From positions 3,312,557 to 3,376,556 of the forward strand of contig OZ255847.1 of assembly GCA_965277855.1 (NCBI GenBank): DNA of 64,000 nt, given 5' to 3'. This document shows positions 1-64,000 of this stretch, in pieces (the first letter of the stretch is position 1; the number at the start of each line of letters is the position of its first letter). The notes under the pieces were generated by a model. That model searched no databases, had not been told where the DNA came from, and saw only the letters and a program-made list of their open reading frames with translations. This stretch comes from Bryobacteraceae bacterium. GTDB lineage: Bacteria > Acidobacteriota > Terriglobia > Bryobacterales > Bryobacteraceae. The translations under genes and the position numbers were made by a program.

Positions 1-272
1 ATGCGGCACGCATCGATGGGCAGATCGAAAAGAAGTCCGAGCACTGGCGGCTGGAGCGCATGCCGGTGGTGGATCGCACGATTCTGCGGCTGGCCGTCTA
101 CGAGATGAGCTTGAACGCGATCCCTGCACCGATCGTGATCGATGAAGCTCTGGAACTAGCGCGGCAATTTTCAGGAGACGAGTCGGTTTCGTTCATAAAT
201 GGAGTGCTCGATGCAGTGCGGCGCGAAACCGAAGCGCCGCTGATCGAAACGAAAGCTGCTGCGCCGGAATAG
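1..272 (+). CDS. nusB: transcription antitermination factor NusB, C-terminal part (5' end outside the window)
   Basis: The frame is open from the window edge (reading frame starts at position 3). The translation ...WRLERMPVVDRTILRLAVYEM...IDEALELARQF...SFINGVLDAV matches the conserved NusB C-terminal helices. Confidence 0.8.
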   Translation, partial: AARIDGQIEKKSEHWRLERMPVVDRTILRLAVYEMSLNAIPAPIVIDEALELARQFSGDESVSFINGVLDAVRRETEAPLIETKAAAPE

Positions 273-322
273 CTGTCTGCTGAGCGGTGGGTATACGATA
301 GCCGTGAACAACTCAAACTGTC

Positions 323-1666
323 ATGTCCTTCAACAGCCCACTCAGTCGTCGCGGCGTTCTAAAGTCAGCGGGCACAGCCGCCGCTCTTACCGCTTTGAAA
401 AGCCCTTCGCTTTTTGCCCAGGAAGAAGGCAAAGGCCCCACCACATCGACGGTAGCCGACCGCGAACGACGCATGGCGTGGTGGCACGAAGCCCGCTTCG
501 GCATGTTCATTCACTTCGGCCTTTACAGTGTGCTGGGCCGCCACGAATGGGCCATGGAAGAGGAAGGCATCCCTGTAGCCGAATATCAGCAACTGGCCAA
601 ACAATTCAACCCGAAACCGCACGCCGCACGCGCCTGGGCTAAGCTCGCCAAGCAAGCCGGCATGAAATACATGGTGATGACGACCAAGCATCATGAAGGC
701 TTCTGTAACTTCGATACCAAGCTGACCAATTATTGTGCGCCGAAGCAGGCTGCTGGGCGTGATCTGGTCGCGGAATACTACGAAGCGGCGAGGGGTGAAG
801 GCATGCGCGTGGGCTTTTACTACTCGCTGATGGACTGGCACCATCCCGATGGAGCGAAGTGTGCCCATGATGAATCGGCTCGCCGCCGCTTTGTCGATTA
901 CACGCACGGGCTGGTGCGCGAGCTCTGCACCAACTACGGCAAGCTCGACGTTCTCTGGTACGACGTGGCTTGGCCGCTTTCGCCCGAAGGTTGGGAGTCG
1001 GTGAAGATGAACAAAATGGTACGGCAGCTGCAGCCGGATATTCTGATTAACAATCGCGCCGAAATCCCCGAGGACTTTACGACCCCGGAACAACACATCA
1101 CGGCTACCGCCGAGCCGTGGGAAGCATGCATGACCATGAATGACAGCTGGGGCTATCAGAGAGCGGACGACGATTGGAAAACTCCCAAGACGATTGTTCG
1201 CAACCTAGTCACTTGCGCGCAAGGTTACGGCAATTATTTACTGAACATCGGGCCCAAACCCGACGGATCGATTCCACAGGAGTCGATCGATGCCCTTACC
1301 AGTACCGGCCGCTGGATGGACGCCCATGCCCCACTAATCCATAAAGCAGAGCTCTGTCAGGTGAAAAGTTCAGAGTTTGCCAAGTTCACGCGGACGGGGA
1401 ACAAGCTGTATGTTCACGTGCATTTCTGGCCCGGCAGCACGGTTGCGGTCGGTGGCTTGACGAACAAAGTTCTGTCGGCCAAACTCTATCCCTCCGGTCA
1501 GCCGCTCAAGGTGCATCAGGACGAATTTCGAACGCAATTCATCGGCGCGCCAGCGCACGCTCCGGACGCGCTGGTCAGCGTCATTGAAGTCGAATGCGAT
1601 AGCGAACCGAAACAGAATATGCGAGCTATTCGCGAAAATCGGCCGCGCCTGGAAGTCGGGATCTAA
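323..1666 (+). CDS. alpha-L-fucosidase (GH29-like), secreted
   Basis: 447 aa with an ATG start. It has an N-terminal Tat-like signal (SRRGVLKSAGTAAALTAL). HEARFGMFIHFGLYSV and the MVMTTKHHEGFCNFD core are typical of GH29 fucosidases. Confidence 0.85.
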   Translation: MSFNSPLSRRGVLKSAGTAAALTALKSPSLFAQEEGKGPTTSTVADRERRMAWWHEARFGMFIHFGLYSVLGRHEWAMEEEGIPVAEYQQLAKQFNPKPHAARAWAKLAKQAGMKYMVMTTKHHEGFCNFDTKLTNYCAPKQAAGRDLVAEYYEAARGEGMRVGFYYSLMDWHHPDGAKCAHDESARRRFVDYTHGLVRELCTNYGKLDVLWYDVAWPLSPEGWESVKMNKMVRQLQPDILINNRAEIPEDFTTPEQHITATAEPWEACMTMNDSWGYQRADDDWKTPKTIVRNLVTCAQGYGNYLLNIGPKPDGSIPQESIDALTSTGRWMDAHAPLIHKAELCQVKSSEFAKFTRTGNKLYVHVHFWPGSTVAVGGLTNKVLSAKLYPSGQPLKVHQDEFRTQFIGAPAHAPDALVSVIEVECDSEPKQNMRAIRENRPRLEVGI

Positions 1667-1681
1667 ACTTTCGTCAGGCGG

Positions 1682-4102
1682 TCACGCGACCCGCAGTGAT
1701 AGCGACTCGCTGAGTTGCAAAAAGGCGTTGACCCAGTCCTGCGCTTTGGCGTCACCGCGTGCGGCCCGCCGTTTCGTGCGCTGGTAGAGCGTTCCCTGAA
1801 TCGCATATACATCGTTCTGCACGGACCACAAATTCACTGGGAAGGGCATTGATTTTAGAATCTGCAATGTTTTGCGCAGGTGTTCCAGCTTGTCGAGGTT
1901 AGCGGCATCCAAGCCGAACTGCCGCGCGAGCGACTCTAGTTTGTGGCGCAGTAGGAATTCTAAAGTAGTGGTGTCGAGATTGGTGTTGCTGGCCTGCGCC
2001 TCACGCAGCAGACTGCGGATGCGTTCGCCATCGAGCTCTTCCGCCGAACAGGCGCGGCGCAGCAGGCTGTTGATGGCATACTCAACCGCTGCGGCAAATT
2101 CGCGCGGCATTGGCGTCCCTAGGTTTGAAATGAAGCGCATCAGTGCCGCATGATGTTCATATAACTGCAGGTAGGCAGACTCGGCTTCGGCGATCGTGCT
2201 CGACAGAATAGTGCGGACAATACGACGCTGCTCATCCCGGAAAAGGGAACGCAGTGAGTAGGTCTTTTCGCCAAAGCGACGGTCCAGCAGGCGCACGACT
2301 TCCGGTATATCCACGCGTGCGAACGATTCGCTCAGCGATTCCAGTAAATCCTGGTACAGCGAACCGCCTTCGAATTTCCTCACACCGCCAGCCACATTGT
2401 GGTCGCCAAAATGCACAACCCAGAAGGTGAGCGTCTCGCATTCCTGCGTAATTTTGGAGGTAAAACTGGCCTGCCCCAAAGCCATGCGCATTTTGCCGGC
2501 ATCGCGGGTGTGATAATCAAGCCGCTTCACGGTGTACGAAAAGATATCCGCGCGTTCGCCGTAGGGCGCAAACAGCGAACTGATGGAATAGTGAGCGCCT
2601 ACCTTTTCGAGATCGACGATAGAAGGCTTGACGTAGCGACGATAGATGTCTTCGCCGTTTCCGTATTCGGCGATGTTGCTCTTGGCATGAGCCAACCGCT
2701 CGAGAAATTGTGGCTCGACCGACTCATTAAACAGCTGTTCGGCCAACTGCACCACACGCCCGGCGTACTGGATAACCTGAACCGTCTCAATGCCCGATAG
2801 ATCGTCAAAGAACCAGCCGCAACTGGTATACATGAGCATGGCATGGCGCTGCAACTCCATGAGTTTCCAGACGACTACCTGCTCTTCAGCCGGCAATTCG
2901 CGCGCAAACTGCTCTTTGCCAAAGCGGTTCCGCACGTCTGGACTGCGATCGAGCACGATATCGATGTAGGCATCGCGCGCCGCCCAGGGATCGCGCAGCA
3001 AAGTCGCACCCAGCTTCTCAAAACGCGGGGCAACCCAATCGCGCAGAAAATCGAGTGACTCGCGCAGCGGTCTGCGCCATTCCTGATGCCAGCCTGCCCG
3101 GCCCGAATTGCAACCGCAGTTGCTTCGCCAGCGTTCGACGCCGTGCACGCAACTCCAGGCCGTACGTTCGTAAATCTGAACCTCGTACTGCGGCGGGTTG
3201 AGTTCCAGAAATTCGCCGTAGTTGGTGATGCGTGCGGATTTCTTGCTTTCAATAAAATCGAGTGAATAGGCGAGCGCCATTTCACCATGTTTGTGATGGT
3301 GTCCATAGGTCTCGCCATCGGTTGCGATGTGAACCATCTGCGAACCGGAGCGCGCATCGGAGAATCCGCCGAGCAAACGGGAGGCAAATTTCTCGCCATT
3401 GTCAAGCAGCTTTTCAAACGCGACCGCTTGCGAGATCGGGCCATCGTAAAAAAATAAATTGATGCTCTTGCCGCTCGGCGTGTGGAACACATAGGCGCGT
3501 GTCGGATCGATTTTGGAGCCAGTGACATCGCTCCAGTCACCGCCTTCCACCGGCCGGAATGCCTTGGCCTGATGCGGAGCAAGGATGGTGTAGGTAATGC
3601 CCGCTTGCGCCATCAGGTCGAGGGAGTCGACGTCGACAGCGGTCTCCGACAGCCACATGCCTTCGGGCGGCCGTCCAAAGCGGCTCACAAAGTCCCGATA
3701 GCCCCAAAGAATTTGTGTCCGCTTATCGCGCGTGTTGGCGAGCGGCATGATGATGTGGTTGTAGGCCTGCGCAATGGCCGAACCGTGGCCGGAAAAGTTT
3801 TTGAGACTCTGCCGGTCGGCATCGATTAAACCGCGGTACATGTCGGGCGCATGTTCGGCCGCCCACGAGAGGAGGGTCGGTCCGAAATTGAAGCTGATTT
3901 TCGAGTAATTATTGATGATGTGCGCGATGCGCTGCCGGTCATCCAAAATGCGCGCCGCTAGATTTGGACCGTAACACTCCGCCGAAATCCGCTCATTCCA
4001 ATCGTGGTAAGGGTACGCCGAATCCTGCAGCTCGATTTCTTCGAGCCAGGGATTCTCACGGGGCGGTTGATAGAAGTGGCAGTGGATGCAAAGATATCTC
4101 AT
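1682..4102 (-). CDS. glycoside hydrolase family 57 protein with long C-terminal extension (DUF3536-type)
   Basis: 806 aa. The N-terminus MRYLCIHCHFYQPPRENPW is the canonical GH57 motif. TDGETYGHH is a further GH57 catalytic-region motif. Confidence 0.85.
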   Translation of the reverse strand: MRYLCIHCHFYQPPRENPWLEEIELQDSAYPYHDWNERISAECYGPNLAARILDDRQRIAHIINNYSKISFNFGPTLLSWAAEHAPDMYRGLIDADRQSLKNFSGHGSAIAQAYNHIIMPLANTRDKRTQILWGYRDFVSRFGRPPEGMWLSETAVDVDSLDLMAQAGITYTILAPHQAKAFRPVEGGDWSDVTGSKIDPTRAYVFHTPSGKSINLFFYDGPISQAVAFEKLLDNGEKFASRLLGGFSDARSGSQMVHIATDGETYGHHHKHGEMALAYSLDFIESKKSARITNYGEFLELNPPQYEVQIYERTAWSCVHGVERWRSNCGCNSGRAGWHQEWRRPLRESLDFLRDWVAPRFEKLGATLLRDPWAARDAYIDIVLDRSPDVRNRFGKEQFARELPAEEQVVVWKLMELQRHAMLMYTSCGWFFDDLSGIETVQVIQYAGRVVQLAEQLFNESVEPQFLERLAHAKSNIAEYGNGEDIYRRYVKPSIVDLEKVGAHYSISSLFAPYGERADIFSYTVKRLDYHTRDAGKMRMALGQASFTSKITQECETLTFWVVHFGDHNVAGGVRKFEGGSLYQDLLESLSESFARVDIPEVVRLLDRRFGEKTYSLRSLFRDEQRRIVRTILSSTIAEAESAYLQLYEHHAALMRFISNLGTPMPREFAAAVEYAINSLLRRACSAEELDGERIRSLLREAQASNTNLDTTTLEFLLRHKLESLARQFGLDAANLDKLEHLRKTLQILKSMPFPVNLWSVQNDVYAIQGTLYQRTKRRAARGDAKAQDWVNAFLQLSESLSLRVA

Positions 4103-4172
4103 TCGTTAGGATTGCCCGGCAAGAAGCCTGCTTCAGCCCCATCGTGAGCGTGTTCGCGGAGGCTTGATCTTC

Positions 4173-4811
4173 TCACGTTTCCGGAATAAATATCGTGAAA
4201 ACTGCTCCGCTACCCCGTTCCCGGTTGGCGGCGCCCACGCGGCCGGAATATCTCTTAACGATAGAAGCAACGATGTGGAGACCCAGACCGGAGCGAACTT
4301 TGCTGTCGGTCTTGGTGGACACGTTAGGGCGAAAGAGACGTGGCAGAAGATCTTCCTGAATCCCGGGGCCATTGTCGGAAACAATAATAGAGAGACCGCC
4401 GTCGTTGCGCAAGGTTTCGATTTCGATACGGCCGGGGCGGTGCATAATTTCGACTGTATTCAGGAACAGATTGGCAAATACACGCTCCCAATCTTTAGAC
4501 GAGCCGGGGAGACGCGCTTCAGCGGGAATGCGTCTCACCCAGCGCATGCGAGGTTTGCGCGCCGCCTGACAATAATCGGTGACGGATTGGATCGCATCGT
4601 CAACAATGGAAGCGAGACTCGGTGTGCCATCTGGAATTGAGCCGAGAAGGCGTTTGCCCCGCTTCACGCTGCGCGTGAGGGTAGCGGCCAGAGGCTTCCA
4701 GTGCTTGTCGGAGCTGAGCAGTTCGGCAGCCTCGGTGATCGTCTCGAACACGTTATTCAGGTCGTGAATCAAACTTTCGTAGCTAAGATCGGATTCCGAG
4801 TTATCGTCCAT
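4173..4811 (-). CDS. small soluble sensor histidine kinase (kinase core only)
   Basis: 212 aa. It has an H-box LIHDLNNVFE and a HATPase_c region (VSDNGPGI, GLGLHIV). No TM segment or sensor domain is present. It lies 10 nt downstream of aroA on the same strand. Confidence 0.7.
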   Translation of the reverse strand: MDDNSESDLSYESLIHDLNNVFETITEAAELLSSDKHWKPLAATLTRSVKRGKRLLGSIPDGTPSLASIVDDAIQSVTDYCQAARKPRMRWVRRIPAEARLPGSSKDWERVFANLFLNTVEIMHRPGRIEIETLRNDGGLSIIVSDNGPGIQEDLLPRLFRPNVSTKTDSKVRSGLGLHIVASIVKRYSGRVGAANRERGSGAVFTIFIPET

Positions 4812-4820
4812 GGCTCACGC

Positions 4821-6113
4821 CTATTGCGTAATGCTGCGAAGCGTCGAATAGAATTCCGGGAATGAAACGGATGCGGCCTCGGCATCGTGGATCACGCACG
4901 GTCCATCAGCCAGCAGAGCGGCAATCGAAAATGCCATGGCAATGCGGTGATCGCCGCGGGAATGAATTTCAGCCGCCCGGAATTTTTGACGGCCTGGAAT
5001 CTTTATGGTGTCGGGCGAGGTTTCTACTTCGATTTGCATGGCGCGCAGGTTTTCCGCAATTGTTTCGATACGGTCGGTTTCTTTGACGCGCAGTTCTCCA
5101 GCTTCGCGCACGATCAATCCATTCTGACTGACTGCGCCGAGAATCGCCAGGATGGGAATTTCGTCGATCAGAGCGGCGGTGGCAGCGCCTTCAATCACGC
5201 CGCCCATAATGCGCGAGCCTCTCACCTGCAGGTTGCCGATGAGTTCGCCATTGAGTTGTTCGATGTGGAGAATTTTCATCTGTGCGCCCATGCCGCCCAG
5301 GACGTCGAGGAGTGCGGTGCGGGTAGGATTGAGGCCGACACCAGTAACGATGAAGTCGGAATCAGGCAGCAGCAGGGCAGCGACCAGAAAGAAAGCGGCA
5401 CCCGAGATATCTCCCGGGACAACTAAGGTTTTCGCGGAGAGAGAAGCGGGACCGCGCAGCCGGACGAGGCGCGGTTCGATAGAGAGATCTGCGCCCAACT
5501 CGCGCAGTGCGATCTCGGTGTGATCGCGCGTCGCGATCGATTCTTTGACACTCGTTTCTCCGTCAGCATAGAGACCCGCGAGCAGGACACAGCTTTTTAC
5601 CTGGGCGCTGGCTACGGACGGTTCATAAGCAATGGGACGAAGAGCGGCGCCGTGAATGGTGAGCGGCGGATATTGACCGTCGCGTGCTTCCAGGCGAGCG
5701 CCCATTTCGGCAAGCGGCTTTATCACTCGGCGCATCGGGCGATTCACCAACGATTCGTCACCTGTAACGGTGGTAGTGAATGGTTGGGCTGCTAGAATGC
5801 CCGATAACATTCGTATCGTAGAGCCGGAATTACCGGCATCGAGCACGTCTTTGGGCGGCCGCAAGCCACGTACGCCCTTGCCATGCACAGTGAGAATCTG
5901 CCGGTCATCGTCCTTGGTAAATTCGTGCGCAATGCCCAGCGCACCCATGCAGGCCAGAGTGGACTGGCAATCCGCGCCGGTCGAATAGTTATAGATTTTC
6001 GAATCGCCTTCGGCGATAGCCGTCAGCATAGCGTAACGGTGTGAAATCGATTTATCACCGGGAACAGAAGCGAAGCCGTGGATCGCCCGCGCCGGCGATA
6101 TTTGTTCTGTCAT
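4821..6113 (-). CDS. aroA: 3-phosphoshikimate 1-carboxyvinyltransferase (EPSP synthase)
   Basis: Motifs: PGDKSISHRYAML, LDAGNSGSTIRML, RVKETDRI, RGDHRIAMAF. I prefer the ATG at 6113 (MTEQISPARAIHG...). The ORF-track start at 6224 adds 37 non-conserved residues. Confidence 0.95.
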   Translation of the reverse strand: MTEQISPARAIHGFASVPGDKSISHRYAMLTAIAEGDSKIYNYSTGADCQSTLACMGALGIAHEFTKDDDRQILTVHGKGVRGLRPPKDVLDAGNSGSTIRMLSGILAAQPFTTTVTGDESLVNRPMRRVIKPLAEMGARLEARDGQYPPLTIHGAALRPIAYEPSVASAQVKSCVLLAGLYADGETSVKESIATRDHTEIALRELGADLSIEPRLVRLRGPASLSAKTLVVPGDISGAAFFLVAALLLPDSDFIVTGVGLNPTRTALLDVLGGMGAQMKILHIEQLNGELIGNLQVRGSRIMGGVIEGAATAALIDEIPILAILGAVSQNGLIVREAGELRVKETDRIETIAENLRAMQIEVETSPDTIKIPGRQKFRAAEIHSRGDHRIAMAFSIAALLADGPCVIHDAEAASVSFPEFYSTLRSITQ

Positions 6114-6345
6114 CGGAACTCGTATTGTACGACCGAAACAAAATCTCGTCTGTACGAGTGGCTCATCCGGCAGGGCGATTGATGCGTACCGCGACTGTGT
6201 AACCAATCCGCCAAGATTCAACACACGGGTGCGGTGGCTATGAGCGATTGCGGGTTTGCCCTCAATTATGGCGGGTTTCCGGCGGGCTTTCGGGCCAAGG
6301 CCCTTCTTTAGGACCGGTCTGCTGTTTCTTCATGAAGTTTGACTT

Positions 6346-6366
6346 GTATACGGAGATTCCGTATAC
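6346..6366. promoter_or_regulatory. perfect 9-bp inverted repeat (gtatacgga-gat-tccgtatac), putative toxin-antitoxin operator
   Basis: Read directly from the sequence. It ends 10 nt upstream of the TTG start of the higB-like toxin gene. Confidence 0.4.
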
Positions 6367-6375
6367 TTTAGCTGT

Positions 6376-6708
6376 TTGAAGTTGCCAACGCTCGTAAGCA
6401 ATGACCGCTTTGACGCGAAAGCGGAAAAGCTGCTGACGGTCGACCAGCGTGACGACTTCGAATTTGCACTGGCCGCCGCACCGGAAGCCCACCCGGTCGT
6501 TCCGGGCCTGAACGGGGTGCGGAAAGCGCGCTTTGGAGCGCAATCACGCGGCAAGCGGGGCAGTGTCCGAGTGATCTACTTCTATGCGATCAGCCGGGAG
6601 GTTGTGTATCTGCTCGGCATCTATGCCAAAAATGAACGAGAGGACCTGACCAATGACCAAAAAAAAGCCATCAACAAAGCCGTCGAAGAGCTCAAAGCCG
6701 CTTTCTAA
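6376..6708 (+). CDS. RelE/HigB-like type II toxin (toxin-first module)
   Basis: 110 aa with a TTG start. GVRKARFGAQSRGKRGSVRVIYFYAISREVVYLLGIYAKNEREDL is the typical pattern of RelE/ParE-superfamily addiction-module killer proteins. It is followed by an overlapping HTH antitoxin gene. Confidence 0.7.
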   Translation: MKLPTLVSNDRFDAKAEKLLTVDQRDDFEFALAAAPEAHPVVPGLNGVRKARFGAQSRGKRGSVRVIYFYAISREVVYLLGIYAKNEREDLTNDQKKAINKAVEELKAAF

Positions 6709-7000
6709 ATCGACGTTTGGCGACGATATACTCTATGGTTTAAACCAAGCTATCGCGCATCAGCGCGGCAAGATCAAGCTGCGTACACGCCAGATTTATG
6801 TTCCTGACGCTGATGTGTCGGCCGTGCGTAAGAACACGGGCCTGTCACAAGCGGATTTCGCCGCTCGGTATGGCTTTAACCCGCGCACGCTGCAGGACTG
6901 GGAGCAAGGCCGGACGAAGCCGGACACGGCCGTGCTTGCTTACCTTCAAGTGATCGCGCGGAACCCGGAAGCCGTTGAAGCCGCCTTGAAAGCGTCTTAG
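6653..7000 (+). CDS. XRE-family HTH antitoxin (HigA/NadS-like)
   Basis: 115 aa. VRKNTGLSQADFAARYGFNPRTLQDWEQGRTKPDTAVLAYLQVI is the HTH plus WEQGRR-type motif of this antitoxin family. It overlaps the toxin 3' end by 56 nt. Confidence 0.75.
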   Translation: MTKKKPSTKPSKSSKPLSKSTFGDDILYGLNQAIAHQRGKIKLRTRQIYVPDADVSAVRKNTGLSQADFAARYGFNPRTLQDWEQGRTKPDTAVLAYLQVIARNPEAVEAALKAS

Positions 7001-7082
7001 GCGGCGAGCCGTCCTGTCTTCAGTTTTCCTCACGCGCATATTCCCCTATTCGGGGAAGCGCGTCGGTTTGAATTGCGTATGA

Positions 7083-8426
7083 TCACCGATTTCCCGCCGG
7101 ATGACAAACCATCTCCAAGCCGAGCGCATCGCGGCGCTGAAAGCCTTTCCAGAATGCATTGCCGTCTTTATCTTTTCCGGTGCTGTACGTACCCGCATCT
7201 TTTTCGCCGTCCGGCACGATCCATTTGCCGTCATTCGAACGTTCAGGAAGGACGTGCAGATACGACGACTTGCTTTGGTCACCTTTGAGATACAGGTCCA
7301 GGAAAGCAGTAATGAAATGCTGGTTGATGGAAGTAATACGGTCCTTACGCCACGCGGGCTCATCGAAAGCTTGCAGCAGAGGGTAAGGAAGCGACACTCC
7401 CGCAGGAGCCGGATTCCCGCCCGTGTTATGCAGTGCATTCTCATAAACGAGCAGGCATCGTTCCGAGTTAACCGCTTTGTCAAACGCAGGCTTGATGCCG
7501 TGCGCGAAATCCGCAATGTCGTCGTGATCGCCGGCGATAAAAAGAGACGGGATATGAATGTCTGCCAGCCCCGCCGCATCCCAGGCGCTAAACGGCGGCT
7601 GTCCGCCCCAGGGAGCAATCGCCACAATGGCCTTCAGGCGGCTACGATCGTGCGCTTGAAACTTGGGGGTGGCGGCTTGCCAGTTTGCGAGATAACCGCC
7701 CGGCACGAATTTCATCAACATGCTCGAAGCGCTGTATCCCGCGCCTGCGCTGGCCAAAGCACCGTAACCACCCATGGAGTAGCCAATGAGCGCAACGCGT
7801 CCGGCATCCAGAATTCCGTGCAGAAAATGTCCCGGTTCATTAGCCAGTTGCGCAAGAGAGTCGATGGTGAACAGCTGGTCGTTTGAGCGATTGAGCAGCG
7901 TGCTGGGAAATGCCTGCATGTCGTCGAAAACCGAATCGGTGTGATCGATCGCGGCTGCCACATAACCCTTCGACGCGAGATTTGCACCAAGATATGTCAT
8001 GAAGTAACGCGAACCCGGATAGCCGTGCGAAATGATGACAAGCGGAAAGGACGCCCCCTGCGACGGCGGTGCGTCACGCAGGGCCTTGTCGGGAATGTCG
8101 AAGCTTGACAGGCTACCCAGAGCGCGGCCGCCGGGAATGGGCATGTGATAAACAGTCTCTTCGCTCTGCCCCGCAGGAATGACAGCCGGATACCAGACTT
8201 CTACCGTTAGCGGGCGATCATAGAGTGGCGCCTTGCCCGTTTGTTTGTGGAAGTGCAGGATATCGATTTGGCTGTGATGCACCAGGTGCAGCGTGCGTAC
8301 GCCCACCGGGAGCTTTCCACGAGCGGCCAGTTCCGGCGCATCGGCGGCGGGCACACTAATGTAGCTGGCTGATTGCGCGTTCGCCGCCATCGCGAACGCA
8401 ATCGATAAGACGAGTACACGAAACAC
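7083..8426 (-). CDS. secreted alpha/beta hydrolase (dienelactone hydrolase / PAF-acetylhydrolase-like)
   Basis: 447 aa. Signal peptide MFRVLVLSIAFAMAANAQ. Nucleophile elbow GYSMGGYG. The downstream acid and His regions are plausible (IAGDHDD, ALHN). Confidence 0.7.
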   Translation of the reverse strand: MFRVLVLSIAFAMAANAQSASYISVPAADAPELAARGKLPVGVRTLHLVHHSQIDILHFHKQTGKAPLYDRPLTVEVWYPAVIPAGQSEETVYHMPIPGGRALGSLSSFDIPDKALRDAPPSQGASFPLVIISHGYPGSRYFMTYLGANLASKGYVAAAIDHTDSVFDDMQAFPSTLLNRSNDQLFTIDSLAQLANEPGHFLHGILDAGRVALIGYSMGGYGALASAGAGYSASSMLMKFVPGGYLANWQAATPKFQAHDRSRLKAIVAIAPWGGQPPFSAWDAAGLADIHIPSLFIAGDHDDIADFAHGIKPAFDKAVNSERCLLVYENALHNTGGNPAPAGVSLPYPLLQAFDEPAWRKDRITSINQHFITAFLDLYLKGDQSKSSYLHVLPERSNDGKWIVPDGEKDAGTYSTGKDKDGNAFWKGFQRRDALGLEMVCHPAGNR

Positions 8427-8470
8427 AGAAACATAGTGTCACGAACATTTTGTAAAGCAGTAATCTGGTC

Positions 8471-9436
8471 GTGGAGTCTTTTGACGTGAACCGAAGAGAT
8501 TTTGCCCGTTTGAGTATTGCCGCGAGTGTTGTTGGCGCGTCCGCGTGGCGAGCTTTTGCCGACACATACGACTATCCCTGGAAGCTCGGCATCATCACCG
8601 ATGAGGTCGATGCCGATTTGAGCCACGTGTTGGGCAGTTTTTATCCAAAATATGGGCTGAAATGGGCGGAGGTCCGCAACCTGAAGCTCGACGGCAAGAG
8701 CAAATATGCTTACATGAGCGCTACGCCTGCGCAGCTAAAAGAGACCAGGAAGATGCTTGATGATGCCGGCGTCAAAATGTCGGTGCTGGACACGGCCGTT
8801 TACAAAATTACCTTGCCTGGTACGAAGTCGATCGGTGAACATGAATCGACCGAGCTGAATCCATCCGAGGGCGACTACGCGCGGCAGCTTGACGATCTCA
8901 AGCGCGCGGCCGATGCGGCGCATATTCTCGGGACCGATCGTTTACGGATTTTCACGTTTAAGCGGGTAGCCGATCCGAATGCCATCTTTGACCGCATCGT
9001 AGAGGACGTGCACAAAGCCATTGCGGTCGCCAAACAGCAAGACGTGCAGCTGCTGGTTGAGAACGAATTCAGCTGCAATACGGCGGATGGGGCGGAATCC
9101 GCCAAGCTGTTCAAGGCTATTCCCGATCGAACATTAATGCACCTTTGGGATTCCGGCAACTGCTATGAAGCGGGCGAGCAGCCTTTTCCAAAAGCTTGGG
9201 ATCAACTCGACCACAGCCGGATCGGCCATCTCCACCTCAAAGATGCGGCCGGTAAAGGATGGCGGCCAATCGGAGGCGGCGAAATCGATTTCGTCGGTCA
9301 ATTCAATGCACTGAAGAAAATGAAGTACGCCGGTACGATGTCGCTCGAAACGCATTATCGAAACGCCGAGCACAATATCTACACATCGAGCGTGGAATCC
9401 ATGAACGGCCTGGTCACCGTGTTGAAAAAAGTATGA
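8471..9436 (+). CDS. sugar phosphate isomerase/epimerase (xylose-isomerase-like TIM barrel), Tat-exported
   Basis: 321 aa with a GTG start. It has a Tat motif (NRRDFARLSIAASVVGA). The LRIFTF...LLVENEF...HLHLKD pattern is typical of AP-endonuclease-2/xylose isomerase-like TIM barrels. Confidence 0.7.
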   Translation: MESFDVNRRDFARLSIAASVVGASAWRAFADTYDYPWKLGIITDEVDADLSHVLGSFYPKYGLKWAEVRNLKLDGKSKYAYMSATPAQLKETRKMLDDAGVKMSVLDTAVYKITLPGTKSIGEHESTELNPSEGDYARQLDDLKRAADAAHILGTDRLRIFTFKRVADPNAIFDRIVEDVHKAIAVAKQQDVQLLVENEFSCNTADGAESAKLFKAIPDRTLMHLWDSGNCYEAGEQPFPKAWDQLDHSRIGHLHLKDAAGKGWRPIGGGEIDFVGQFNALKKMKYAGTMSLETHYRNAEHNIYTSSVESMNGLVTVLKKV

Positions 9437-9481
9437 CCGAAGGGGAGTAATCTGTTAGTGGACGTTCGCTCAGGAGGAACC

Positions 9482-10912
9482 ATGTTGCAAACCGCCCTCG
9501 AGAAACCCGGTCGCCGGACATTTCTGAAAAATTCAGGGGTCGCCGCCGCTAGTTTACTGACAGCCGCGTCAGCTAAGAGAGTGCTCGGCGCAAACGACCG
9601 GATTCGCGTGGCCGTCATTGGAGTCCGGGGCCGTGGCTGGGACCACGTAAAGGGCTACCACTCGCTGCCGGGTGTCGAAATCGTTTCCTTCTGCGACATT
9701 GATGAAAACGTACTGCGCAAACGCCTCGATGATGCCGACAAGATGGGCATTGCTAAGCCGCAAACTTACGTTGATGTGCGCAAACTGCTCGAAGACAAGA
9801 ATGTGGACGCCGTTTCGATCGCGACGCCAAACCATTGGCATTCTCTGATAGGCATCTGGGCGGCGCAAGCCGGCAAGGATATGTACATTGAGAAGCCTTG
9901 CTCGCACAACTGGTGGGAAGGCCATCAGCTGGTAGAAGCGGTCAACAAGTACAAGGTGATTTGCGAGCACGGCAGCCAGTGCCGCTCGAGTGCCGCCATT
10001 CGGGAAGCCATGGATCACATGGGTTCAGGCTTGCTGGGTAACGTCTACATGTCGCGGGGACTTTGCTACAAGTGGCGCAAGACGATTGGACATGCAGGCC
10101 CGGAACCGGTACCCGCGGGAGTGCATTACGATCTCTGGACTGGCCCGGCGCCGCTGAAACCATTCACTAAGAATCGCTTTCACTACAACTGGCATTGGAT
10201 CTGGGACACCGGCAACGGCGATTTGGGCAACCAGGGGATCCATGAAGTAGATTTGGCGCGTTGGGGTCTCGGCGTGACTTTTCCAACGAAGGTTTCGGCG
10301 ATCGGTGGCCATTTTCTGTTCGATGATGACCAGCAGACACCCAACGTTCTGACGGTTGCCTACGAATTCAAAACGCCGGACGCGAAAACCAAGATGATGA
10401 ACTTCGAAGTGCGCGGCTGGATGACCAACCATGAAGCCGGTATCGGCACGAAGGAGTTTTCGAGCAGCGGCGTTCCGGCGGCAGGTTTGGCCAAGGCGTC
10501 TACTCCTGCGGCAGACAAGGCTTCGTTAGGTCCTGCGTCTGGCGCTCCCTCAACCATCGGTAATCTCTACTATGGCTCGAAAGGCTATCTGGCGATTTCG
10601 GATTACAACTCGTATAAATCGTTCCTTGGCGAAGAGAACGAAGAGGGGCCCGAGCGGCATGCGCCAGTGACGAACGAGCATTTCGCGAATTTCCTCGAGT
10701 GTGTGCGCAGCCGCAAAGCGGAGGATCTGCACGCGCCGATTCTTGAAGGACATATTTCTTCCACGCTTGTCCATCTGGCAAACGCGTCATACCGGCTGGG
10801 ACGCACGATCAACTTCGATCCGTCTACCGAGAGCGTGGTCAACGATTCCGAAGCTACGGTCTTATTGAAGGGCACCTATCGCGCGCCATATATCGTGCCT
10901 GAGAAAGTTTAG
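9482..10912 (+). CDS. Gfo/Idh/MocA family oxidoreductase, Tat-exported
   Basis: Tat signal GRRTFLKNSGVAAASLL and Rossmann motif IRVAVIGVRGRGWDH. I moved the start to the ATG at 9482, which is preceded by AGGAGG. The ORF-track start is the GTG at 9458. Confidence 0.85.
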   Translation: MLQTALEKPGRRTFLKNSGVAAASLLTAASAKRVLGANDRIRVAVIGVRGRGWDHVKGYHSLPGVEIVSFCDIDENVLRKRLDDADKMGIAKPQTYVDVRKLLEDKNVDAVSIATPNHWHSLIGIWAAQAGKDMYIEKPCSHNWWEGHQLVEAVNKYKVICEHGSQCRSSAAIREAMDHMGSGLLGNVYMSRGLCYKWRKTIGHAGPEPVPAGVHYDLWTGPAPLKPFTKNRFHYNWHWIWDTGNGDLGNQGIHEVDLARWGLGVTFPTKVSAIGGHFLFDDDQQTPNVLTVAYEFKTPDAKTKMMNFEVRGWMTNHEAGIGTKEFSSSGVPAAGLAKASTPAADKASLGPASGAPSTIGNLYYGSKGYLAISDYNSYKSFLGEENEEGPERHAPVTNEHFANFLECVRSRKAEDLHAPILEGHISSTLVHLANASYRLGRTINFDPSTESVVNDSEATVLLKGTYRAPYIVPEKV

Positions 10913-10950
10913 AGCTTGTCGTGGGGTAGGCTTTAAAGATTGCCGGAAAA

Positions 10951-11030
10951 GTATTGGCCGCAGATGAACGCTGATAAACGCCGATTGAAAATAAATGTTT
11001 TATCCGCGTTGATCCGTGTTCATCTGCGGC
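10951..11030. repeat. REP-like imperfect palindromic element, copy A (full)
   Basis: The arms 10957-10981 and 11006-11030 pair at 22 of 25 positions. The outer 13 bp are perfect (gccgcagatgaac / gttcatctgcggc). It is intergenic, between the oxidoreductase and cytochrome c genes. A related copy lies at 48549-48613. Confidence 0.6.
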
Positions 11031-11120
11031 TAGATCTGCTTTTTCTTCAATCTCTTTAGGCCGCCACCTTTTTGCATTTCGAAAGCCGGCTCTCTCGCGC
11101 CAAGCTGAGAGAATAACTGA

Positions 11121-12002
11121 ATGAGCCATGTGACAATGCTCCGCGCAGGTGTGGCCCTGCTTTGCTGCCTGTCGGTCGGACCAAAGTTGGTCGGGCAGGA
11201 ACCGCCAGTGAACATGTCGCCACCCGGCAAATCGGATTCCGATCAGGTGATGAGCGCGGCCGCTATTTCAGCTTCTAAACAAGATCCGGCGGCAGTCGAG
11301 CGGGGCAGTAAGGTGTATCGCACAAATTGCGCGGGCTGCCATGGAGTGGCGGCCAATGGCGGCGCTGGTGCGCCGGACCTGGTGCGTTCATTGTTAGTCC
11401 TGGATGACGAAAAAGGCATTCTGATCGGCCCGGTGGTTCGTGAAGGGCGACCAGATAAAGGCATGCCAAAACTGGGTTTGAGCGAGCCGCAAATTGCCGA
11501 TGTCGTCGCTTGGCTGCATGCCCGAACGTATGCGGCCGGGCATCGGGTGACTTACGTTTTCCAGAATATTGTGACGGGCGATCCTCACAAAGGCGAAGCT
11601 TACTTTAATGGCGCGGGCGGATGCGCTTCATGCCATTCAGTAACTGGCGATCTGGCCGGAGTAGGTCGCAAATACGATGCCATGTCTCTGCAAACGCGCT
11701 GGCTGCAACCGCGCAACCAACGTTCGAGAAGCCGGTCCGCGGAAAGTCAGACTGCCAAGTTAGCGCCCACCATCACAGTAACGCTCCCAAACGGCCAGAG
11801 CTATTCAGGCGTCCTCGAACAGCTGGACGACTTTACCGTAGGCTTGCAAGATGCCCAGCATCAGTATCATTCGTTTAGCCGTGAACGCGTCGACATCAAG
11901 GTAGCGGTGCATGATCCTTTGAGCGCGCACGAGCAACTGCTAAGTAAGTACACAGATGCTGACATTCATAACGTAACTGCTTATCTCGCTTCGTTGAAAT
12001 GA
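11121..12002 (+). CDS. dihaem c-type cytochrome, secreted
   Basis: 293 aa with a signal peptide. It has two CxxCH motifs (CAGCHG, CASCHS). Its stop overlaps the start of the downstream PQQ-propeller gene (ATGA). Confidence 0.85.
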   Translation: MSHVTMLRAGVALLCCLSVGPKLVGQEPPVNMSPPGKSDSDQVMSAAAISASKQDPAAVERGSKVYRTNCAGCHGVAANGGAGAPDLVRSLLVLDDEKGILIGPVVREGRPDKGMPKLGLSEPQIADVVAWLHARTYAAGHRVTYVFQNIVTGDPHKGEAYFNGAGGCASCHSVTGDLAGVGRKYDAMSLQTRWLQPRNQRSRSRSAESQTAKLAPTITVTLPNGQSYSGVLEQLDDFTVGLQDAQHQYHSFSRERVDIKVAVHDPLSAHEQLLSKYTDADIHNVTAYLASLK

Positions 12003-13609
12003 ACCTATCTAGATTTGCTGTTTCACTCATTTGGGCTGTCGTACCTTCATTAGTTCTTGGCCAAGGCTTAAACCCGGCCGCGCTGGTGAACAAGCCGGTG
12101 GACACTTGGCCGACTTACAACGGCGATTATTCCGGCCGCCGCTTCAGTTCACTCGACCAGATCAACTCCGGGAATGTGCAAAACCTGGCACTCGCGTGGG
12201 CGGCTCGATTCACGGGAAGCGGAGGTCCCGGCCTTCCCGTCGTCATTAAGTCCACTCCGTTGCTGGTAAACGGCGTGCTCTACTTCACTGCGCCTAACCA
12301 TGTGTGGGCGGCCGATGTACGTACGGGGCGGCAGCTTTGGCATTATCAGTATCCGACCAATACCGGAAGCACGATCGGCAACCGCGGCTTGGGAATGTAT
12401 GAAAACTGGCTGTTCTTCGAATCGCCTGACAGTCATCTAGTCAGCCTGGATGCAACCACCGGAAAAGAGCGCTGGAAAGTCGAGATCGCCGATCCGAAGC
12501 TGGATTACACCTCGACCGTCGCGCCGATCGTGGTCGGCAATCACATCCTAACCGGTATTGGAGGCGATCATCTCGACAACCCTGGCTTTCTCGAGTCGCA
12601 CGATCCAGAAACCGGCGCTCTGCAATGGAAATGGTTTACGACACCGCGTAAAGGCGAGCCAGGCATTGAGACCTGGCCGAACGAATACGCGGCGGCTCAT
12701 GGCACCGGGCAGACCTGGATGCCGGGTACCTACGATCCGCAGTTGAACCTTTACTATGTCGGAACCGGCAATCCCAATCCCGTGATGGCGGACAAGAGCC
12801 GCAAGGGCGACAACCTGTATACGTGCTCGATTGTGGCGCTGAATCCCGACACCGGGAAACTGGCCTGGTATTACCAGGTTTCCCCCCACGATGTGCATGA
12901 CTGGGATGCGGTGGAGACGCCAGTACTGGTGGATGGGACAGTGGCGGGCAAGCCGCGGAAACTGTTGGTCCAGGCGAGCCGCAACGGTTACTTCTTTGTG
13001 TTGGACCGGACTAACGGCGAGCATATTCTGACCAAGCCTTTCATCGATTCACTGAACTGGGCGAAGGGGCTGAATGCCAAAGGGCAGCCGGTGCCGGTAC
13101 CGGCAAAATTTCCGACGACCGATGGCGTGCTGGTTTCGCCGGCCTCGGGCGGAGCCACTAACTGGCCTGCGCCAAGCTTCGACCCGAATACCGGACTGCT
13201 TTACGTCGGGTCAAATCGCAGTTACAGCATGTTCTATTTGACCGACACCGATGAACGGCCGGAGGGCTGGGCGGGCTTGGACAATGTGGTGAGCGGTGAC
13301 GGCGGAGCTTTGCTTGCCATCGACTACAAAACCGGTAACATCGCCTGGCGGCACGACTGGCCTACCGGCAGCGGCGTAGTCTCAATGCTCTCTACCGCCG
13401 GCAAGCTGCTGTTTACCAGCAATCAGAAAAACTTCGTGGCGATCGATGCCACTAAAGGAACAATTCGCTGGCATACCGGTCTGACCGGAAATCCCAGCAA
13501 TGGGCCGATTACTTACCTGGTAGACGAGAAACAATACGTACTGGTGGCCGCCGGCGATACGCTATTTGCCTTCCGGCTGAACGATGCGACTGGAAACGCC
13601 ACTGACTAG
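11999..13609 (+). CDS. PQQ-dependent dehydrogenase-like beta-propeller protein (quinoprotein family)
   Basis: 536 aa with a signal peptide. WPTYNGDYSGRRFSSLDQIN...NLALAW and repeated W-containing propeller blades are typical of the quinoprotein alcohol/glucose dehydrogenase superfamily. The adjacent-Cys pair of classical MDH/ADH enzymes was not seen. Confidence 0.8.
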   Translation: MNLSRFAVSLIWAVVPSLVLGQGLNPAALVNKPVDTWPTYNGDYSGRRFSSLDQINSGNVQNLALAWAARFTGSGGPGLPVVIKSTPLLVNGVLYFTAPNHVWAADVRTGRQLWHYQYPTNTGSTIGNRGLGMYENWLFFESPDSHLVSLDATTGKERWKVEIADPKLDYTSTVAPIVVGNHILTGIGGDHLDNPGFLESHDPETGALQWKWFTTPRKGEPGIETWPNEYAAAHGTGQTWMPGTYDPQLNLYYVGTGNPNPVMADKSRKGDNLYTCSIVALNPDTGKLAWYYQVSPHDVHDWDAVETPVLVDGTVAGKPRKLLVQASRNGYFFVLDRTNGEHILTKPFIDSLNWAKGLNAKGQPVPVPAKFPTTDGVLVSPASGGATNWPAPSFDPNTGLLYVGSNRSYSMFYLTDTDERPEGWAGLDNVVSGDGGALLAIDYKTGNIAWRHDWPTGSGVVSMLSTAGKLLFTSNQKNFVAIDATKGTIRWHTGLTGNPSNGPITYLVDEKQYVLVAAGDTLFAFRLNDATGNATD

Positions 13610-13967
13610 CTGCGATAGCCGAGCTTGTCGTTGTCGAACTGCGAGTTGTTGCTTTTCTTCTCGCGGACGACGGCGAAAATGGAGACCACTACCTGGGCGG
13701 CGAAGAAGATGATCCAGAAGTTCATGCCCTTGATAAGGCATCTGGCTTACCAGCGAAGTGGCAAGGCTAAGTTGTTCATTCTGAAAGGCAGACATCGATA
13801 GCTCCAGAACCGGAGTTCCAAATCGATACGCCTGGGCCGTTTCATTTCGGGAAAAGGACCAACCTGGAATTCTGATAAGATTTCGTGAGCCGCCGGTCAA
13901 CTAGAGCTTTAGTCAGTAACATCGCCGCGTTTAGCGTTGTTCTAAAGCGGCGAGAGGAAGGAACAGA

Positions 13968-14555
13968 ATGATTTCACCCTCGTCCACACAATTGGTGCTC
14001 GCGCTCTTGCTGCTAGTCTGCCTAACGAGTTTTACCTGGGCCATGCGCAATTTCTTTGTTAAGCCGGAGCGCATGACGCCAGGACTGAGAGTGACACTCG
14101 CAGCCGGGTTCGTTTTTGCACTAACGCATTTTGTGGTGTTGTTCCGAACTTCAGATATCGAGCTGATTCCAGCCATCGCGGCAGCGACTCTGTACTGCAC
14201 GGCGCTGGCGCTTTTCTGGTGGACGATTGCTTCGCATCGTGTGCAGCCGCTGGCCGCGTGTTTTTCACGCAATGAAGAACTGCACCTGGTGCAACACGGA
14301 CCGTATCGCCTGGTGCGGCATCCGTTCTACTGTTCCTATCTGCTCACGTGGTTGGCGGGAGCGGTAGCAACGCTGAATCCGGTGCTCGGGCTGACGTTTG
14401 TGGTGATGTTCTTCTTATATCTGGCGGCAGCGCGAAACGAAGAGAATAAGTTTGCCACGAGTTCGCTGGCAGAAGCCTATTCGCGATACCGCCGCTCGAC
14501 CGGGCAGTTCTTTCCCAGTCCGCTCAAAGTGTTAATGCACCGGCGCGTGCAATAA
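13968..14555 (+). CDS. isoprenylcysteine carboxyl methyltransferase (ICMT/PEMT) family membrane protein
   Basis: 195 aa with several hydrophobic helices. LVQHGPYRLVRHPFYCSYLLTW is the family signature (GPY..RHP.Y). Confidence 0.7.
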   Translation: MISPSSTQLVLALLLLVCLTSFTWAMRNFFVKPERMTPGLRVTLAAGFVFALTHFVVLFRTSDIELIPAIAAATLYCTALALFWWTIASHRVQPLAACFSRNEELHLVQHGPYRLVRHPFYCSYLLTWLAGAVATLNPVLGLTFVVMFFLYLAAARNEENKFATSSLAEAYSRYRRSTGQFFPSPLKVLMHRRVQ

Positions 14556-14562
14556 CGCTCGC

Positions 14563-15369
14563 TCAGCCCTGGTCGTAGTCATCATGGTGACGCCACCAGG
14601 CGCCGGTCTCGTTGCGTCCCTTAGGTGCGCGGTCGAGCCACTGGTAAGCGCCCCAGAGGCCGTCCAGTCCACGCGCATAGGTGGAATAGGTGTGATAGAT
14701 CCTGCCGTCCTCAAGCGTGAACGCGCTCATGCCCGGCCGTTCGCGCACGTACGTGGGCACGTCAGTTCCGGACATCGCCGCGAACTCGACGACCGGTCCC
14801 TTGACCGGCGCGGCGTCCATGGCGCGGCCGCTACGCCGGTAGTTGTATTCGACATTTCCCTCGCGGCGTTGCTGATCGGTGAACCAGACGTTGAAGTCGA
14901 AGTTGAAGTCACCGCCGAACGAGGACGCCCAGGGGAAGGTCCAGCCCATCCGTCGCTTGAACGCCTGCAACTTTGCGATTGGCGCGCGCGACACCGCCGA
15001 AAGGGTGACGTCGTGGTTGGCCAGGTGAACCACGAACCCGTTGAAGCCGTCCGCGATCATCGAGCAGGATGGACAGCCAGCCGCGTAGTCGGGGCCGAAC
15101 ATGAAGTGGTAGACGAGCAGTTGCGAATTCCCTCGGAAGAGGTCTGCCAGCGAGGCGCTGCCCTCGTCGGTCTCAAAGCGGTACTCCTTGTCGATTCGAA
15201 CCCATGGCAGATCCTGCCGCTGTTGGGCCAGCTCGTCGCTGCGCCGTGTAAGTTCCTTCTCCGACTTAAGTAGCTCGAGCCGGGCTGCGAGCCACTGTTC
15301 GCGTGTCCCGGTCTTGTGTCTCGTCATCGTGTTTGTCTCTCTCGATATGACCTGTTGATTAGTGCTCAT
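14563..15369 (-). CDS. DUF899 thioredoxin-like protein
   Basis: The pattern REQWLAARLELLKSEKELTR...LPWVRIDKEYRFE...LLVYHFMFGPDYAAGCPSCS...TLSAVSRAP...KRRMGW matches the DUF899 family. The true start may be the ATG at 15327 (MTRHKTG...). Confidence 0.8.
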   Translation of the reverse strand: MSTNQQVISRETNTMTRHKTGTREQWLAARLELLKSEKELTRRSDELAQQRQDLPWVRIDKEYRFETDEGSASLADLFRGNSQLLVYHFMFGPDYAAGCPSCSMIADGFNGFVVHLANHDVTLSAVSRAPIAKLQAFKRRMGWTFPWASSFGGDFNFDFNVWFTDQQRREGNVEYNYRRSGRAMDAAPVKGPVVEFAAMSGTDVPTYVRERPGMSAFTLEDGRIYHTYSTYARGLDGLWGAYQWLDRAPKGRNETGAWWRHHDDYDQG

Positions 15370-15428
15370 GAGATAAATTTAGTGCCGGATGTCGAAGCGG
15401 TGGGAGTGACAAGTGTGGCGGGATTCCG

Positions 15429-16649
15429 ATGGACTCTCTGATCACGGCCGCGGCGCGTGCGCTGGCGGCGGGTGATCCGGTCGGTGCATTGAAGCGGGTC
15501 GCGCTGCGCGACGATGCGCCTGCGCTCGCGCTTCGAGGCATCGCGATGGCGCAGCTTGGCGATCTGGCACGAGCAAAGGTGCTCCTGCGAAGCGCTGCGC
15601 GCGCCTTCGGCCCGAAAGAAGGAGTGGCCCGCGCGAGGTGCGTCGTCGCCGAGGCCGAGATCGCACTTGCCTCGCGCGACCTGGGCTGGCCTGCGAGAGC
15701 ACTCGATGCAGCGCGGGCGACGCTCGAAGAACACGGCGACCGAGTGAACGCCGCACATGCGCGCTATCTCGAGGTCCGACGTCTGCTCCTGATCGGACGT
15801 CTGGATGAGGCGGAGCGTATGCTCGCCGACCTTGACCCGACGCCCTTGCCGCCTGCATCGAGGGCCGCCCATGAGCTGGTGGTGGCGGGGATCGCAATGC
15901 GGCGTCTCCATACGAAAGCGGCAAGCGATGCGCTCGCCCGGGCCGGCCAAGCCGCGCGGCAGGCAGGCATCCCGGCGCTGATGGCGGAGGTTGAAAGCGC
16001 ATCCCTTGTCCTGAACACGCCCGCGGCGCGCCTGATTGCGAGCGGCCAGGAGCGGCTCCTTCTGCTTGAAGAGGTAGAAGCGTTGCTCGCGTCGAAAGCC
16101 CTCGTCGTGGACGCCTGCCGTCATGTCGTGCGCGACGCATGCACTGTCGTTTCGCTCTCGAGACGTCCAGTGTTGTTCGCAATCGCGCGGGCACTGGGCG
16201 AAGCGTGGCCGCGCGACGTGCCGAGAGACCTGCTCCTGGCGCGGGCATTCGGAGCGAAGCTTGCCGATGAGTCGCATCGCGCACGTTTGCGAGTCGAAGT
16301 CGGGCGGCTTCGTCGAATGCTGCGGCCGCTGACGAGCATTAGCGCGACGCAGCGAGGGTTTGCACTTGCGCCACGCGGCACAAGAGAAGTCGTCGTGCTG
16401 GCCCGGCCTGTCGATGAAGAACACGCCGCGATGCTTGCCTTCCTTGCCGACGGTGAATCCTGGTCAAGTTCCGCCCTGGCGCTTGCGCTCGGAACGAGCC
16501 AGCGTACCGTGCAGCGAGCGCTCGACTCGCTCTCGACAGCAGCAAAGGTGCAGTCGTTCGGGCTCGGGCGAGCTCGTCGCTGGCTGACCCCGCCGGTACC
16601 GGGATTCACGACGACTTTGTTACTCCCCGCGCCACTGCCGAGTGACTAA
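15429..16649 (+). CDS. Ala/Arg-rich hypothetical protein with C-terminal HTH-like segment
   Basis: 406 aa in a visibly GC-rich stretch. The C-terminal ALALALGTSQRTVQRALDSL resembles a DeoR/HTH_11-type recognition segment. No other motif was recognised. Confidence 0.5.
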   Translation: MDSLITAAARALAAGDPVGALKRVALRDDAPALALRGIAMAQLGDLARAKVLLRSAARAFGPKEGVARARCVVAEAEIALASRDLGWPARALDAARATLEEHGDRVNAAHARYLEVRRLLLIGRLDEAERMLADLDPTPLPPASRAAHELVVAGIAMRRLHTKAASDALARAGQAARQAGIPALMAEVESASLVLNTPAARLIASGQERLLLLEEVEALLASKALVVDACRHVVRDACTVVSLSRRPVLFAIARALGEAWPRDVPRDLLLARAFGAKLADESHRARLRVEVGRLRRMLRPLTSISATQRGFALAPRGTREVVVLARPVDEEHAAMLAFLADGESWSSSALALALGTSQRTVQRALDSLSTAAKVQSFGLGRARRWLTPPVPGFTTTLLLPAPLPSD

Positions 16650-16658
16650 GATCGAAGC

Positions 16659-17336
16659 ATGAGTCGGACACATGAGGTAAACACGGCCGAAGTCGTCCGT
16701 GAGTACGGTCCCTTTCCGGGTGCCGACAGCGTGCATGGAGTAACGTTTGACGGTCAGAACGTCTGGTTTGCTGCCGGAGATAAGCTAAACGCCTTCGATC
16801 CATCGAGCGGTCAGATGCTTTCTTCGATTGATGCCGTCGCGCATGCGGGAACCGCCTTCGACGGCCGGCATCTATTTCAGCTCGCCGAGGATCGCATCCA
16901 GAAGATCGATCCGAAGAATGGCCGTGTGCTCGCCACGATTCCGGCACCCGGCCAAGGCGGTGACTCGGGGCTCGCGTGGGCCGAAGGGACGCTGTGGGTC
17001 GGGCAGTATCGAGATCGAAAGATCCATCAAGTCGATCCCGAAACAGGGGCGATTCTTCGCACGATCGAGTCCAACCGCTTCGTCACCGGGGTCACCTGGG
17101 TCGATGGAGAGCTGTGGCACGGAACCTTGGAAGCTGATGAGAGCGATTTACGGCGAGTCGATCCTGGAACCGGAGAAGTTCTTGAGAGTCTCGAGATGCC
17201 GCGCGGAGTCACTGTTTCGGGGCTCGAATCCAATGGCGGCGATCGGTTCTTCTGCGGAGGAGGACGGAGCGGTAAGGTCAGGGCGGTCCGGCGGCCTCGA
17301 CGAGGCGTCGCGAAGGGTCACACAGAACGAACTTGA
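16659..17336 (+). CDS. beta-propeller repeat protein (glutamine cyclotransferase-like)
   Basis: 225 aa. The repeated pattern (VHGVTFDGQNVWF, GLAWAEGTLWV, VTGVTWVDGELWH) resembles glutaminyl cyclase-like propellers. No signal peptide is present. Its 3' end overlaps the rtcA 3' end by 19 nt (convergent). Confidence 0.5.
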   Translation: MSRTHEVNTAEVVREYGPFPGADSVHGVTFDGQNVWFAAGDKLNAFDPSSGQMLSSIDAVAHAGTAFDGRHLFQLAEDRIQKIDPKNGRVLATIPAPGQGGDSGLAWAEGTLWVGQYRDRKIHQVDPETGAILRTIESNRFVTGVTWVDGELWHGTLEADESDLRRVDPGTGEVLESLEMPRGVTVSGLESNGGDRFFCGGGRSGKVRAVRRPRRGVAKGHTERT

Positions 17337-18334
17337 ACCTCGACGTGGCTGTCACGATTCACGGTTTCAAAAGACACCGGGAGAAACAGTTGAATCACCT
17401 CCATATTCGTGAGGGCATGCCGGGTCAGCTTGAGCGCCGCGAAGCTGCCTTCGCCTGCTAGTGCGTAGGGCAAGAGGAGTTGGTCAGTCAGGTGTTCCCC
17501 GGCAACTGCATCTGAAACAAGATATTCGCGTGCTTCCCGGACCACGTCTTTGGCGACATTCTCGGCCGTGATGCCGATCTCTCCGAAAGATGTGAATGTC
17601 TCGGTGGCTGCGTCGCTCTCAATCTCCAGCATCACGACATTGCCGGGACCGGGCGATAGCTTCGTATTTACAATCCTGGTTTCGATGCCGCCGGAAAACA
17701 TCTCCTCGACCGTGTCGATCTCTCGTTTTGCTATCTGGGCCTGCAGATTCGCCACGATGGCGGTTACTCGCTTCTGAACCACTGGGCCGCGGACGCCAAC
17801 GTGCAAGACGGAGAGCTTCCGGCATGGCTCGATTACAGCGCGAAAACAGCCGCCGCCCGCAGGATAGAAGCCGTAACGTTCCAACGACAGGTTGACTTGC
17901 GAACCCATGCGCCGGATAAACGGCAGAAAGGTCCGATCTAAGAAGTCGAACGGCGGCGCTGACTGATTGTGCGTTCCGCCTTGGATAGTCAAAGTACTGG
18001 GAGCATCGGCCAGCATCAGCGCCGGTAGTACCGTCTGGAAAACCAATGTGCCGCTGCCCGCCGTGCCAATCACAAAGCGATACTCACCGGGCTTCACTGC
18101 TTTGGGCGTGAAGCACAGGGACTGAGAACCGAGATGCGCTCCTGCGATCTCCGCCTCTCCGATTTGCCCCGCCGCCAGAACACTGGTCAGATGTTGACGT
18201 AAGAGTCCGGGCTTCTTGCGGCCGGCCCGGATGTTTTCCATCTGAAATGGCTGGCCTGTCAGCAGTGACAGCGAGAGCGATGTGCGCAGCAGCTGGCCGC
18301 CGCCCTCGCCTCGCGCGCCGTCAATTTGGATCAT
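17318..18334 (-). CDS. rtcA: RNA 3'-terminal phosphate cyclase
   Basis: From the ATG at 18334: MIQIDGARGEGGGQLLRTSLSLSLLTGQPFQMENIRAGRKKPGLLRQHLT... It appears colinear, from recalled sequence, with E. coli RtcA, including the FYPAGGG region. The ORF-track start at 18487 adds 51 residues antisense to the rtcR remnant. Confidence 0.9.
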   Translation of the reverse strand: MIQIDGARGEGGGQLLRTSLSLSLLTGQPFQMENIRAGRKKPGLLRQHLTSVLAAGQIGEAEIAGAHLGSQSLCFTPKAVKPGEYRFVIGTAGSGTLVFQTVLPALMLADAPSTLTIQGGTHNQSAPPFDFLDRTFLPFIRRMGSQVNLSLERYGFYPAGGGCFRAVIEPCRKLSVLHVGVRGPVVQKRVTAIVANLQAQIAKREIDTVEEMFSGGIETRIVNTKLSPGPGNVVMLEIESDAATETFTSFGEIGITAENVAKDVVREAREYLVSDAVAGEHLTDQLLLPYALAGEGSFAALKLTRHALTNMEVIQLFLPVSFETVNRDSHVEVQVRSV

Positions 18335-18384
18335 AGTCAGCCTTTTACACAAACCACCTGACGCAACGTGTGGACAATTTCCAC

Positions 18385-19408
18385 CAGGTCCGATTGCGCC
18401 GCCATCACGGCATCGAATCGCCACACGCGATCCATTGCTCTTGATGGGTCCGACCGGTGCAGGAAAGTCGAGATTAGCGCGGCGCATCTTCGAACTGAAG
18501 AAAGCTCGTCACGCCGTTAAGGGCGAGTTCGTCGATGTGAACTGCGCCACCTTGCGCGGCGACGGCGCTATGTCGACGCTCTTGGACATGTCAAAGGTGC
18601 ATTTACCGGCGCGCTAAAGGAGCGGCCGGGTCTTCTGCGCACCGCCAATAAAGGAGTTCTCTTCCTGGATGAAATAGGTGAGATGGGATTAGACGAGCAG
18701 GCCATGCTGCTGCGCGCTTTGGAAGAGAAGACATTCTTGCCGCTTGGCTCCGACCGCGAAAGCAACAGCGACTTTCAGTTGATCGCAGGAACCAATCGCG
18801 ATCTGTACCAGGCGGTGCACGAACGCCGCTTCCGCGAAGATCTATTGGCACGCATCAATCTCTGGACCTTTCGCTTGCCCGGCTTGAAAGAGAGGCCGGA
18901 AGACATCGAACCCAACCTTCAGTTCGAACTGGAACAGGTCGCACAGAGAACAGGCCGTCGCGTCACTTTCAGCAAAGAAGCACGCAAGGCTTTTCTCTCG
19001 TTTGCCTTATCGCCCGCGGCTGACTGGAAAGCAAACTTTCGCGATCTGAATGCCGCAGTGGCTCGCATGGCAACGCTCGCGCAAGGCGGACGGATTTCGG
19101 TGCAACTGGTGAATGAGGAGGTCGCGCGTTTGCTGGCGACCTGGCGCGGTCCTGTGGCGCCCGAACAGTCTCAGCAGCTGGCGCTTGTCCTGTCTCCGAA
19201 GCGAATCGAGGAGCTCGATCCTTTCGAGAAAGTTCAGCTCGAACACGTGCTGGCAGTTTGCCGCCGCTCCCGGTCACTATCAGAAGCCGGACGCGCGCTC
19301 TTTCAGGCCTCCAGAGCGAAGAAGACATCCAACAACGATGCAGATCGCCTGCGCAAGTATCTGGCTCGCTATGCGCTGGAATGGTCAGCCCTCGCGGAAC
19401 GGGTTTAA
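18385..19408 (+). pseudogene. rtcR: sigma54-dependent regulator RtcR, 5'-truncated (no CARF domain) and frameshifted
   Basis: Frame A gives ...RIATRDPLLLMGPTGAGKSRLARRIFELKKARHAVKGEFVDVNCATLRGDGAMSTL. The expected continuation (F)GHVKGAFTGALKERPGLLRTANKGVLFLDEIGEMGLDEQAMLLRALEEKTF... is in another frame. This is consistent with one missing T at about 18582-18584. Only about 60 nt separate the rtcA start codon from the first RtcR-like residues, so the roughly 180-aa N-terminal sensor domain cannot be encoded. Confidence 0.8.
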
Positions 19409-19417
19409 GAATTTATT

Positions 19418-20446
19418 TTATGGGCTATAGAGGCCTCCAGCTGCATTCAATATTTCCTTCATTTCCTTTCGCAGTTCACTCGGCGAGACGACCTCGACCG
19501 CATCGCCCCATCCGAGAATCCAGCGACGAATTTCGAAAGGTCCGCCCGCCCGGAACGCGAGTTGGACAGCGCCCTCCGGCAGATCTGTGAGTTCCTGACT
19601 CGGATGCCACAGGCGCTCGTGCACATAGGGCGCTTGATCCGCCCGGAAGCGGAGAACGACGCTCATAGGCTCTTGCCAGGAAACGCCGAACGCATCCTCG
19701 CGACACTTCTGCGGACTGAATCCGGGATCTATCTCGAATTCCGTGTCCAGGAGGCTCACTGACGATAGCCGGTCAACCGAAAGTGTGGCAGTGGCCGTGT
19801 GCTTTGGCACCTGTCCGACCACATACAAGCCTCCGCCTACGAACAAAAGACGGTACGGATCGAACTCATAAGTCTTTGGTTCCGGTCGCGATGGCTTCCG
19901 GTAAGTGACGCGGCACCTTCGCTTGCGGAGAATCGCCTCAATCAAGAGCGCGATTTGGGGTTCGTGAGGGCGAAAATCTTTCGCGCCACAGGTCCACGTG
20001 TCGAACTTTTCGGCCACGCTGGGCGGCACTGCGCCGGGTGACGATTCCACCAGAGCTTGCAGCTTGAACACGGCTGCCGCTAGTGAGTCACTGGCCGGCA
20101 GCGCCGCCTGCGCTTGCCCGGCAGCAAACAGCAACGCGTCCAGTTCCTGCGGCGAAAAACGAATATCGGGTATCTGCGATGAGAGCAGCCGCGGTCGGGA
20201 TAGACGGCCCTGTTCGTCGCCCGCAATGGGATAACCGGCGTCTTCAAGAGCGCGCAAGTCACGACAAATGGTTTCCCGGCGGGTTCCGAACTGAGCCGAA
20301 AGTTCACGAATGGTTGGGGCTTGCTCTTGCACCAACATTCGAAGCAGTGCCAAGATGCGTACGATCTGCCGTTCGCGGCGAGCTTTGGACGAGCGCGGAC
20401 GCGTTTCGCTGCTTCGCCGTTCCTCCCGTGACTGCCGTGTACGCAT
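19418..20446 (-). CDS. HTH-WYL domain transcriptional regulator
   Basis: 342 aa. N-terminal HTH (ILALLRMLVQEQAPTIRELSAQFGTRRETICRDLRALEDAGYPI). WYL-type core (CRVTYRKPSRPEPKTYEFDPYRLLFVGGGLYVVG). C-terminal WCX-like extension. Confidence 0.8.
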   Translation of the reverse strand: MRTRQSREERRSSETRPRSSKARRERQIVRILALLRMLVQEQAPTIRELSAQFGTRRETICRDLRALEDAGYPIAGDEQGRLSRPRLLSSQIPDIRFSPQELDALLFAAGQAQAALPASDSLAAAVFKLQALVESSPGAVPPSVAEKFDTWTCGAKDFRPHEPQIALLIEAILRKRRCRVTYRKPSRPEPKTYEFDPYRLLFVGGGLYVVGQVPKHTATATLSVDRLSSVSLLDTEFEIDPGFSPQKCREDAFGVSWQEPMSVVLRFRADQAPYVHERLWHPSQELTDLPEGAVQLAFRAGGPFEIRRWILGWGDAVEVVSPSELRKEMKEILNAAGGLYSP

Positions 20447-20620
20447 CTATCCTGCATATCGGGCGCTGTGGCAATTTTCTTTAAAGCTCCAGTACCAGGA
20501 CGTTCTCGAAAACTTTCTCTGAGTGAACAACTGTGACGCTGGATCGCACAGAGGGAAACTAGCCTGAAAGGAACTTATGCCACACCTTTCTCAACAGACC
20601 GCTGCATTCCTGTCCCGGGG

Positions 20621-22177
20621 ATGAGCAAACGACGAATGTGGAATGGAACGCCCGGCATTGACAGCCTTTTGCGCAAACTCAAGAGCAATCCGGAAAATCG
20701 CAAGCCGAAGGAGGCGGCCGGATTCGTCATATCCGAAACCCCGGATCTGTTTGCCAACAACGATAACCTGCGTGAAATTACCCGCGTGCGCGATGCTGTC
20801 CGCGATCTTCGTCGAGACGCGAAGGCCATTGATGTAGAAGACGAGTCGCTTACTCGGGCCTGTGAAGCGGATTTCCGCCGCTGCTGCCTTTTGATCTGCG
20901 GACGGATTATCGGCGGACAGAAGCGCGAACTCACCGAGAGAGACCGCTCCTGTTTGGAGCAGGTTCTAGGATTCCCGGTCGATTCGACTGAACTCGCAAC
21001 GGTCAGCGCCGAACTGCGCTCTCGCCCAGTTGCCGAACTCGATGGCCTGTTCCCCATGCTGCTGCGGCGCAAGCTCGACGTCGATACAAAATATCTTGAC
21101 CCGTGCGATTCGCTCATCCGCAAAATCGAGACCATCGCCGAATCGACCGGGAAAATCTACGGAGACAAGCTCGGCAAGCGTGCCAACCTCGCGACACGTG
21201 TCGGCTTACAACTCCGCTGGCTGGTTGATACCGCCAGAGAGCGCCAGGCAGACTCCCCGCCAGACTCTCCGGAGAAAAGCGCGAACGGATTAACCGAGCC
21301 GGTCAATCCAGAAACTCTCGACGACATCAAGGCGGAGCTGATGGGCCTGATCGGCCTGGAACCCGTCAAAAAAGATTTTCTGTCGATCTCGAATCTGCTT
21401 CGAATTCGTCAGCTCCGAAAACAAAACGAGCTGAATACCGATCCTTTATCGCTCCACCTGGTTTTTACCGGTAATCCCGGAACCGGTAAAACGACGGTCG
21501 CCCGGCTTCTGGCGCGTGCGTATCGGGCCTTGGGCGTTCTCTCGAAAGGGCATCTGGTCGAGGTCGATCGCTCCGGACTTGTCGCCGGCTACGTGGGACA
21601 TACCGCGCTCAAGACGAAGGAGGTCGTGAAGCGAGCGTTGGACGGAGTGCTTTTCATAGACGAAGCCTATGCGCTCCTGGGCGAAGGTAAAGACTTTGGA
21701 CCGGAGGCCATCAACACACTCCTTAAGCTGATGGAAGACTATCGTGAACGCCTGATTGTCATCGTAGCGGGCTACACGGAGCCCATGAAGGCGTTTCTTG
21801 AAAGCAATCCCGGACTCAAGTCGCGCTTTAATAAGTTCATTCACTTTGGCGATTACTCCACAGCGGAGATGGCTCAGATCTTCGCATACATGCTCGGCAA
21901 CGCACAGTACCGGGTCACCGATGAGGCGCGCTCGGTGATCGACCCGGCGATGTCGGGACTGCGCCTGGCCGGGAAAGAGCATTTTGGAAATGCACGGGTG
22001 GTTCGGAATCTTGTGGAGCACGTACAGCAGGAGCACGCCAATAGGCTTTCGCCGGTTGCAGAACCAACCACGGCAGATCTGCTTATCATTGAGCGCGCCG
22101 ATATCGAAGCCGCGGCGGCCGCGATGCACTCCCGAAGTGCAAGCGACGAACCTGACGGGGGTTCGAATGGCGAATAG
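20621..22177 (+). CDS. AAA+ ATPase of the CbbX/SpoVK/EccA type with an unassigned ~270-aa N-terminal region
   Basis: 518 aa. Walker A FTGNPGTGKTTVARLLA, Walker B VLFIDEAYAL, and VAGYTEPMKAFLESNPGLKSRF typical of the CbbX/SpoVK clade. The N-terminal half matches nothing I can name. Confidence 0.85.
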   Translation: MSKRRMWNGTPGIDSLLRKLKSNPENRKPKEAAGFVISETPDLFANNDNLREITRVRDAVRDLRRDAKAIDVEDESLTRACEADFRRCCLLICGRIIGGQKRELTERDRSCLEQVLGFPVDSTELATVSAELRSRPVAELDGLFPMLLRRKLDVDTKYLDPCDSLIRKIETIAESTGKIYGDKLGKRANLATRVGLQLRWLVDTARERQADSPPDSPEKSANGLTEPVNPETLDDIKAELMGLIGLEPVKKDFLSISNLLRIRQLRKQNELNTDPLSLHLVFTGNPGTGKTTVARLLARAYRALGVLSKGHLVEVDRSGLVAGYVGHTALKTKEVVKRALDGVLFIDEAYALLGEGKDFGPEAINTLLKLMEDYRERLIVIVAGYTEPMKAFLESNPGLKSRFNKFIHFGDYSTAEMAQIFAYMLGNAQYRVTDEARSVIDPAMSGLRLAGKEHFGNARVVRNLVEHVQQEHANRLSPVAEPTTADLLIIERADIEAAAAAMHSRSASDEPDGGSNGE

Positions 22178-22472
22178 AAAACAGTTTCGCTACGTGGCCC
22201 GTTATGTCCTCCTTTGCTGGATCGGCTTAGCCGGCGTCTATGGCCTCGTGATGGGCATCTACTATCTCTGCCGGAAAGATATCTCGCTCACGATCATGGT
22301 GTCCCAGGCGATTCTATACAGCGCCATGTTTACCGTACTTGGACTCCAACAATACAAACTCCGGCGCGGCCGGAATCAGTTGCACCGCCGCAAAGAAGGC
22401 TGGGGGCTTTCGAAAAGAGAGATGGATGGCGACCTCGACGAATCGGAGGAGATCGATAACGGATGGAACTAA
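22167..22472 (+). CDS. small two-TM membrane protein, translationally coupled to the AAA+ ATPase
   Basis: The ATG at 22167 overlaps the ATPase stop (22175-22177) by 11 nt. 101 aa with two hydrophobic helices (YVLLCWIGLAGVYGLVMGIYYL; LTIMVSQAILYSAMFTVLGL) and a charged C-terminal tail. The ORF-track entry 21984..22472 contains it. Confidence 0.55.
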   Translation: MANRKQFRYVARYVLLCWIGLAGVYGLVMGIYYLCRKDISLTIMVSQAILYSAMFTVLGLQQYKLRRGRNQLHRRKEGWGLSKREMDGDLDESEEIDNGWN

Positions 22473-22529
22473 CGGATCCTGCATTCCAACGAGTGACGAT
22501 CGCGTCTCTCATAAAAACTGTCGTGATGA

Positions 22530-23304
22530 TTAGCTGGGTACTGAGCCGTCCCGAACGGATTGGAGCCGCACCCGAACAAGAAAGTCATTCAGCGGACCGC
22601 GCGAAGTAGGTTCCTCCGGCAGAGTAGACTCGGAGGCCGCCTCTTCGAGCTTCCCGATCAAGCGCCTGTATTCAGCTTCATAAAAACTCCGCGCCTTCGC
22701 ATCAAGCAAGCCGTTTTCTAATCCCAGCATTTTTTTCTCCACCAATTCCGGGAGGTAAGGTAAGCGAAACTCTTCGTTCAGCGTGACGAGGTTGGCCTCT
22801 ATCTTCCCGGTGCGCATGAGGTGTATGCCAGTCAGAATCACACGATAAACATAAAGAAGCGACTTGATGCGCGGCGGGTTTTCCTTTTGAAATAAGTCCC
22901 ACTGCGTCGCAGCGAAACCAAGATAATGATGGCTGTGATGACGGGTGATGCAACCGGTCGCGATCTCTTTTAGCTCGAGGTGTTCTGGTGTGCTGTGTAC
23001 GATCAGCGGCGAGTAAAGCTGCTCCAGAACGTAGCCATTCCTTTTCAGCAGCATCGTGAAGAACTTGAGAATCTCGTGTCACCAGGTCCATTTCGATTCC
23101 GCCACGCACACCCGACACCTCAATCGTGTCCTGCTTTGGCAGCAGGCCAACGGATTCCTTCGCGGGTAGAAGGTGAACGCCGCGCAGGTCATAGTCCGAA
23201 TCTGGGAACGGAAACCCGTACAAATGCGCGCCGCTGATGGTAGCAAACAGCAAAGGGTAAGGATGGCTGGAAGCTTCTGCCTGCAGTAGTTCGAAATCAA
23301 TCAC
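22530..23304 (-). pseudogene. Pol-beta-type nucleotidyltransferase (PF10127/RlaP-like), copy 2, interrupted by a 1-nt frameshift
   Basis: The N-terminal part is in ORF 22702..23304 (ATISGAHLYGFPFPDSDYDLRGVHLL...GIEMDLVT). The rest is in ORF 22530..23054 (..EILKFFTMLLKRNGYVLEQLYSPLIV...). The frames join at about 23072-23080 (rc ...gtgacacgagattctc...). The GTG start overlaps the stop of copy 1 (GTGA). Confidence 0.7.
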
Positions 23305-24197
23305 AGCTGGTACTCCGGCGAAGCAGACGCCCGCCGCGCGCGGATCAGGAAATCGTTGGCGCGCTCATAGTCCGGATGGGCCGGTAGTCGGGTTGAGTCG
23401 AGTGCTTCATCAAGTTCGCGATGGAGAGCAAGGCGCCATCGCTCGACTTCTTCCCACGCCACTTCCCCACGGCGAATTGCTAAGAGCCGTTTGCGGTATT
23501 CCTCGACTCGGAGAGGTACGAAGCCGTGCTTCAAAACTGCTACGCCGGAAAGAAGCAGGCGAATCAAATGCATCACGTGCTTCCAACGTATTTGCCCGCT
23601 ACTCCGAAGATCCTGTTCCAGCTTCTTGAATTGCGAAAGTACGTACGCGTTATACGTGCGATGAACGTATTGCGAGAGAAAGATATGCCGCAAATCAATC
23701 AGCTCTTGGGCAATCGGAGTACAGGTTTCCACCAGGGGTGAATAAAGGCACTCCAGGGCGTTCGGATTCGCTTTCAGAGCAAGACGAATGAACTTTTCGA
23801 TTTCCCAATAGGCTTCTTCATTATCCGTTTCCAACTGCTCGGGAACGCTGGCAAGTGACCAGGCAAGTTCGGCCGGGGGCAGGTAGAAACCACGACGGTC
23901 CGTGTCAGAACCTCCTTGAGTCAGCCCGTAGGCGGTCGAACCGACGATGCAGCGATAAATCACAAAGCGATAGAGTCCTGTTGAATCGGCCGCTCCCGGC
24001 ACTTCCGCCTGCACGTGCTTGAAGATACTGAGTTCGGCCCGTCGAAAGCTTTCCTCGGGACCATCCGCAAAGCGAACGCGATAGCGGTGGTCTGGACCGC
24101 TCGGACTATAAGCCACAATGCCGACCCGGCCGCCGAGTCTGGTCAGCACCTTCGTTCCTTCCGGGATGACAAGGTGGGTCTGATTCTCGCGCTGCAA
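23301..24197 (-). CDS. Pol-beta-type nucleotidyltransferase (PF10127/RlaP-like), copy 1, with ~75-aa N-terminal extension
   Basis: 298 aa with a TTG start. NTase signature VGSTAYGLTQGGSDTDRRGFYL, then NALECLYSPLV and a helical C-terminal half. It is a paralogue of copy 2. It starts 34 nt downstream of the jetD stop on the same strand. Confidence 0.7.
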   Translation of the reverse strand: MQRENQTHLVIPEGTKVLTRLGGRVGIVAYSPSGPDHRYRVRFADGPEESFRRAELSIFKHVQAEVPGAADSTGLYRFVIYRCIVGSTAYGLTQGGSDTDRRGFYLPPAELAWSLASVPEQLETDNEEAYWEIEKFIRLALKANPNALECLYSPLVETCTPIAQELIDLRHIFLSQYVHRTYNAYVLSQFKKLEQDLRSSGQIRWKHVMHLIRLLLSGVAVLKHGFVPLRVEEYRKRLLAIRRGEVAWEEVERWRLALHRELDEALDSTRLPAHPDYERANDFLIRARRASASPEYQL

Positions 24198-24231
24198 TTT
24201 CGCCTACCTTTGAGCGAGTTCCAACCTTCGG

Positions 24232-25452
24232 CTACAGTTTACGAGACCCGACTTCCTGGTGCGCGGCCAGCGCCCGCAACGCACTGTTAAACCAGCTGAA
24301 CGAAATCCGTTCCTGTTCGAGCCGAACACTGTCGCCCATCACGTCGTCCTTCAAATCCCTGAACAAGGAATGTTCCGAATGCGTGAGCCGGCTGAGCACG
24401 CCCTCATATGGGCCTTCTTCAGTCACCCAAAGTCCGCGATGCGCGAGCAGGGTCTCGCGATCCATCAGGAACGCTTGCACTTCAGGAAAATTCGCACGCA
24501 GACGATCGAGAATGGCAAACCCGTGCGTATCGATGTCACCCCAGTAATAAAGCGGTTTCTCTTTCAGCCACCCGGCTTCCGCCAGAAGGGGAACACCATA
24601 GCCCAATCCGAAGATCACCAGGCTACCGGGTATCTCAGGAAACGCCAGGCCATTGATTTCGTTCTCGGTAATAAACACTCTTTCAACCGGAATCGACAGC
24701 TGAACAAACTGGTCGACGGGAACACTTAAATCGCTCAAGCCCTGAATCTGCAGCCGATCGTCGAGGATGCGAAACCGGATCAAAGGCGGTTTGGCGATCA
24801 GGCCGTAACGCTCTTCAAAACTCTTCGAGCGCCCGGCCAGCGTGGCCTCCGCAGTCTCTGGAAGCACTCGATCGAGCAGCTCAGACAACAGACCTTTGCG
24901 CGCCTCGATGAACTTGGTATCCACGCCAGGTATTTCGAGTTGGCGAAGATAGAGCGGCGCACCCGAACGATCCGCAAACCAGGTGAGGATGGCTAGAATC
25001 CGGTCCCAGTCGTCGGCATGATTGAGCGCGGTAAATGGACGCCGAGCAAACCAGTCCTCTAACGCCGGGAATCGACTTATGCTTTCCTCGACCAGACGCT
25101 GGAAGCAGTTAGCTTCGGATTGCTTGCCAATCAGGCGAGTGGCATCGTTTTTAGTCGGCAGGATGATTGCGGCCGGTACACGATTGTGCCCCAGAGTGCG
25201 ATGCTTTATTTGCGCCCATTGAATCTCGTACCCGAAATCCCGCGTGGCCTTGCTGCCCTCTTCGAGATTTTTGATCCACTTTCGAACCTCATCAAAGCGG
25301 TCTGAAAGAGCAGCCGCATCCGGTTTTTTGAAGCGCATTTTCAGAGGAAATTCGAGCTGACCGTCGCCACCGGTTCTCAACAGCCGTCCTGATTCCCAAA
25401 ATCGCTCCACCTGCTGCCTGATAGCGGCTGGTGCGGTCCATTCCATGGACAT
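24232..25452 (-). CDS. jetD: Wadjet JetD (Toprim-like nuclease subunit, DUF2220-type C-terminus)
   Basis: About 406 aa counted from the ATG at 25452, which lies 1 nt after the jetC stop. The ORF-track start at 25494 overlaps jetC. The C-terminal VFITENEINGLAFPE...VIFGLGYG...LYYWGDIDTHGFAILDRLR is the Toprim-like acidic motif of JetD/MksG proteins. Confidence 0.85.
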   Translation of the reverse strand: MSMEWTAPAAIRQQVERFWESGRLLRTGGDGQLEFPLKMRFKKPDAAALSDRFDEVRKWIKNLEEGSKATRDFGYEIQWAQIKHRTLGHNRVPAAIILPTKNDATRLIGKQSEANCFQRLVEESISRFPALEDWFARRPFTALNHADDWDRILAILTWFADRSGAPLYLRQLEIPGVDTKFIEARKGLLSELLDRVLPETAEATLAGRSKSFEERYGLIAKPPLIRFRILDDRLQIQGLSDLSVPVDQFVQLSIPVERVFITENEINGLAFPEIPGSLVIFGLGYGVPLLAEAGWLKEKPLYYWGDIDTHGFAILDRLRANFPEVQAFLMDRETLLAHRGLWVTEEGPYEGVLSRLTHSEHSLFRDLKDDVMGDSVRLEQERISFSWFNSALRALAAHQEVGSRKL

Positions 25453-25453
25453 C

Positions 25454-28400
25454 TTAGGCGCTGCGAGCGTCCCGTTCAGCCCGGTATTCTTCAATCGTCA
25501 AATTGCGCAGCATGGATTGCCGGCCCTCGTGATTATGTACGAATCCTACGCTTGCCACAAACGGTTCGATGATATGGATCTTCTGCAGCGGAGTAACAAT
25601 CAGTAACTGCAGATTCAGCCGCTTGAACAAGTCGAGTCCGTAGCGGGCCGATTCATCCGAGCCCCGTCCGAAAGCCTCATCGATCACCACAAACCGGAAA
25701 GAGCGCAAGCGTTCCTTGTTCCACTCGAGCCCAAACTGATAGGCAAGGCTGGCGGCCAGCACGGTATAGGCAAGCTTCTCTTTCTGGCCGCCTGATTTGC
25801 CGCCCGAGTCGGTATAGTGTTCGAACTCGCGGTCGTCTTCCCGCCACCGTTCGGACGCCGAGAAAGTGAACCACTCGCGCACATCAGTCACTTTCTCTTT
25901 CCATCGTTTATCTAACTGCGCGCTGCCTTCACGCCCGCGGAAACGCTCGATGATCGCCTTGACGTTAAGAAATTTCGATTCTGAATATTCCTCGTCGTAA
26001 GATCCGGTCAACGTGCCCTCGGTACAAGCCCGCAGGTCCTGGTGAAAATCCCGAATCTCTACATCGGTATTCGGCTCGGCTTCGAGTGTGATGTAGCGGC
26101 CCGGGTTGTAATCGATCTGTTGCAGGGATTTGTTGATCAGTTCGATACGCCCGCGAATCGCCTCCCGTTCGCGATAGAGCTGCGATTGAAAATTGGCCAC
26201 TTCGCGAATCGTGTTCTCGTTGAGCAACTCTTTAAATCGCGCCTCAAACCGCGGCAGATCGTCCGACGCAAGTTGGTTCAGCATCCCGCGGTATTCTTCC
26301 GCCGCCTGGATACTGGCATCGGCCTCTTGCGTTTCGAGCGGATACCGGGCACGATACGATTCCATCGCCTTCACAATTTGCTCGGAGAGCCGGGCGATCT
26401 TCTTATCTTCCGCGTCGATTCTTGTCTGTATCCACTCCCGCATTTCTCTTTCGCGGTTGTCGCAGGATTCAACGGTTACGCTCTGTTCCCCTAATGCTCC
26501 GCGGGCCATGTCATCGAGCCGTGGAAATTCCTTAGCCGTGACTTCATCCGGCACAGCCGCTAAGATCTCCTGGCACTCCATCGCTTGAGACTGAGCATTT
26601 TCGAGCTTGTGCCCGGCAAGCGTGTTTTGCTGGTGATACTGCTCCAGCCTTCGCTCCGACTCCTCGAGCAATTTTTCCAAGCCCGCCAGCTGGCCCTGCA
26701 GAGTGCGCAAAATATCCGACCCCTGCTCCAACTCCCGGCGCTCCGCCTCTAACCGCTCAATCTCGATCATCGGCGATTTCCAATCCAGATCGCGGAAGCT
26801 TTGAAAAACAGAGAGCCGGTGCAGCACCAGCAGCCGCTCTTGCAACGCCTTGCCCTCCGCCTGCAGAGTTGCAATACGCCCCGAACTTTTCTGCAGGCGC
26901 GTATTAAGCTCTCTGGCCTGCGTTTCCAGAGCAGCGATTTTGGCTTCGTTCGACCACCCCAGCACAAAGCGGGAGCGATCATCGATGCGGTAACGGTCGT
27001 CCTTCTCGTGACGTTCCCCGACGCCCTTGATCTGGCCTGACCGCGTGATGGCCTGACGTTCGCGCCGGAACAGATCCAGCGAATCGCAGCAAACGTAGTT
27101 GAATCGCCGTCTGATCTCCGCGTCCAACCAGTCATAAAAGACCGGGTGCGGCTTGATGCCGATTTTGTGAACTAGCGAGGACGCGTCGATCGCGGGCTGC
27201 ATCTGAAAATGCTCGGCTGTTTGCTGCCCCCGGATGCGGTAATACACCAACCGTCCTCCGAGATGGGTGCGGTCCACAGACTGCGCCAATGCGGCATAAT
27301 GCGCATCCGGAACCAGCAGGGACAAACCGAAATTGTGCAGAACGCGTTCCATCGCACCTTCCCAATCGCGCTCTTCGGGACGAACCTGCAGGAGCTCTCC
27401 GGCGAAAGGCAACGTCTCCTCCGTAAGCCCCGTCGCGCGGCATAGTTGCTCGCGCAGATCGAGCATGTTCCTGGGGAGATTCGAACGGCGTCGGCGTAGC
27501 GACTGAAGTTCGGATCTGAGTTCCTGTTCCTGCTCCTCCAATTGACGCAACTCGACAATCGCTTCCGTCAGCTCGTTCTGTTTTTCGGCCTGGCGGATTT
27601 CCGTTGCCCCCTTCTCCGCGGCGATGTCACGCTGGTTAGCCAAGAAAATCTCTTCATTCACCACGCCGGGAAGGGCCGCCGTGCCTGCGAGCGCGTCGTA
27701 ATCTCCCGCTCGCCTCGCCCGTTGCTCCTTCTCTCTTTGATTCTCGAATATCTCCGCCTTGATCCGTTCCAGCCGGTTCCCGCCATTCTCGGCGATCGCG
27801 GTCTTTACCTCGTCGCGTTCGAGACGGCGTGCTCTCTGCTTCTCGGAAAGCGACTCGATCCGGCCGGCCACGACGCTCAACTCGGCCTCTAACTTGGCCG
27901 TGCGCTCTCGCAGCAGCGCCAGTTTCAGGAAAGCCGACCACGGCCGCAACATGCTCCGGCTGGTGCGCAGCAGCGTGACTTCGCCCGCCAGCTGCTCCAG
28001 CGTTTTGCAGTCGGTCACCAGTGGAGTCAAGCGGTTTATCTGATCCTTGGCCTTGAGCACTGCCTCGTGCGCCCGGTTCAGATCGTCGAAGTGATTGACA
28101 AGAGCCGCAATGCGAGACTCAACCGGGAATGATTCCAGCATGTGTTCCCGTACAAAATCGGTCAGATTTCCCACGGATTTCATGGAAACTGTCTGGTTGA
28201 ATAAATCCAGCGCCTGTTCGTTCTCAATTCCAAAGCGGCGGCGGTACGCCGCCCCAAACGGTGGAAAGGTGTCGAACAATTCCACATCCGGCATTGCGCG
28301 CAGCCGTTTCCTCAGATCCTTTACTTCGGACCCAAAGCCGGCTAAGTGCTCCGCAATCGCTAGCGGACGGTCGGCCACCACATAAAGACGCGCCGGTTGC

Positions 28401-28912
28401 TCCTGCACGTCCTTGATCCAGAAGATCTGCGTCAACGTGACGGTTCGATCGAGATCCTGGTTGTAAAAGCGGCCCAGGATCACCGAATAGCAGCGATGAT
28501 CGCGCAACGCGACAGGCCGGACCGAAACGCTCGATTCGCCTCTCTCCGATTTATAGTGCCCGAATACATAACTCCTGAGATTCCTCTCGCGGTTGTCCGC
28601 TCCGGCCGCTTTGTTGTAGACAATCTTCTGCGGGGGCACTAACAGCGTGGTAATTGCATCGACAAAGGTCGACTTACCCGAACCGATGTCGCCTGTGAGC
28701 AAGGCATTCTCTCCGCCGAAATCGAGCGCCCAAACCTGGTTGTGGAAAGTTCCCCAGTTATAGATCTCAAAACGGTTCAGGCGAAAACCGGACCGCTCGG
28801 CGGATGAGCACAGGTCCAGCATTTCGGATTTGGCAACCGCGTCAAGCTCTTTCAAAGCTCCTCCCTTCCGCCTCGGGTTGTGATCCGGCCTCTGGTTGTG
28901 ATCCCGAAACAT
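25454..28912 (-). CDS. jetC: Wadjet JetC (SMC-like ABC ATPase)
   Basis: About 1120-1152 aa. N-terminal FRLNRFEIYNWGTF...LLTGDIGSGKSTFVDAI (Walker A). Long Glu/Arg/Leu-rich coiled-coil-like middle. C-terminal DSGGKSGGQKEKLAYTVLAASLAY (signature) and FRFVVIDEAFGRGSDE (Walker B). The true start may be the ATG at 28822, 19 nt after the jetB stop, rather than 28912. Confidence 0.9.
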   Translation of the reverse strand: MFRDHNQRPDHNPRRKGGALKELDAVAKSEMLDLCSSAERSGFRLNRFEIYNWGTFHNQVWALDFGGENALLTGDIGSGKSTFVDAITTLLVPPQKIVYNKAAGADNRERNLRSYVFGHYKSERGESSVSVRPVALRDHRCYSVILGRFYNQDLDRTVTLTQIFWIKDVQEQPARLYVVADRPLAIAEHLAGFGSEVKDLRKRLRAMPDVELFDTFPPFGAAYRRRFGIENEQALDLFNQTVSMKSVGNLTDFVREHMLESFPVESRIAALVNHFDDLNRAHEAVLKAKDQINRLTPLVTDCKTLEQLAGEVTLLRTSRSMLRPWSAFLKLALLRERTAKLEAELSVVAGRIESLSEKQRARRLERDEVKTAIAENGGNRLERIKAEIFENQREKEQRARRAGDYDALAGTAALPGVVNEEIFLANQRDIAAEKGATEIRQAEKQNELTEAIVELRQLEEQEQELRSELQSLRRRRSNLPRNMLDLREQLCRATGLTEETLPFAGELLQVRPEERDWEGAMERVLHNFGLSLLVPDAHYAALAQSVDRTHLGGRLVYYRIRGQQTAEHFQMQPAIDASSLVHKIGIKPHPVFYDWLDAEIRRRFNYVCCDSLDLFRRERQAITRSGQIKGVGERHEKDDRYRIDDRSRFVLGWSNEAKIAALETQARELNTRLQKSSGRIATLQAEGKALQERLLVLHRLSVFQSFRDLDWKSPMIEIERLEAERRELEQGSDILRTLQGQLAGLEKLLEESERRLEQYHQQNTLAGHKLENAQSQAMECQEILAAVPDEVTAKEFPRLDDMARGALGEQSVTVESCDNREREMREWIQTRIDAEDKKIARLSEQIVKAMESYRARYPLETQEADASIQAAEEYRGMLNQLASDDLPRFEARFKELLNENTIREVANFQSQLYREREAIRGRIELINKSLQQIDYNPGRYITLEAEPNTDVEIRDFHQDLRACTEGTLTGSYDEEYSESKFLNVKAIIERFRGREGSAQLDKRWKEKVTDVREWFTFSASERWREDDREFEHYTDSGGKSGGQKEKLAYTVLAASLAYQFGLEWNKERLRSFRFVVIDEAFGRGSDESARYGLDLFKRLNLQLLIVTPLQKIHIIEPFVASVGFVHNHEGRQSMLRNLTIEEYRAERDARSA

Positions 28913-29480
28913 AATCGCGATATTCGGAAAGCCGCTGATCGAACTCCTTCAGCCACTGGGCATCGACGAAGGCTTTCAAAATACGGCGCACCTCGAAGCG
29001 ATCGTCCTGTCCGCGCAGTTTCCGTAGAAAGCCCATCTCCAACACTCGATTGATATGGCCGTCGACGCGGTCAAGTAAGCGGGCTTCATTGGCGGTCTCC
29101 GGCAGGAAAACACCGATCATATCGACAATGTTGTCGCGGCTTACAATCAAGCGCGTCTCGCCGCTGATGGCATCGAACTCAGCCAGCCGTTTGCGCAGCA
29201 GCGCGAGCAGCAGGCTTACCGGATAGCTCAGTTGACGGCGCGGCACCAGCCGGGGGATTTCCTGCTCTCCTTCCGCCGCGGTTCGCTGGCGCAGATAGGC
29301 ATATCCTTCCGCCTCATCCAGGATCATCTCCAAACCAAGCAGCGCAACGTACTCGCGCACCCTCGCTTGCAGGTTGAGCAGCGATTGCCACAGGGCGGGA
29401 TTGTCCTCCTGATAGCTCACGCCTTTCATTAACGCGATCAGAATGGGGGAAATATCGTTGTTTGTATCGGAAGAATCCAA
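28842..29480 (-). CDS. jetB: Wadjet JetB (DUF4194-type, MksE-like)
   Basis: 212 aa with a TTG start. ILIALMKGVSYQEDNPALWQSLLNLQARVREYVALLGLEMILDEAEGYAYLRQR matches the conserved N-terminal pattern of DUF4194 proteins. Its position between jetA and jetC also fits. Confidence 0.8.
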   Translation of the reverse strand: MDSSDTNNDISPILIALMKGVSYQEDNPALWQSLLNLQARVREYVALLGLEMILDEAEGYAYLRQRTAAEGEQEIPRLVPRRQLSYPVSLLLALLRKRLAEFDAISGETRLIVSRDNIVDMIGVFLPETANEARLLDRVDGHINRVLEMGFLRKLRGQDDRFEVRRILKAFVDAQWLKEFDQRLSEYRDYVSGSQPEAGSQPEAEGRSFERA

Positions 29481-29492
29481 GCCGTGCCTTAC

Positions 29493-30956
29493 TCAGTTGA
29501 CCGTGGCGAGCCGGCGCGTTTGCCGGCTGAAAATGACTAGCGGCAAAGTAGCTTGCCGCCTATTTCCATTCTCGTCTGTCCAGGACAGTGTCTGCTTATG
29601 GCCGTCGTCGATAATCGCGGCATCCGATTCCGCGGCGATACTGAGATAGGCGACCAATTCAGCCAGCCCGTGTTCGAGCGGCGCATCCTCGACGAGTTCA
29701 GCCAGCGATAATTGGTTCCGCGTTTGGAGCATGCGTCGGATGTGAGCCGTCAATCGGAGCTTGTCCACGTAGATCTGCTCAAACAGAGCGTCAGCGGGCA
29801 GGTCTTGCGATCCTTCCACCACGATATGCTCCGCCAGAGTGGTCCTCAGAGGCGGACGAAACAGCGGGCGATCCATACTGAGGTCAACCGCCGGGGCGGC
29901 TTCATCCAGTTCCATAAACGGCCCGTCCGGCAGCCTTCCGCGCAACGGAATTGCGAGTTGCTCCAATTCCCGAATGAGTTGCAGGATGCGCCGGTTCTCG
30001 ATCCACATTTGATCGTCGAGATAGCGGCGCAGCTGCTCAGACAGGCGTGCAACCGTGCGCTGTGCGACTTCGCCTGCCGCCATCCAGTCATAGTGAATGC
30101 GCAGCAACCGGCGGTCGGGCGCGAGGTCCCGGATCGCGTCCAATGCGAAGACCGCCTGCAGTAATTCAGAGAGCTCCGACTGCCGCGTAGGCGACAACAG
30201 GAAATCCCAAAACGCCCGAAAACTCTTGCCCTGATCGGAGTCCATGATGGTGTCCCGGTCTCCGAAAATCTCCTCCAGCAGCGATCCCTTCCCTGCTTCC
30301 CAAGTCGCGATTCGCTCGCGCACGGCGCGGTCCAGTGTCCGGAAGTTCTGCTCCACCACACGGAAATCGGAGAGCAGTCCCCGAGCCATGTCGGACATTT
30401 GCAGGAACCGATCTTTCACTTGTGTTGCGTCCAGCAGAGAAATTCGGCCTTCGCGAATTTGCCGAATATCCGCGTCGATTTGAGCTTTTCGCTTTTCCAG
30501 TTCGGCAAGCCGCGCGGCGGGGTCCACTTCCGTTCCCTCGGTGATCTCACGCAGCAAAAAGAAAACGGTTTTCAAACGCGATTCCGCCCCCACGAACTGC
30601 TGCTGCTCGAGACTGGCCAGCCAATCGATGGCTTTCTCGGTAGCGGGAGTAATGTCGAAGTGCGGTTCATCGCTATCCGCCGGGTAATACTTGCGGAGCC
30701 AACCATGTTCGTCGGAAGACCAGTCGTCCAGATATTGCGCGGCCGTCTTGGGGAACAGGTTTTCTGCCAACTGCTCGCCCAGATAGAACAGATAGTCTTC
30801 GAGGCGCGACACCAGTTCCGGTCGAGCCAACGTGCGAACGTTCGGTTGAATGAAAGTGCGGTGCAGAAAACTGATGATCAACGGGGCGTGTTCGGCAGCG
30901 AGTAAACGCCAGGTCGGATGCTTTCGTCTCAGGGCTTGGAGGGTGAGATATTCCAT
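29493..30956 (-). CDS. jetA: Wadjet JetA (DUF3375-type, MksF/kleisin-like)
   Basis: 487 aa. HPTWRLLAAEHAPLIISFLHRTFIQPNVRTLARPELVSRLEDYLFYL matches the typical DUF3375 N-terminus. It is the first gene of the four-gene set in the canonical A-B-C-D order. Confidence 0.8.
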   Translation of the reverse strand: MEYLTLQALRRKHPTWRLLAAEHAPLIISFLHRTFIQPNVRTLARPELVSRLEDYLFYLGEQLAENLFPKTAAQYLDDWSSDEHGWLRKYYPADSDEPHFDITPATEKAIDWLASLEQQQFVGAESRLKTVFFLLREITEGTEVDPAARLAELEKRKAQIDADIRQIREGRISLLDATQVKDRFLQMSDMARGLLSDFRVVEQNFRTLDRAVRERIATWEAGKGSLLEEIFGDRDTIMDSDQGKSFRAFWDFLLSPTRQSELSELLQAVFALDAIRDLAPDRRLLRIHYDWMAAGEVAQRTVARLSEQLRRYLDDQMWIENRRILQLIRELEQLAIPLRGRLPDGPFMELDEAAPAVDLSMDRPLFRPPLRTTLAEHIVVEGSQDLPADALFEQIYVDKLRLTAHIRRMLQTRNQLSLAELVEDAPLEHGLAELVAYLSIAAESDAAIIDDGHKQTLSWTDENGNRRQATLPLVIFSRQTRRLATVN

Positions 30957-30962
30957 CGAGCC

Positions 30963-31364
30963 TCAAACGCGATGTATGCGTTCCAGACCGGGCCAACGGT
31001 CGAAGTCGCGATCGAACGTCAAGATAGATCGAATCTCCCGCCGTTCCATTACCGCGATGTGAACCGAGTCACGAGCGGAGAATAGACCGGGATCCTGAAT
31101 AATTTCGCCGGCGCGCTTAACATCGGTTTTTTCGATCGGGAAGACATCATCGACGAGATTAAGTGTAAGATCTAGTGCTGGCCGGATAGCCTCACGACGG
31201 CCAATACTTGTATAACGGTGCAAGATTTCCTGGAGTACCTCGGCGTCCGTAACCAGACGGTGTCCTCCTGCGATCAGTTTTTCGAGCAGAATCTGCGCTT
31301 CGGATTTATGGGGGTGCGGCCCCCCAACCAAGTACATCGGAATATTGGAATCGATGAAAATCAA
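30963..31364 (-). CDS. vapC: PIN-domain toxin VapC (module 1)
   Basis: 133 aa. PIN acidic residues lie in context (MIFIDSN, TDAEVLQEILH, SARDSVHIAVM, TFDRDFD). Its stop is only 6 nt upstream of the jetA start. Confidence 0.85.
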   Translation of the reverse strand: MIFIDSNIPMYLVGGPHPHKSEAQILLEKLIAGGHRLVTDAEVLQEILHRYTSIGRREAIRPALDLTLNLVDDVFPIEKTDVKRAGEIIQDPGLFSARDSVHIAVMERREIRSILTFDRDFDRWPGLERIHRV

Positions 31365-31606
31365 TCCTGATATCCGCGCTCGATCTCGCCCAGCATCTGC
31401 TCCATGTCCGCAGTGGGAAATGAATGCTCCACAGCGCGCCGGATAGATTTCAATTTAACTTCGGGAGCAATGACTGGCTGCCGCGAACGTGCCTCGCGCA
31501 ACGCACGGCGGACCCATTCGCCCACCGCGAGATGTTCACGCTGCGCTAACTGCTGAATATCGAGGAGTTCCTGATCAGGAAGGAGGACCTGGAGTCGCAT
31601 ACTCAT
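31361..31606 (-). CDS. vapB: ribbon-helix-helix antitoxin VapB (module 1)
   Basis: MSMRLQVLLPDQELLDIQQLAQREHLAVGEWVRRALREA is RHH-like. It overlaps vapC by 4 nt. I prefer the ATG at 31606 over the ORF-track TTG at 31657. Confidence 0.7.
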   Translation of the reverse strand: MSMRLQVLLPDQELLDIQQLAQREHLAVGEWVRRALREARSRQPVIAPEVKLKSIRRAVEHSFPTADMEQMLGEIERGYQD

Positions 31607-31617
31607 AGTGTGAGTAT
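31599..31617. promoter_or_regulatory. 7-bp inverted repeat (atactca-tagtg-tgagtat) at the vapB1 start, possible operator
   Basis: Read from the sequence. It lies in the ~100-bp region between the two divergent vapBC modules. A second short inverted repeat, gtgac-N8-gtcac, lies at about 31650-31667. Confidence 0.3.
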
Positions 31618-31703
31618 AACATGGTCGTTGACTGAGTATATTGTCGCACGTGACCAATCGAAGTCACACTAAAAAGTATAGACTACCTATATACTAAGGA
31701 TTC

Positions 31704-31970
31704 GTGACCAAGACAGCGAAACTCTTCATCAACGGCGGCAGCCAAGCCGTTCGACTGCCGGCCGAATTTCGTTTCGATGGCGACGAAGTATTTGTCCGGC
31801 GGGACGAGCGCACCGGCGAAGTAATCCTATCCAGGAAAACCAGTTGGAGCACGTGGGACGAGTATTTCGAGCTTCGGGACCTTGGCAAAGCGGTGCCGGA
31901 AGAGTTTATGGCCGATCGTCCACTGAATGTCCCCTTCGATCGGAACGATCTCTTTAGTGACGAGAAGTGA
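31704..31970 (+). CDS. vapB: AbrB/SpoVT-type antitoxin VapB (module 2)
   Basis: 88 aa. GTG start preceded by AAGGA. TKTAKLFINGGSQAVRLPAEFRFDGDEVFVRRDERTGEVIL is the classic SpoVT/AbrB-like VapB pattern. Confidence 0.8.
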   Translation: MTKTAKLFINGGSQAVRLPAEFRFDGDEVFVRRDERTGEVILSRKTSWSTWDEYFELRDLGKAVPEEFMADRPLNVPFDRNDLFSDEK

Positions 31971-32374
31971 GTGAACTCTTCATGCTCGATACCGATACTG
32001 TGAGCTACGTCATCAAAGGGAGCGCCCCGCAGATCGACGATCATCTTAGAAGCTTAAACGTGACGCAGGTCTGCATCTCGGCCATCACGCGCGCTGAGTT
32101 GCGCTTTGGCGTCGCGAGGCTCCCAAGACTGAATCGCCTAGCGGCCGGGGTCGAGAAATTCTTGAGCGGCGTTCCAACATTACCCTGGGACGAAGTTGCG
32201 GCTGATCAGTGCGCTACGGTACGAGCCGACCTGGAGCGCGGTGGAACCCCAATTGGAATCATGGATACCCTGATCGCCGCCCATGCCAAAGCCCTGAAGG
32301 CGATCCTCGTCACGAATAATGTGAACCACTTTCGTTTAGTCAAAGGACTGTCGATAGAAAACTGGGCAGAGTAG
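31967..32374 (+). CDS. vapC: PIN-domain toxin VapC (module 2)
   Basis: 135 aa with a GTGA overlap with vapB2. PIN residues: MLDTDT, ITRAELRFG, IMDTLIAAHA, VTNNVNHF. Confidence 0.85.
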   Translation: MSELFMLDTDTVSYVIKGSAPQIDDHLRSLNVTQVCISAITRAELRFGVARLPRLNRLAAGVEKFLSGVPTLPWDEVAADQCATVRADLERGGTPIGIMDTLIAAHAKALKAILVTNNVNHFRLVKGLSIENWAE

Positions 32375-32444
32375 CAGCTGAACGCTTGGCCTGCAAAAGC
32401 TGATACCATACCCCTGCAATTCGCTTTCTAAGGAGCGCAAAAGT

Positions 32445-33614
32445 ATGGCAATCCCAACCGAGAATGTTGGTTCTCTCCCCCGACCTGCCAGGCTGCAGGC
32501 GGCTCTGGCCGATTATGATGCAGGCAAGATCACCCACGAACAACTGCAGCGCGAGCAGGATATCGCGTGCCGCGATTCGATCGAGCGCATGGAAGCGGCA
32601 GGCTCACCGATCGTCTCCGATGGAGAGCAGCGCGCCTCCAGCTTCGCGACCTACCCGCTAACCGATACACTCGGGGGTACCGGGATGGCTAAAAATCTGG
32701 CAGCCGACGGTCAGTATTTCGCGATTTTCAATGATGGTCACCATCGCCAGCTTCCACGGCTGGTGGCCGGTCCGTTCCGCTACAAAACATTCGCGTCTGA
32801 ATACGTGAAAGAAGCCAAGAAGATCGCGACCAAACCGCTCAAGCAAGCCGTCATCGCTCCATCCATGTTGTCGCTGCTCTATCCGCTCGATGGTGAACTC
32901 CCCGGCTACTCACGCGAACAGTTCCTCGCCGACCTGTGCGACGAATGCGAAAAAGATATCCGGCAATGCTTTGCCGCCGGCGCAGCGCGCGTTTCCATCG
33001 ACTTCACCGAAGGCCGTCTCGCCTGCCGCAACGACCCAAACAACTCCTGGACCGGTCGCGGCATGCTCAAACAATTCATCGAACTGAACAACCGCGTCAT
33101 CGACCGCTTCTCCCCCGAAGAACGGAAGAACATCGGCATTCATACTTGTCCCGGAGGCGATTGCGACTCCACCCACAGCGCCGACGTCGATTACGCCGAA
33201 CTGCTTCCTAGCATGTTCCAGATGAACGCCGGCTACTTCCTCATGCAACTCGCCAGCGAGCCGGATAAGGAGCGAGTCTACAAGTTAGTGGGCGAGCACA
33301 GCCGCGCCGATGCCAATGCCGTCAAGCAGGTCTGCTTCATCGGCGTCATCAATCCGCTGAATGCTCGCGTCGAAAGCGCGGAAGAGGTGGCCGGTGATCT
33401 CATTACCGCTTCTAAATACATCCCGGTCGATCGACTTGGTTCGACTGACGATTGCGGCTTCTCGCCCTTCAGCGTCGACAACAAACCAAAACACGGCTCG
33501 CCCGACGCGGCCCGTGACATCGCTTTCCAAAAAATCGCAGCACGCGTAAAAGGGACCGCGCTGGCGTCTGAAAAATTGACCGGCCAGAAACAGGCGGCTG
33601 CGCAGGGAACCTAA
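32445..33614 (+). CDS. cobalamin-independent methionine synthase II family (MetE C-terminal-like) protein
   Basis: 389 aa. IPTENVGSLPRP at the N-terminus. Zn-ligand-like IHTCPGGD and DDCGFSPF are typical of the MetE-like/UROD-fold methyltransferase family. Confidence 0.75.
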   Translation: MAIPTENVGSLPRPARLQAALADYDAGKITHEQLQREQDIACRDSIERMEAAGSPIVSDGEQRASSFATYPLTDTLGGTGMAKNLAADGQYFAIFNDGHHRQLPRLVAGPFRYKTFASEYVKEAKKIATKPLKQAVIAPSMLSLLYPLDGELPGYSREQFLADLCDECEKDIRQCFAAGAARVSIDFTEGRLACRNDPNNSWTGRGMLKQFIELNNRVIDRFSPEERKNIGIHTCPGGDCDSTHSADVDYAELLPSMFQMNAGYFLMQLASEPDKERVYKLVGEHSRADANAVKQVCFIGVINPLNARVESAEEVAGDLITASKYIPVDRLGSTDDCGFSPFSVDNKPKHGSPDAARDIAFQKIAARVKGTALASEKLTGQKQAAAQGT

Positions 33615-34570
33615 GCTGTTTTCTCCACCAGTGCCCCCGAGTAAACCGGCCAGAGCCAGTTGGCGCAACCGGCTATTCGCCCCCGTGTTGCATCTGTGTA
33701 GAGTGCCCGCAGCTTCTGAGTCAAGGTGCCCACCTGGCCCGTTCCCACTGGACGGTGATCGATCTCCAGCACTGGCGTGACCTCCACGGCTGTGCCCGTA
33801 AAGAACAACTCATCGCAGACGTACAATTCGCTCCGATCAATCGATCGCTCGACCGTCTGAACGCCAAGATAGCGCTGCGCCAGTTCAATCACCGATGCCC
33901 GAGTAATGCCCTCCAGAATGTTATCTGTTCCGGGCGGCGTCACCAGTTTGCCATCGCGCACCATAAATAAGTTCGATGTCGCGCCCTCTGCTACGTGTCC
34001 GTCATCGTTTAGAAAAATAGCCTCATCATGGCCGCTGCGCCGCGCTTCATCGAGCGCCAGCGCGCTATTCACGTACGCGCCACAAATCTTCGCTCGACCC
34101 GGAATCGCCGTGTCCTGCACGCGCCGCCAGGAAGCCACGCCCGCTCTTACGCCTTCTTTGTCGAGCAGGTACTCGCCAAACGGGAATGCGGTAATCGAAA
34201 AATCATCACTCTCGTCGGCAGCTACACCCACGCGGGCCGCTGATTTATAAGCTAGCGGCCTCACGTATACATGAGTGTGGAAATTGTTGCGGCGGCAAAG
34301 TTCGGCAGTAATTTCGGCCAGACGGGTGGCCGAAGGCGGCACATGAATGCGCAATATGCCGCAATTCTTCTTCCAGCGCTCATAATGTTCCACCAGGCGC
34401 ACCAAGTACAACTCGCGGTCTTGTGACTGGTAGTACCCGCGAATCCCCTCGAACACGCCCGTCCCATAATTCAACGCATGGGTCAGGATGTTGACGTTCG
34501 CCTCCGACAGTCGGACAAAACGGTTCTGAAACCAGACGATCGTGTTGGGGTTTGGCGCTTCGCTATGCAT
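33611..34570 (-). CDS. ilvE: branched-chain amino acid aminotransferase
   Basis: 319 aa. GTGVFEGIRGYY, a class IV aminotransferase core, and ELFFTGTAVEVTPV. Confidence 0.9.
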   Translation of the reverse strand: MHSEAPNPNTIVWFQNRFVRLSEANVNILTHALNYGTGVFEGIRGYYQSQDRELYLVRLVEHYERWKKNCGILRIHVPPSATRLAEITAELCRRNNFHTHVYVRPLAYKSAARVGVAADESDDFSITAFPFGEYLLDKEGVRAGVASWRRVQDTAIPGRAKICGAYVNSALALDEARRSGHDEAIFLNDDGHVAEGATSNLFMVRDGKLVTPPGTDNILEGITRASVIELAQRYLGVQTVERSIDRSELYVCDELFFTGTAVEVTPVLEIDHRPVGTGQVGTLTQKLRALYTDATRGRIAGCANWLWPVYSGALVEKTA

Positions 34571-34635
34571 GATGACTCCTGCTAAGCATCATCTTAGCAG
34601 GAAAGCACCACCTTGGGGTGGTGGCTGTTCTGCGC

Positions 34636-35298
34636 TTAGACAGCTCCGGCATAGACGAAGGGTCTCTGACCGCTGCTCTTCCAGAAGTACGCCAGAATAA
34701 TCACGCTTGCGACCGCCGCATAGGCGCACCACAATGAAGTAAACGCGTATCTCCGAAACGCCATCACCGTCAGCAGGATAATCAAATTCGCCGTGCCGAA
34801 GATGACCATGTCCCTCTCTCTTGAGAAAAACAGCGATCCGCAGGTGGCGATCACATACAAAATTGCCACCGCCGTATTGTCCGTCGCTGCATTGATATAC
34901 ACGATGCTGTTCCGCTCAATCGATACCTGCAGCGGATACGCAGTCAGCGCCCACAAAATATAGAGCGCCGTTAAGCTTCCGACTACCAGAAAGGGCAGCA
35001 TCCGCCTGCGGCACCTTACATCGGGCTCGAACAGCAGCACGCTCAACGGCAGCAGGAATGGCAGCAACCCTTGCGCATACAGCATAAAGGCAGCCGCCAT
35101 GTCGTGCGTTACCACAGGTGACAGCAGTCCATCTAACCCGAGCCAGACGAATCCCTCGGTGAACTGATGAATCGCAAAGAGCATGGGTAGCGACGCAAAC
35201 AACAGTTCGCGCCTGTGCTTCACCTTCGTCAAAGTCACCACCCCGAGTGTTCCCAGAATCCCGCTACCCACGAAGTTCGCTGTCGCTGAGAAGCACAT
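34636..35298 (-). CDS. polytopic membrane protein of unknown function
   Basis: 220 aa with about 6 hydrophobic helices. No catalytic motif was recognised. Confidence 0.5.
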   Translation of the reverse strand: MCFSATANFVGSGILGTLGVVTLTKVKHRRELLFASLPMLFAIHQFTEGFVWLGLDGLLSPVVTHDMAAAFMLYAQGLLPFLLPLSVLLFEPDVRCRRRMLPFLVVGSLTALYILWALTAYPLQVSIERNSIVYINAATDNTAVAILYVIATCGSLFFSRERDMVIFGTANLIILLTVMAFRRYAFTSLWCAYAAVASVIILAYFWKSSGQRPFVYAGAV

Positions 35299-35325
35299 CT
35301 ATCTCTCTCACCGCGGATCGGAGAT

Positions 35326-36075
35326 TTACGACTTTCGTTTAACCGTCAAAGACGCGAACGCCTGGCTGACCGGCATGATCTGCATGGTGTTGATATTCAC
35401 GTGCGCCGGGCGTGTGGCCACCCAATGAATCGCGTCCGCGATATCGTCGGCTGTCAGCGCGTGCGTTCCTTCGTATACCGCCGCCGCCTTTTTCGCGTCG
35501 CCCTTAAACCGCACCTGTGAAAATTCTGTTCCCCCGGCCAGCCCCGGCTGGATGTCCGTCACCCGAATCGGTGTCCCGACCAGGTCCGCCCGCAGATTTA
35601 AGCTGAATTGGTGTACGAACGCCTTCGCCGCGCCGTACACGTTTCCCCCTGGATAAGGCCATTCCGCCGCTGTCGAGCCGATGTTGATGATGTCGCCACG
35701 TCCGCGCTCAATCATCCCCGGCAGCAGCAGTCGCGTCGTGTACATCAGTCCTCTTACGTTGCTATCCACCATCGCGTCCCAATCGTCCAGCTTCGCCGTC
35801 TGTGCCGGATCGAGCCCGATGGCTCCGCCGGCATTATTGACCAGCACGTCTACTTCTGCCCACTCTCCCGCTAAAGCCCCGATCGCTTTCTCCGCCTCAT
35901 CCCGTTTCCCCACATCGAAAATGAGTGGATGAAATGCCTCGCCCAGTTCGCTCTTCAGTTTCTCCAGACGATCCCGCCGGCGTCCGGTCCCAACCACCTT
36001 GGCGCCATCCGCCAAAAACTTGCGCGCTGTAGCTTCCCCAAATCCCGATGTAGTACCCGTAACGAAAACGATCAT
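35326..36075 (-). CDS. SDR family NADP-dependent oxidoreductase (YdfG-like)
   Basis: 249 aa. TGTTSGFG cofactor motif, NNAG, catalytic YGAAK. Confidence 0.85.
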   Translation of the reverse strand: MIVFVTGTTSGFGEATARKFLADGAKVVGTGRRRDRLEKLKSELGEAFHPLIFDVGKRDEAEKAIGALAGEWAEVDVLVNNAGGAIGLDPAQTAKLDDWDAMVDSNVRGLMYTTRLLLPGMIERGRGDIINIGSTAAEWPYPGGNVYGAAKAFVHQFSLNLRADLVGTPIRVTDIQPGLAGGTEFSQVRFKGDAKKAAAVYEGTHALTADDIADAIHWVATRPAHVNINTMQIMPVSQAFASLTVKRKS

Positions 36076-36098
36076 CTCTTCAGCATAGATTCGCTGTA

Positions 36099-37118
36099 TC
36101 AGATGCCGCGTTGCGGACGGTAGCCCGGACGGGCGCGGACCTTGTATTTGCGCATCGCTTCGTCGGTAAGTTCGATGTGGATTTTGCGAAAACCTTCGTT
36201 CGCATTCGGTTGCGGATAGTACGTCACCACATAGCTGTTGCCGAGATCCTCGCGAATCGACTCGAACGCTTCGACCTGCTTTTGCCAGGTTTTCGCGAAG
36301 TAAGTCTTGCCGCCGGTGTTGGTGGAGATGCGCTTGAAGATGGTGCTCGATATGGGATCTTTGTTCACTTCGTTCGTCGAAATGACATAGATTGGAATGC
36401 CTTCGTCTTCTGCCACCGCGCGCACATCGTCCGGCGCAACCATGCTGGCGTTGTCCGGGCCATTGGAGAACACGATGACGACTTTCCTCCCTGAGACCTT
36501 GGCGGCATCGCGCAGAGTCAACAGCAAGCAGTTGTAGAGAGCCGAATCGTCACCGGCAACGGCTTTGCGCAATCCGGAGATGGCGCTAGTGCGATCCCGA
36601 TCGAGCGGCACGGCGCGGTTCAGATTGCGGCTATAGGTATAAACTGCCACCGAATCCGCACGGTCGAGGCCGCGAATAAAGTCGGCAATCGCATCGGAGG
36701 CGTAGACGAAGCCGCGATACATGTAATTGCTGGTGTCAAACAAGACGAAGACATTCGCGCCCGCGGCGTTGGAGCGAAGATCTACGGCGTTACCGCTGGG
36801 CAGGCTAGCGGACTCAGCAGCCGCCGGCGCGTTACGCATGGCCCGCAGATCGCCATTCTCGAGCACCTGCATCGGGGCGTGGTTTCCTTCGGCAAAGGTA
36901 TTCAGTTTTTCGCCGATGTCGTCTTCGTACACCTTGAAATCTTTCGGTTTCAGGCCGTTCACGTATTTGCCCTTGTTATCCACTACGGTAAAGCTGAGCA
37001 CCACGAGGTCGACTTTGACGTGGAAGGTGGTCTGATCGCCCTGATCGGCGCGCATCCAAAGACTAGCGCCCAAGACAGCTAGGGTAAGCAGAGCGGTAAC
37101 GCGAAAAGGTTTGGTCAT
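36099..37118 (-). CDS. secreted VWA-domain protein (VWFA-related acidobacterial type)
   Basis: Counted from the ATG at 37118, which lies 5 nt after the stop of the upstream 1126-aa gene. Signal peptide MTKPFRVTALLTLAVLGASLW. The VFVLFDTSNYM...VIVFSNGPDN pattern is consistent with a VWA/MIDAS-like fold. The ORF-track start at 37268 overlaps the upstream gene. Confidence 0.7.
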   Translation of the reverse strand: MTKPFRVTALLTLAVLGASLWMRADQGDQTTFHVKVDLVVLSFTVVDNKGKYVNGLKPKDFKVYEDDIGEKLNTFAEGNHAPMQVLENGDLRAMRNAPAAAESASLPSGNAVDLRSNAAGANVFVLFDTSNYMYRGFVYASDAIADFIRGLDRADSVAVYTYSRNLNRAVPLDRDRTSAISGLRKAVAGDDSALYNCLLLTLRDAAKVSGRKVVIVFSNGPDNASMVAPDDVRAVAEDEGIPIYVISTNEVNKDPISSTIFKRISTNTGGKTYFAKTWQKQVEAFESIREDLGNSYVVTYYPQPNANEGFRKIHIELTDEAMRKYKVRARPGYRPQRGI

Positions 37119-37123
37119 CAGGC

Positions 37124-40100
37124 TTATTCGTTCTCCGGTTTGGCCATGGAAAGCGCAGGATTTTGATGTTCGCGAACTTCTTTTCCGACAGTGTGTAAAG
37201 ACCGCAGAATGGCGGGCCAGTCTTCCAGGTGAGTGGCGAAGATATTTTCGATGGCGGAGCGGTTCCACTCTGGAATATAGGCATCCAGACTATGCACGGG
37301 TACTCCGGCTTCGTCCGCTAGCGCGGCGTAATAGAGATTGTTCGATTCCCAGCTCTCGGCGAGGATGCGGCTTGAGTAGCCCATTAACGTCGGGAAGGTG
37401 CGCAGGTAAAGCAGCCCGGGCCGGTAGGAATGGGTCAAAGTGGGTTTGGGTGTTCCAAAGGCGCTCGATATCACGGCTGGCGAAAGGGCGGGATTGTGGC
37501 TTGCTTCGAGCGCTGCGATTTCGAGCGACGGAGGATCCGGCGCAAGAGTCTTGAGCGTGGGGTCTTCCGAAATTTCGTAGAGCAGGGAAGTGGGAACTTC
37601 AGCGAGAGCGCGATGGAAGTCGCCCGCATGAAGCTCGTCGGCGGTCGCTTCCACTCGTCCGGGTGACTCAAAGCGCCGCATGGACTCAAAAACCTCCGGT
37701 TCCATAGAGGGATTCAGCGCGGTCGAGACCAGCAGATTGCGGCCGCGCTCGAGATGCAGCGCAATCCATCGAAGCTGATCCGGGGATACACTGCGCCAGC
37801 GATTCACCGTAACATCCACGATCATTTGGGGAACCAGATCGGCCCAGATGAGAGCCTGTTCCCGTCGCGGCGTAAGGAAATTCTGTTCGGCCTCCGCCAG
37901 CGCATAGGGCAGCGAGATTAGCGAGCCGGTAAGCCGCCCGCCCGAACTGGCCGGCCAGCCTGATCCTGCGACTTCCGTCGAGCGCCACTCGGCAGGCAGC
38001 CCTTCCGGGCCAATAAAGTCATGGCTGCGAACAAAAACAGGATTGGTGAGCAGGATCTGCGCGCCGGCAGGAGCGTAGTAACAGTACACAAAGCCGACCA
38101 GAGTATCGCGCAACAGCGGAGCGAGAGCTGCGCGCGGATCTTTCTTGTCGGGATTGCGGGCGAGTTCGTTGAGATCGAGTTTGTGCTCCTGGTCGATGTG
38201 CCGTTCGCTCCAGTATCCAATTGTGTAGAAATTCTTTTCCTGGGAAGAGATTGCGCCTTTTACCGATTCCGCCTCGGACAGTCTGCTCAGCTGTTGGTTA
38301 ATAGCTTTCAGCGATTTCTGATCGACCGACTTCTTCAGCAGATGGTCGGAAAGAGCGAAGAGATTGTCAAGTGACACCAAACTCTGCGCATCGAAGATCC
38401 GTAGGAAGTTTTCGGCCGGCGAGGTCAGCGTGCCGCCTTCATTCTGCAAGTGGCCGACCAGTAGTTCAACTAGGCGGTCCTGGCGCGATCCGGTACCCGA
38501 TGACTGCGCTGACGAGAGGAGAAGCTCGACGCCGGAACGGCCCGCCTCAAACAATTCGGCTTCACCGCTCGATTGGCGGAACGGCTCGATCAGCCGGGAG
38601 AAGGTGGCGTCTTGAGCTGCCGGAAGAATGGCATTTTCGCGACAGAGAATGCGCCAGAGTTCAACCAGCGACTGCAGAGTGCCAAGTTCATCGGCTCGCA
38701 AAAGAGCATTGCGAATGCTCTGCGTCTGGCCAAAGAGATCCACGTAATGCTGAATCGAATTTTCACTTAACGATGGAGCATCGGCAAAGACGACGTATTG
38801 TGCGCTGTCGGCCCGGTAGGTGTTCAGAAGACGCGAGACGAGCTGGGGGGAAAGCGGTCGCGCGCGGCCTCGATCGACATCGTTCAAGGTGAGAAACATG
38901 CGCAGTGGTTCGTTCTCAACCGTCTTGCGGCTCAACCCGAAAAGCGCTTCGAGCAGGTCATCGCTGTTGCGCCAGTTGTTCGCCGAGCGCGTCAGCTTAC
39001 CGTCATATTTGCCATGCGGATGTTTGACAAAGAGACTACGCCACACGTCGATATTGCCGGGGATGTGCGGTTCACCATTCGGATCGATGCGGAGAGAACT
39101 AGTCAGCAGCATGAGTTCCGTGCTGGAACGAAAGACCGGGCGTGCGGGACCGGGGCTGGTGACTTTCCCGCGCAGTGCTTCATAGAAGCGTTTGAGATGC
39201 TCGGGCGTCGTCAAATAGGCGGCGGCCGGTCCATCCACCCGCGACAGGGCATCGAAATAGCTGGCCAGCCAGCCATCATCGGTGGCCATCAACTTTTCGA
39301 AAAAAGCCCCGGGGTTATTGGGCGAGGCGCCGGCGAGGGAAGCCCAGGTCTTTGGCGATCCCGGGACAACAGCCACGCCGTTTCTGACCTGGAACATCGC
39401 GCCATAGAAGTCGAGTACGTGGGCGAAGACTTTCAATTTCGCCGCGGACGCTTGCTTGCGCAGCACCTCGGCGGTCGGCCGGTCGAGATGCGAGAGTCCG
39501 AGATACAACCGGCATAGCGAAGGATCGGACAAAAAGGCGTCGACAAAATCGGATCCATTATTGCGTCCGGCTGCCGAGAGCCAGTACTGCGCGTTGTAGA
39601 GTACTGGCACAGCCGTCGGAGTGTAGGGGAGTTCAAACGGGTGATTGCCGCGCAGATCCTGCTCCAAAAGCGTAAGCGGGAACCCGGAATCAACCGTCAG
39701 GAAGGCGCGAGTCGCATTCACCGTCTCGAGTACAATGTCCGCGCCGCAAGTGCCGCGCATGCGATAGCCGAGAATTTTGAGGAGATCGCCAGTCTCCGAA
39801 CTATCGCAATTGGGAATGACGATTTTGCGATCTTTGGTGGCGAGAGCCTGCAGTTCACGCGCCTGGCTGAGATACCGGGTGAGCAGACGCAGATATTCGG
39901 TAGGTTGCAGAAGCTCATTGCCCGAGGCTTCGAACCCGTTTGTCACAATGTTGCGCGCCAGCGCAGGCAGCAGTTCTTCCGGTGAAAGATCCGGAGCGAG
40001 TGCCGCCATACGGGCAAACGACGAAAGCGGGCCGGGAATCAGAACGGTTGAATATACCGAATTTTTGGAGCGCGCGGGTGGCGCGGAAAGTCCCTGACCG

Positions 40101-40504
40101 CCGGCCGATCGAAATTGTTCAAGATCGGTCTTTAGATAGGTAGTCTCGTTGTTTACTACATCGTCGAGTACCGCCTGCCTGAGCGCAATTTGTTTTCTCG
40201 AGGGATCGGTTTCCGCTGCTGCCCAACGCAAATACGCCTGGCGAGCATCGCTGCCTTGGTGCCGCTCCAGAAATTCAGCCAGGGCCTCGACGGCGGCCGG
40301 ATTGCCCGGAGCCGCGGCTTCCTGCTTGAGGAGAGATTGAGCACCCGCCAAATCGCCCGAAGCTTCGTGCTGCGAGACTTCATCCCGCAAATCGGCGGCC
40401 GATTTGGCAGCGTACAGGCAAGTTACGCTTGCGACGGACAACACAATCGGGAAAGCGAAAGCACCGGCACGGGCGCATCTCATTCTCCAGGCGACAAGAG
40501 CCAC
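37124..40504 (-). CDS. 1126-aa secreted protein of unknown function
   Basis: Long uninterrupted ORF with an N-terminal signal-like segment (alternative ATG at 40483: MRCARAGAFAFPIVLSVASVTCLYA). No motif was recognised. It is tightly coupled to the downstream VWA gene. Confidence 0.5.
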   Translation of the reverse strand: MALVAWRMRCARAGAFAFPIVLSVASVTCLYAAKSAADLRDEVSQHEASGDLAGAQSLLKQEAAAPGNPAAVEALAEFLERHQGSDARQAYLRWAAAETDPSRKQIALRQAVLDDVVNNETTYLKTDLEQFRSAGGQGLSAPPARSKNSVYSTVLIPGPLSSFARMAALAPDLSPEELLPALARNIVTNGFEASGNELLQPTEYLRLLTRYLSQARELQALATKDRKIVIPNCDSSETGDLLKILGYRMRGTCGADIVLETVNATRAFLTVDSGFPLTLLEQDLRGNHPFELPYTPTAVPVLYNAQYWLSAAGRNNGSDFVDAFLSDPSLCRLYLGLSHLDRPTAEVLRKQASAAKLKVFAHVLDFYGAMFQVRNGVAVVPGSPKTWASLAGASPNNPGAFFEKLMATDDGWLASYFDALSRVDGPAAAYLTTPEHLKRFYEALRGKVTSPGPARPVFRSSTELMLLTSSLRIDPNGEPHIPGNIDVWRSLFVKHPHGKYDGKLTRSANNWRNSDDLLEALFGLSRKTVENEPLRMFLTLNDVDRGRARPLSPQLVSRLLNTYRADSAQYVVFADAPSLSENSIQHYVDLFGQTQSIRNALLRADELGTLQSLVELWRILCRENAILPAAQDATFSRLIEPFRQSSGEAELFEAGRSGVELLLSSAQSSGTGSRQDRLVELLVGHLQNEGGTLTSPAENFLRIFDAQSLVSLDNLFALSDHLLKKSVDQKSLKAINQQLSRLSEAESVKGAISSQEKNFYTIGYWSERHIDQEHKLDLNELARNPDKKDPRAALAPLLRDTLVGFVYCYYAPAGAQILLTNPVFVRSHDFIGPEGLPAEWRSTEVAGSGWPASSGGRLTGSLISLPYALAEAEQNFLTPRREQALIWADLVPQMIVDVTVNRWRSVSPDQLRWIALHLERGRNLLVSTALNPSMEPEVFESMRRFESPGRVEATADELHAGDFHRALAEVPTSLLYEISEDPTLKTLAPDPPSLEIAALEASHNPALSPAVISSAFGTPKPTLTHSYRPGLLYLRTFPTLMGYSSRILAESWESNNLYYAALADEAGVPVHSLDAYIPEWNRSAIENIFATHLEDWPAILRSLHTVGKEVREHQNPALSMAKPENE

Positions 40505-40650
40505 AGCGTTATTCCCCCAGTTTAGGTTTCTTACTTTACCACTTACGAACCGAGCCGAGCGTTCGGATTTCGATAAGTCACTCTAATGAGAACACAGTAC
40601 TTCCCGCCCTTGCGCTCAACCGCGATTTTTGAGATGCAGCGGGACGAGGA

Positions 40651-40674
40651 ACGGCTTAGAAACTTGTAAGCCGT
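40651..40674 (-). terminator. 8-bp stem hairpin (acggctta-N8-taagccgt) downstream of the CarboxypepD_reg-like gene
   Basis: Read from the sequence. There is no clear U-tract, so it is only a weak intrinsic-terminator candidate. Confidence 0.3.
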
Positions 40675-40828
40675 CCGTTGATTTCGATAGCGGTCCTGCA
40701 CCCTGATAGCGCCGTCAGAGCCGCGAGCGTAGCGACCGGTGTATTACGCCAATGACCGGCACAGCTTACCAGAAAGCGAACCTGCGCCAAGCTGCGCACG
40801 CTCACCTGCGAACCGGCTTGCTAAAGCC

Positions 40829-42478
40829 TCAAATCCCGAGTTGCCTCCGCAGGCGATCCGTCTCTTCTTTGGGTATCAGTTTCAAATGCACCGTTCTATG
40901 GTCGCTCTCCCGCAAATCCACTTCCACGCCACTCGCCGAGAGCGATTTGAGCACCTCCGGCGACTCCCAAAAATCAAAATCGCCCTCCTGCGTCGCTACC
41001 GCCAGATACTTGCCGGGTCGTAGCCTCTCTACCGAAAAATGCAGATACTGATCCACTTCTCCCGGCACCACCCGACCTGCTCCCGAGCCGTTCCCCTCTT
41101 CCGAAATCAGCAGCACCCGCACAGCGCGCTTCGACTTCCTGTCGCCTGTCACCTCAACGTCTCCACTCGTCCCCGCCACCTTCTTGCTGTATGTCAATTG
41201 CAGATCGAGCACCGCGCCTTCCGCAACCGGGATGGCGTCCCAAGGCAAATACTCGTTTCCCGACTGCACGGATTTCAAATAGGCGTCCGTCGCGTTATTA
41301 AACAGAATCTCGTAAGTACCAGGGGCCACATCATCGAATACATAAAAGCCGTTGTGCTTCTCGAACTCCGATCCGCTAGACCCATTCTTCTCTAATGCCG
41401 ACAGTAGAACTGCCCCTTGCGGAACCGTTCGCTCGTCCTCCATCGCGACTCGCACTCGCACTCTGGCGGGCGTAAAAGGCACGATCGAAATACCCGCGAG
41501 ATCTTGTTGGCCTAGTTTGATGTCCGCTCCGCCCACTATGCGAACCGTGCCCTTGCTATGGTCGAGCAACGTCAGTCGGTGAGTTCCCGGCGTCAAGTCC
41601 TCCAAAGCAAACTCACCGTCACTTTGGATTTTGACCGAAGGCGAAACTGGTTCGACCTCTTCCTGGGATGAGGTTATTGTCAGCGAATACTTTGAATATG
41701 AACCGGTCGCAACCGCAATCCTTCCGCTTACCCGTAGTAACGGTCCGCGTTGCACGTGAATGTCGATATCGGGAAGTTCCTGGCCGCTCCCCATGCGAAT
41801 CGGTTGCGCTTCGGCCAGTCGCAGCACGCCCGGATAAAAGGTTTTCAGATCATGTAACTTGCTGGGATGTCCGTCCTGGTCAACGTGAACCTGCCGCCCG
41901 CCGGCGACAGTGGTTTGCTGTTCCGTACTGACGTAGTAAATTCCAGGCAACATCCCCTCGAAGCGATATTCGCCCGCCAAGTCGGTGGTGGTGTCATCCG
42001 CCGGCCGGTTCGGCTCGCTATTCCGCTTCCGGCGCTTCGTCCACAAAGTCACTTGCCGCCCCGATACCGGCTCCCCATCCGCATCGAGCACGCGCCCGCT
42101 GATTGTTCCTGCCGGCCACAGCTTTAAGGTCAAGTCCGGCAAGCGAGCACCTGCCCGGATCGTCAACAGCGAGGGTGGGTCATCTGCCTCAATCTCGCCG
42201 TACCCGCCAGCCAGAAACCCCGTCTTGTCGGCCGTCAGCTTGTAATTTCCCGGCGCAACCCCCGCGAACCGAAACACGCCTTGCGCATCAGTAGAAGCCA
42301 CCAATTCGAAGGTTTGGGCACCTTCATACGAACCGAGCGTCACCTCCGCCTTGGCCAAAGGTTCGCCGGTCGACGCATTTACGACGCGTCCTTCCACTAA
42401 AGTCAGCTTGGCGTCCTCTAATCCGCCCTGCTGACCTGCTCCGACCGATACCAATAGAATGCCGATCAACCAACGCAT
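40829..42478 (-). CDS. secreted carboxypeptidase-regulatory-like (CarboxypepD_reg) repeat protein
   Basis: 549 aa with signal peptide MRWLIGILLVSVGAG. It has repeated units of the type G.V.D..G.P...A.V.L / GxYxL (GRVVNASTGEPLAKAEVTL, GRVLDADGEPVSGRQVTLW, PGNYKLTA, PGIYYVS, PGTYEILF). Confidence 0.65.
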   Translation of the reverse strand: MRWLIGILLVSVGAGQQGGLEDAKLTLVEGRVVNASTGEPLAKAEVTLGSYEGAQTFELVASTDAQGVFRFAGVAPGNYKLTADKTGFLAGGYGEIEADDPPSLLTIRAGARLPDLTLKLWPAGTISGRVLDADGEPVSGRQVTLWTKRRKRNSEPNRPADDTTTDLAGEYRFEGMLPGIYYVSTEQQTTVAGGRQVHVDQDGHPSKLHDLKTFYPGVLRLAEAQPIRMGSGQELPDIDIHVQRGPLLRVSGRIAVATGSYSKYSLTITSSQEEVEPVSPSVKIQSDGEFALEDLTPGTHRLTLLDHSKGTVRIVGGADIKLGQQDLAGISIVPFTPARVRVRVAMEDERTVPQGAVLLSALEKNGSSGSEFEKHNGFYVFDDVAPGTYEILFNNATDAYLKSVQSGNEYLPWDAIPVAEGAVLDLQLTYSKKVAGTSGDVEVTGDRKSKRAVRVLLISEEGNGSGAGRVVPGEVDQYLHFSVERLRPGKYLAVATQEGDFDFWESPEVLKSLSASGVEVDLRESDHRTVHLKLIPKEETDRLRRQLGI

Positions 42479-42693
42479 TTCTCAAGTAAACGCCGTTGCA
42501 ACCAATTTGGTTTCACCTGCCTGCCTGCCGGGATTGCTCCTCCCAAGTCTCATAAGCAGCCACCCGCACGTCCCGTTTCGGCTTCCCCTCAGGCCACTCG
42601 ACTCTTTGCCAACACAGTATGCTACATAAAGCATAGGGACTGCAGCACAAGAATGGTGATCCTTTCCGCTAAATAACGGAGAATTGGCACTCC

Positions 42694-43344
42694 TTGACAC
42701 AAGTGGGTCGAATAGTCTCGTGCATCGCTGGGCTCGCTTGCTCGACCGCGTGCGCAAGGCATCCACCCCCGAACTCAAACTGCCAATGGCCGAATGAGAC
42801 CCATGCAAAGGCCCTGAAGCTGGGCCAAAACTCAGACAGACAGCATCTCAGCGGCGCGCGTGCGAGGGACACCTGCATGGCGGCTCTGTTTCAGGTGATT
42901 GCAAGTGTTCACAACGTATCGCCGGAGGACGTTCACCGATCTCTCGGGCATCGTCGAGTTTCTTTCGATTTAGCCGTTATCCTGTCGTTTGCCGTCCTTT
43001 ACGGATGCGGTGCAAGCCTTCTCGTTCGCTGGCTCTATCGAATTTACGGAACCAGGGAGGAATTAACGACAGTGGTGATAATGACGGTCGTCGCCTCGCT
43101 TATCGCCAGCACCGTCGGCGTAATGTTCGGTGAGGTGTGGTCCGAAATTTTGGAAGCACTTCGAATCGGCAACGGGCATATGAGTTATCGAGCGACACGG
43201 ATCCCGTGGACCCAACATCGCCTTGGCTTTTTTGTGGCAGGTATCGTCGCGTTTCTATTGATAGCGGTGGTGTATCGTCGTCGAGCCACGACAGCGATTT
43301 CACGGCCTCGCCCTCTGACTTCTGCGTTCACATTCGACAAATAG
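42694..43344 (+). CDS. hypothetical membrane protein
   Basis: 216 aa from a TTG start (alternative ATG at 42877). The C-terminal half has three hydrophobic helices. No motif was recognised and the start is uncertain. Confidence 0.35.
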   Translation: MTQVGRIVSCIAGLACSTACARHPPPNSNCQWPNETHAKALKLGQNSDRQHLSGARARDTCMAALFQVIASVHNVSPEDVHRSLGHRRVSFDLAVILSFAVLYGCGASLLVRWLYRIYGTREELTTVVIMTVVASLIASTVGVMFGEVWSEILEALRIGNGHMSYRATRIPWTQHRLGFFVAGIVAFLLIAVVYRRRATTAISRPRPLTSAFTFDK

Positions 43345-43458
43345 CGGCCGAGGATCCAGCGCACATGTTCGGCTACCCGGGCGTCGCCGGCCAATTTCTC
43401 CTTTGGCAATTATTTAAAGAAGGATGCCACTGCATACGCCTGGGAAGTAAGCACCTAC

Positions 43459-43821
43459 TTAAGTTGCGCGGCGCAGGCCCTGGCTGATCATTTCTTTGAG
43501 CAAGGTCTGATAACCGATCCCGGCTTCAGCGGCGATTTTCTTCGCCCGTGCGATCTCTGAGACTGGAATACGCAGCGACACTGCTTTTGTTTGCTTCGAT
43601 TGCACGCGGGCGACCAATTCGGCCAATACAGCCGGATCGGTTCTTTGGACCTCTCCTCCTGGCATCACTTTCAAAGTCCCTCGTTTCTTCCCGTCATCGA
43701 AGAGCTCTTCAGCGTATCTTCGACCATCTGGGCTGGCGTACCAAGCGGCTTCTTCTGACTCGGTTTTAAAATTGGGCTGTTTGATTGTCTTCCCGATAGT
43801 TTTATTTGATTTGCGGGGCAT
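43459..43821 (-). CDS. brnA: BrnA-like antitoxin (CopG/RHH C-terminus)
   Basis: 120 aa. FKTESEEAAWYASPDG... at the N-terminus and KAVSLRIPVSEIARAKKIAAEAGIGYQTLLKEMISQGL at the C-terminus are typical of BrnA-family antitoxins. Confidence 0.7.
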   Translation of the reverse strand: MPRKSNKTIGKTIKQPNFKTESEEAAWYASPDGRRYAEELFDDGKKRGTLKVMPGGEVQRTDPAVLAELVARVQSKQTKAVSLRIPVSEIARAKKIAAEAGIGYQTLLKEMISQGLRRAT

Positions 43822-44066
43822 ATTTTCTCCTCAGTGAAGGTTCAGTGCTGTAGGCCGTAATCGGTCGGCGACGGCCATCGCGCAGCATGAAGAAGACGGT
43901 CGGATACCGGCCAGCAGTGGTTATTCCGTAAGCCACTGAGCGTTACTCTCCGTGAATCGTCTTCGCTCGCCTGGTCACGTCAATCGAATACTCCTTCCAC
44001 TTCTTCAGGCGAGACATTGTGCTGGGCGATGTGCTCCAGGCTCCATTCGTCCCACTCGAATTCCAT
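43802..44066 (-). pseudogene. brnT: BrnT-like toxin remnant (frameshift plus in-frame stop)
   Basis: My own translation. The ATG at 44066 gives MEFEWDEWSLEHIAQHNVSPEEVEGVFD, then a TGA at 43980-43982. A second frame gives IDVTRRAKTIHGE, then a TAA at 43943-43945, then RSVAYGITTAGRYPTVFFMLRDGRRRPITAYSTEPSLRRKY, and ends overlapping the brnA start. The pattern (FEWDE...VF.D ... E.R..A.G.T..GR...VVF..R....RPITA) is BrnT-like. Confidence 0.6.
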
Positions 44067-44197
44067 ACCATAAGTATATACATATTGCACACATCGGCAA
44101 AATAAAGAGCAAGGTATGAACCCCGTCGAAGCCATTTTTGTTTTAATTTCCCCCGCCCGTTGGGATTGCCCAACCCCAATGAGAAACTAAGAGTTTC

Positions 44198-46825
<2,628 letters not shown>

Positions 46826-46846
46826 GACATCTATTAACAGGGAGGT

Positions 46847-47845
46847 TTGGTGGAGCAATTTGATGTAGCGATCGTAGGCGCCGGACCAACCGGGCTCGCG
46901 TGCGGGATTGAATTGCAGAAGCGTGGCTTGCGGCCTGTGTTGTTCGACAAGGGCTGCGTGGTGAATTCGATTTACCAGTACCCGATTAACCTTGTGTTCT
47001 TCACCACGCCCGAATTGCTTGAAATCGGCGACATTCCCATGACGTCGCTCAACGAAAAACCGGGCCGCACCGAAGCCTTGAAATACTATCGCCGGGTGGC
47101 CGACCATTACCAACTCGATGTCCACCAATACGAAAAGGTGCTGGGCTTCGACGGCAGCGACACCAATTTTTCGATTCGCACGCAAACCAGTTTGGGCGAT
47201 CGCCATTGCTATAGCGCGCGTAAAATTATTCTGGCCAGCGGCTACTACGATATCCCCAACAAGCTCGACATTCCAGGCGAGCACTTAGACAAAGTAATTC
47301 ACTATTATCGCGAGGCGCATCCCTATTACAACCAGGACATTGTAATTATCGGCGCTAAAAACTCGGCGTGTATCTCGGCGCTGGAACTCTTTTGGACCGG
47401 CGCGCGGGTCACCATGGTGATTCGCGGGGACCGGATTTCACATAACGTGAAGTATTGGATTAAGCCGAACATTGAAAATCGCATCAAAAGCGGCGAAATC
47501 CAGGCATTCTTTCACAGCACCGTAAGAGAGATCCGTCCGCATGACGTGGTGCTCGATACGCCGGAGGGAGAAGTACTCCTCAAGAACGACTTTGTGTTCG
47601 CTATGACCGGCTATCGCCCTGATTTCGAGTTCATGGCAGAGCATGGCATTCATCTCGATCCCGCGACTTCGAAACCAATTACCAATCCGGCAACTCTCGA
47701 GAGCGAACGCGCAGGTGTCTATCTCGCCGGCGTGATTGTAGCGGGCACTCACACGAATGAAATATTCATTGAGAATGGCCGTTTTCACGGAAAAGTAATC
47801 GCAGAAGCGATCGAGAAAAATTTGGCTCTTTCAAAAGCATCCTAA
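46847..47845 (+). CDS. YpdA-family FAD/NAD(P)-dependent disulfide reductase (putative bacillithiol disulfide reductase)
   Basis: 332 aa. DVAIVGAGPTGLACGIELQKRGL...NSIYQYPINLVFFTTPELLEIGDIPM is the YpdA-family N-terminal pattern. A second dinucleotide motif, IIGAKNSA, is present. The start may be the GTG at 46850. Confidence 0.75.
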   Translation: MVEQFDVAIVGAGPTGLACGIELQKRGLRPVLFDKGCVVNSIYQYPINLVFFTTPELLEIGDIPMTSLNEKPGRTEALKYYRRVADHYQLDVHQYEKVLGFDGSDTNFSIRTQTSLGDRHCYSARKIILASGYYDIPNKLDIPGEHLDKVIHYYREAHPYYNQDIVIIGAKNSACISALELFWTGARVTMVIRGDRISHNVKYWIKPNIENRIKSGEIQAFFHSTVREIRPHDVVLDTPEGEVLLKNDFVFAMTGYRPDFEFMAEHGIHLDPATSKPITNPATLESERAGVYLAGVIVAGTHTNEIFIENGRFHGKVIAEAIEKNLALSKAS

Positions 47846-47872
47846 GCCCTGTTTTCGTTGTATGATCTTCGC

Positions 47873-48523
47873 ATGTCGCTAAAAGCAAGCACAGGCCGCG
47901 ATGCTGCGCCACTAGACGAAAGAGGAACTTCAGCGGACTTGGGCCGAGCGCACAGCCGGTTTGGGGCGTCGGGCGCGATTCCAAGAGAGGGCGCGTCCGT
48001 TGTGCGCGCGAATTCATTAAAAGAACGGTTTACTCCCGAAGACTGGTCCGTTATCACGCTCGCTCCTCACATGGTGGCCACCGCCGTGATGATGGCGAGC
48101 TTTAGTGGTCTGGGCGGAACGGCGAAGGAAGCTTTTTCGCTGGCGCAATCCCTCTCACAAGGTATGGCCGGATCAGACCCTTTGATAAAGGAAGTCTCCT
48201 CACGCGAAGAACTTTCCACTGCTCAGGCCACCTTGCGGACCAAAACCGGCGCTTTAACAGGTGGCGACTTCAAACAGCAGTTGAACACCATGGCTGTCGA
48301 GAGCGCCCGGCACGCCACGGAAATTCTGGCGCAGCAGGTGCCGGACGAAGTGGCTCCGTTCAAACAATGGTTGATGGATACCGCCTATGCGGTGGCAAAT
48401 GCTTCCAAAGAAGGCGATTTCTTCGGCATCGGCGGACAGCGCATCAGCGACGGTGAACGCGAAACGCTCACGCAGCTTTCTGACGCCCTTGGTGTTCAAC
48501 CCAAAATTGCAACCGCTTCGTAG
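47873..48523 (+). CDS. hypothetical protein
   Basis: About 216 aa counted from the ATG at 47873 (ORF-track TTG at 47858). It looks helical, with a GGQRISDGERETLTQLSDALG segment reminiscent of TerB-like repeats. This is a weak call. Confidence 0.4.
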   Translation: MSLKASTGRDAAPLDERGTSADLGRAHSRFGASGAIPREGASVVRANSLKERFTPEDWSVITLAPHMVATAVMMASFSGLGGTAKEAFSLAQSLSQGMAGSDPLIKEVSSREELSTAQATLRTKTGALTGGDFKQQLNTMAVESARHATEILAQQVPDEVAPFKQWLMDTAYAVANASKEGDFFGIGGQRISDGERETLTQLSDALGVQPKIATAS

Positions 48524-48548
48524 GGTAGCTTTATAGACTGCTAAAAAG

Positions 48549-48613
48549 TGTTGGCCGCTGATAAACGCCGATTAAGAAAAAACGTTTTATCTGCGTTGAT
48601 CCGCGTTGTTCTC
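48549..48613. repeat. REP-like element, copy B (degenerate)
   Basis: It shares gt.ttggccg...ctgataaacgccgatt.a.aa.aa..ttttatc.gcgttgatccg.gtt with copy A (10951-11030). It lacks the outer cagatgaac / gttcatctgcggc arm ends. Confidence 0.5.
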
Positions 48614-48785
48614 AAAACACCATGCCTGACGGAAAATCTGTCGACGAAACACCGAATCTGAGCGGGAAGCGTGAGCGCCCCGTTCCCCATCCTGCGCAAC
48701 ACCAGTTTTCATCCCCCAGGGTGGCCGAAGGCCATCAGAGGTTCATCGGCGGCAATGTTTAGTTTGCTTTGGGAGAGGCTAGCCC

Positions 48786-48956
48786 CTAAGCAACCCAGCC
48801 AGCCGGAGCCAGCCAGCGAAACAGGAAGAAATGTCTTCCGCAAAGGGTGCACCGGAACGGCAGAAGCAGCCAGTGCACAGCCTTTTCAATGGTATTGCGA
48901 ACTCCTACACTGCGAAAGTCAACCGACTTGCAATGCGGACAGCATGAGGAGAGCAT
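48786..48956 (-). CDS. small zinc-ribbon-like protein (possible)
   Basis: 56 aa counted from the ATG at 48956, 5 nt downstream of the groEL stop. It has two CxxC pairs (CPHCKS ... CTLCGRHF). The ORF-track version (48786..48992) overlaps the groEL 3' end. Confidence 0.35.
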   Translation of the reverse strand: MLSSCCPHCKSVDFRSVGVRNTIEKAVHWLLLPFRCTLCGRHFFLFRWLAPAGWVA

Positions 48957-48960
48957 GGCC

Positions 48961-50580
<1,620 letters not shown>

Positions 50581-50589
50581 CTACTCGGG

Positions 50590-50886
50590 TTACGCGCTTG
50601 CTTGCAGAATGCCCAGCACGTCATCTTCGCGCATGACGAGATACTCTGTACCATCCAGTTTGGTTTCGCTGCCCGAATACTTTCCAAACAGGATCCGATC
50701 GCCGGCTTTCACGTCCAAGGCGACCAAACTGCCATCATCTAGCCGCTTACCATGTCCAACGGCCATCACCTCACCCTGCTGCGGTTTCTCCTGGGCGGAA
50801 TCGGGGATGATGATGCCGTTCCGGGTGGTTTCCTGCTCCTCGATCCGCTTCACCACGATGCGGTCGTATAAGGGTCGAATATTCAT
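50590..50886 (-). CDS. groES: co-chaperonin GroES
   Basis: 98 aa. [46 protein letters not shown]... It lies immediately upstream of groEL. Confidence 0.95.
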
Positions 50887-51237
50887 AACTTCGTGAGCTT
50901 GCCTTTCCTAACGTCGTTCTCCCTGGCTTGCCTCTCAGGCAAAGGTCTCGAAAGCGCCTTTCGCGGGCTGCCGCACTTCAACTGGGGAATGGACATTGCA
51001 ACCTCCTCGGTCGCTAGCTGTCTAAGAAGAGGTATTCGGAAAACCCGATCTCAGTTATCCGCAAGTCAGGTAAAGCTCTCTATTAACTAGTATCGGTTAA
51101 GCAACTCTGATTGTCAATCGAGATCTGTCATACTAAATGAGCATACTTTACTTCGGTAAGTTAAGCCCCAGCAACCGCAGCCCGAGTGGACACTGCCCGC
51201 AGGAACGTCTGCCCCGGCCGCAACAGGAAAAATTGGT

Positions 51238-53568
51238 TTGATCGAAACAGTACACCGGCATAGCTTCAACGGCCTGCCTTCTAAAGAAAGTTCCAAAGTC
51301 CGCAAAATCGCGTTTGTCGGCGATTACCTGCCTCGCAAGTGCGGCATCGCCACGTTTACCTCTGACCTGCTCGAAGCCGTTGCCGCGGCGTACCCGCAAA
51401 GCCAGTGTTTGTCGGTGTCGGTCAACGACACTAAAGACGGCTATGAGTACCCGGAAGTAGTTCGGTTCGAGATTGAAGAGCAGGACCTCTCGTCCTATCT
51501 GCGTGCCGCCGACTTTCTCAATATCAGCAACGTAGATATTGTCTGCTTGCAGCACGAGTTTGGTATTTTCGGCGGCTTGGCAGGCGGACATATCCTGGCG
51601 TTCCTGCGCGAATTGAGAATGCCTGTCGTAACCACGCTCCACACTGTCCTGCAGGAACCAAGAGCGGATCAGCGCCGGGTAATGCAGGAACTTATCTCAC
51701 TCTCGACTCGGTTAGTTGTGATGGCTGAACGAGGGCGACGGATGATCGAGGAAATCTATCAGGCGCCTCACAGCAAAATCGATCTGATTCCGCACGGCAT
51801 CCCAGACGTCGGATTTGTGGATCCCACTTACTTCAAAGACCAGTTTGGTGTGGAAGGCAAGATTGTCCTACTCACCTTTGGACTACTTTCGCCTAACAAG
51901 GGAATTGAGAATGTATTGAAGGCGCTCCCCGAGATAGTGGCGGAGTTTCCAGAAGTCGTCTACATCGTCCTCGGTGCGACTCATCCCAATGAACTCCACG
52001 AGCACGGCGAAGCCTATCGGCTCAGTCTCGAAATTCTGGCCAAAAAGAACAAGCTCGAAAAGAATGTTATTTTTTACAACCGCTTTGTTGAGCTGGAGAA
52101 CCTGAAGGAATTCATCGGCGCCGCCGACCTTTACATCACCCCTTATCTGAACGAAGCGCAGATCACTTCAGGCACACTCGCCTACACTTTTGGTGCGGGT
52201 AAAGCAGTTGTGTCTACGCCTTACTGGCACGCCGCGGAACTGCTCGCTGAAGATCGCGGCGTGTTGGTCCCGTTCGGAGATGCGCCCGCCATTGCGCGCG
52301 AGGTCATTGGCCTGTTGAGCGACGATACCCGCCGTCATGCTATTCGCAAGAACGCCTACCGGATCGGCCGCGAGATGGTCTGGAGTAATGTAGCGCAACA
52401 ATACATGCGCTCGTTCGAATTATCCCGTTTGCAGGGAGCTGCGCTCTCGCGCAAGTCTCTCCTCACAAGAACACTCGACCGAAGACCGCGCGAACTGCCG
52501 GAAATCAAGCTGGATCACCTGTCGCAGATGACCGACTCCACCGGCCTTTTCCAACATGCTGTCTTCAGTGTTCCGAACTTCTCCGAAGGCTATTGCACAG
52601 ATGACAATGCCCGCGCCTTTATCCTGGCGGTGTTGCTCGACGAGTTGGGAGAGGACCAGGCGCGCGGGCACGCCATAGCCAGCACCTGCGGCGCCTTTTT
52701 GCATCACGCTTTCGACAGGGCTAAGAACCGCTTCCATAACTTCATGAGCTTCGACCGGCGCTGGCTCGATGAGCAGGGCTCCGAGGACTCGCACGGACGT
52801 GCCTTATGGGCTTTGGGAGTGGGTGTAGGGCGTTCTCCCATTCGCAGCTTTCAAATGATGGCCGGACAACTCTTTCCTCTGGCCTTACCCGCCGTAACAG
52901 AGTTCACCTCGCCTCGCGCCTGGGCCTTCAGTCTCATCGGCATTCATGAATACTTGCGGCGGTTAAGCGGCGACAGCCTTGTCAACCAGACGCGCGACAA
53001 CCTGACTGCCAAGCTCATGGAGCTTTTCAAGAACAGCGCGCGCCCCGACTGGATGTGGTTTGAAAACGAATTGTCCTATGACAACGCGAAACTCGCCCAT
53101 GCCTTAATCTTGAGCGGACGCGCCAGCGGGCAGCCGGAGGTCTTCGAGACAGGTCTGCGCGCCCTGCGCTGGCTCACCGAATTGCAGGTCTCGGAAAAAG
53201 GCCACTTCCGGCCGGTTGGCAGCAACGGCTTCTACACGCGTGGCGGCACTCGCGCCCAATTCGACCAGCAGCCCATCGAAGCTCACGCAACAGTCTCGGC
53301 TTGCCTTGAAGCCTATCGGGCCACCTCGGATTTCTGGTGGTACGAACAAGCGCAGCGCGCCTTCGATTGGTTTATCGGCTGGAACGATCTCGGTCTGGAA
53401 CTCTACTCTCCCGAAACCGGTGGCTGCCGCGACGGCTTGCACGTCGACCGCGTCAACGGAAATCAGGGCGCCGAATCTACCTTGGCCTTTTTGCTTTCGC
53501 TCGCTGAGATGCGCCTGGCGCAAGACATGATTTCCAGCTTTCAGCAACTGGTTGCCGTTGAACAGTAG
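51238..53568 (+). CDS. family 4 glycosyltransferase fused to a ~380-aa C-terminal domain of unknown function
   Basis: 776 aa with a TTG start. The N-terminal half is GT4-like (RKIAFVGDYLPRKCGIATFTSDL..., LLTFGLLSPNKGIE, ITPYLNEAQITSGTLAYTFGAGKAVVSTP). The C-terminal half is helical and unassigned. Confidence 0.75.
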   Translation: MIETVHRHSFNGLPSKESSKVRKIAFVGDYLPRKCGIATFTSDLLEAVAAAYPQSQCLSVSVNDTKDGYEYPEVVRFEIEEQDLSSYLRAADFLNISNVDIVCLQHEFGIFGGLAGGHILAFLRELRMPVVTTLHTVLQEPRADQRRVMQELISLSTRLVVMAERGRRMIEEIYQAPHSKIDLIPHGIPDVGFVDPTYFKDQFGVEGKIVLLTFGLLSPNKGIENVLKALPEIVAEFPEVVYIVLGATHPNELHEHGEAYRLSLEILAKKNKLEKNVIFYNRFVELENLKEFIGAADLYITPYLNEAQITSGTLAYTFGAGKAVVSTPYWHAAELLAEDRGVLVPFGDAPAIAREVIGLLSDDTRRHAIRKNAYRIGREMVWSNVAQQYMRSFELSRLQGAALSRKSLLTRTLDRRPRELPEIKLDHLSQMTDSTGLFQHAVFSVPNFSEGYCTDDNARAFILAVLLDELGEDQARGHAIASTCGAFLHHAFDRAKNRFHNFMSFDRRWLDEQGSEDSHGRALWALGVGVGRSPIRSFQMMAGQLFPLALPAVTEFTSPRAWAFSLIGIHEYLRRLSGDSLVNQTRDNLTAKLMELFKNSARPDWMWFENELSYDNAKLAHALILSGRASGQPEVFETGLRALRWLTELQVSEKGHFRPVGSNGFYTRGGTRAQFDQQPIEAHATVSACLEAYRATSDFWWYEQAQRAFDWFIGWNDLGLELYSPETGGCRDGLHVDRVNGNQGAESTLAFLLSLAEMRLAQDMISSFQQLVAVEQ

Positions 53569-53600
53569 GCGCTCCGCCCTTCCGCCTCTCACACCTGCCC

Positions 53601-55040
53601 ATGCCATTCGACATAAAACGAAGTTCTGTAGTGCTAAACCCGGACCAGTCGCGTGTTCTTCTGCGGCCATTCGAACCAGGCGACGCTGCGCGGGTCGGCC
53701 GGATCATGTCACGGATCCTGGCGCTCCCGGAAGAGCAAATCGGCTCTATCCTGAACGAAGTCACCGGCGAATTTTCTCAGCGTCATGAGCAAATCTGCCA
53801 GCTCTTTCTCGACCGCTACAACGAAGTCTGTCCACTGCTGCCTATCGAGGACGAGATCTCCGCTCAGCGGCGTCTTTTGATCGGCTCCTATTTCCTCGCC
53901 GAGTACTCGCTCGAATCCGCCGCCCTTTTCAATCCGTCCATCATTTCCCATCCCGATCAAACCAATCTGCCGGCGGGCGCTCTGCGCTTTGTCCTGAGCT
54001 TGCGAGCCACCGGTGAGGGTCACATTTCTTCCATCACCTTTCGCACCGGTATCATTCATGCCGATCAGCGGATTGAGGTGGAAGCGCCTGCTCATTTTCT
54101 GACTGAGGCACGTCAAATCCCACACCTGGTCTACGAAAAAGCCCTGTTCGAACGCAAGCTCTTCGAATTACATTTAAACGGTGACTTCACTTGCCGCATC
54201 ATGAGCCGGCTCGGCGATTCCTTTGCGCTCGAAGAGCTTCGCGCTAGTCTCGACGCCGAGACCGCCGAACAGTCCGAGCAGCAAACTACCGCGCAGGGGA
54301 TCTGGCTGCTCGCCCGCTCCAACTACGAGGTCCGTTTCCAACCCGACCAGCCGCTCTCGGAACGCATCCTCTTCCCAGCCACCCCCTCGCAGCGCAACGG
54401 CATCGAAGACGCCCGTTTCGTGCATTTCCAGAAAGATGACGGCGCCTGCGTTTATTACGCCACCTTCACCGCCTTTGACGGCAAAGTCATCATGCCCGAA
54501 CTGCTCGAAACTTCTGATTTCCTGAGCTTTCGCTTCATTACCCTGAACGGGCCCGCCGCCGAAAACAAAGGCATGGCCCTCTTCCCGCGAAAAATCAACG
54601 GGCGCTACGCTATGCTCTCCCGTCAGGACAACGAGAACATCTACCTGATGTTCTCCGACAACATCCATTTCTGGTACGAGCGCCAGCTTCTCCTCCGCCC
54701 TACTTTCCCCTGGGAGCTCGTCCAGCTGGGCAATTGCGGATCTCCTATTGAAACCGAGTCTGGCTGGCTGGTGCTCAGCCACGGCGTTGGCCCGATGCGT
54801 AAGTACTGCATCGGCGCATTTCTTCTGGACCTCGCTGATCCATCAAAGGTCATTGGCCGCCTCCGCGAACCCTTCCTCACACCGAATGAAAACGAACGGG
54901 AGGGCTACGTGCCCAATGTGATCTACACCTGTGGCGCTCTGCTCCATCACGGCGAGCTCGTCATTCCCTATGGCTTGTCCGATCACGCCACTAGCTTCGC
55001 GACCGTCGCGGTCAGAGACCTGTTGTCGGCCATGCAGTAA
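53601..55040 (+). CDS. GH130-family glycosidase/phosphorylase-like protein
   Basis: 479 aa. NGIEDARFVHF...YYATFTAFDG, GMALFPRKINGRYAMLSRQ, SPIETESGWLVLSHGVG, YVPNVIYTCGAL...VIPYGLSD resemble the GH130 (mannoside phosphorylase-like) five-bladed propeller. Confidence 0.75.
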   Translation: MPFDIKRSSVVLNPDQSRVLLRPFEPGDAARVGRIMSRILALPEEQIGSILNEVTGEFSQRHEQICQLFLDRYNEVCPLLPIEDEISAQRRLLIGSYFLAEYSLESAALFNPSIISHPDQTNLPAGALRFVLSLRATGEGHISSITFRTGIIHADQRIEVEAPAHFLTEARQIPHLVYEKALFERKLFELHLNGDFTCRIMSRLGDSFALEELRASLDAETAEQSEQQTTAQGIWLLARSNYEVRFQPDQPLSERILFPATPSQRNGIEDARFVHFQKDDGACVYYATFTAFDGKVIMPELLETSDFLSFRFITLNGPAAENKGMALFPRKINGRYAMLSRQDNENIYLMFSDNIHFWYERQLLLRPTFPWELVQLGNCGSPIETESGWLVLSHGVGPMRKYCIGAFLLDLADPSKVIGRLREPFLTPNENEREGYVPNVIYTCGALLHHGELVIPYGLSDHATSFATVAVRDLLSAMQ

Positions 55041-55057
55041 GCCATTCTAAACACATC

Positions 55058-56083
55058 ATGCATTCCGGCAACCGAGTCGCTGTCCTCTCCCCAGTTGCCT
55101 GGCGTACGCCTCCCCGCCAGTATGGCGCTTGGGAAACGGTGGCCAGCAACATTGCCGAAGGCCTTGTCGCCCGCGGATGGGATGTAACTTTGTTCGCCAG
55201 TGCTGACTCGGTGACCAACGCCAAGTTACACGCCGTTGTCGAACGCGGTTACGAAGAAGATCGGTCTATTGATCCGAAAGTAGCCGAAAATCTGCATATC
55301 TCAGAAGCATTCGAACACGCCGCCGAGTTCGACCTGATTCATAGCCATTACGACTTCATGGCTCTGACTTACAGCAGACTGGTCAAAACGCCCGTACTCA
55401 CCACGATTCACGGTTTTTCCTCGCCCAGAATCATGCCAATTTACGACAAGTATCGCGACGGAAACTTTGTTTCCATCAGCGATGCCGACCGTGCCCCCGG
55501 GCTGAATTACCTGGCCACCGTCTATAACGGTATCGATCTCTCGCTCTACCCTTTGCGTGAATCCGCTGGCGACAATCTGGTTTTCCTGGGCCGGATCCAT
55601 CCGGATAAGGGCGTTCACCTGGCGATCGAGGTGGCCCGCCTGAGCGGCCGCCGCCTCATGATCGCCGGGATCATTCAGGATGAAACGTACTTTCGAACCC
55701 AAATCGAACCGCATCTCAATGAGGACAACATTCGCTATGTCGGACCAGTCGGAATTGCCGAAAAAAACGCCTTATTTGCACAATCATCCGCTTTGCTCCA
55801 TCTGAACACCATCCCTGAACGTTTCGGACTGGTGCTGGCCGAAGCGAACGCGGCAGGCGTTCCGGTGATCGCCATGGACCTGGGTTCCTGCCGCGAGGTG
55901 ATAGAAGACGGCAAAACGGGGTTCTTGGTAAACGATGTAAACCAGGCCGTCCGCGCCCTCGAACGCCTTCCTGAAATCGACCCCGCCGCCTGCCGTCAAA
56001 GGGTCCAGCAGCGCTTTTCCATCGAAACCATGGTCGAAGCCTACGAAAAGGTCTATTCCACGATCCTTGCAGCCCCGCGCTGA
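55058..56083 (+). CDS. family 4 glycosyltransferase
   Basis: 341 aa. VAVLSPVAWRTPPRQYGAWETVASNIAEGLVARGWDVTLFAS, then the C-terminal EX7E-like region ERFGLVLAEANAAGVPVIAMDLGSCREVIEDGKTGFLV. Confidence 0.8.
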   Translation: MHSGNRVAVLSPVAWRTPPRQYGAWETVASNIAEGLVARGWDVTLFASADSVTNAKLHAVVERGYEEDRSIDPKVAENLHISEAFEHAAEFDLIHSHYDFMALTYSRLVKTPVLTTIHGFSSPRIMPIYDKYRDGNFVSISDADRAPGLNYLATVYNGIDLSLYPLRESAGDNLVFLGRIHPDKGVHLAIEVARLSGRRLMIAGIIQDETYFRTQIEPHLNEDNIRYVGPVGIAEKNALFAQSSALLHLNTIPERFGLVLAEANAAGVPVIAMDLGSCREVIEDGKTGFLVNDVNQAVRALERLPEIDPAACRQRVQQRFSIETMVEAYEKVYSTILAAPR

Positions 56084-56105
56084 ACTCCGGTCTTTAATCG
56101 GAGCC

Positions 56106-56195
56106 ATGAGCCACGTCAGTGGCTCTCCCACCGGAAGCACGGAAACCATGAGCCACGTCAGTGGCTCTCCCACCGGAAGCACGGAAACCATGAGC
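56106..56195. repeat. perfect 42-bp tandem duplication (2.1 copies), each unit carrying a 7-bp-stem hairpin
   Basis: The unit atgagccacgtcagtggctctcccaccggaagcacggaaacc occurs at 56106-56147 and 56148-56189, followed by atgagc. The internal palindrome is gagccac-gtca-gtggctc. It lies between two convergent genes. Confidence 0.9.
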
Positions 56196-56242
56196 GAAGC
56201 GATTGGAGTTTGCTCTGCTGTCGGAATCGCACGGACACCTCA

Positions 56243-56761
56243 CTATCCGCCATACACATCCTCCTCCGTACTCCAGATCTCGGTACCGTCCGCAATCCGA
56301 GTAAGACTCATCGTCAAACGGTATTGCTTGCCGGCTCTGGGCGGCTGCGCATCGAACTTCGAAAAAGTCGGGACATAGCCGCCCTTCGGTATCTGTATTC
56401 GCACCGGATCGCCACCCGGCCAGCACGAGCCCTGATAGTACTCAAGAAGTTTCTGCCGCAGCCGCCGTGCATCGTTCCGCACAATCGGGTCCATCCCGGG
56501 CTCGAACGTCGCGCTCCGGTCAAACACGGAAATGCCGACGCTGTACTCGCACAGTTCATGGGCGCGGCCGGCCAGTGTCTCTTCCACCACGAACCGCAAA
56601 AACCGCCTCATCCGTCCCGCATTCACGAAACCGGCACTCTGCAGGATTCTCGCAAGCTGGTTCCGTATCGCCTCTGCAGGCACCCTTCGAGACTTCTCAA
56701 TGACCGGGAAACGCACCGGGAAAACGTTTGCGCGCAACGGAAACGGAACGGCTGGATTCAT
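56243..56761 (-). CDS. stand-alone OmpR/CadC-type winged-helix-like protein
   Basis: 172 aa. LARILQSAGFVNAGRMRRFLRFVVEETLAG...GISVFDRSATFEPGMDPIVRNDARRLRQKLLEYYQ...VRIQIPKGGYVPTF is paralogous to the N-terminus of the divergent 636-aa protein. It resembles the Trans_reg_C pattern. Confidence 0.55.
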   Translation of the reverse strand: MNPAVPFPLRANVFPVRFPVIEKSRRVPAEAIRNQLARILQSAGFVNAGRMRRFLRFVVEETLAGRAHELCEYSVGISVFDRSATFEPGMDPIVRNDARRLRQKLLEYYQGSCWPGGDPVRIQIPKGGYVPTFSKFDAQPPRAGKQYRLTMSLTRIADGTEIWSTEEDVYGG

Positions 56762-56925
56762 GGAATTACTTTCCTCGTCTGTGTAAAGGTACGAACAGTT
56801 AACTTGGTTTGGAAAGGTAAGAGCGGGAGTCCCAGGAGTATAAACAGAGGTATGATTTGCTTCTTACTTGGGGTAGAATTACAAGGCCACTGACCTATTC
56901 GCGCAACTAAATTGGCTTCTTGAGT

Positions 56926-58836
56926 ATGCAAGCTACGAAGCACCAGTTACCTGTACCGGAAGACCGGGTGCGCGTCTATTTGAAAAAGATCCTCGCCAGT
57001 CCCGGCTTCTTTCGTGCGGCGCGGATGCAACGCTTTCTCACCTTCGTCATCGAGGGACGGCTCTCCGGCAAAGATCACTCCGAAGATCTGAAAGAAAGTG
57101 TCATCGGGATGGCGGTATTCGACCGTGATCCCGATTACGACCCCAAGAGCGATCCGGTGGTGCGCGTTGAAGCGCGCCGCCTTCGCAGCAAATTGGACGA
57201 ATACTACGAAGGCCCAGGCAAAGAAGATGCGGTTCGCATCGAGCTTCCCAAAGGCTCCTATGCGCCGGTTTGGGATTGGCAGGGCGAGCCGGAAAAGCCC
57301 GTCGAGAAAATCACCCAGCCCGCGAAGAACCGCTGGTTAGTGCCGGGTCTGCTGGCTGTTGGCTTCGTTTTGGCTGCGCTGCTCATACTGTTGACCGTCA
57401 AAGGCGAGTGGCGCGAACGATTCTTGGCGGCCGGTCGTTTCACCGTTCCGGAATTAAGGATCCATTCTTTGGCGGTGCTGCCTTTTCGCAATCTCTCGTC
57501 CGATGCCAAACAGGAATACTTGATCAGCGGATTGACAGACGAGATCACTACCGATCTCGCCAAAATCCGCAGCCTCACCGTCATTTCGCGAACGTCCACC
57601 GATCAATATCGAAACTCGACTAAGAGCCTTCCCGCGATCGCCCGTGAACTCCATGTCGACGCCGTCGTCGAAGGCACTGTTCGAACCTCCAAGGATCGCG
57701 TGCGAGTCACTGCTCAGCTCATCAAAGCAGCCACCGACAGTCATCTTTGGGCCGAAACCTACGAGCGTGACGCCGGCGACATCTTTGCTCTGCAGTCCGA
57801 TATTTCGCAAGATATTGCCGAACAGATTGGTGTCACACTAAGCCCTTCCAGCAACAAGAATGCGAACGAACGCCCTAACAGCCGTGAGGCCTACGAGGAC
57901 TATCTTCGAGGACGTTACTTCTGGAACAAGCGCACTCTGGATGGGCTGGAGAAGTCAATCGCCTGGTACCGGAAGGCAACTCAAATCGATCCGGCTTACG
58001 CAAATGCCTACGCCGCGCTCGCCGACTCTTACGTTCTGTTGAGTTCCTACGGCGGTCCGTCTCCTGCCGAATCGCTTTTGCGAGGCCGAGCTGCCGGCGA
58101 GCAGGCCTTACGTTTGGACAATAGTCTCGCCCAGGCTTACACCGCATTGGCCGCCGTCAAAATCGACTACGACTGGGACTGGCAGGGCGCCACCCGCGAA
58201 TTCGAGCGCGCGCTCGAACTAAGCCCCGGCTACCCGACTGCCCATCACTGGTACGCCCTTCACCTTTCCCGCTTAGGACGCCATAAAGAAGCCGAGCGCC
58301 AGATTCAACGCGCGCTTGAACTCGATCCGCTCTCGCTCATCATCAATACCGATGCCGGCGAAGTGTTTAGCTATGCCCGCAAGCCGGAGAAAGCGCTGGC
58401 GCATGTCCGCCGGGCACTCGACCTCGATCCAAACTTCGCCGAAGCGCATCTCGTTCTCGGCAAGATCTATCTGCAGCAGCACGATTTCACGAAAGCGATC
58501 GCGGAATTCGACACCGCCAACCGGCTCTTCGGAGACACGCCGAACGTCTGGGCCCTCAAAGGCAACGCTCTCGCCCGCGCCGGAGAACGCACCGAAGCAT
58601 TGAAGATCGTCGAGAAGCTTGAAGCGACTGCCAAAGAACGCTACGTCTCAGGCGTCGACATTGCCATTGTGTATTGTGGCCTTAACGATCACAAAAACGC
58701 CATGCGCTGGCTGGATGACGCCTACCAGAATCGCGGCAAAGGACTCAACATTATTGGCGCCGACCCGCTGTTCGACGGATGCCGCTCCGATCCGGCATTC
58801 CTGGCCCTGTTAAAACGCCTCAAGCTGAGCCGCTAA
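56926..58836 (+). CDS. membrane-anchored winged-helix / TPR-repeat regulator-like protein
   Basis: About 636 aa counted from the ATG at 56926 (ORF-track TTG at 56920). It has an N-terminal wHTH-like domain (see the paralogue). It also has one TM helix (WLVPGLLAVGFVLAALLILL) and a periplasmic region with several TPR-like repeats (AYANAYAALADSYVLL, AQAYTALAAV, AEAHLVLGKIYLQQ...). Confidence 0.7.
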   Translation: MQATKHQLPVPEDRVRVYLKKILASPGFFRAARMQRFLTFVIEGRLSGKDHSEDLKESVIGMAVFDRDPDYDPKSDPVVRVEARRLRSKLDEYYEGPGKEDAVRIELPKGSYAPVWDWQGEPEKPVEKITQPAKNRWLVPGLLAVGFVLAALLILLTVKGEWRERFLAAGRFTVPELRIHSLAVLPFRNLSSDAKQEYLISGLTDEITTDLAKIRSLTVISRTSTDQYRNSTKSLPAIARELHVDAVVEGTVRTSKDRVRVTAQLIKAATDSHLWAETYERDAGDIFALQSDISQDIAEQIGVTLSPSSNKNANERPNSREAYEDYLRGRYFWNKRTLDGLEKSIAWYRKATQIDPAYANAYAALADSYVLLSSYGGPSPAESLLRGRAAGEQALRLDNSLAQAYTALAAVKIDYDWDWQGATREFERALELSPGYPTAHHWYALHLSRLGRHKEAERQIQRALELDPLSLIINTDAGEVFSYARKPEKALAHVRRALDLDPNFAEAHLVLGKIYLQQHDFTKAIAEFDTANRLFGDTPNVWALKGNALARAGERTEALKIVEKLEATAKERYVSGVDIAIVYCGLNDHKNAMRWLDDAYQNRGKGLNIIGADPLFDGCRSDPAFLALLKRLKLSR

Positions 58837-58858
58837 GTCCAACTCTCAAGAAGCCACC

Positions 58859-59363
58859 GGTGCAGATTGAACTTGTCCCCTCCGCACCAGAACAAGAATC
58901 TGTTCTTGCAAACTTGCTCGAACTGTACATACACGATTTCAGCGAATTTCATCACTTGGAGTTAGCGGCCACTGGCCGCTTCGGATACCCCCATCTTGCG
59001 CTGTATTGGAGTGAGAGCGATCGTCATGCCTTTCTCGTCAAAGTTGATGACAAACTGGCTGGGCTGGTCCTGGTCAAGAAGGGGTCTGAACTGTCTCCCG
59101 GCGAGGCTGTCTGGGATATGGCAGAGTTCTTCATCGTTCGCGCCCACCGCAGGCAGGGAATTGGAATGAAGATAGCGCACCAAGTATGGAGCAGATTTCC
59201 GGGCCGTTGGGAAATCCGCGTCATTCAGTCGAATCGCTCCGGCCTGAATTTCTGGCAGCAGGCTATCACAAATTTTAGCGGCGAGCCGGTCCATCCGGTT
59301 CGCCTGGAAAAAAATGGCGAACACTGGTCCCTTTTTGCTTTCGAATCCCCTGAATTGCGTTAA
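58859..59363 (+). CDS. GNAT family N-acetyltransferase
   Basis: Acetyl-CoA motif VRAHRRQGIGMKIAHQV. I chose the GTG at 58859 to avoid a 58-nt overlap with the upstream gene. The ORF-track start is 58779, so the start is uncertain. Confidence 0.6.
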
Positions 59364-59391
59364 CTTAGGGTGTGAACAAAAGGCGAACAGC

Positions 59392-61758
59392 ATGAACCTT
59401 GCACTCGATTTCGGAGACCCTGCCTCCGCCGAAGAAGCCCTCACCATTCAGACCCGCACGCCTCTTGCGACTCTGGTGGCGCGCTTCGAAAAGGCCCTGC
59501 TTGATGACGAATCACCAGTCCGTGCCATCCGGCGCCAGCCTCCGAAAGCTGCCCGCTTCGCGCCGTTCCCGGACCGTCTCGACGCCCAACTCCAAACCGC
59601 TCTGAACGCGCGCGGCATCGATCAGCTCTACGTGCATCAAGCGGCCTCCATCGAGCACTCGCTCGACAGCAAGAACGTAACAGTCGTCACGCCCACGGCC
59701 AGCGGCAAGACGCTCTGTTACAACTTGCCGGTATTACAATCCACACTTGCCAATCCATCGGCCCGCGCCTTGTATCTCTTCCCTACCAAGGCACTCGCCG
59801 AAGACCAGCGTCTCGAACTGCAGCGCCTGAATGATGCCGCTGGCGGTTCCATCGCTTGCCACACCTATGACGGCGATACGCCTTCCGATGCGCGCCGCTC
59901 CATTCGCGATAAAGCCAACGTCGTGATGACCAATCCCGACATGCTCCATACCGGCATCCTGCCGCATCACACCAAATGGGTCAAGCTCTTTGAGAATCTC
60001 GAATACTTCGTCATCGACGAACTGCATTATTACCGCGGCGTCTACGGCAGCCACCTTGCCAACATCCTGCGTCGTCTCAAAAGAATCTGCGAATTCTACG
60101 GATCGCGGCCCAAGTTCATCTGCTGCTCCGCCACCATTGCTAATCCAAAGCAGCTGGCCGAGTCCATCACCGAACAAGACTTCGAGCTCGTCTCGGAAAA
60201 CGGCGCGCCTTCCGGCGACAACTATTTCATCTTTTACAATCCACCCGTTGTCAACCAGCAGCTCGGCATTCGCCGCAGCTATCTCAATGAGTCGCGTCGC
60301 GTCGCGCTCGAGTTCATCCGCCAAAACGCGCAGACCCTCGTCTTCACAAACAATCGTCTGGCTGCCGAAGTTCTCACTACCTATATAAAGGATGCCTGCT
60401 CGCAGCTCCCCTTCTCGCAGGAAGCGGTGCGCGGCTATCGCGGCGGTTATCTTCCCAAGGAGCGCCGGCACATCGAGCAGGGATTGCGCAGTGGTGAGAT
60501 CCGAGCCGTCGTAGCCACCAATGCGCTCGAGTTAGGAGTTGATATCGGCTCGCTCGACAGCGTGATCCTCGCCGGCTATCCCGGAAATATCGCGTCCACC
60601 TGGCAGCGCGCCGGTCGCGCCGGTCGCCGCAGTTCCACCTCCGTCGCCGTGCTGGTCGCTTCCAGCGCGCCGCTCGATCAGTACATCGTCGAGCATCCCG
60701 ATTACTTCTTCGGAGCCTCGCCCGAAGAAGCGCATGTCAATGCCGACAATCTTGAGATCTTCCTGAACCATCTGAAATGCGCCGCTTTCGAACTGCCCAT
60801 CCGCGACGACGAAACGTTCGGCGGCCAGGATGTCCGGAAGCTTTGCCAGTTCTTAGCCGACGACATGCACCTGCTGCACCACTCGGGCGATTGCTGGCAC
60901 TGGGTCAGCGATAGTTACCCGGCCGATTCCGTCAGCCTGCGCGCCGTTTCCAGTGATAACTTCCTGGTAGTCGATATCACCGGAGACCACCGCATCATCG
61001 GCGAAGTAGATTTTCCATCCGCTTTAACCACGCTCCACGAAAAGGCAATTTACCTCCACGACGCCCGCCAGTATCAAGTGGAGAAACTCGATTTCGACGG
61101 GCGCAAAGCCTTCGTCCGCCACGTTGATTCCGACTACTTCACCGATGCCATCGTGTACACGCAAGTCAGCGAACTCGCGCAATTTGAAAACACGCCCTGC
61201 ACCGGCTCAAAAGAAGTTCAGGCGGCACACGGCGAGGTGCGCGTGAAACGTCAGGTTGTCGGCTTCAAGAAAATCAAATTCTACACGCTCGAAAATGTAG
61301 GCGCCGGATTACTCTCCCTCCCCGAACAAGAAATGCACACCACTGCTTTTTGGCTTCACCTCCACACCGGTTTCTTCAACAGCTTTCAGGGATTTTCGAC
61401 AGCTGATTTACAGGATGCCATTCACGGCTTGGGCAACCTACTCAAAACCATTGGAACGGTTTTGCTGTTGAGCGATGCACGCGATCTGGCGGTGGCGGTG
61501 CTCGATGATTCCGCTGAAAAGAAACTAGCCTTCGAACCCGATGTAGTGCTTTACGATAACTATCCCGGTGGCATTGGTCAAAGCGATCCCTTATTCCGCC
61601 GCCGCGACGAACTGGTTCAGTCAGCGCTCGATCTGGTCTCCAGTTGCGCCTGCCAGAATGGCTGCCCCAGCTGCGTCGGACCCCACAATGAAATCGGCCG
61701 CCGCGGCAAAGAAGGCGCGCTTCTGATCCTGCAAAAACTCAGTTCTTATCTGCGTTAA
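59392..61758 (+). CDS. DEAD/DEAH-box helicase with C-terminal DUF1998 zinc-cluster domain (YprA/MrfA-like)
   Basis: About 788 aa counted from the ATG at 59392. Motif I VVTPTASGKTL, motif II VIDELHYYRG, motif III CSATIANP, motif VI QRAGRAGRR, and a C-terminal Cys cluster SCACQNGCPSCV. Confidence 0.85.
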   Translation: MNLALDFGDPASAEEALTIQTRTPLATLVARFEKALLDDESPVRAIRRQPPKAARFAPFPDRLDAQLQTALNARGIDQLYVHQAASIEHSLDSKNVTVVTPTASGKTLCYNLPVLQSTLANPSARALYLFPTKALAEDQRLELQRLNDAAGGSIACHTYDGDTPSDARRSIRDKANVVMTNPDMLHTGILPHHTKWVKLFENLEYFVIDELHYYRGVYGSHLANILRRLKRICEFYGSRPKFICCSATIANPKQLAESITEQDFELVSENGAPSGDNYFIFYNPPVVNQQLGIRRSYLNESRRVALEFIRQNAQTLVFTNNRLAAEVLTTYIKDACSQLPFSQEAVRGYRGGYLPKERRHIEQGLRSGEIRAVVATNALELGVDIGSLDSVILAGYPGNIASTWQRAGRAGRRSSTSVAVLVASSAPLDQYIVEHPDYFFGASPEEAHVNADNLEIFLNHLKCAAFELPIRDDETFGGQDVRKLCQFLADDMHLLHHSGDCWHWVSDSYPADSVSLRAVSSDNFLVVDITGDHRIIGEVDFPSALTTLHEKAIYLHDARQYQVEKLDFDGRKAFVRHVDSDYFTDAIVYTQVSELAQFENTPCTGSKEVQAAHGEVRVKRQVVGFKKIKFYTLENVGAGLLSLPEQEMHTTAFWLHLHTGFFNSFQGFSTADLQDAIHGLGNLLKTIGTVLLLSDARDLAVAVLDDSAEKKLAFEPDVVLYDNYPGGIGQSDPLFRRRDELVQSALDLVSSCACQNGCPSCVGPHNEIGRRGKEGALLILQKLSSYLR

Positions 61759-61797
61759 TCGGCTTTCATCTGCGGCCTAATCTTCTTCACCGCTACC

Positions 61798-62631
61798 CTA
61801 CGCCCGCGTCTCATCCTGATCTTCCGGAAACACCGCATACCCGCCCGGCGGCGGATATAGCGTCTTCAGCAAATTCAAACGCTTCCGCAAATACCGGCTG
61901 GGCAACTGCCGCGGACCCGTCTCCACGTCGATATCGCAGCAAATCCCGTGCAGATACAACGTGAGCGTATCAATAAAGGACTGCCGCACGTAATCTTCAA
62001 ACACCTGCGTCTCGCGTTTGATATTCGACTGGCGTCGCAGCAGCGTCTGCTTCACCTGCCAGCTATCATCGTCCACCTCGCCGTGAACGCTCCCCGTCAA
62101 CTCATCGCGAATCAGCGCCTTAAAACTCGATGAAGCTTCCGGCGACCGGTTATCGGCCACCAGTTCCGCCAACCGGCGATACAAGCGGTAATGATACTCC
62201 GCCACATCCTGTTCTTTGAGCGCAAAAACCAGGACCGTCTCATTTTCAAAAATCACTTGCGAGGCCCACGATTGATGCCCATCCGCCGGACGTTCCGCCA
62301 CTACGAAATCCGATGCCTTCTCGGAGCCTTTGCGCTTCTTGCTCCTCGGCTTTATCGCCCCGCGCTCGGTCGTTCGTTCGAGATAGGGCACCAGCAAAAT
62401 CGAAATGCGCGGCAGCATCGCCGCAAGCGAAGCAGGCAGTGCGGCAATGGGCTCTTCCAGGTATTCTTTGACGACCTCTTCACTCATCGGGAGAGAAGCG
62501 CAAAAATAACTGAAGGTATTACTAAGGGGAATTACCTCCCCGCGGAAACGTTCGGCAAACTGACCAACACTGACACGTGCCAGATTGCTTTGAGCCGTTA
62601 CGGCGGGAGTCGGCTCTCTTTGGCTGGACAT
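61798..62631 (-). CDS. hypothetical protein
   Basis: 277-aa ORF, convergent with the helicase gene. No motif was recognised. Confidence 0.4.
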   Translation of the reverse strand: MSSQREPTPAVTAQSNLARVSVGQFAERFRGEVIPLSNTFSYFCASLPMSEEVVKEYLEEPIAALPASLAAMLPRISILLVPYLERTTERGAIKPRSKKRKGSEKASDFVVAERPADGHQSWASQVIFENETVLVFALKEQDVAEYHYRLYRRLAELVADNRSPEASSSFKALIRDELTGSVHGEVDDDSWQVKQTLLRRQSNIKRETQVFEDYVRQSFIDTLTLYLHGICCDIDVETGPRQLPSRYLRKRLNLLKTLYPPPGGYAVFPEDQDETRA

Positions 62632-62733
62632 CTACGTTTTCGACCTCGATTCTAGCAAAGCGATCCCCTGGCCAAACCGCTCGCGCACCCTCGCGCATAC
62701 CAAAAACCCGCTGCTAAAATTGAGAAAACAAAA

Positions 62734-63867
62734 GTGCGATTTCTCGTTTCCGCGGGCGAAGCATCGGGTGACTTGTATGCCGCTGGGGTCGTGAAACACC
62801 TGTCCGAGCTTCTGCCGGAGCTTCACTGCTATGGTTGCGCCGGCCCCCGGCTGCAGGCCGCCGGAGTCAAACCAGTCATCGATGCGTCGAGCGTCGCGGT
62901 CGTCGGACTGGCGGAAGTAGTCGGCCATCTGCCGCGTATCTATGGCCAATACCGCAAGCTCGTGCGCTACGCAAGCCGGCACAAACCTGTCGCCGCTCTC
63001 CTCACCGATAGCCCGGACTTTCATCTCCGCCTCGCGCGTCATCTCAAGCGGCTCGGTGTCCCGGTCTTCTACCTGGTGGCGCCGCAGGTCTGGGCGTGGC
63101 GTCAAAACCGGGTCAAAATTATTCGCCGTCTGGTCGATAAACTCTTCTGCCTTTTCCCTTTCGAAGAAGCCTGGTTCCGCAAACACGATGTCGACGCTAC
63201 CTATATAGGGCATCCTCTCGCGTCACTCGTGCACCCGCACACCACCCGCGACGAGTTCTTCGCCAAACATGATCTGCCCCCTGCTCAGCGCCTGATCGTC
63301 CTTTTGCCTGGAAGCCGCGCCGGCGAGGCTTGCCGCCACATGCCGGCGCTGATCGAAACTATCCGAATTCTCCGCCGGGGTGAGCCACTATCTTTTCTTC
63401 TCGCCACCCCCAACGGTTTCACCACCCACGCTGCCTTACAAAGTTTTCGGGAACCTCTCGCCGCGCTGTCCATCAAAGTAGTTGAAAACGAGACCTGGGA
63501 TTGTATCGCGCACGCCGACCTCGCCTTAGCCGCCAGCGGCACCGTCACCATCGAGGCCGCTGTGCTTGGCACTCCCATGGTGACTTTTTACAAGGTCAAT
63601 CCACTCAGTTGGCAGGCGGGTAGACGTCTGGTGAAAGTTCCGTTTCTCTCTATGGTCAATTTGATTGCCGAACGGCCCGTGGTGCCGGAATTGATCCAGC
63701 ACGAAATGACCGGTGTCAAAGTAGCCGCTGCTGCGCAGCATCTGCTGTCCGATCAAACCGCGGCCGACGCCATGCGCAGCGAACTCGCTCGCGTTCGCGC
63801 GCTGCTCACCCGGGAGGGCGACCCGCTCCGCCGCGCCGCCGAGCTTATCGCCGGCGCCATTACTTAG
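62734..63867 (+). CDS. lpxB: lipid-A-disaccharide synthase
   Basis: 377 aa with a GTG start. RFLVSAGEASGDLYAAGVV, YLVAPQVWAWRQNRV, ASGTVTIEAAVLGTPMV are LpxB hallmarks. Confidence 0.9.
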   Translation: MRFLVSAGEASGDLYAAGVVKHLSELLPELHCYGCAGPRLQAAGVKPVIDASSVAVVGLAEVVGHLPRIYGQYRKLVRYASRHKPVAALLTDSPDFHLRLARHLKRLGVPVFYLVAPQVWAWRQNRVKIIRRLVDKLFCLFPFEEAWFRKHDVDATYIGHPLASLVHPHTTRDEFFAKHDLPPAQRLIVLLPGSRAGEACRHMPALIETIRILRRGEPLSFLLATPNGFTTHAALQSFREPLAALSIKVVENETWDCIAHADLALAASGTVTIEAAVLGTPMVTFYKVNPLSWQAGRRLVKVPFLSMVNLIAERPVVPELIQHEMTGVKVAAAAQHLLSDQTAADAMRSELARVRALLTREGDPLRRAAELIAGAIT

Positions 63868-63922
63868 AACCACGTCGTATCGCCTGATGCTATTCACCCG
63901 CCACAAGAGACAATACAAGAGG

Positions 63923-64000
63923 ATGCGTTGTGACAGATGGGTACTCGTTCTTCTTCTGGGCTCTGCCGCGTGCAGCTTCGCACAGGACCACCGGCCCACT
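63923..64000 (+). CDS. 5' end of a secreted protein gene (runs off the window)
   Basis: My own translation. The ATG at 63923 is preceded by AAGAGG. MRCDRWVLVLLLGSAACSFAQDHRPT looks like a signal peptide. Confidence 0.4.
   Translation, partial: MRCDRWVLVLLLGSAACSFAQDHRPT

Follow-up and report, generated by a model that had tools for sequence, protein, structure and literature searches.

A type I Wadjet cassette led by a VapBC module abuts a decaying pair of RlaP-family nucleotidyltransferases in a Bryobacteraceae bacterium

Introduction

The locus described here raises the question of whether eight closely packed genes, i.e. vapB, vapC, jetA, jetB, jetC, jetD and two nucleotidyltransferase (NTase) genes, which lie on a 64,000-nucleotide stretch of Bryobacteraceae DNA (hereafter the window), form a single extended defence system or a juxtaposition of separate modules. 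Type I Wadjet systems, which have been described in Bacillus cereus Q1, E. coli GF4-3 and Pseudomonas aeruginosa and are related to MksBEFG of Corynebacterium, act on small circular DNA by SMC-type loop extrusion through JetABCD followed by cleavage by JetD. No description of a Wadjet led by a toxin-antitoxin (TA) module was found in the literature.

Results

Organisation of the eight-gene array

The original prediction had described one uninterrupted, co-directional array, and every junction, with its coordinates, strand and gap, was confirmed by the list of open reading frames and by direct reading of the sequence. All eight genes are on the minus strand and the widest intergenic spacing in the run is 34 nt. 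vapB (31361-31606) and vapC (30963-31364) overlap by 4 nt (TTGA), the vapC stop is followed after 6 nt by the jetA ATG (30956), with a GAGG overlapping the vapC stop codon, and 12 nt separate the jetA stop (29493) from the TTG start of jetB (29480). The likeliest start of jetC is the TTG at 28855, which is preceded by GGGAGG, gives a 14-nt overlap with jetB (stop 28842) and agrees with the 1132-aa JetC called in the related locus L085, where the jetB overlap is also 14 nt; other candidates are ATG 28912, which yields the longest reading frame and a 71-nt overlap, and ATG 28822, which leaves a 19-nt gap. The jetC stop (25454) lies 1 nt from the jetD ATG at 25452 (7 nt from an alternative ATG at 25446), the jetD stop (24232) lies 34 nt from the TTG of NTase-1 (24197), and the two NTase genes overlap at GTGA (23301-23304). 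Although this layout is real, NTase-2 is not an intact gene, as 2 nt are missing from it in comparison with four relatives (see below). Scanning for promoters and terminators within the array returned nothing above shuffled controls, and no promoter was called at vapB with the sigma-70 consensus, from which Acidobacteriota promoters may deviate; the first terminator-like hairpin downstream of the array on the minus strand, a consensus match only, is at 22357-22377.

The domains and motifs of a type I Wadjet were found in all four Jet proteins using Pfam and PADLOC. jetA (29493-30956) encodes a 487-aa DUF3375 kleisin-like subunit (PF11855, E 1.7e-149 over residues 9-476; PADLOC JetA1, 9.5e-215), jetB (28842-29480) a 212-aa DUF4194/MksE-like subunit (PF13835, 4.3e-47; PADLOC JetB1, 5.3e-92) and jetC (25454-28855) an SMC-like ABC ATPase that matches PADLOC JetC1 over its full length (1578.9 bits), with a Walker A motif GDIGSGKS at residue 74 and a Walker B motif FVVIDE at residue 1074. 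The product of jetD (24232-25452) combines DUF3322 with the JetD_C Toprim nuclease domain (JetD1; PF11795, 6.6e-56; PF09983, 5.4e-58), and has ENE at residue 263 and DID at residue 306.

The vapBC module and its upstream repeats

The first two genes, vapB1 and vapC1, have the features of a VapBC module, namely a PIN toxin with conserved acidic residues and a small upstream antitoxin that is translationally coupled to it through the 4-nt overlap. VapC1 is a 133-aa PIN-domain protein (PF01850, E 5.2e-17) in which D5, E42, D99 and D118/D120 are present, while the 81-aa VapB1 is of the ribbon-helix-helix (RHH) type: RHH_1 was matched by all six aligned members of the vapB family (best E 4.4e-5), the window VapB on its own reaching E 0.1, which is under the Pfam threshold. 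An antitoxin profile gave a weak match in the PDB to 3h87_C (E 0.095), annotated 'Putative uncharacterized protein'. In the window lineage only, the cassette is adjoined by a second, divergent vapBC module on the plus strand (31704-32374), comprising an AbrB/MazE-type antitoxin (31704-31970) and a PIN toxin (31967-32374).

Operator-like repeats are located at the vapB1 start (31599-31640, minus strand). A perfect 7+7 palindrome, ATACTCA-N5-TGAGTAT (31599-31617), straddles the vapB ATG, and a second, 21-nt repeat unit (31620-31640), situated 22 nt upstream, holds a TATACT hexamer resembling a -10 element, 6 nt before that ATG. The palindrome occurs once in the 64 kb, against a chance expectation of 0, and a search of 113 loci located it in the six Wadjet-linked loci only, each time at the start of vapB. 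All seven Wadjet-linked loci retain it, two of them having vapC deleted or degraded but jet genes intact, and by alignment the vapB palindrome region is the only non-coding element conserved upstream of jetA across these seven loci.

Conservation of vapBC-jetABCD as a block

Comparison of the window lineage with locus L086 by blastn revealed homology over window positions 31638-24276, starting 32 nt ahead of vapB and ending 44 nt short of the jetD stop, with unrelated flanks on the outside. Intact vapBC genes are present 22 nt upstream of jetA in L086 and L091/L092 at 77-81% amino-acid identity, the vapB of the window being 78-81% identical to that in L086 and L091. The VapBC-Wadjet association, whose recurrence in other genomes was at issue, is thus found elsewhere within a close clade, as the vapBC-jet unit has three different upstream flanks (that of the window lineage, that of L086, L091 and L092, and that of L090) inside one Bryobacterales clade with JetA identity of at least 81%. 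These independent contexts are few. Wadjets at JetA identity of 66% or less have no vapBC, other genes being located upstream.

Decay within the block has affected the TA genes. In L085 only the final 11 codons of vapC survive, together with the jetA Shine-Dalgarno sequence, and in L090 vapB contains an in-frame TAG and vapC is a remnant; the palindrome is kept and jetABCD is full-length in both. Values of dN are alike for vapB and vapC (0.12-0.14) and for jetA, jetB and jetC (0.10-0.12), and dN/dS ratios of approximately 0.05-0.1 indicate purifying selection on the jet genes, and on vapB and vapC where these are intact. The VapC tree did not resolve, and VapC phylogeny cannot prove co-divergence because stand-alone modules of this VapBC subfamily abound at 74-80% identity. 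L113 carries vapBC at the L090 site with the jet genes absent; jet could have arrived behind a vapBC already in place, instead of the two always travelling together.

The RlaP pair and its genomic context

Both NTases belong to the RlaP family. RlaP-1 (NTase-1; 23301-24197, minus strand) is a 298-aa PF10127 Pol-beta-type RNA nucleotidyltransferase (121.8 bits) with an intact frame, a conserved TTG start, an N-terminal extension of approximately 75 aa and a GS...DTD motif. Its paralogue RlaP-2 (NTase-2; 22530-23304, minus strand, 775 nt), which has intact orthologues of 258 aa, is interrupted and split over two frames that cover Pfam positions 9-66 and 84-249 (52.2 and 89.6 bits, respectively). 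The Pol-beta G[SA]...DxD motifs of the pair read GSTAYGLTQGGSDTD and GAHLYGFPFPDSDYD and PF10127 is matched above the gathering score; no PDB sequence match was obtained for the pair. Alignment places the interruption near 23080, where an (AC)3 run lacks 2 nt (CTGGTG--ACACGAG in the window versus CTGGTGACACACGA) relative to four relatives, L001, L002, L004 and L085. An assembly error could account for this frameshift; in L085, a 121x circular chromosome, neither RlaP gene is intact, and the two good genomes of the window lineage both have a disrupted pair.

The RlaP pair occurs across several phyla as an autonomous module of two genes, RlaP-2 being adjacent in 63 of 80 species-representative RlaP loci. 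No Wadjet was found within 10 kb in any of these 80 loci (best Jet match E = 0.86), nor was VapC1 associated with RlaP in them (best match E = 1.3), and RlaP is absent downstream of jetD in all seven other Wadjet lineages. The closest complete genomes have the RlaP pair and no Wadjet, and adjacency of the two is confined to a single chromosomal site common to the window, L004 and L085. In about 10 of the 80 loci Pnkp/Hen1 occurs within 5 kb of the pair, most loci being without a nearby repair gene. In the window, a degenerate Rtc RNA-repair locus (17318-19408), which is likely to be the native context of the pair, is situated 4 kb away and consists of rtcA (17318-18487, minus strand; NF003246, 3.4e-125) and a truncated RtcR of which the C-terminal 240 aa are left (18683-19408, plus strand; NF038308 positions 290-528 of 530). 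In L004 and L085 just a 64-aa RtcA remnant is found, directly after RlaP-2. No RNA ligase gene was identified between approximately 14 and 34 kb of the window, and only about 30 nt of the native RlaP-1 leader are retained.

Discussion

The explanation that we favour, and which we regard as quite probable, is that the eight-gene run is a mosaic of a vapBC-jetABCD cassette, likely read from the vapB promoter, and an unrelated, decaying RlaP pair. Its first unit (approximately 24232-31640) is a six-gene cassette in which a type II VapBC of a kind found stand-alone is joined directly to the front of a complete type I Wadjet; its second (22530-24197) is a tandem of RlaP-family RNA 3'-nucleotidyltransferases which probably belongs to RNA-repair neighbourhoods (Pnkp/Hen1, Rtc) and falls outside the Wadjet cassette. 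The locus therefore represents a known system in a modest TA-led variant and not an extended eight-gene Wadjet.

On this basis the cassette has been inherited or moved as a block within the Bryobacterales clade, and a single polycistronic mRNA from the vapB promoter most likely covers vapBC-jetABCD. VapB or the VapBC complex may set the level of Wadjet transcription, because the putative palindromic RHH-type operator overlaps this promoter, and VapBC could double as an addiction module, making loss of the cassette's 5' end costly. The toxin is dispensable, vapC having been lost at least twice with the promoter region and jet genes kept, and the Wadjet itself would be expected to act as described for JetABCD. 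At its other end the cassette abuts the RlaP pair about 32 nt upstream of the RlaP-1 start, the pair merely happening to lie at the insertion site; since this abutment has cost the pair its native upstream region, RlaP, which is decaying in the window lineage, can be transcribed only if jetD transcription runs on into it or if a cryptic promoter is used.

The notion that all eight genes constitute one functional extended Wadjet, with the NTases as accessory effector or repair subunits, draws on the tight spacing, including the 34 nt from jetD to NTase-1 and the GTGA overlap, on the lack of a terminator-like site in the scan from jetD to NTase-1, and on an arrangement common to L004 and L085. 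These two loci, however, are not independent evidence because they represent the same chromosomal site in near relatives, and close spacing is equally seen with unrelated genes in L100, where an anti-sigma gene lies 6 nt before jetA and FmdA follows 9 nt after jetD. Moreover, the window RlaP-2 carries a frameshift, L085 combines two broken RlaP genes with intact jet genes, and a role as Wadjet subunits is contradicted by the comparative counts (Wadjet at 0/80 RlaP loci, RlaP in 0/7 other Wadjet lineages), which makes this explanation very improbable. The proposal that the two NTases are co-expressed Wadjet accessories was accordingly not borne out, its association failing to recur in other genomes, an outcome that the original prediction had itself named as speaking against it. 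We give similarly little credence to VapBC as a working partner of the Wadjet, be it as a PIN RNase providing an abortive-infection back-up freed when invasion depletes the labile VapB, or with RlaP repairing VapC-cut RNA. The block is conserved with vapB and vapC under purifying selection where intact, and RlaP has been proposed elsewhere as an antidote to ribotoxins, but L085 and L090 each lost the toxin on their own and kept the Wadjet intact, this VapBC subfamily functions alone elsewhere, and RlaP does not accompany it at the 80 RlaP loci.

A more serious, if still unlikely, alternative is that vapBC is a selfish or hitch-hiking TA module at the edge of a defence island, with the Wadjet using its own promoter and without regulatory or functional coupling between them. 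Defence islands are generally rich in TA modules, VapBC pairs of this subfamily often stand alone, jet survived both losses of vapC, and more distant Wadjets do without vapBC. An independent jet promoter is difficult to accommodate, however, as the vapC-jetA gap is only 6-22 nt, with the jetA Shine-Dalgarno sequence overlapping or following the vapC stop, and as L085 has lost nearly all of vapC, the necessary place of an internal promoter, with jet under purifying selection. A promoter inside vapC is thus not required, because jetABCD remains intact and under purifying selection where the vapC body is deleted (L085) or degraded (L090), and the sole conserved non-coding element upstream of jetA is the vapB palindrome region. 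Its retention in all seven Wadjet-linked loci supports Wadjet transcription from the vapB promoter, and together with block recurrence and vapC loss with jet intact it lends support to the predicted reading of the Wadjet from a VapB-controlled promoter.

It is possible, and we offer it tentatively, that this clade of soil Acidobacteriota has recruited a VapB/VapBC-repressed promoter to serve as the control region of a Wadjet operon. If so, how far an SMC-type anti-plasmid system is expressed would depend on antitoxin turnover, i.e. on stress or invasion, the toxin could be discarded later with the regulatory leader kept, and a TA module would have been domesticated as the regulator of a defence system.

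Compared with described type I Wadjets, the window genes share the canonical jetA-B-C-D order, full-length PADLOC JetA1, JetB1, JetC1 and JetD1 matches, and the Walker A/B and Toprim acidic motifs; they differ in the vapBC genes fused 6 nt upstream in the same orientation, a feature that recurs in the Bryobacterales clade. As in type II VapBC systems with RHH antitoxins, the genes for the 81-aa RHH-like antitoxin and the 133-aa PIN toxin share 4 nt, a putative palindromic operator-like site overlaps the promoter/start region, and close stand-alone homologues are abundant; here, however, the bicistron runs unbroken into four large defence genes, and in two relatives of the locus the toxin has decayed with the leader kept. 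Like the addiction modules of islands, integrons and plasmids, vapBC is found at the edge of a horizontally moving block, and L113, which keeps vapBC and has no jet genes at the L090 site, shows the state that an anti-deletion module would favour, whereas unlike these modules vapBC would lie within the cargo operon rather than forming a separate unit, and its stabilising role is putative. RlaP adds 1-2 NMP to RNA 3' ends (bioRxiv 10.64898/2025.12.29.696909), and the window pair shares PF10127 and the G[SA]...DxD motif with RlaP of the Pseudomonas rtcB-rlaP-rtcA operons (bioRxiv 10.64898/2025.12.29.696909), as well as proximity to RNA-repair genes (rtcA and an rtcR fragment in the window, Pnkp/Hen1 in about 10 of 80 relatives). 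In contrast to Pseudomonas RlaP, the window has a tandem of paralogues that are approximately 26% identical, RlaP-1 having the extra N-terminal domain of about 75 aa and RlaP-2 being frameshifted, and such tandem pairs are mostly located outside rtcB operons.

Results

The minus strand of 22530-31606 carries eight consecutive reading frames in the ORF list, namely an 81-aa ORF preceding vapC (vapB, 31361-31606), the PIN toxin gene vapC (30963-31364; Pfam PF01850, 5.2e-17), jetA (29493-30956), jetB (28842-29480), jetC (25454-28855/28912), jetD (24232-25452) and, within 22530-24197, two PF10127 (RlaP) nucleotidyltransferase genes, NTase-1 and NTase-2, referred to below as RlaP-1 and RlaP-2. Pfam coupled with near full-length PADLOC matches to JetA1, JetB1, JetC1 and JetD1 established that the type I Wadjet system is complete, with all four jet genes present. 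Read directly from the sequence, vapB and vapC overlap by 4 nt (TTGA), vapC is followed after 6 nt by jetA, with a GAGG overlapping the stop codon, and jetA and jetB are separated by 12 nt; jetC either overlaps jetB by 14 nt, if its start is TTG 28855 (preceded by GGGAGG), or lies 19 nt from it, if it starts at the alternative ATG at 28822. Gaps of 1 nt and 34 nt separate jetC from jetD and jetD from RlaP-1, respectively, and the RlaP genes overlap at GTGA. Every spacing in the original prediction, which described an uninterrupted eight-gene array, thus proved correct, although one of the eight genes, RlaP-2, is interrupted by a 2-nt deletion relative to four relatives. A generic promoter and terminator scan of the array yielded nothing above shuffled controls, the first terminator-like hairpin 3′ of the array (a consensus match) is located at 22377-22357, and Rfam and tRNA scans across the whole window returned no matches.

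The identity of JetD homologues falls from 100% in the source genome and 91% in L085, which represents the window's chromosomal site in a near relative, to 72%, and in the 72%-identity lineages a vapBC of the same kind is found immediately upstream of jetA. In one of these, L086, vapBC is intact and ends 22 nt before jetA, with VapB and VapC being 78% and 77% identical, respectively, to those of the window. A metagenome scan based on JetA alignment provided six loci, four of them distant, while the two informative ones, L091 and L092, harbour an intact vapBC and correspond to the L086 site without a 1.6-kb ECF-sigma insert. The second lineage, L090, has an in-frame TAG in vapB and a remnant of vapC, and in L085 the vapB ORF is down to 67 codons while just the last 11 codons of vapC are left together with the Shine-Dalgarno sequence of jetA. 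By blastn, the window lineage and L086 are homologous from 32 nt upstream of vapB to a point 44 nt short of the jetD stop codon (window 31638-24276), and outside this block the upstream flanks of the three groups are unrelated, consisting of a second, divergent vapBC in the window lineage, MFS and HpcH genes in the L086 group and a peptidase S15 gene in L090. Downstream of jetD, the window lineage carries the RlaP genes, while a TIR-domain gene is common to L086 and L090. The latter gene is convergent to jetD in both lineages (L086 11225-12402, L090 11168-12346) and had no PADLOC match in either; in L090 it forms one ORF of 392 aa, and in L086 it is broken into ORFs of 270 aa and 122 aa. Between the window and L086, dN values were close, at 0.12-0.14 for vapB and vapC and 0.10-0.12 for jetA, jetB and jetC, with dN/dS of about 0.05-0.1. 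Taken together, these comparisons indicate that vapBC-jetABCD is a co-inherited block. Wadjets with a JetA identity of 66% or less have ECF sigma and anti-sigma factor, Fic or ABC ATPase genes upstream, and the vapBC-jet association is therefore clade-specific. On plasmids, tblastn detected JetA relatives of at most 52% identity only, mostly from one Ralstonia megaplasmid lineage.

The vapB ATG lies within a perfect palindrome, ATACTCA-N5-TGAGTAT (31599-31617), and a second 21-nt unit is positioned 22 nt upstream. The 64-kb window contains this pattern a single time, against a chance expectation of none, and among the 113 fetched loci it was found only in the six other Wadjet-linked loci, always at the vapB start; it is kept in L085 and L090, both of which have a defunct toxin-antitoxin (TA) pair. 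VapB showed weak but consistent similarity to the ribbon-helix-helix (RHH) family (6/6 family members, best E 4.4e-5), as well as a weak match to chain 3h87_C, whose sole annotation is 'Putative uncharacterized protein'. The divergent second vapBC module encodes an AbrB/MazE-type antitoxin (31704-31970) and a PIN protein (31967-32374), and the intergenic region common to both modules contains a 9-nt direct repeat, CGTGACCAA, at 31649-31657 and 31703-31711, which may be the operator of this second module.

The subfamily to which VapBC of the array belongs (81-aa RHH antitoxin and 133-aa PIN toxin) is very abundant in stand-alone form at 72-80% identity, and this arrangement was confirmed at two loci, L102 and L106. 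A neighbour-joining tree of 123 VapC sequences did not recover a Wadjet-linked clade, because VapC of the window lies on a long branch. A further site, L113 (1797-2300), shares its upstream peptidase S15 flank with L090 and possesses an intact vapBC with 92% identity to the L091 module, while jet genes are absent from it. Its homology to L086 and L091 breaks off no more than about 3 nt from the jetA ATG, and the jetA Shine-Dalgarno-like GGAGAA is kept. About 130 nt downstream of the breakpoint a tRNA-3′-end-like sequence, TGGCTCCCCGACATGGATTCGAACCA, was observed, and ARAGORN detected no complete tRNA around the breakpoint. This site may have lost its jet genes by deletion and kept the TA pair, the outcome predicted for an addiction module; an ancestral empty site is an equally good reading.

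Homologues of NTase-1 number in the thousands, and the 120 best-matching clusters (75-94% identity) derive from Bryobacterales, Solibacter and other soil Acidobacteriota. Scanning one genome per GTDB species provided 80 RlaP loci (52-88% identity) from Acidobacteriota, Cyanobacteria, Chloroflexota, Verrucomicrobiota, Armatimonadota and other groups. NTase-2 was located at most 150 nt downstream of NTase-1 in 63 of these, 151-1000 nt away in five and more than 1 kb away in three; it was absent from five, and in the remaining four the contig end was reached before it. RlaP-1 and RlaP-2 are tandem paralogues of about 26% identity, and their pairing is conserved in 63 or more of the 80 species, which represent several phyla. 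Homologues of Jet or VapBC1, the VapBC of the array, were present within 10 kb of RlaP in none of the 80 loci (top Jet match E = 0.86), and RlaP was downstream of jetD in none of the seven other Wadjet lineages where this region is visible (L086, L090, L093, L094, L097, L098 and L100). In the two nearest complete chromosomes the pair has unrelated neighbours, lying between MacB and PurE (L001) or 53 nt 3′ of a SurA-like gene (L002). RNA-repair genes, by contrast, do recur beside the pair: Pnkp and Hen1 occur within 5 kb of it in about 10 of the 80 loci, RtcA is nearby in L009 and a Ro60-like gene in L035, where the Ro60/TROVE-vWA-like ORF (8690-10000) runs into RlaP-1. Neighbour clustering had placed a TROVE/Ro60 family in 23 RlaP loci, which proved to be an artefact of extended RlaP-1 ORFs, the gene being present in L035 only. 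In L027, a second RlaP-1-like copy (6314-7121) precedes the pair at a distance of 3 kb. The N-terminal region of RlaP-1 (about 75 aa) is specific to the family and is predicted with moderate confidence to be beta-rich (pLDDT 73-84, residues 10-58) within an otherwise poor AlphaFold2 model (pLDDT 56.8, from a shallow 28-sequence alignment). The pair has no sequence match in the PDB, and RlaP-1 and RlaP-2 may form a heterodimer.

Alignment with four relatives ascribed the splitting of NTase-2 over two frames to the loss of 2 nt from an (AC)3 run near 23080; intact orthologues are 258 aa long. Programmed frameshifting was rejected, as the frame is uninterrupted at this site in all four relatives. 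An assembly error could in principle account for the deletion; its site contains no homopolymer, and in the sister genome L085, a circular chromosome at 121x, both RlaP genes were damaged independently of it, RlaP-1 being without residues of about 125-158 and RlaP-2 being in fragments, with intact jet genes alongside. The RlaP pair is thus decaying in the window lineage. Furthermore, the conserved leader of RlaP-1 is cut down to about 30 nt between the gene's conserved TTG start and the jetD stop codon, and the pair is therefore without its native upstream region. Beyond NTase-2, a 518-aa AAA ATPase gene (20621-22177, plus strand; weak PADLOC matches to TRIP13 and IetA) and, on the minus strand, a WYL/WCX-domain HTH regulator gene (19418-20446) precede an RtcR fragment (18683-19408) comprising the C-terminal 240 residues of this sigma-54 activator (model positions 290-528 of 530) and an intact-looking rtcA (17318-18487, minus strand; NF003246, 3.4e-125). 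The last two, 4 kb beyond NTase-2, represent a degenerate Rtc RNA-repair locus (17318-19408), in which no rtcB was seen. Both sister contigs, L004 and L085, lack roughly 5 kb of this stretch (17336-22530) and carry a 64-aa RtcA remnant directly 3′ of NTase-2.

Discussion

The original prediction suggested that Wadjet is read from a VapB-autoregulated promoter and that two co-expressed nucleotidyltransferases may extend the system. Its first part is supported by a recurrent vapBC-jetABCD block bearing a conserved palindrome, and the most economical reading of these sequences is one mRNA that would begin at the vapB promoter, under the control of VapB or VapBC, and extend through the jet genes. 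One transcription unit is suggested because the body of vapC can be deleted while the jet genes stay intact and under selection, because the vapC-jetA gap is only 6-22 nt, and because upstream of jetA no non-coding element other than the palindrome region is conserved. The TA pair may also stabilise the cassette, and the Wadjet proteins presumably work in the manner published for JetABCD.

The second part was contradicted, as no RlaP locus of the 80 has Jet, no other Wadjet lineage of the seven has RlaP, and the pair is decaying; an eight-gene "extended Wadjet" is not supported. The 34-nt gap between jetD and NTase-1 by itself misled toward an accessory function. In the spacing control, L100, unrelated genes are packed against Wadjet as closely: an anti-sigma factor gene stops 6 nt before jetA and a formamidase gene starts 9 nt past jetD; this Wadjet (3256-12196, 57% JetD identity), with its ECF sigma/anti-sigma pair upstream and formamidase downstream, has tight but different neighbours. 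The RlaP pair is instead a self-contained module with no relation to Wadjet. Enzymes of the RlaP family attach one or two NMPs to the 3′ ends of RNA, and a role as RNA-repair helpers has been proposed for them (bioRxiv 10.64898/2025.12.29.696909). No published study of the RlaP-1/RlaP-2 tandem was found in the literature, and the pair represents a widespread, unstudied tandem nucleotidyltransferase module, probably of RNA-repair neighbourhoods.

To our knowledge, control of Wadjet expression has hardly been studied, and a conserved cassette with a putative TA promoter/operator running straight into jetABCD offers a testable case of a TA system that may regulate or stabilise a defence system, for which the lineages provide a natural variant series from intact TA through truncated antitoxin to deleted toxin. 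Each component is of a known kind: the Wadjet part is an ordinary type I member, the VapBC part an ordinary RHH/PIN module, and the RlaP genes are members of PF10127. A link of Wadjet to VapBC or RlaP was not found in the literature, and the TA-led Wadjet cassette is a new form of a known system, confined so far to one Bryobacterales clade.

Follow-up and report, generated by a model that had tools for sequence, protein, structure and literature searches.

A predicted intact type I Wadjet operon, jetABCD, in the chromosome of an uncultured Bryobacteraceae acidobacterium

Wadjet systems combine an SMC-type motor acting on DNA with a nuclease and eliminate plasmids that are small and circular. 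Structures are available for the type I Wadjet systems of E. coli GF4-3 (PDB 8as8, 8bfn, 8q72, 9qx*) and P. aeruginosa PA14 (PDB 8dk1-3, 7til), and for MksG of the C. glutamicum MksBEFG system (PDB 8b7f). The nuclease activity of MksG is drastically reduced by the E236A mutation, its residue D279 is a metal ligand whose replacement (D279A) yields a defective mutant, and E349 and E351 have been proposed as alternative nucleophiles (PMC10123090). The same study describes MksG Y258, the proposed catalytic tyrosine of the actinobacterial homologs, as unconserved in JetD. For P. aeruginosa PA14, an N-terminal IFDR motif of JetB is reported as a contact of JetD (PMC10586767).

Judged from its sequence, the locus at positions 24232–30956 of the window (the whole stretch of 64,000 nucleotides analysed here) is very probably an intact type I Wadjet operon (JetABCD; aliases MksBEFG and EptABCD), with a probability of about 0.95. 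The host is an uncultured soil acidobacterium of the Bryobacteraceae (Acidobacteriota), and the location is chromosomal. The gene content and order are directly established: an ORF scan found exactly four long ORFs in this interval, co-directional and all on the minus strand, running jetA, jetB, jetC, jetD from 30956 down to 24232 (Table 1). This bears out the initial annotation, which had listed four co-directional, tightly packed genes in A-B-C-D order, leaving the strand unstated, with products of about 487, 212, 1120–1150 and 406 aa; we found 487, 212, 1122–1152 and 404–420 aa. The genes jetA and jetB are separated by 12 nt and jetC and jetD by 1 nt, and, with the TTG codon as the start of jetC, this gene overlaps jetB by 14 nt. 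Of 80 related loci, which come from many phyla, 64 show the A-B-C-D order, and contig ends interrupt most of the remainder. For jetC, the longest ORF (25454–28912) encodes 1152 aa, and the alternative starts TTG 28855 and ATG 28822 give 1133 and 1122 aa, respectively; TTG 28855, with GGAGG lying 4 nt upstream, is the most likely start, yielding a product of 1133 aa. For jetD, the longest ORF (24232–25494) encodes 420 aa and ATG 25452 gives 406 aa, while the ortholog in the sister genome L001 begins at the second ATG, equivalent to 404 aa; a product of 406 aa (range 404–420) is most likely.

Table 1. Positions of the jet genes and of their motifs in the window
Feature	Positions	Strand	Basis
jetA, kleisin subunit, 487 aa, ATG start	29493..30956	-	DUF3375, JetA1, PDB JetA
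jetB, KITE (MukE-like) subunit, 212 aa, TTG start	28842..29480	-	DUF4194, MksE, JetB1, PDB JetB
18-bp tandem duplication, GSQPEA-GSQPEA in the JetB C-terminal tail	28870..28904	-	Tandem Repeats Finder, period 18, 1.9 copies
jetC, SMC-family ABC ATPase, 1133 aa from TTG 28855	25454..28855	-	AAA_29, SbcC_Walker_B, JetC1, PDB JetC
JetC Walker A GDIGSGKST, residues 55-63 (1133-aa numbering), Lys61	28667..28693	-	sequence reading
JetC central segment, about residues 481-640, presumed hinge between coiled-coil arms (approximate limits)	26936..27415	-	composition, alignment
JetC ABC signature SGGQKEKLA, residues 1021-1029	25769..25795	-	alignment to solved JetC
JetC Walker B + D-loop FVVIDEAFGRGSD, residues 1055-1067, catalytic Glu1060	25655..25693	-	alignment to solved JetC
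jetD, nuclease subunit, 406 aa from ATG 25452; N-terminal DUF3322 (CAP-like arm), C-terminal Toprim domain	24232..25452	-	DUF3322, JetD_C, JetD1, PDB
JetD Toprim Glu263 (ITENE)	24664..24666	-	alignment to MksG E236
JetD Toprim DxD Asp306-Ile-Asp308 (YYWGDIDTHGF)	24529..24537	-	alignment to MksG D279
JetD ExE Glu379-Gln-Glu381 (RLEQERIS)	24310..24318	-	alignment to MksG LRIEQERI (8b7f)

Each of the four proteins belongs to its expected family over its full length. The HMM and PADLOC searches proposed in the initial annotation gave Pfam matches far above the gathering cut-offs for all four proteins, and the top PADLOC models are all of type I (JetA1, JetB1, JetC1 and JetD1, with about 93–100% of each model covered), in agreement with the type originally suggested. 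The assignments of JetA to DUF3375 and of JetB to DUF4194, first made from N-terminal patterns, hold: JetA is a DUF3375 kleisin (PF11855, 1.7e-149, model positions 2–474 of 474; JetA1, 9.5e-215), and JetB is a DUF4194, MukE-like KITE protein (PF13835, 4.3e-47; MksE, PF21980, 2.6e-20; JetB1, 5.3e-92). JetC matches AAA_29 (1.2e-22, residues 45–105) and SbcC_Walker_B (1.5e-23, residues 1007–1097, both in 1152-aa ORF numbering), and JetC1 at E=0 (1579 bits, model positions 4–1120 of 1123). JetD matches DUF3322 (PF11795, 6.6e-56), JetD_C (PF09983, 5.4e-58) and JetD1 (4.8e-144). Because the Pfam and PADLOC E-values reach from 1e-47 to 0, a chance match is excluded. The significant PDB matches of the four proteins are JetA, JetB, JetC and JetD/MksG chains only. 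NCBIfam yielded no specific model for any of them, its sole match being SMC_prok_B to JetC, below threshold (35.8 bits; cut-off 567). The chance that a Lamassu or a type II/III Wadjet has been misread as type I is close to nil: JetC does match the PADLOC LmuB model weakly (5e-11) and JetD the JetD2 and JetD3 models marginally (1e-4 to 1e-5), but these matches are partial and more than 100 orders of magnitude weaker than those to the type I models, and the kleisin, KITE and Toprim partners that Lamassu lacks are all three present in the window.

JetC is organized as an ABC ATPase of the SMC family, the Walker A, signature and Walker B motifs being split over N- and C-terminal head halves. The motifs first noted by eye, GDIGSGKST, SGGQKEKLAY and FVVIDEAFGRGSDE, stand verbatim in the sequence. 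The signature aligns with SGGEKEIIA in JetC of both E. coli and P. aeruginosa, and the Walker B motif aligns with IILDEAF of E. coli JetC and with VLDQAF in the JetC chain of 8dk1, where Gln stands in place of Glu1060. Residues G55, G60, K61 and T63 of Walker A, all nine positions of the signature, and D1059 and E1060 are invariant in 61 of 61 homologs. The Glu/Arg/Leu-rich middle described earlier is real and takes the form of two arms around a compositionally ordinary centre, E+R+L content being about 40% in residues 231–480, about 28% in residues 481–640 and about 36% in residues 641–960. The central segment aligns with the middle of JetC from P. aeruginosa (8dk2); JetC is collinear with solved JetC over its full length, and its composition fits an arm-hinge-arm arrangement. 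A RecN/SbcC/Rad50-type repair ATPase was considered for JetC and rejected. Among all PDB sequences at E<=10, JetC chains match over the full length (8dk2_C, 7e-63; 8as8_A, 9e-60), whereas RecN reaches only E=0.03, across 54 P-loop residues, and chains of SbcC, Rad50 or MukB are absent. The grouping with RecN/SbcC that the initial annotation had named as refuting its call is therefore not seen, and the Jet/Mks matches that it had called for are present.

The catalytic residues of the nuclease subunit are likewise retained. The Toprim-like motif YYWGDIDTHGFAILDRL given in the initial annotation is present verbatim, but it spans residues 302–318 of 406, which places it within the C-terminal domain rather than at the protein's end. 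In the alignment, JetD Glu263 falls on E236 of C. glutamicum MksG (position 342 of the SUMO-fusion chain) and Asp306 on D279, both metal-binding residues in MksG. The ExE segment is conserved as well and is likely, from the alignment, to be the counterpart of MksG E349/E351. Glu263, Asp306, Asp308, Glu379 and Glu381 are all invariant in the homologs compared (59/59).

The nuclease gene bears directly on whether the operon might instead encode a chromosome-organising condensin of the MksBEF/MukBEF type. The architecture of JetABC is MukBEF-like, JetB matches Pfam MksE, and the locus sits in the chromosome, the window also containing alaS and further housekeeping genes. Against these points, a full-length Toprim nuclease gene with intact metal ligands lies 1 nt from jetC, a feature that separates Wadjet from MksBEF, so the operon is not a three-gene SMC-kleisin-KITE module without a nuclease. 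All four proteins also score best on type I Wadjet models, and the relatives beyond the family are spread in the manner of a mobile accessory system; a condensin is therefore extremely improbable.

The jetABCD operon is conserved and syntenic in the sister genome (Bryobacteraceae chromosome OZ255821.1), at about 92.6% nucleotide identity, JetA sharing 96.7% aa identity with its ortholog. With dS of about 0.17–0.28 across the four genes, dN/dS against the L001 orthologs is 0.063 for jetA, 0.088 for jetB, 0.087 for jetC and 0.259 for jetD, and all four are under purifying selection. jetD is evolving faster than the other three genes. A decaying, non-functional remnant would be in keeping with this highest value for jetD and with the decay of the accessory neighbours, namely a frameshifted RlaP paralog, a 5'-truncated rtcR near the operon and the loss of vapBC in L001. 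Such a remnant is nevertheless highly improbable, given four intact reading frames of family-typical length, the retention of all catalytic residues and dN/dS far under 1 in every gene. Outside the family, the nearest relatives are scattered over unrelated phyla at 50–66% identity, as is typical of an accessory system that moves horizontally. Genome comparison did not locate island borders, because in L001, the only close genome, the operon occupies the same position. Scanning the whole window for tRNAs and Rfam families returned nothing, so that neither an integration site linked to a tRNA nor an RNA element marks such borders.

The operon is embedded in a run of eight genes on one strand with very short gaps. 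A co-directional vapBC pair precedes it, the stop codon of vapC lying 6 nt ahead of the jetA ATG, and two RlaP nucleotidyltransferase genes follow, the first beginning 34 nt after jetD with no terminator-like site found in between. This layout could suggest a functional unit larger than jetABCD, in which vapBC and the RlaP genes would be co-transcribed accessories of a Wadjet variant. We regard this as very unlikely: none of the 79 other Wadjet loci has a homolog of RlaP, VapB or VapC close by, L001 keeps jetABCD intact although it has lost vapC and carries a broken first RlaP gene, and the second RlaP gene is frameshifted in the window. The RlaP, vapBC, WYL, AAA and RtcA neighbours were accordingly rejected as Wadjet accessories, the only recurrence besides L001 being weak WYL matches (32–33% identity) in 3 of the 79 loci. 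PADLOC gave zero matches for RlaP, VapB/C, RtcA and a 1126-aa ORF. A promoter and terminator scan of positions 22000–32500 returned no more sites than shuffled sequence, with no convincing candidate for a sigma-70 promoter ahead of jetA.

JetB differs most visibly from the studied proteins. Its N-terminal tail is short, as in other loci of its clade (JetB of about 200–215 aa), and the IFDR motif is absent both from the window protein and from all 75 related JetB loci examined. Since JetB is about 40 residues shorter N-terminally and carries no IFDR, the recruitment of JetD may differ in detail. A more specific proposal, that the short-JetB clade recruits or licenses JetD by a contact different from that cross-linked in P. 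aeruginosa, and that the operon is transcribed from and stabilised by the abutting vapBC, is unlikely; if true, the short JetB and the vapBC link would amount to a variant in regulation or assembly, with the principle unchanged. The 18-bp duplication in the JetB tail adjoins the jetC start on its upstream side, and the L001 ortholog has one copy of the unit where the window has a tandem pair.

By analogy with the studied homologs (PMC10586767; bioRxiv 10.1101/2023.11.03.565488), the Bryobacteraceae JetABCD proteins are expected to form a complex, to extrude DNA loops and to cleave size-selectively, and would thereby restrict plasmids. JetC dimers, as the SMC ATPase, would be closed by the JetA kleisin with JetB KITE dimers attached, giving a dimer of motor units, and this JetABC assembly would load onto DNA and extrude it in an ATP-driven manner. 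On a small circle (less than roughly 50–100 kb), the two motors would collide at the last unextruded segment, stall, rearrange and bend the remaining DNA, and a JetD dimer would dock onto the JetC heads. The Toprim sites of JetD (Glu263, Asp306/Asp308) would cleave both strands without sequence specificity, and the plasmid, once linearised, would be lost; the chromosome would be spared because it is far too large for complete extrusion. Such an activity predicts poor transformation by small circular shuttle plasmids, so that genetic tools for this lineage would rely on a jet knockout, on large replicons, or on DNA that is either linear or integrative.

The original identification as Wadjet is correct overall, and the locus appears to add one further intact type I system, in an uncultured Bryobacteraceae chromosome, leaving the understanding of Wadjet unchanged. 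It would count as a canonical, ordinary Wadjet that standard defence finders should annotate automatically. The practical value of the locus is modest; its divergent set of short-JetB orthologs is usable for comparative structural work.

Our comparison with the known systems reveals that the window operon shares with E. coli GF4-3 all four subunits and their order, with homology over the full length of each protein (JetC, 9e-60; JetA, 1.7e-26 to 8q72_E; JetB, 2e-5; JetD, 7e-13 to 8q72_M). The Walker A, signature and Walker B motifs are common to both JetC proteins, and the glutamate changed in the E248A cryo-EM structure of E. coli JetD belongs to the same Toprim motif as in the window JetD (bioRxiv 10.1101/2023.11.03.565488); the two systems are nonetheless distant in sequence, the window host being an acidobacterium. 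The P. aeruginosa PA14 system gives the best PDB match for JetC (7e-63, window residues 23–1122 against 30–1101) and for JetB (8dk1_E, only 6e-9), and its JetD (7til_A, 1.5e-16) aligns at residues 22–390 with window residues 8–388. By comparison with its E. coli and P. aeruginosa counterparts, the window JetB lacks about 40 aa at its N-terminus, and the IFDR motif of the PA14 protein is missing from it. For JetD, the best PDB match is C. glutamicum MksG (8b7f_A, 4e-20). The Bryobacteraceae proteins are distant from all three studied systems, the full-length alignments containing many substitutions. The MukBEF/MksBEF condensins share the SMC-kleisin-KITE architecture but have no Toprim nuclease gene, whereas the window operon has jetD. 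Lamassu likewise deploys a coiled-coil ABC ATPase (LmuB) in defence, without kleisin, KITE or Toprim partners, and the type II/III Wadjet models are negligible on the window proteins as compared with those of type I.

The region 24232–30956 is filled by four long co-directional open reading frames (ORFs), all on the minus strand, as revealed by an ORF scan of 20000–36000 and the corresponding translations (table). The initial annotation had read these four ORFs as a type I-like Wadjet operon; the ORFs are present, the strand that it left unstated is minus, and each of its four quoted motif strings occurs verbatim in the translations. The most likely start of jetC is the TTG at 28855 (1133 aa), which is preceded by GGAGG, creates a 14-nt overlap with the end of jetB and yields a first 40 residues with 100% identity to the ortholog in L001, the syntenic sister-genome locus. 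The most likely start of jetD is the ATG at 25452 (406 aa), 1 nt past the jetC stop, and the L001 ortholog begins at the next ATG (404 aa). In addition, an 18-bp tandem duplication (28870–28904), single-copy in L001, doubles GSQPEA in the C-terminal tail of JetB; it lies directly ahead of the jetC start and its ribosome-binding site.

Homology searches fully support assignment of the locus as type I Wadjet, which adds an uncharacterised new member to a family that is well known. All four proteins matched Pfam far above the gathering cut-offs: JetA to the full DUF3375 model (1.7e-149) and JetB to DUF4194 (4.3e-47), the families with which the initial annotation had linked their N-termini, JetB also to MksE (2.6e-20), JetC to AAA_29 (1.2e-22) and SbcC_Walker_B (1.5e-23), and JetD to DUF3322 (6.6e-56) and JetD_C (5.4e-58). 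The top PADLOC models are all of type I, namely JetA1 (9.5e-215), JetB1 (5.3e-92), JetC1 (E=0, 1579 bits) and JetD1 (4.8e-144), each covered to ~93–100% by the window proteins, and matches to LmuB, JetD2 and JetD3 are negligible beside them. NCBIfam holds no specific models for the four Jet proteins. Across the PDB sequences as a whole, no significant match lies outside the Wadjet subunits: JetC matched P. aeruginosa JetC (8dk2, 7e-63, residues 23–1122 versus 30–1101) and E. coli GF4-3 JetC (8as8, 9e-60); JetD matched C. glutamicum MksG (8b7f, 4e-20), P. aeruginosa JetD (7til, 1.5e-16) and E. coli JetD (8q72, 7e-13); and JetA and JetB matched their PDB counterparts at 1.7e-26 and 6e-9, respectively. 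The possibility that JetC groups with RecN or SbcC fails, because in a PDB scan relaxed to E<=10 RecN reaches just 0.03 across 54 P-loop residues, and no SbcC, Rad50 or MukB chain matches. The locus would be called by any standard defence-system annotator; it holds no surprise for a specialist and raises no new question.

The Glu/Arg/Leu-rich middle noted earlier in JetC consists of two arms (residues 231–480 and 641–960) flanking a compositionally ordinary centre (481–640), a composition that fits the expected SMC arm–hinge–arm pattern. In the C-terminal head, SGGQKEKLA aligns with the SGGEKEIIA that both E. coli and P. aeruginosa JetC carry, and VVIDEAF aligns with IILDEAF of E. coli JetC and with VLDQAF of the 8dk1 JetC chain, which carries Gln at the position of Glu1060. 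The Toprim-like motif of JetD is present, at residues 302–318 of 406 rather than at the protein end where it had been placed. Glu263 (ITENE) and Asp306 (GDID) align with E236 and D279 of MksG, whose alanine mutants show drastically reduced nuclease activity (PMC10123090). RLEQERIS of JetD aligns with LRIEQERI of MksG, a segment that is likely the counterpart of E349/E351, the proposed alternative nucleophiles (PMC10123090). Among homologs extracted from 80 related loci and aligned, the Walker A Gly/Lys/Thr, the entire signature motif and the Walker B Asp-Glu of JetC are invariant (61/61), as are E263, D306, D308, E379 and E381 of JetD (59/59), and the window proteins retain every one of these catalytic-motif residues.

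These 80 loci came from a scan with one genome per species, and 64 hold jetABCD in A-B-C-D order, most others being truncated by contig ends. In some of them, an insert of 1–3.7 kb lies between jetA and jetB (table), which may represent mobile-element disruption of the operon or operon-embedded genes. The best locus, L001, lies on a Bryobacteraceae MAG chromosome (OZ255821.1, 6.58 Mb; JetA 97% identical), and the next-best show <=66% identity and belong to unrelated lineages, including 'delta proteobacteria'/Myxococcota, Methylococcaceae, Ectothiorhodospiraceae, Burkholderiales and Streptomyces, a scatter typical of horizontally exchanged defence genes. JetD homologs of ~44% identity also occur on very large plasmids (0.48–2 Mb). 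The window itself contains alaS and other housekeeping genes; therefore, the locus is chromosomal. The window is collinear with L001 over ~25 kb at 88–93% nucleotide identity; jetABCD occupies the equivalent position in both and is 92.6% identical. The dN/dS values between the window and L001 of 0.063 (jetA), 0.088 (jetB), 0.087 (jetC) and 0.259 (jetD), at dS 0.17–0.28, indicate purifying selection on all four genes. The non-synonymous rate of jetD is about three to four times that of the others (dN/dS 0.26 versus 0.06–0.09).

Features of the window and of related Wadjet loci
Feature	Position	Strand	Details
RtcA	17318–18487
RtcR, sigma-54 activator	18683–19408		C-terminal half only (PADLOC model positions 290–522 of 523)
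WYL/WCX regulator	19418–20446
AAA+ ATPase, CbbX/SpoVK/EccA-like	20621–22177		N-terminal ~230 aa without family match
Two RlaP (PF10127) paralogs	22530–24197	-	second split into ORFs 22702–23304 and 22530–23054
jetD	24232–25494	-	longest ORF, 420 aa
jetC	25454–28912	-	longest ORF, 1152 aa
jetB	28842–29480	-	212 aa, TTG start
jetA	29493–30956	-	487 aa, ATG start
PIN toxin, vapBC-like pair	30963–31364	-	co-directional with jetA
Putative antitoxin, same pair	31361–31657	-	co-directional with jetA; 98 aa
Second MazE/PIN pair	31704–32374		divergent
1126-aa ORF	37124–40504	-
549-aa protein	40829–42478		repeated CarboxypepD_reg/transthyretin-like domains
RlaP paralogs, L001	16736–18261
jetA–jetB insert, L002	11435–13643		co-directional AAA_15 ATPase
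jetA–jetB insert, L003	11435–12404
jetA–jetB insert, L004	11435–14914		co-directional 452-aa and 193-aa ORFs without Pfam match
jetA–jetB insert, L069	11282–15031		IS66 transposase and DruA-like protein

The flanking genes were rejected as system parts and assigned to an unrelated, decaying accessory region, because they are absent near the other 79 Wadjet loci, save three weak WYL matches, and several are lost or broken in L001 beside an intact jetABCD. Upstream, the PIN toxin stop lies 6 nt ahead of the jetA ATG, and its putative antitoxin has no match in Pfam, NCBIfam or PADLOC; L001 lacks the vapC gene. The two divergent PIN-toxin pairs are 46 bp apart, and in L001 ~240 bp (9722–9961) replaces the jetA-adjoining pair, keeping only a vapB-like remnant (54% identity). 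Downstream, two tandem, co-directional RlaP nucleotidyltransferase paralogs begin 34 nt past jetD, the first intact (298 aa) and the second frameshifted. L001 shows the reverse state, the first being broken by a ~115-bp deletion and the second intact (247 aa), which reflects either loss of a different paralog in each genome or assembly errors. The 5.2-kb RtcA-to-AAA block (17330–22525) holds four genes, none of them rtcB; its RtcR lacks the CARF domain together with part of the AAA domain, and the whole block is replaced by ~150 bp in L001. Farther away, the 1126-aa ORF, without match in Pfam, NCBIfam or PADLOC, is conserved in L001 inside an 89.7% identical block, and a 1.9-kb segment (40666–42548) holding the 549-aa protein gene is absent from L001.

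From published work on homologs (PMC10586767; bioRxiv 10.1101/2023.11.03.565488), we infer that JetC dimers, with JetA closing them and JetB dimers attached, would form a dimer of SMC motors driving ATP-dependent DNA extrusion. On small circular DNA, the motors would converge and come to a stall at the last stretch still to be extruded, where they would rearrange and bend that stretch; a JetD dimer would dock onto the JetC heads via its CAP-like arms, and its Toprim sites would cut both strands without sequence preference. Linear DNA and replicons > ~100 kb, the chromosome included, would escape. The sequence of this locus holds nothing at odds with this mechanism. In this regard, JetB in the window's clade is short (~200–215 aa; median longest ORF 215 aa) with a short N-terminal tail, whereas the structurally studied JetB proteins of E. 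coli and P. aeruginosa are ~250 aa, and an IFDR-like N-terminal motif ([ILVMF]FD[RK]) was found in none of 75 JetB loci. Because the IFDR motif of P. aeruginosa JetB is a reported JetD contact (PMC10586767), this one mechanistic detail may differ between the window's clade and P. aeruginosa.
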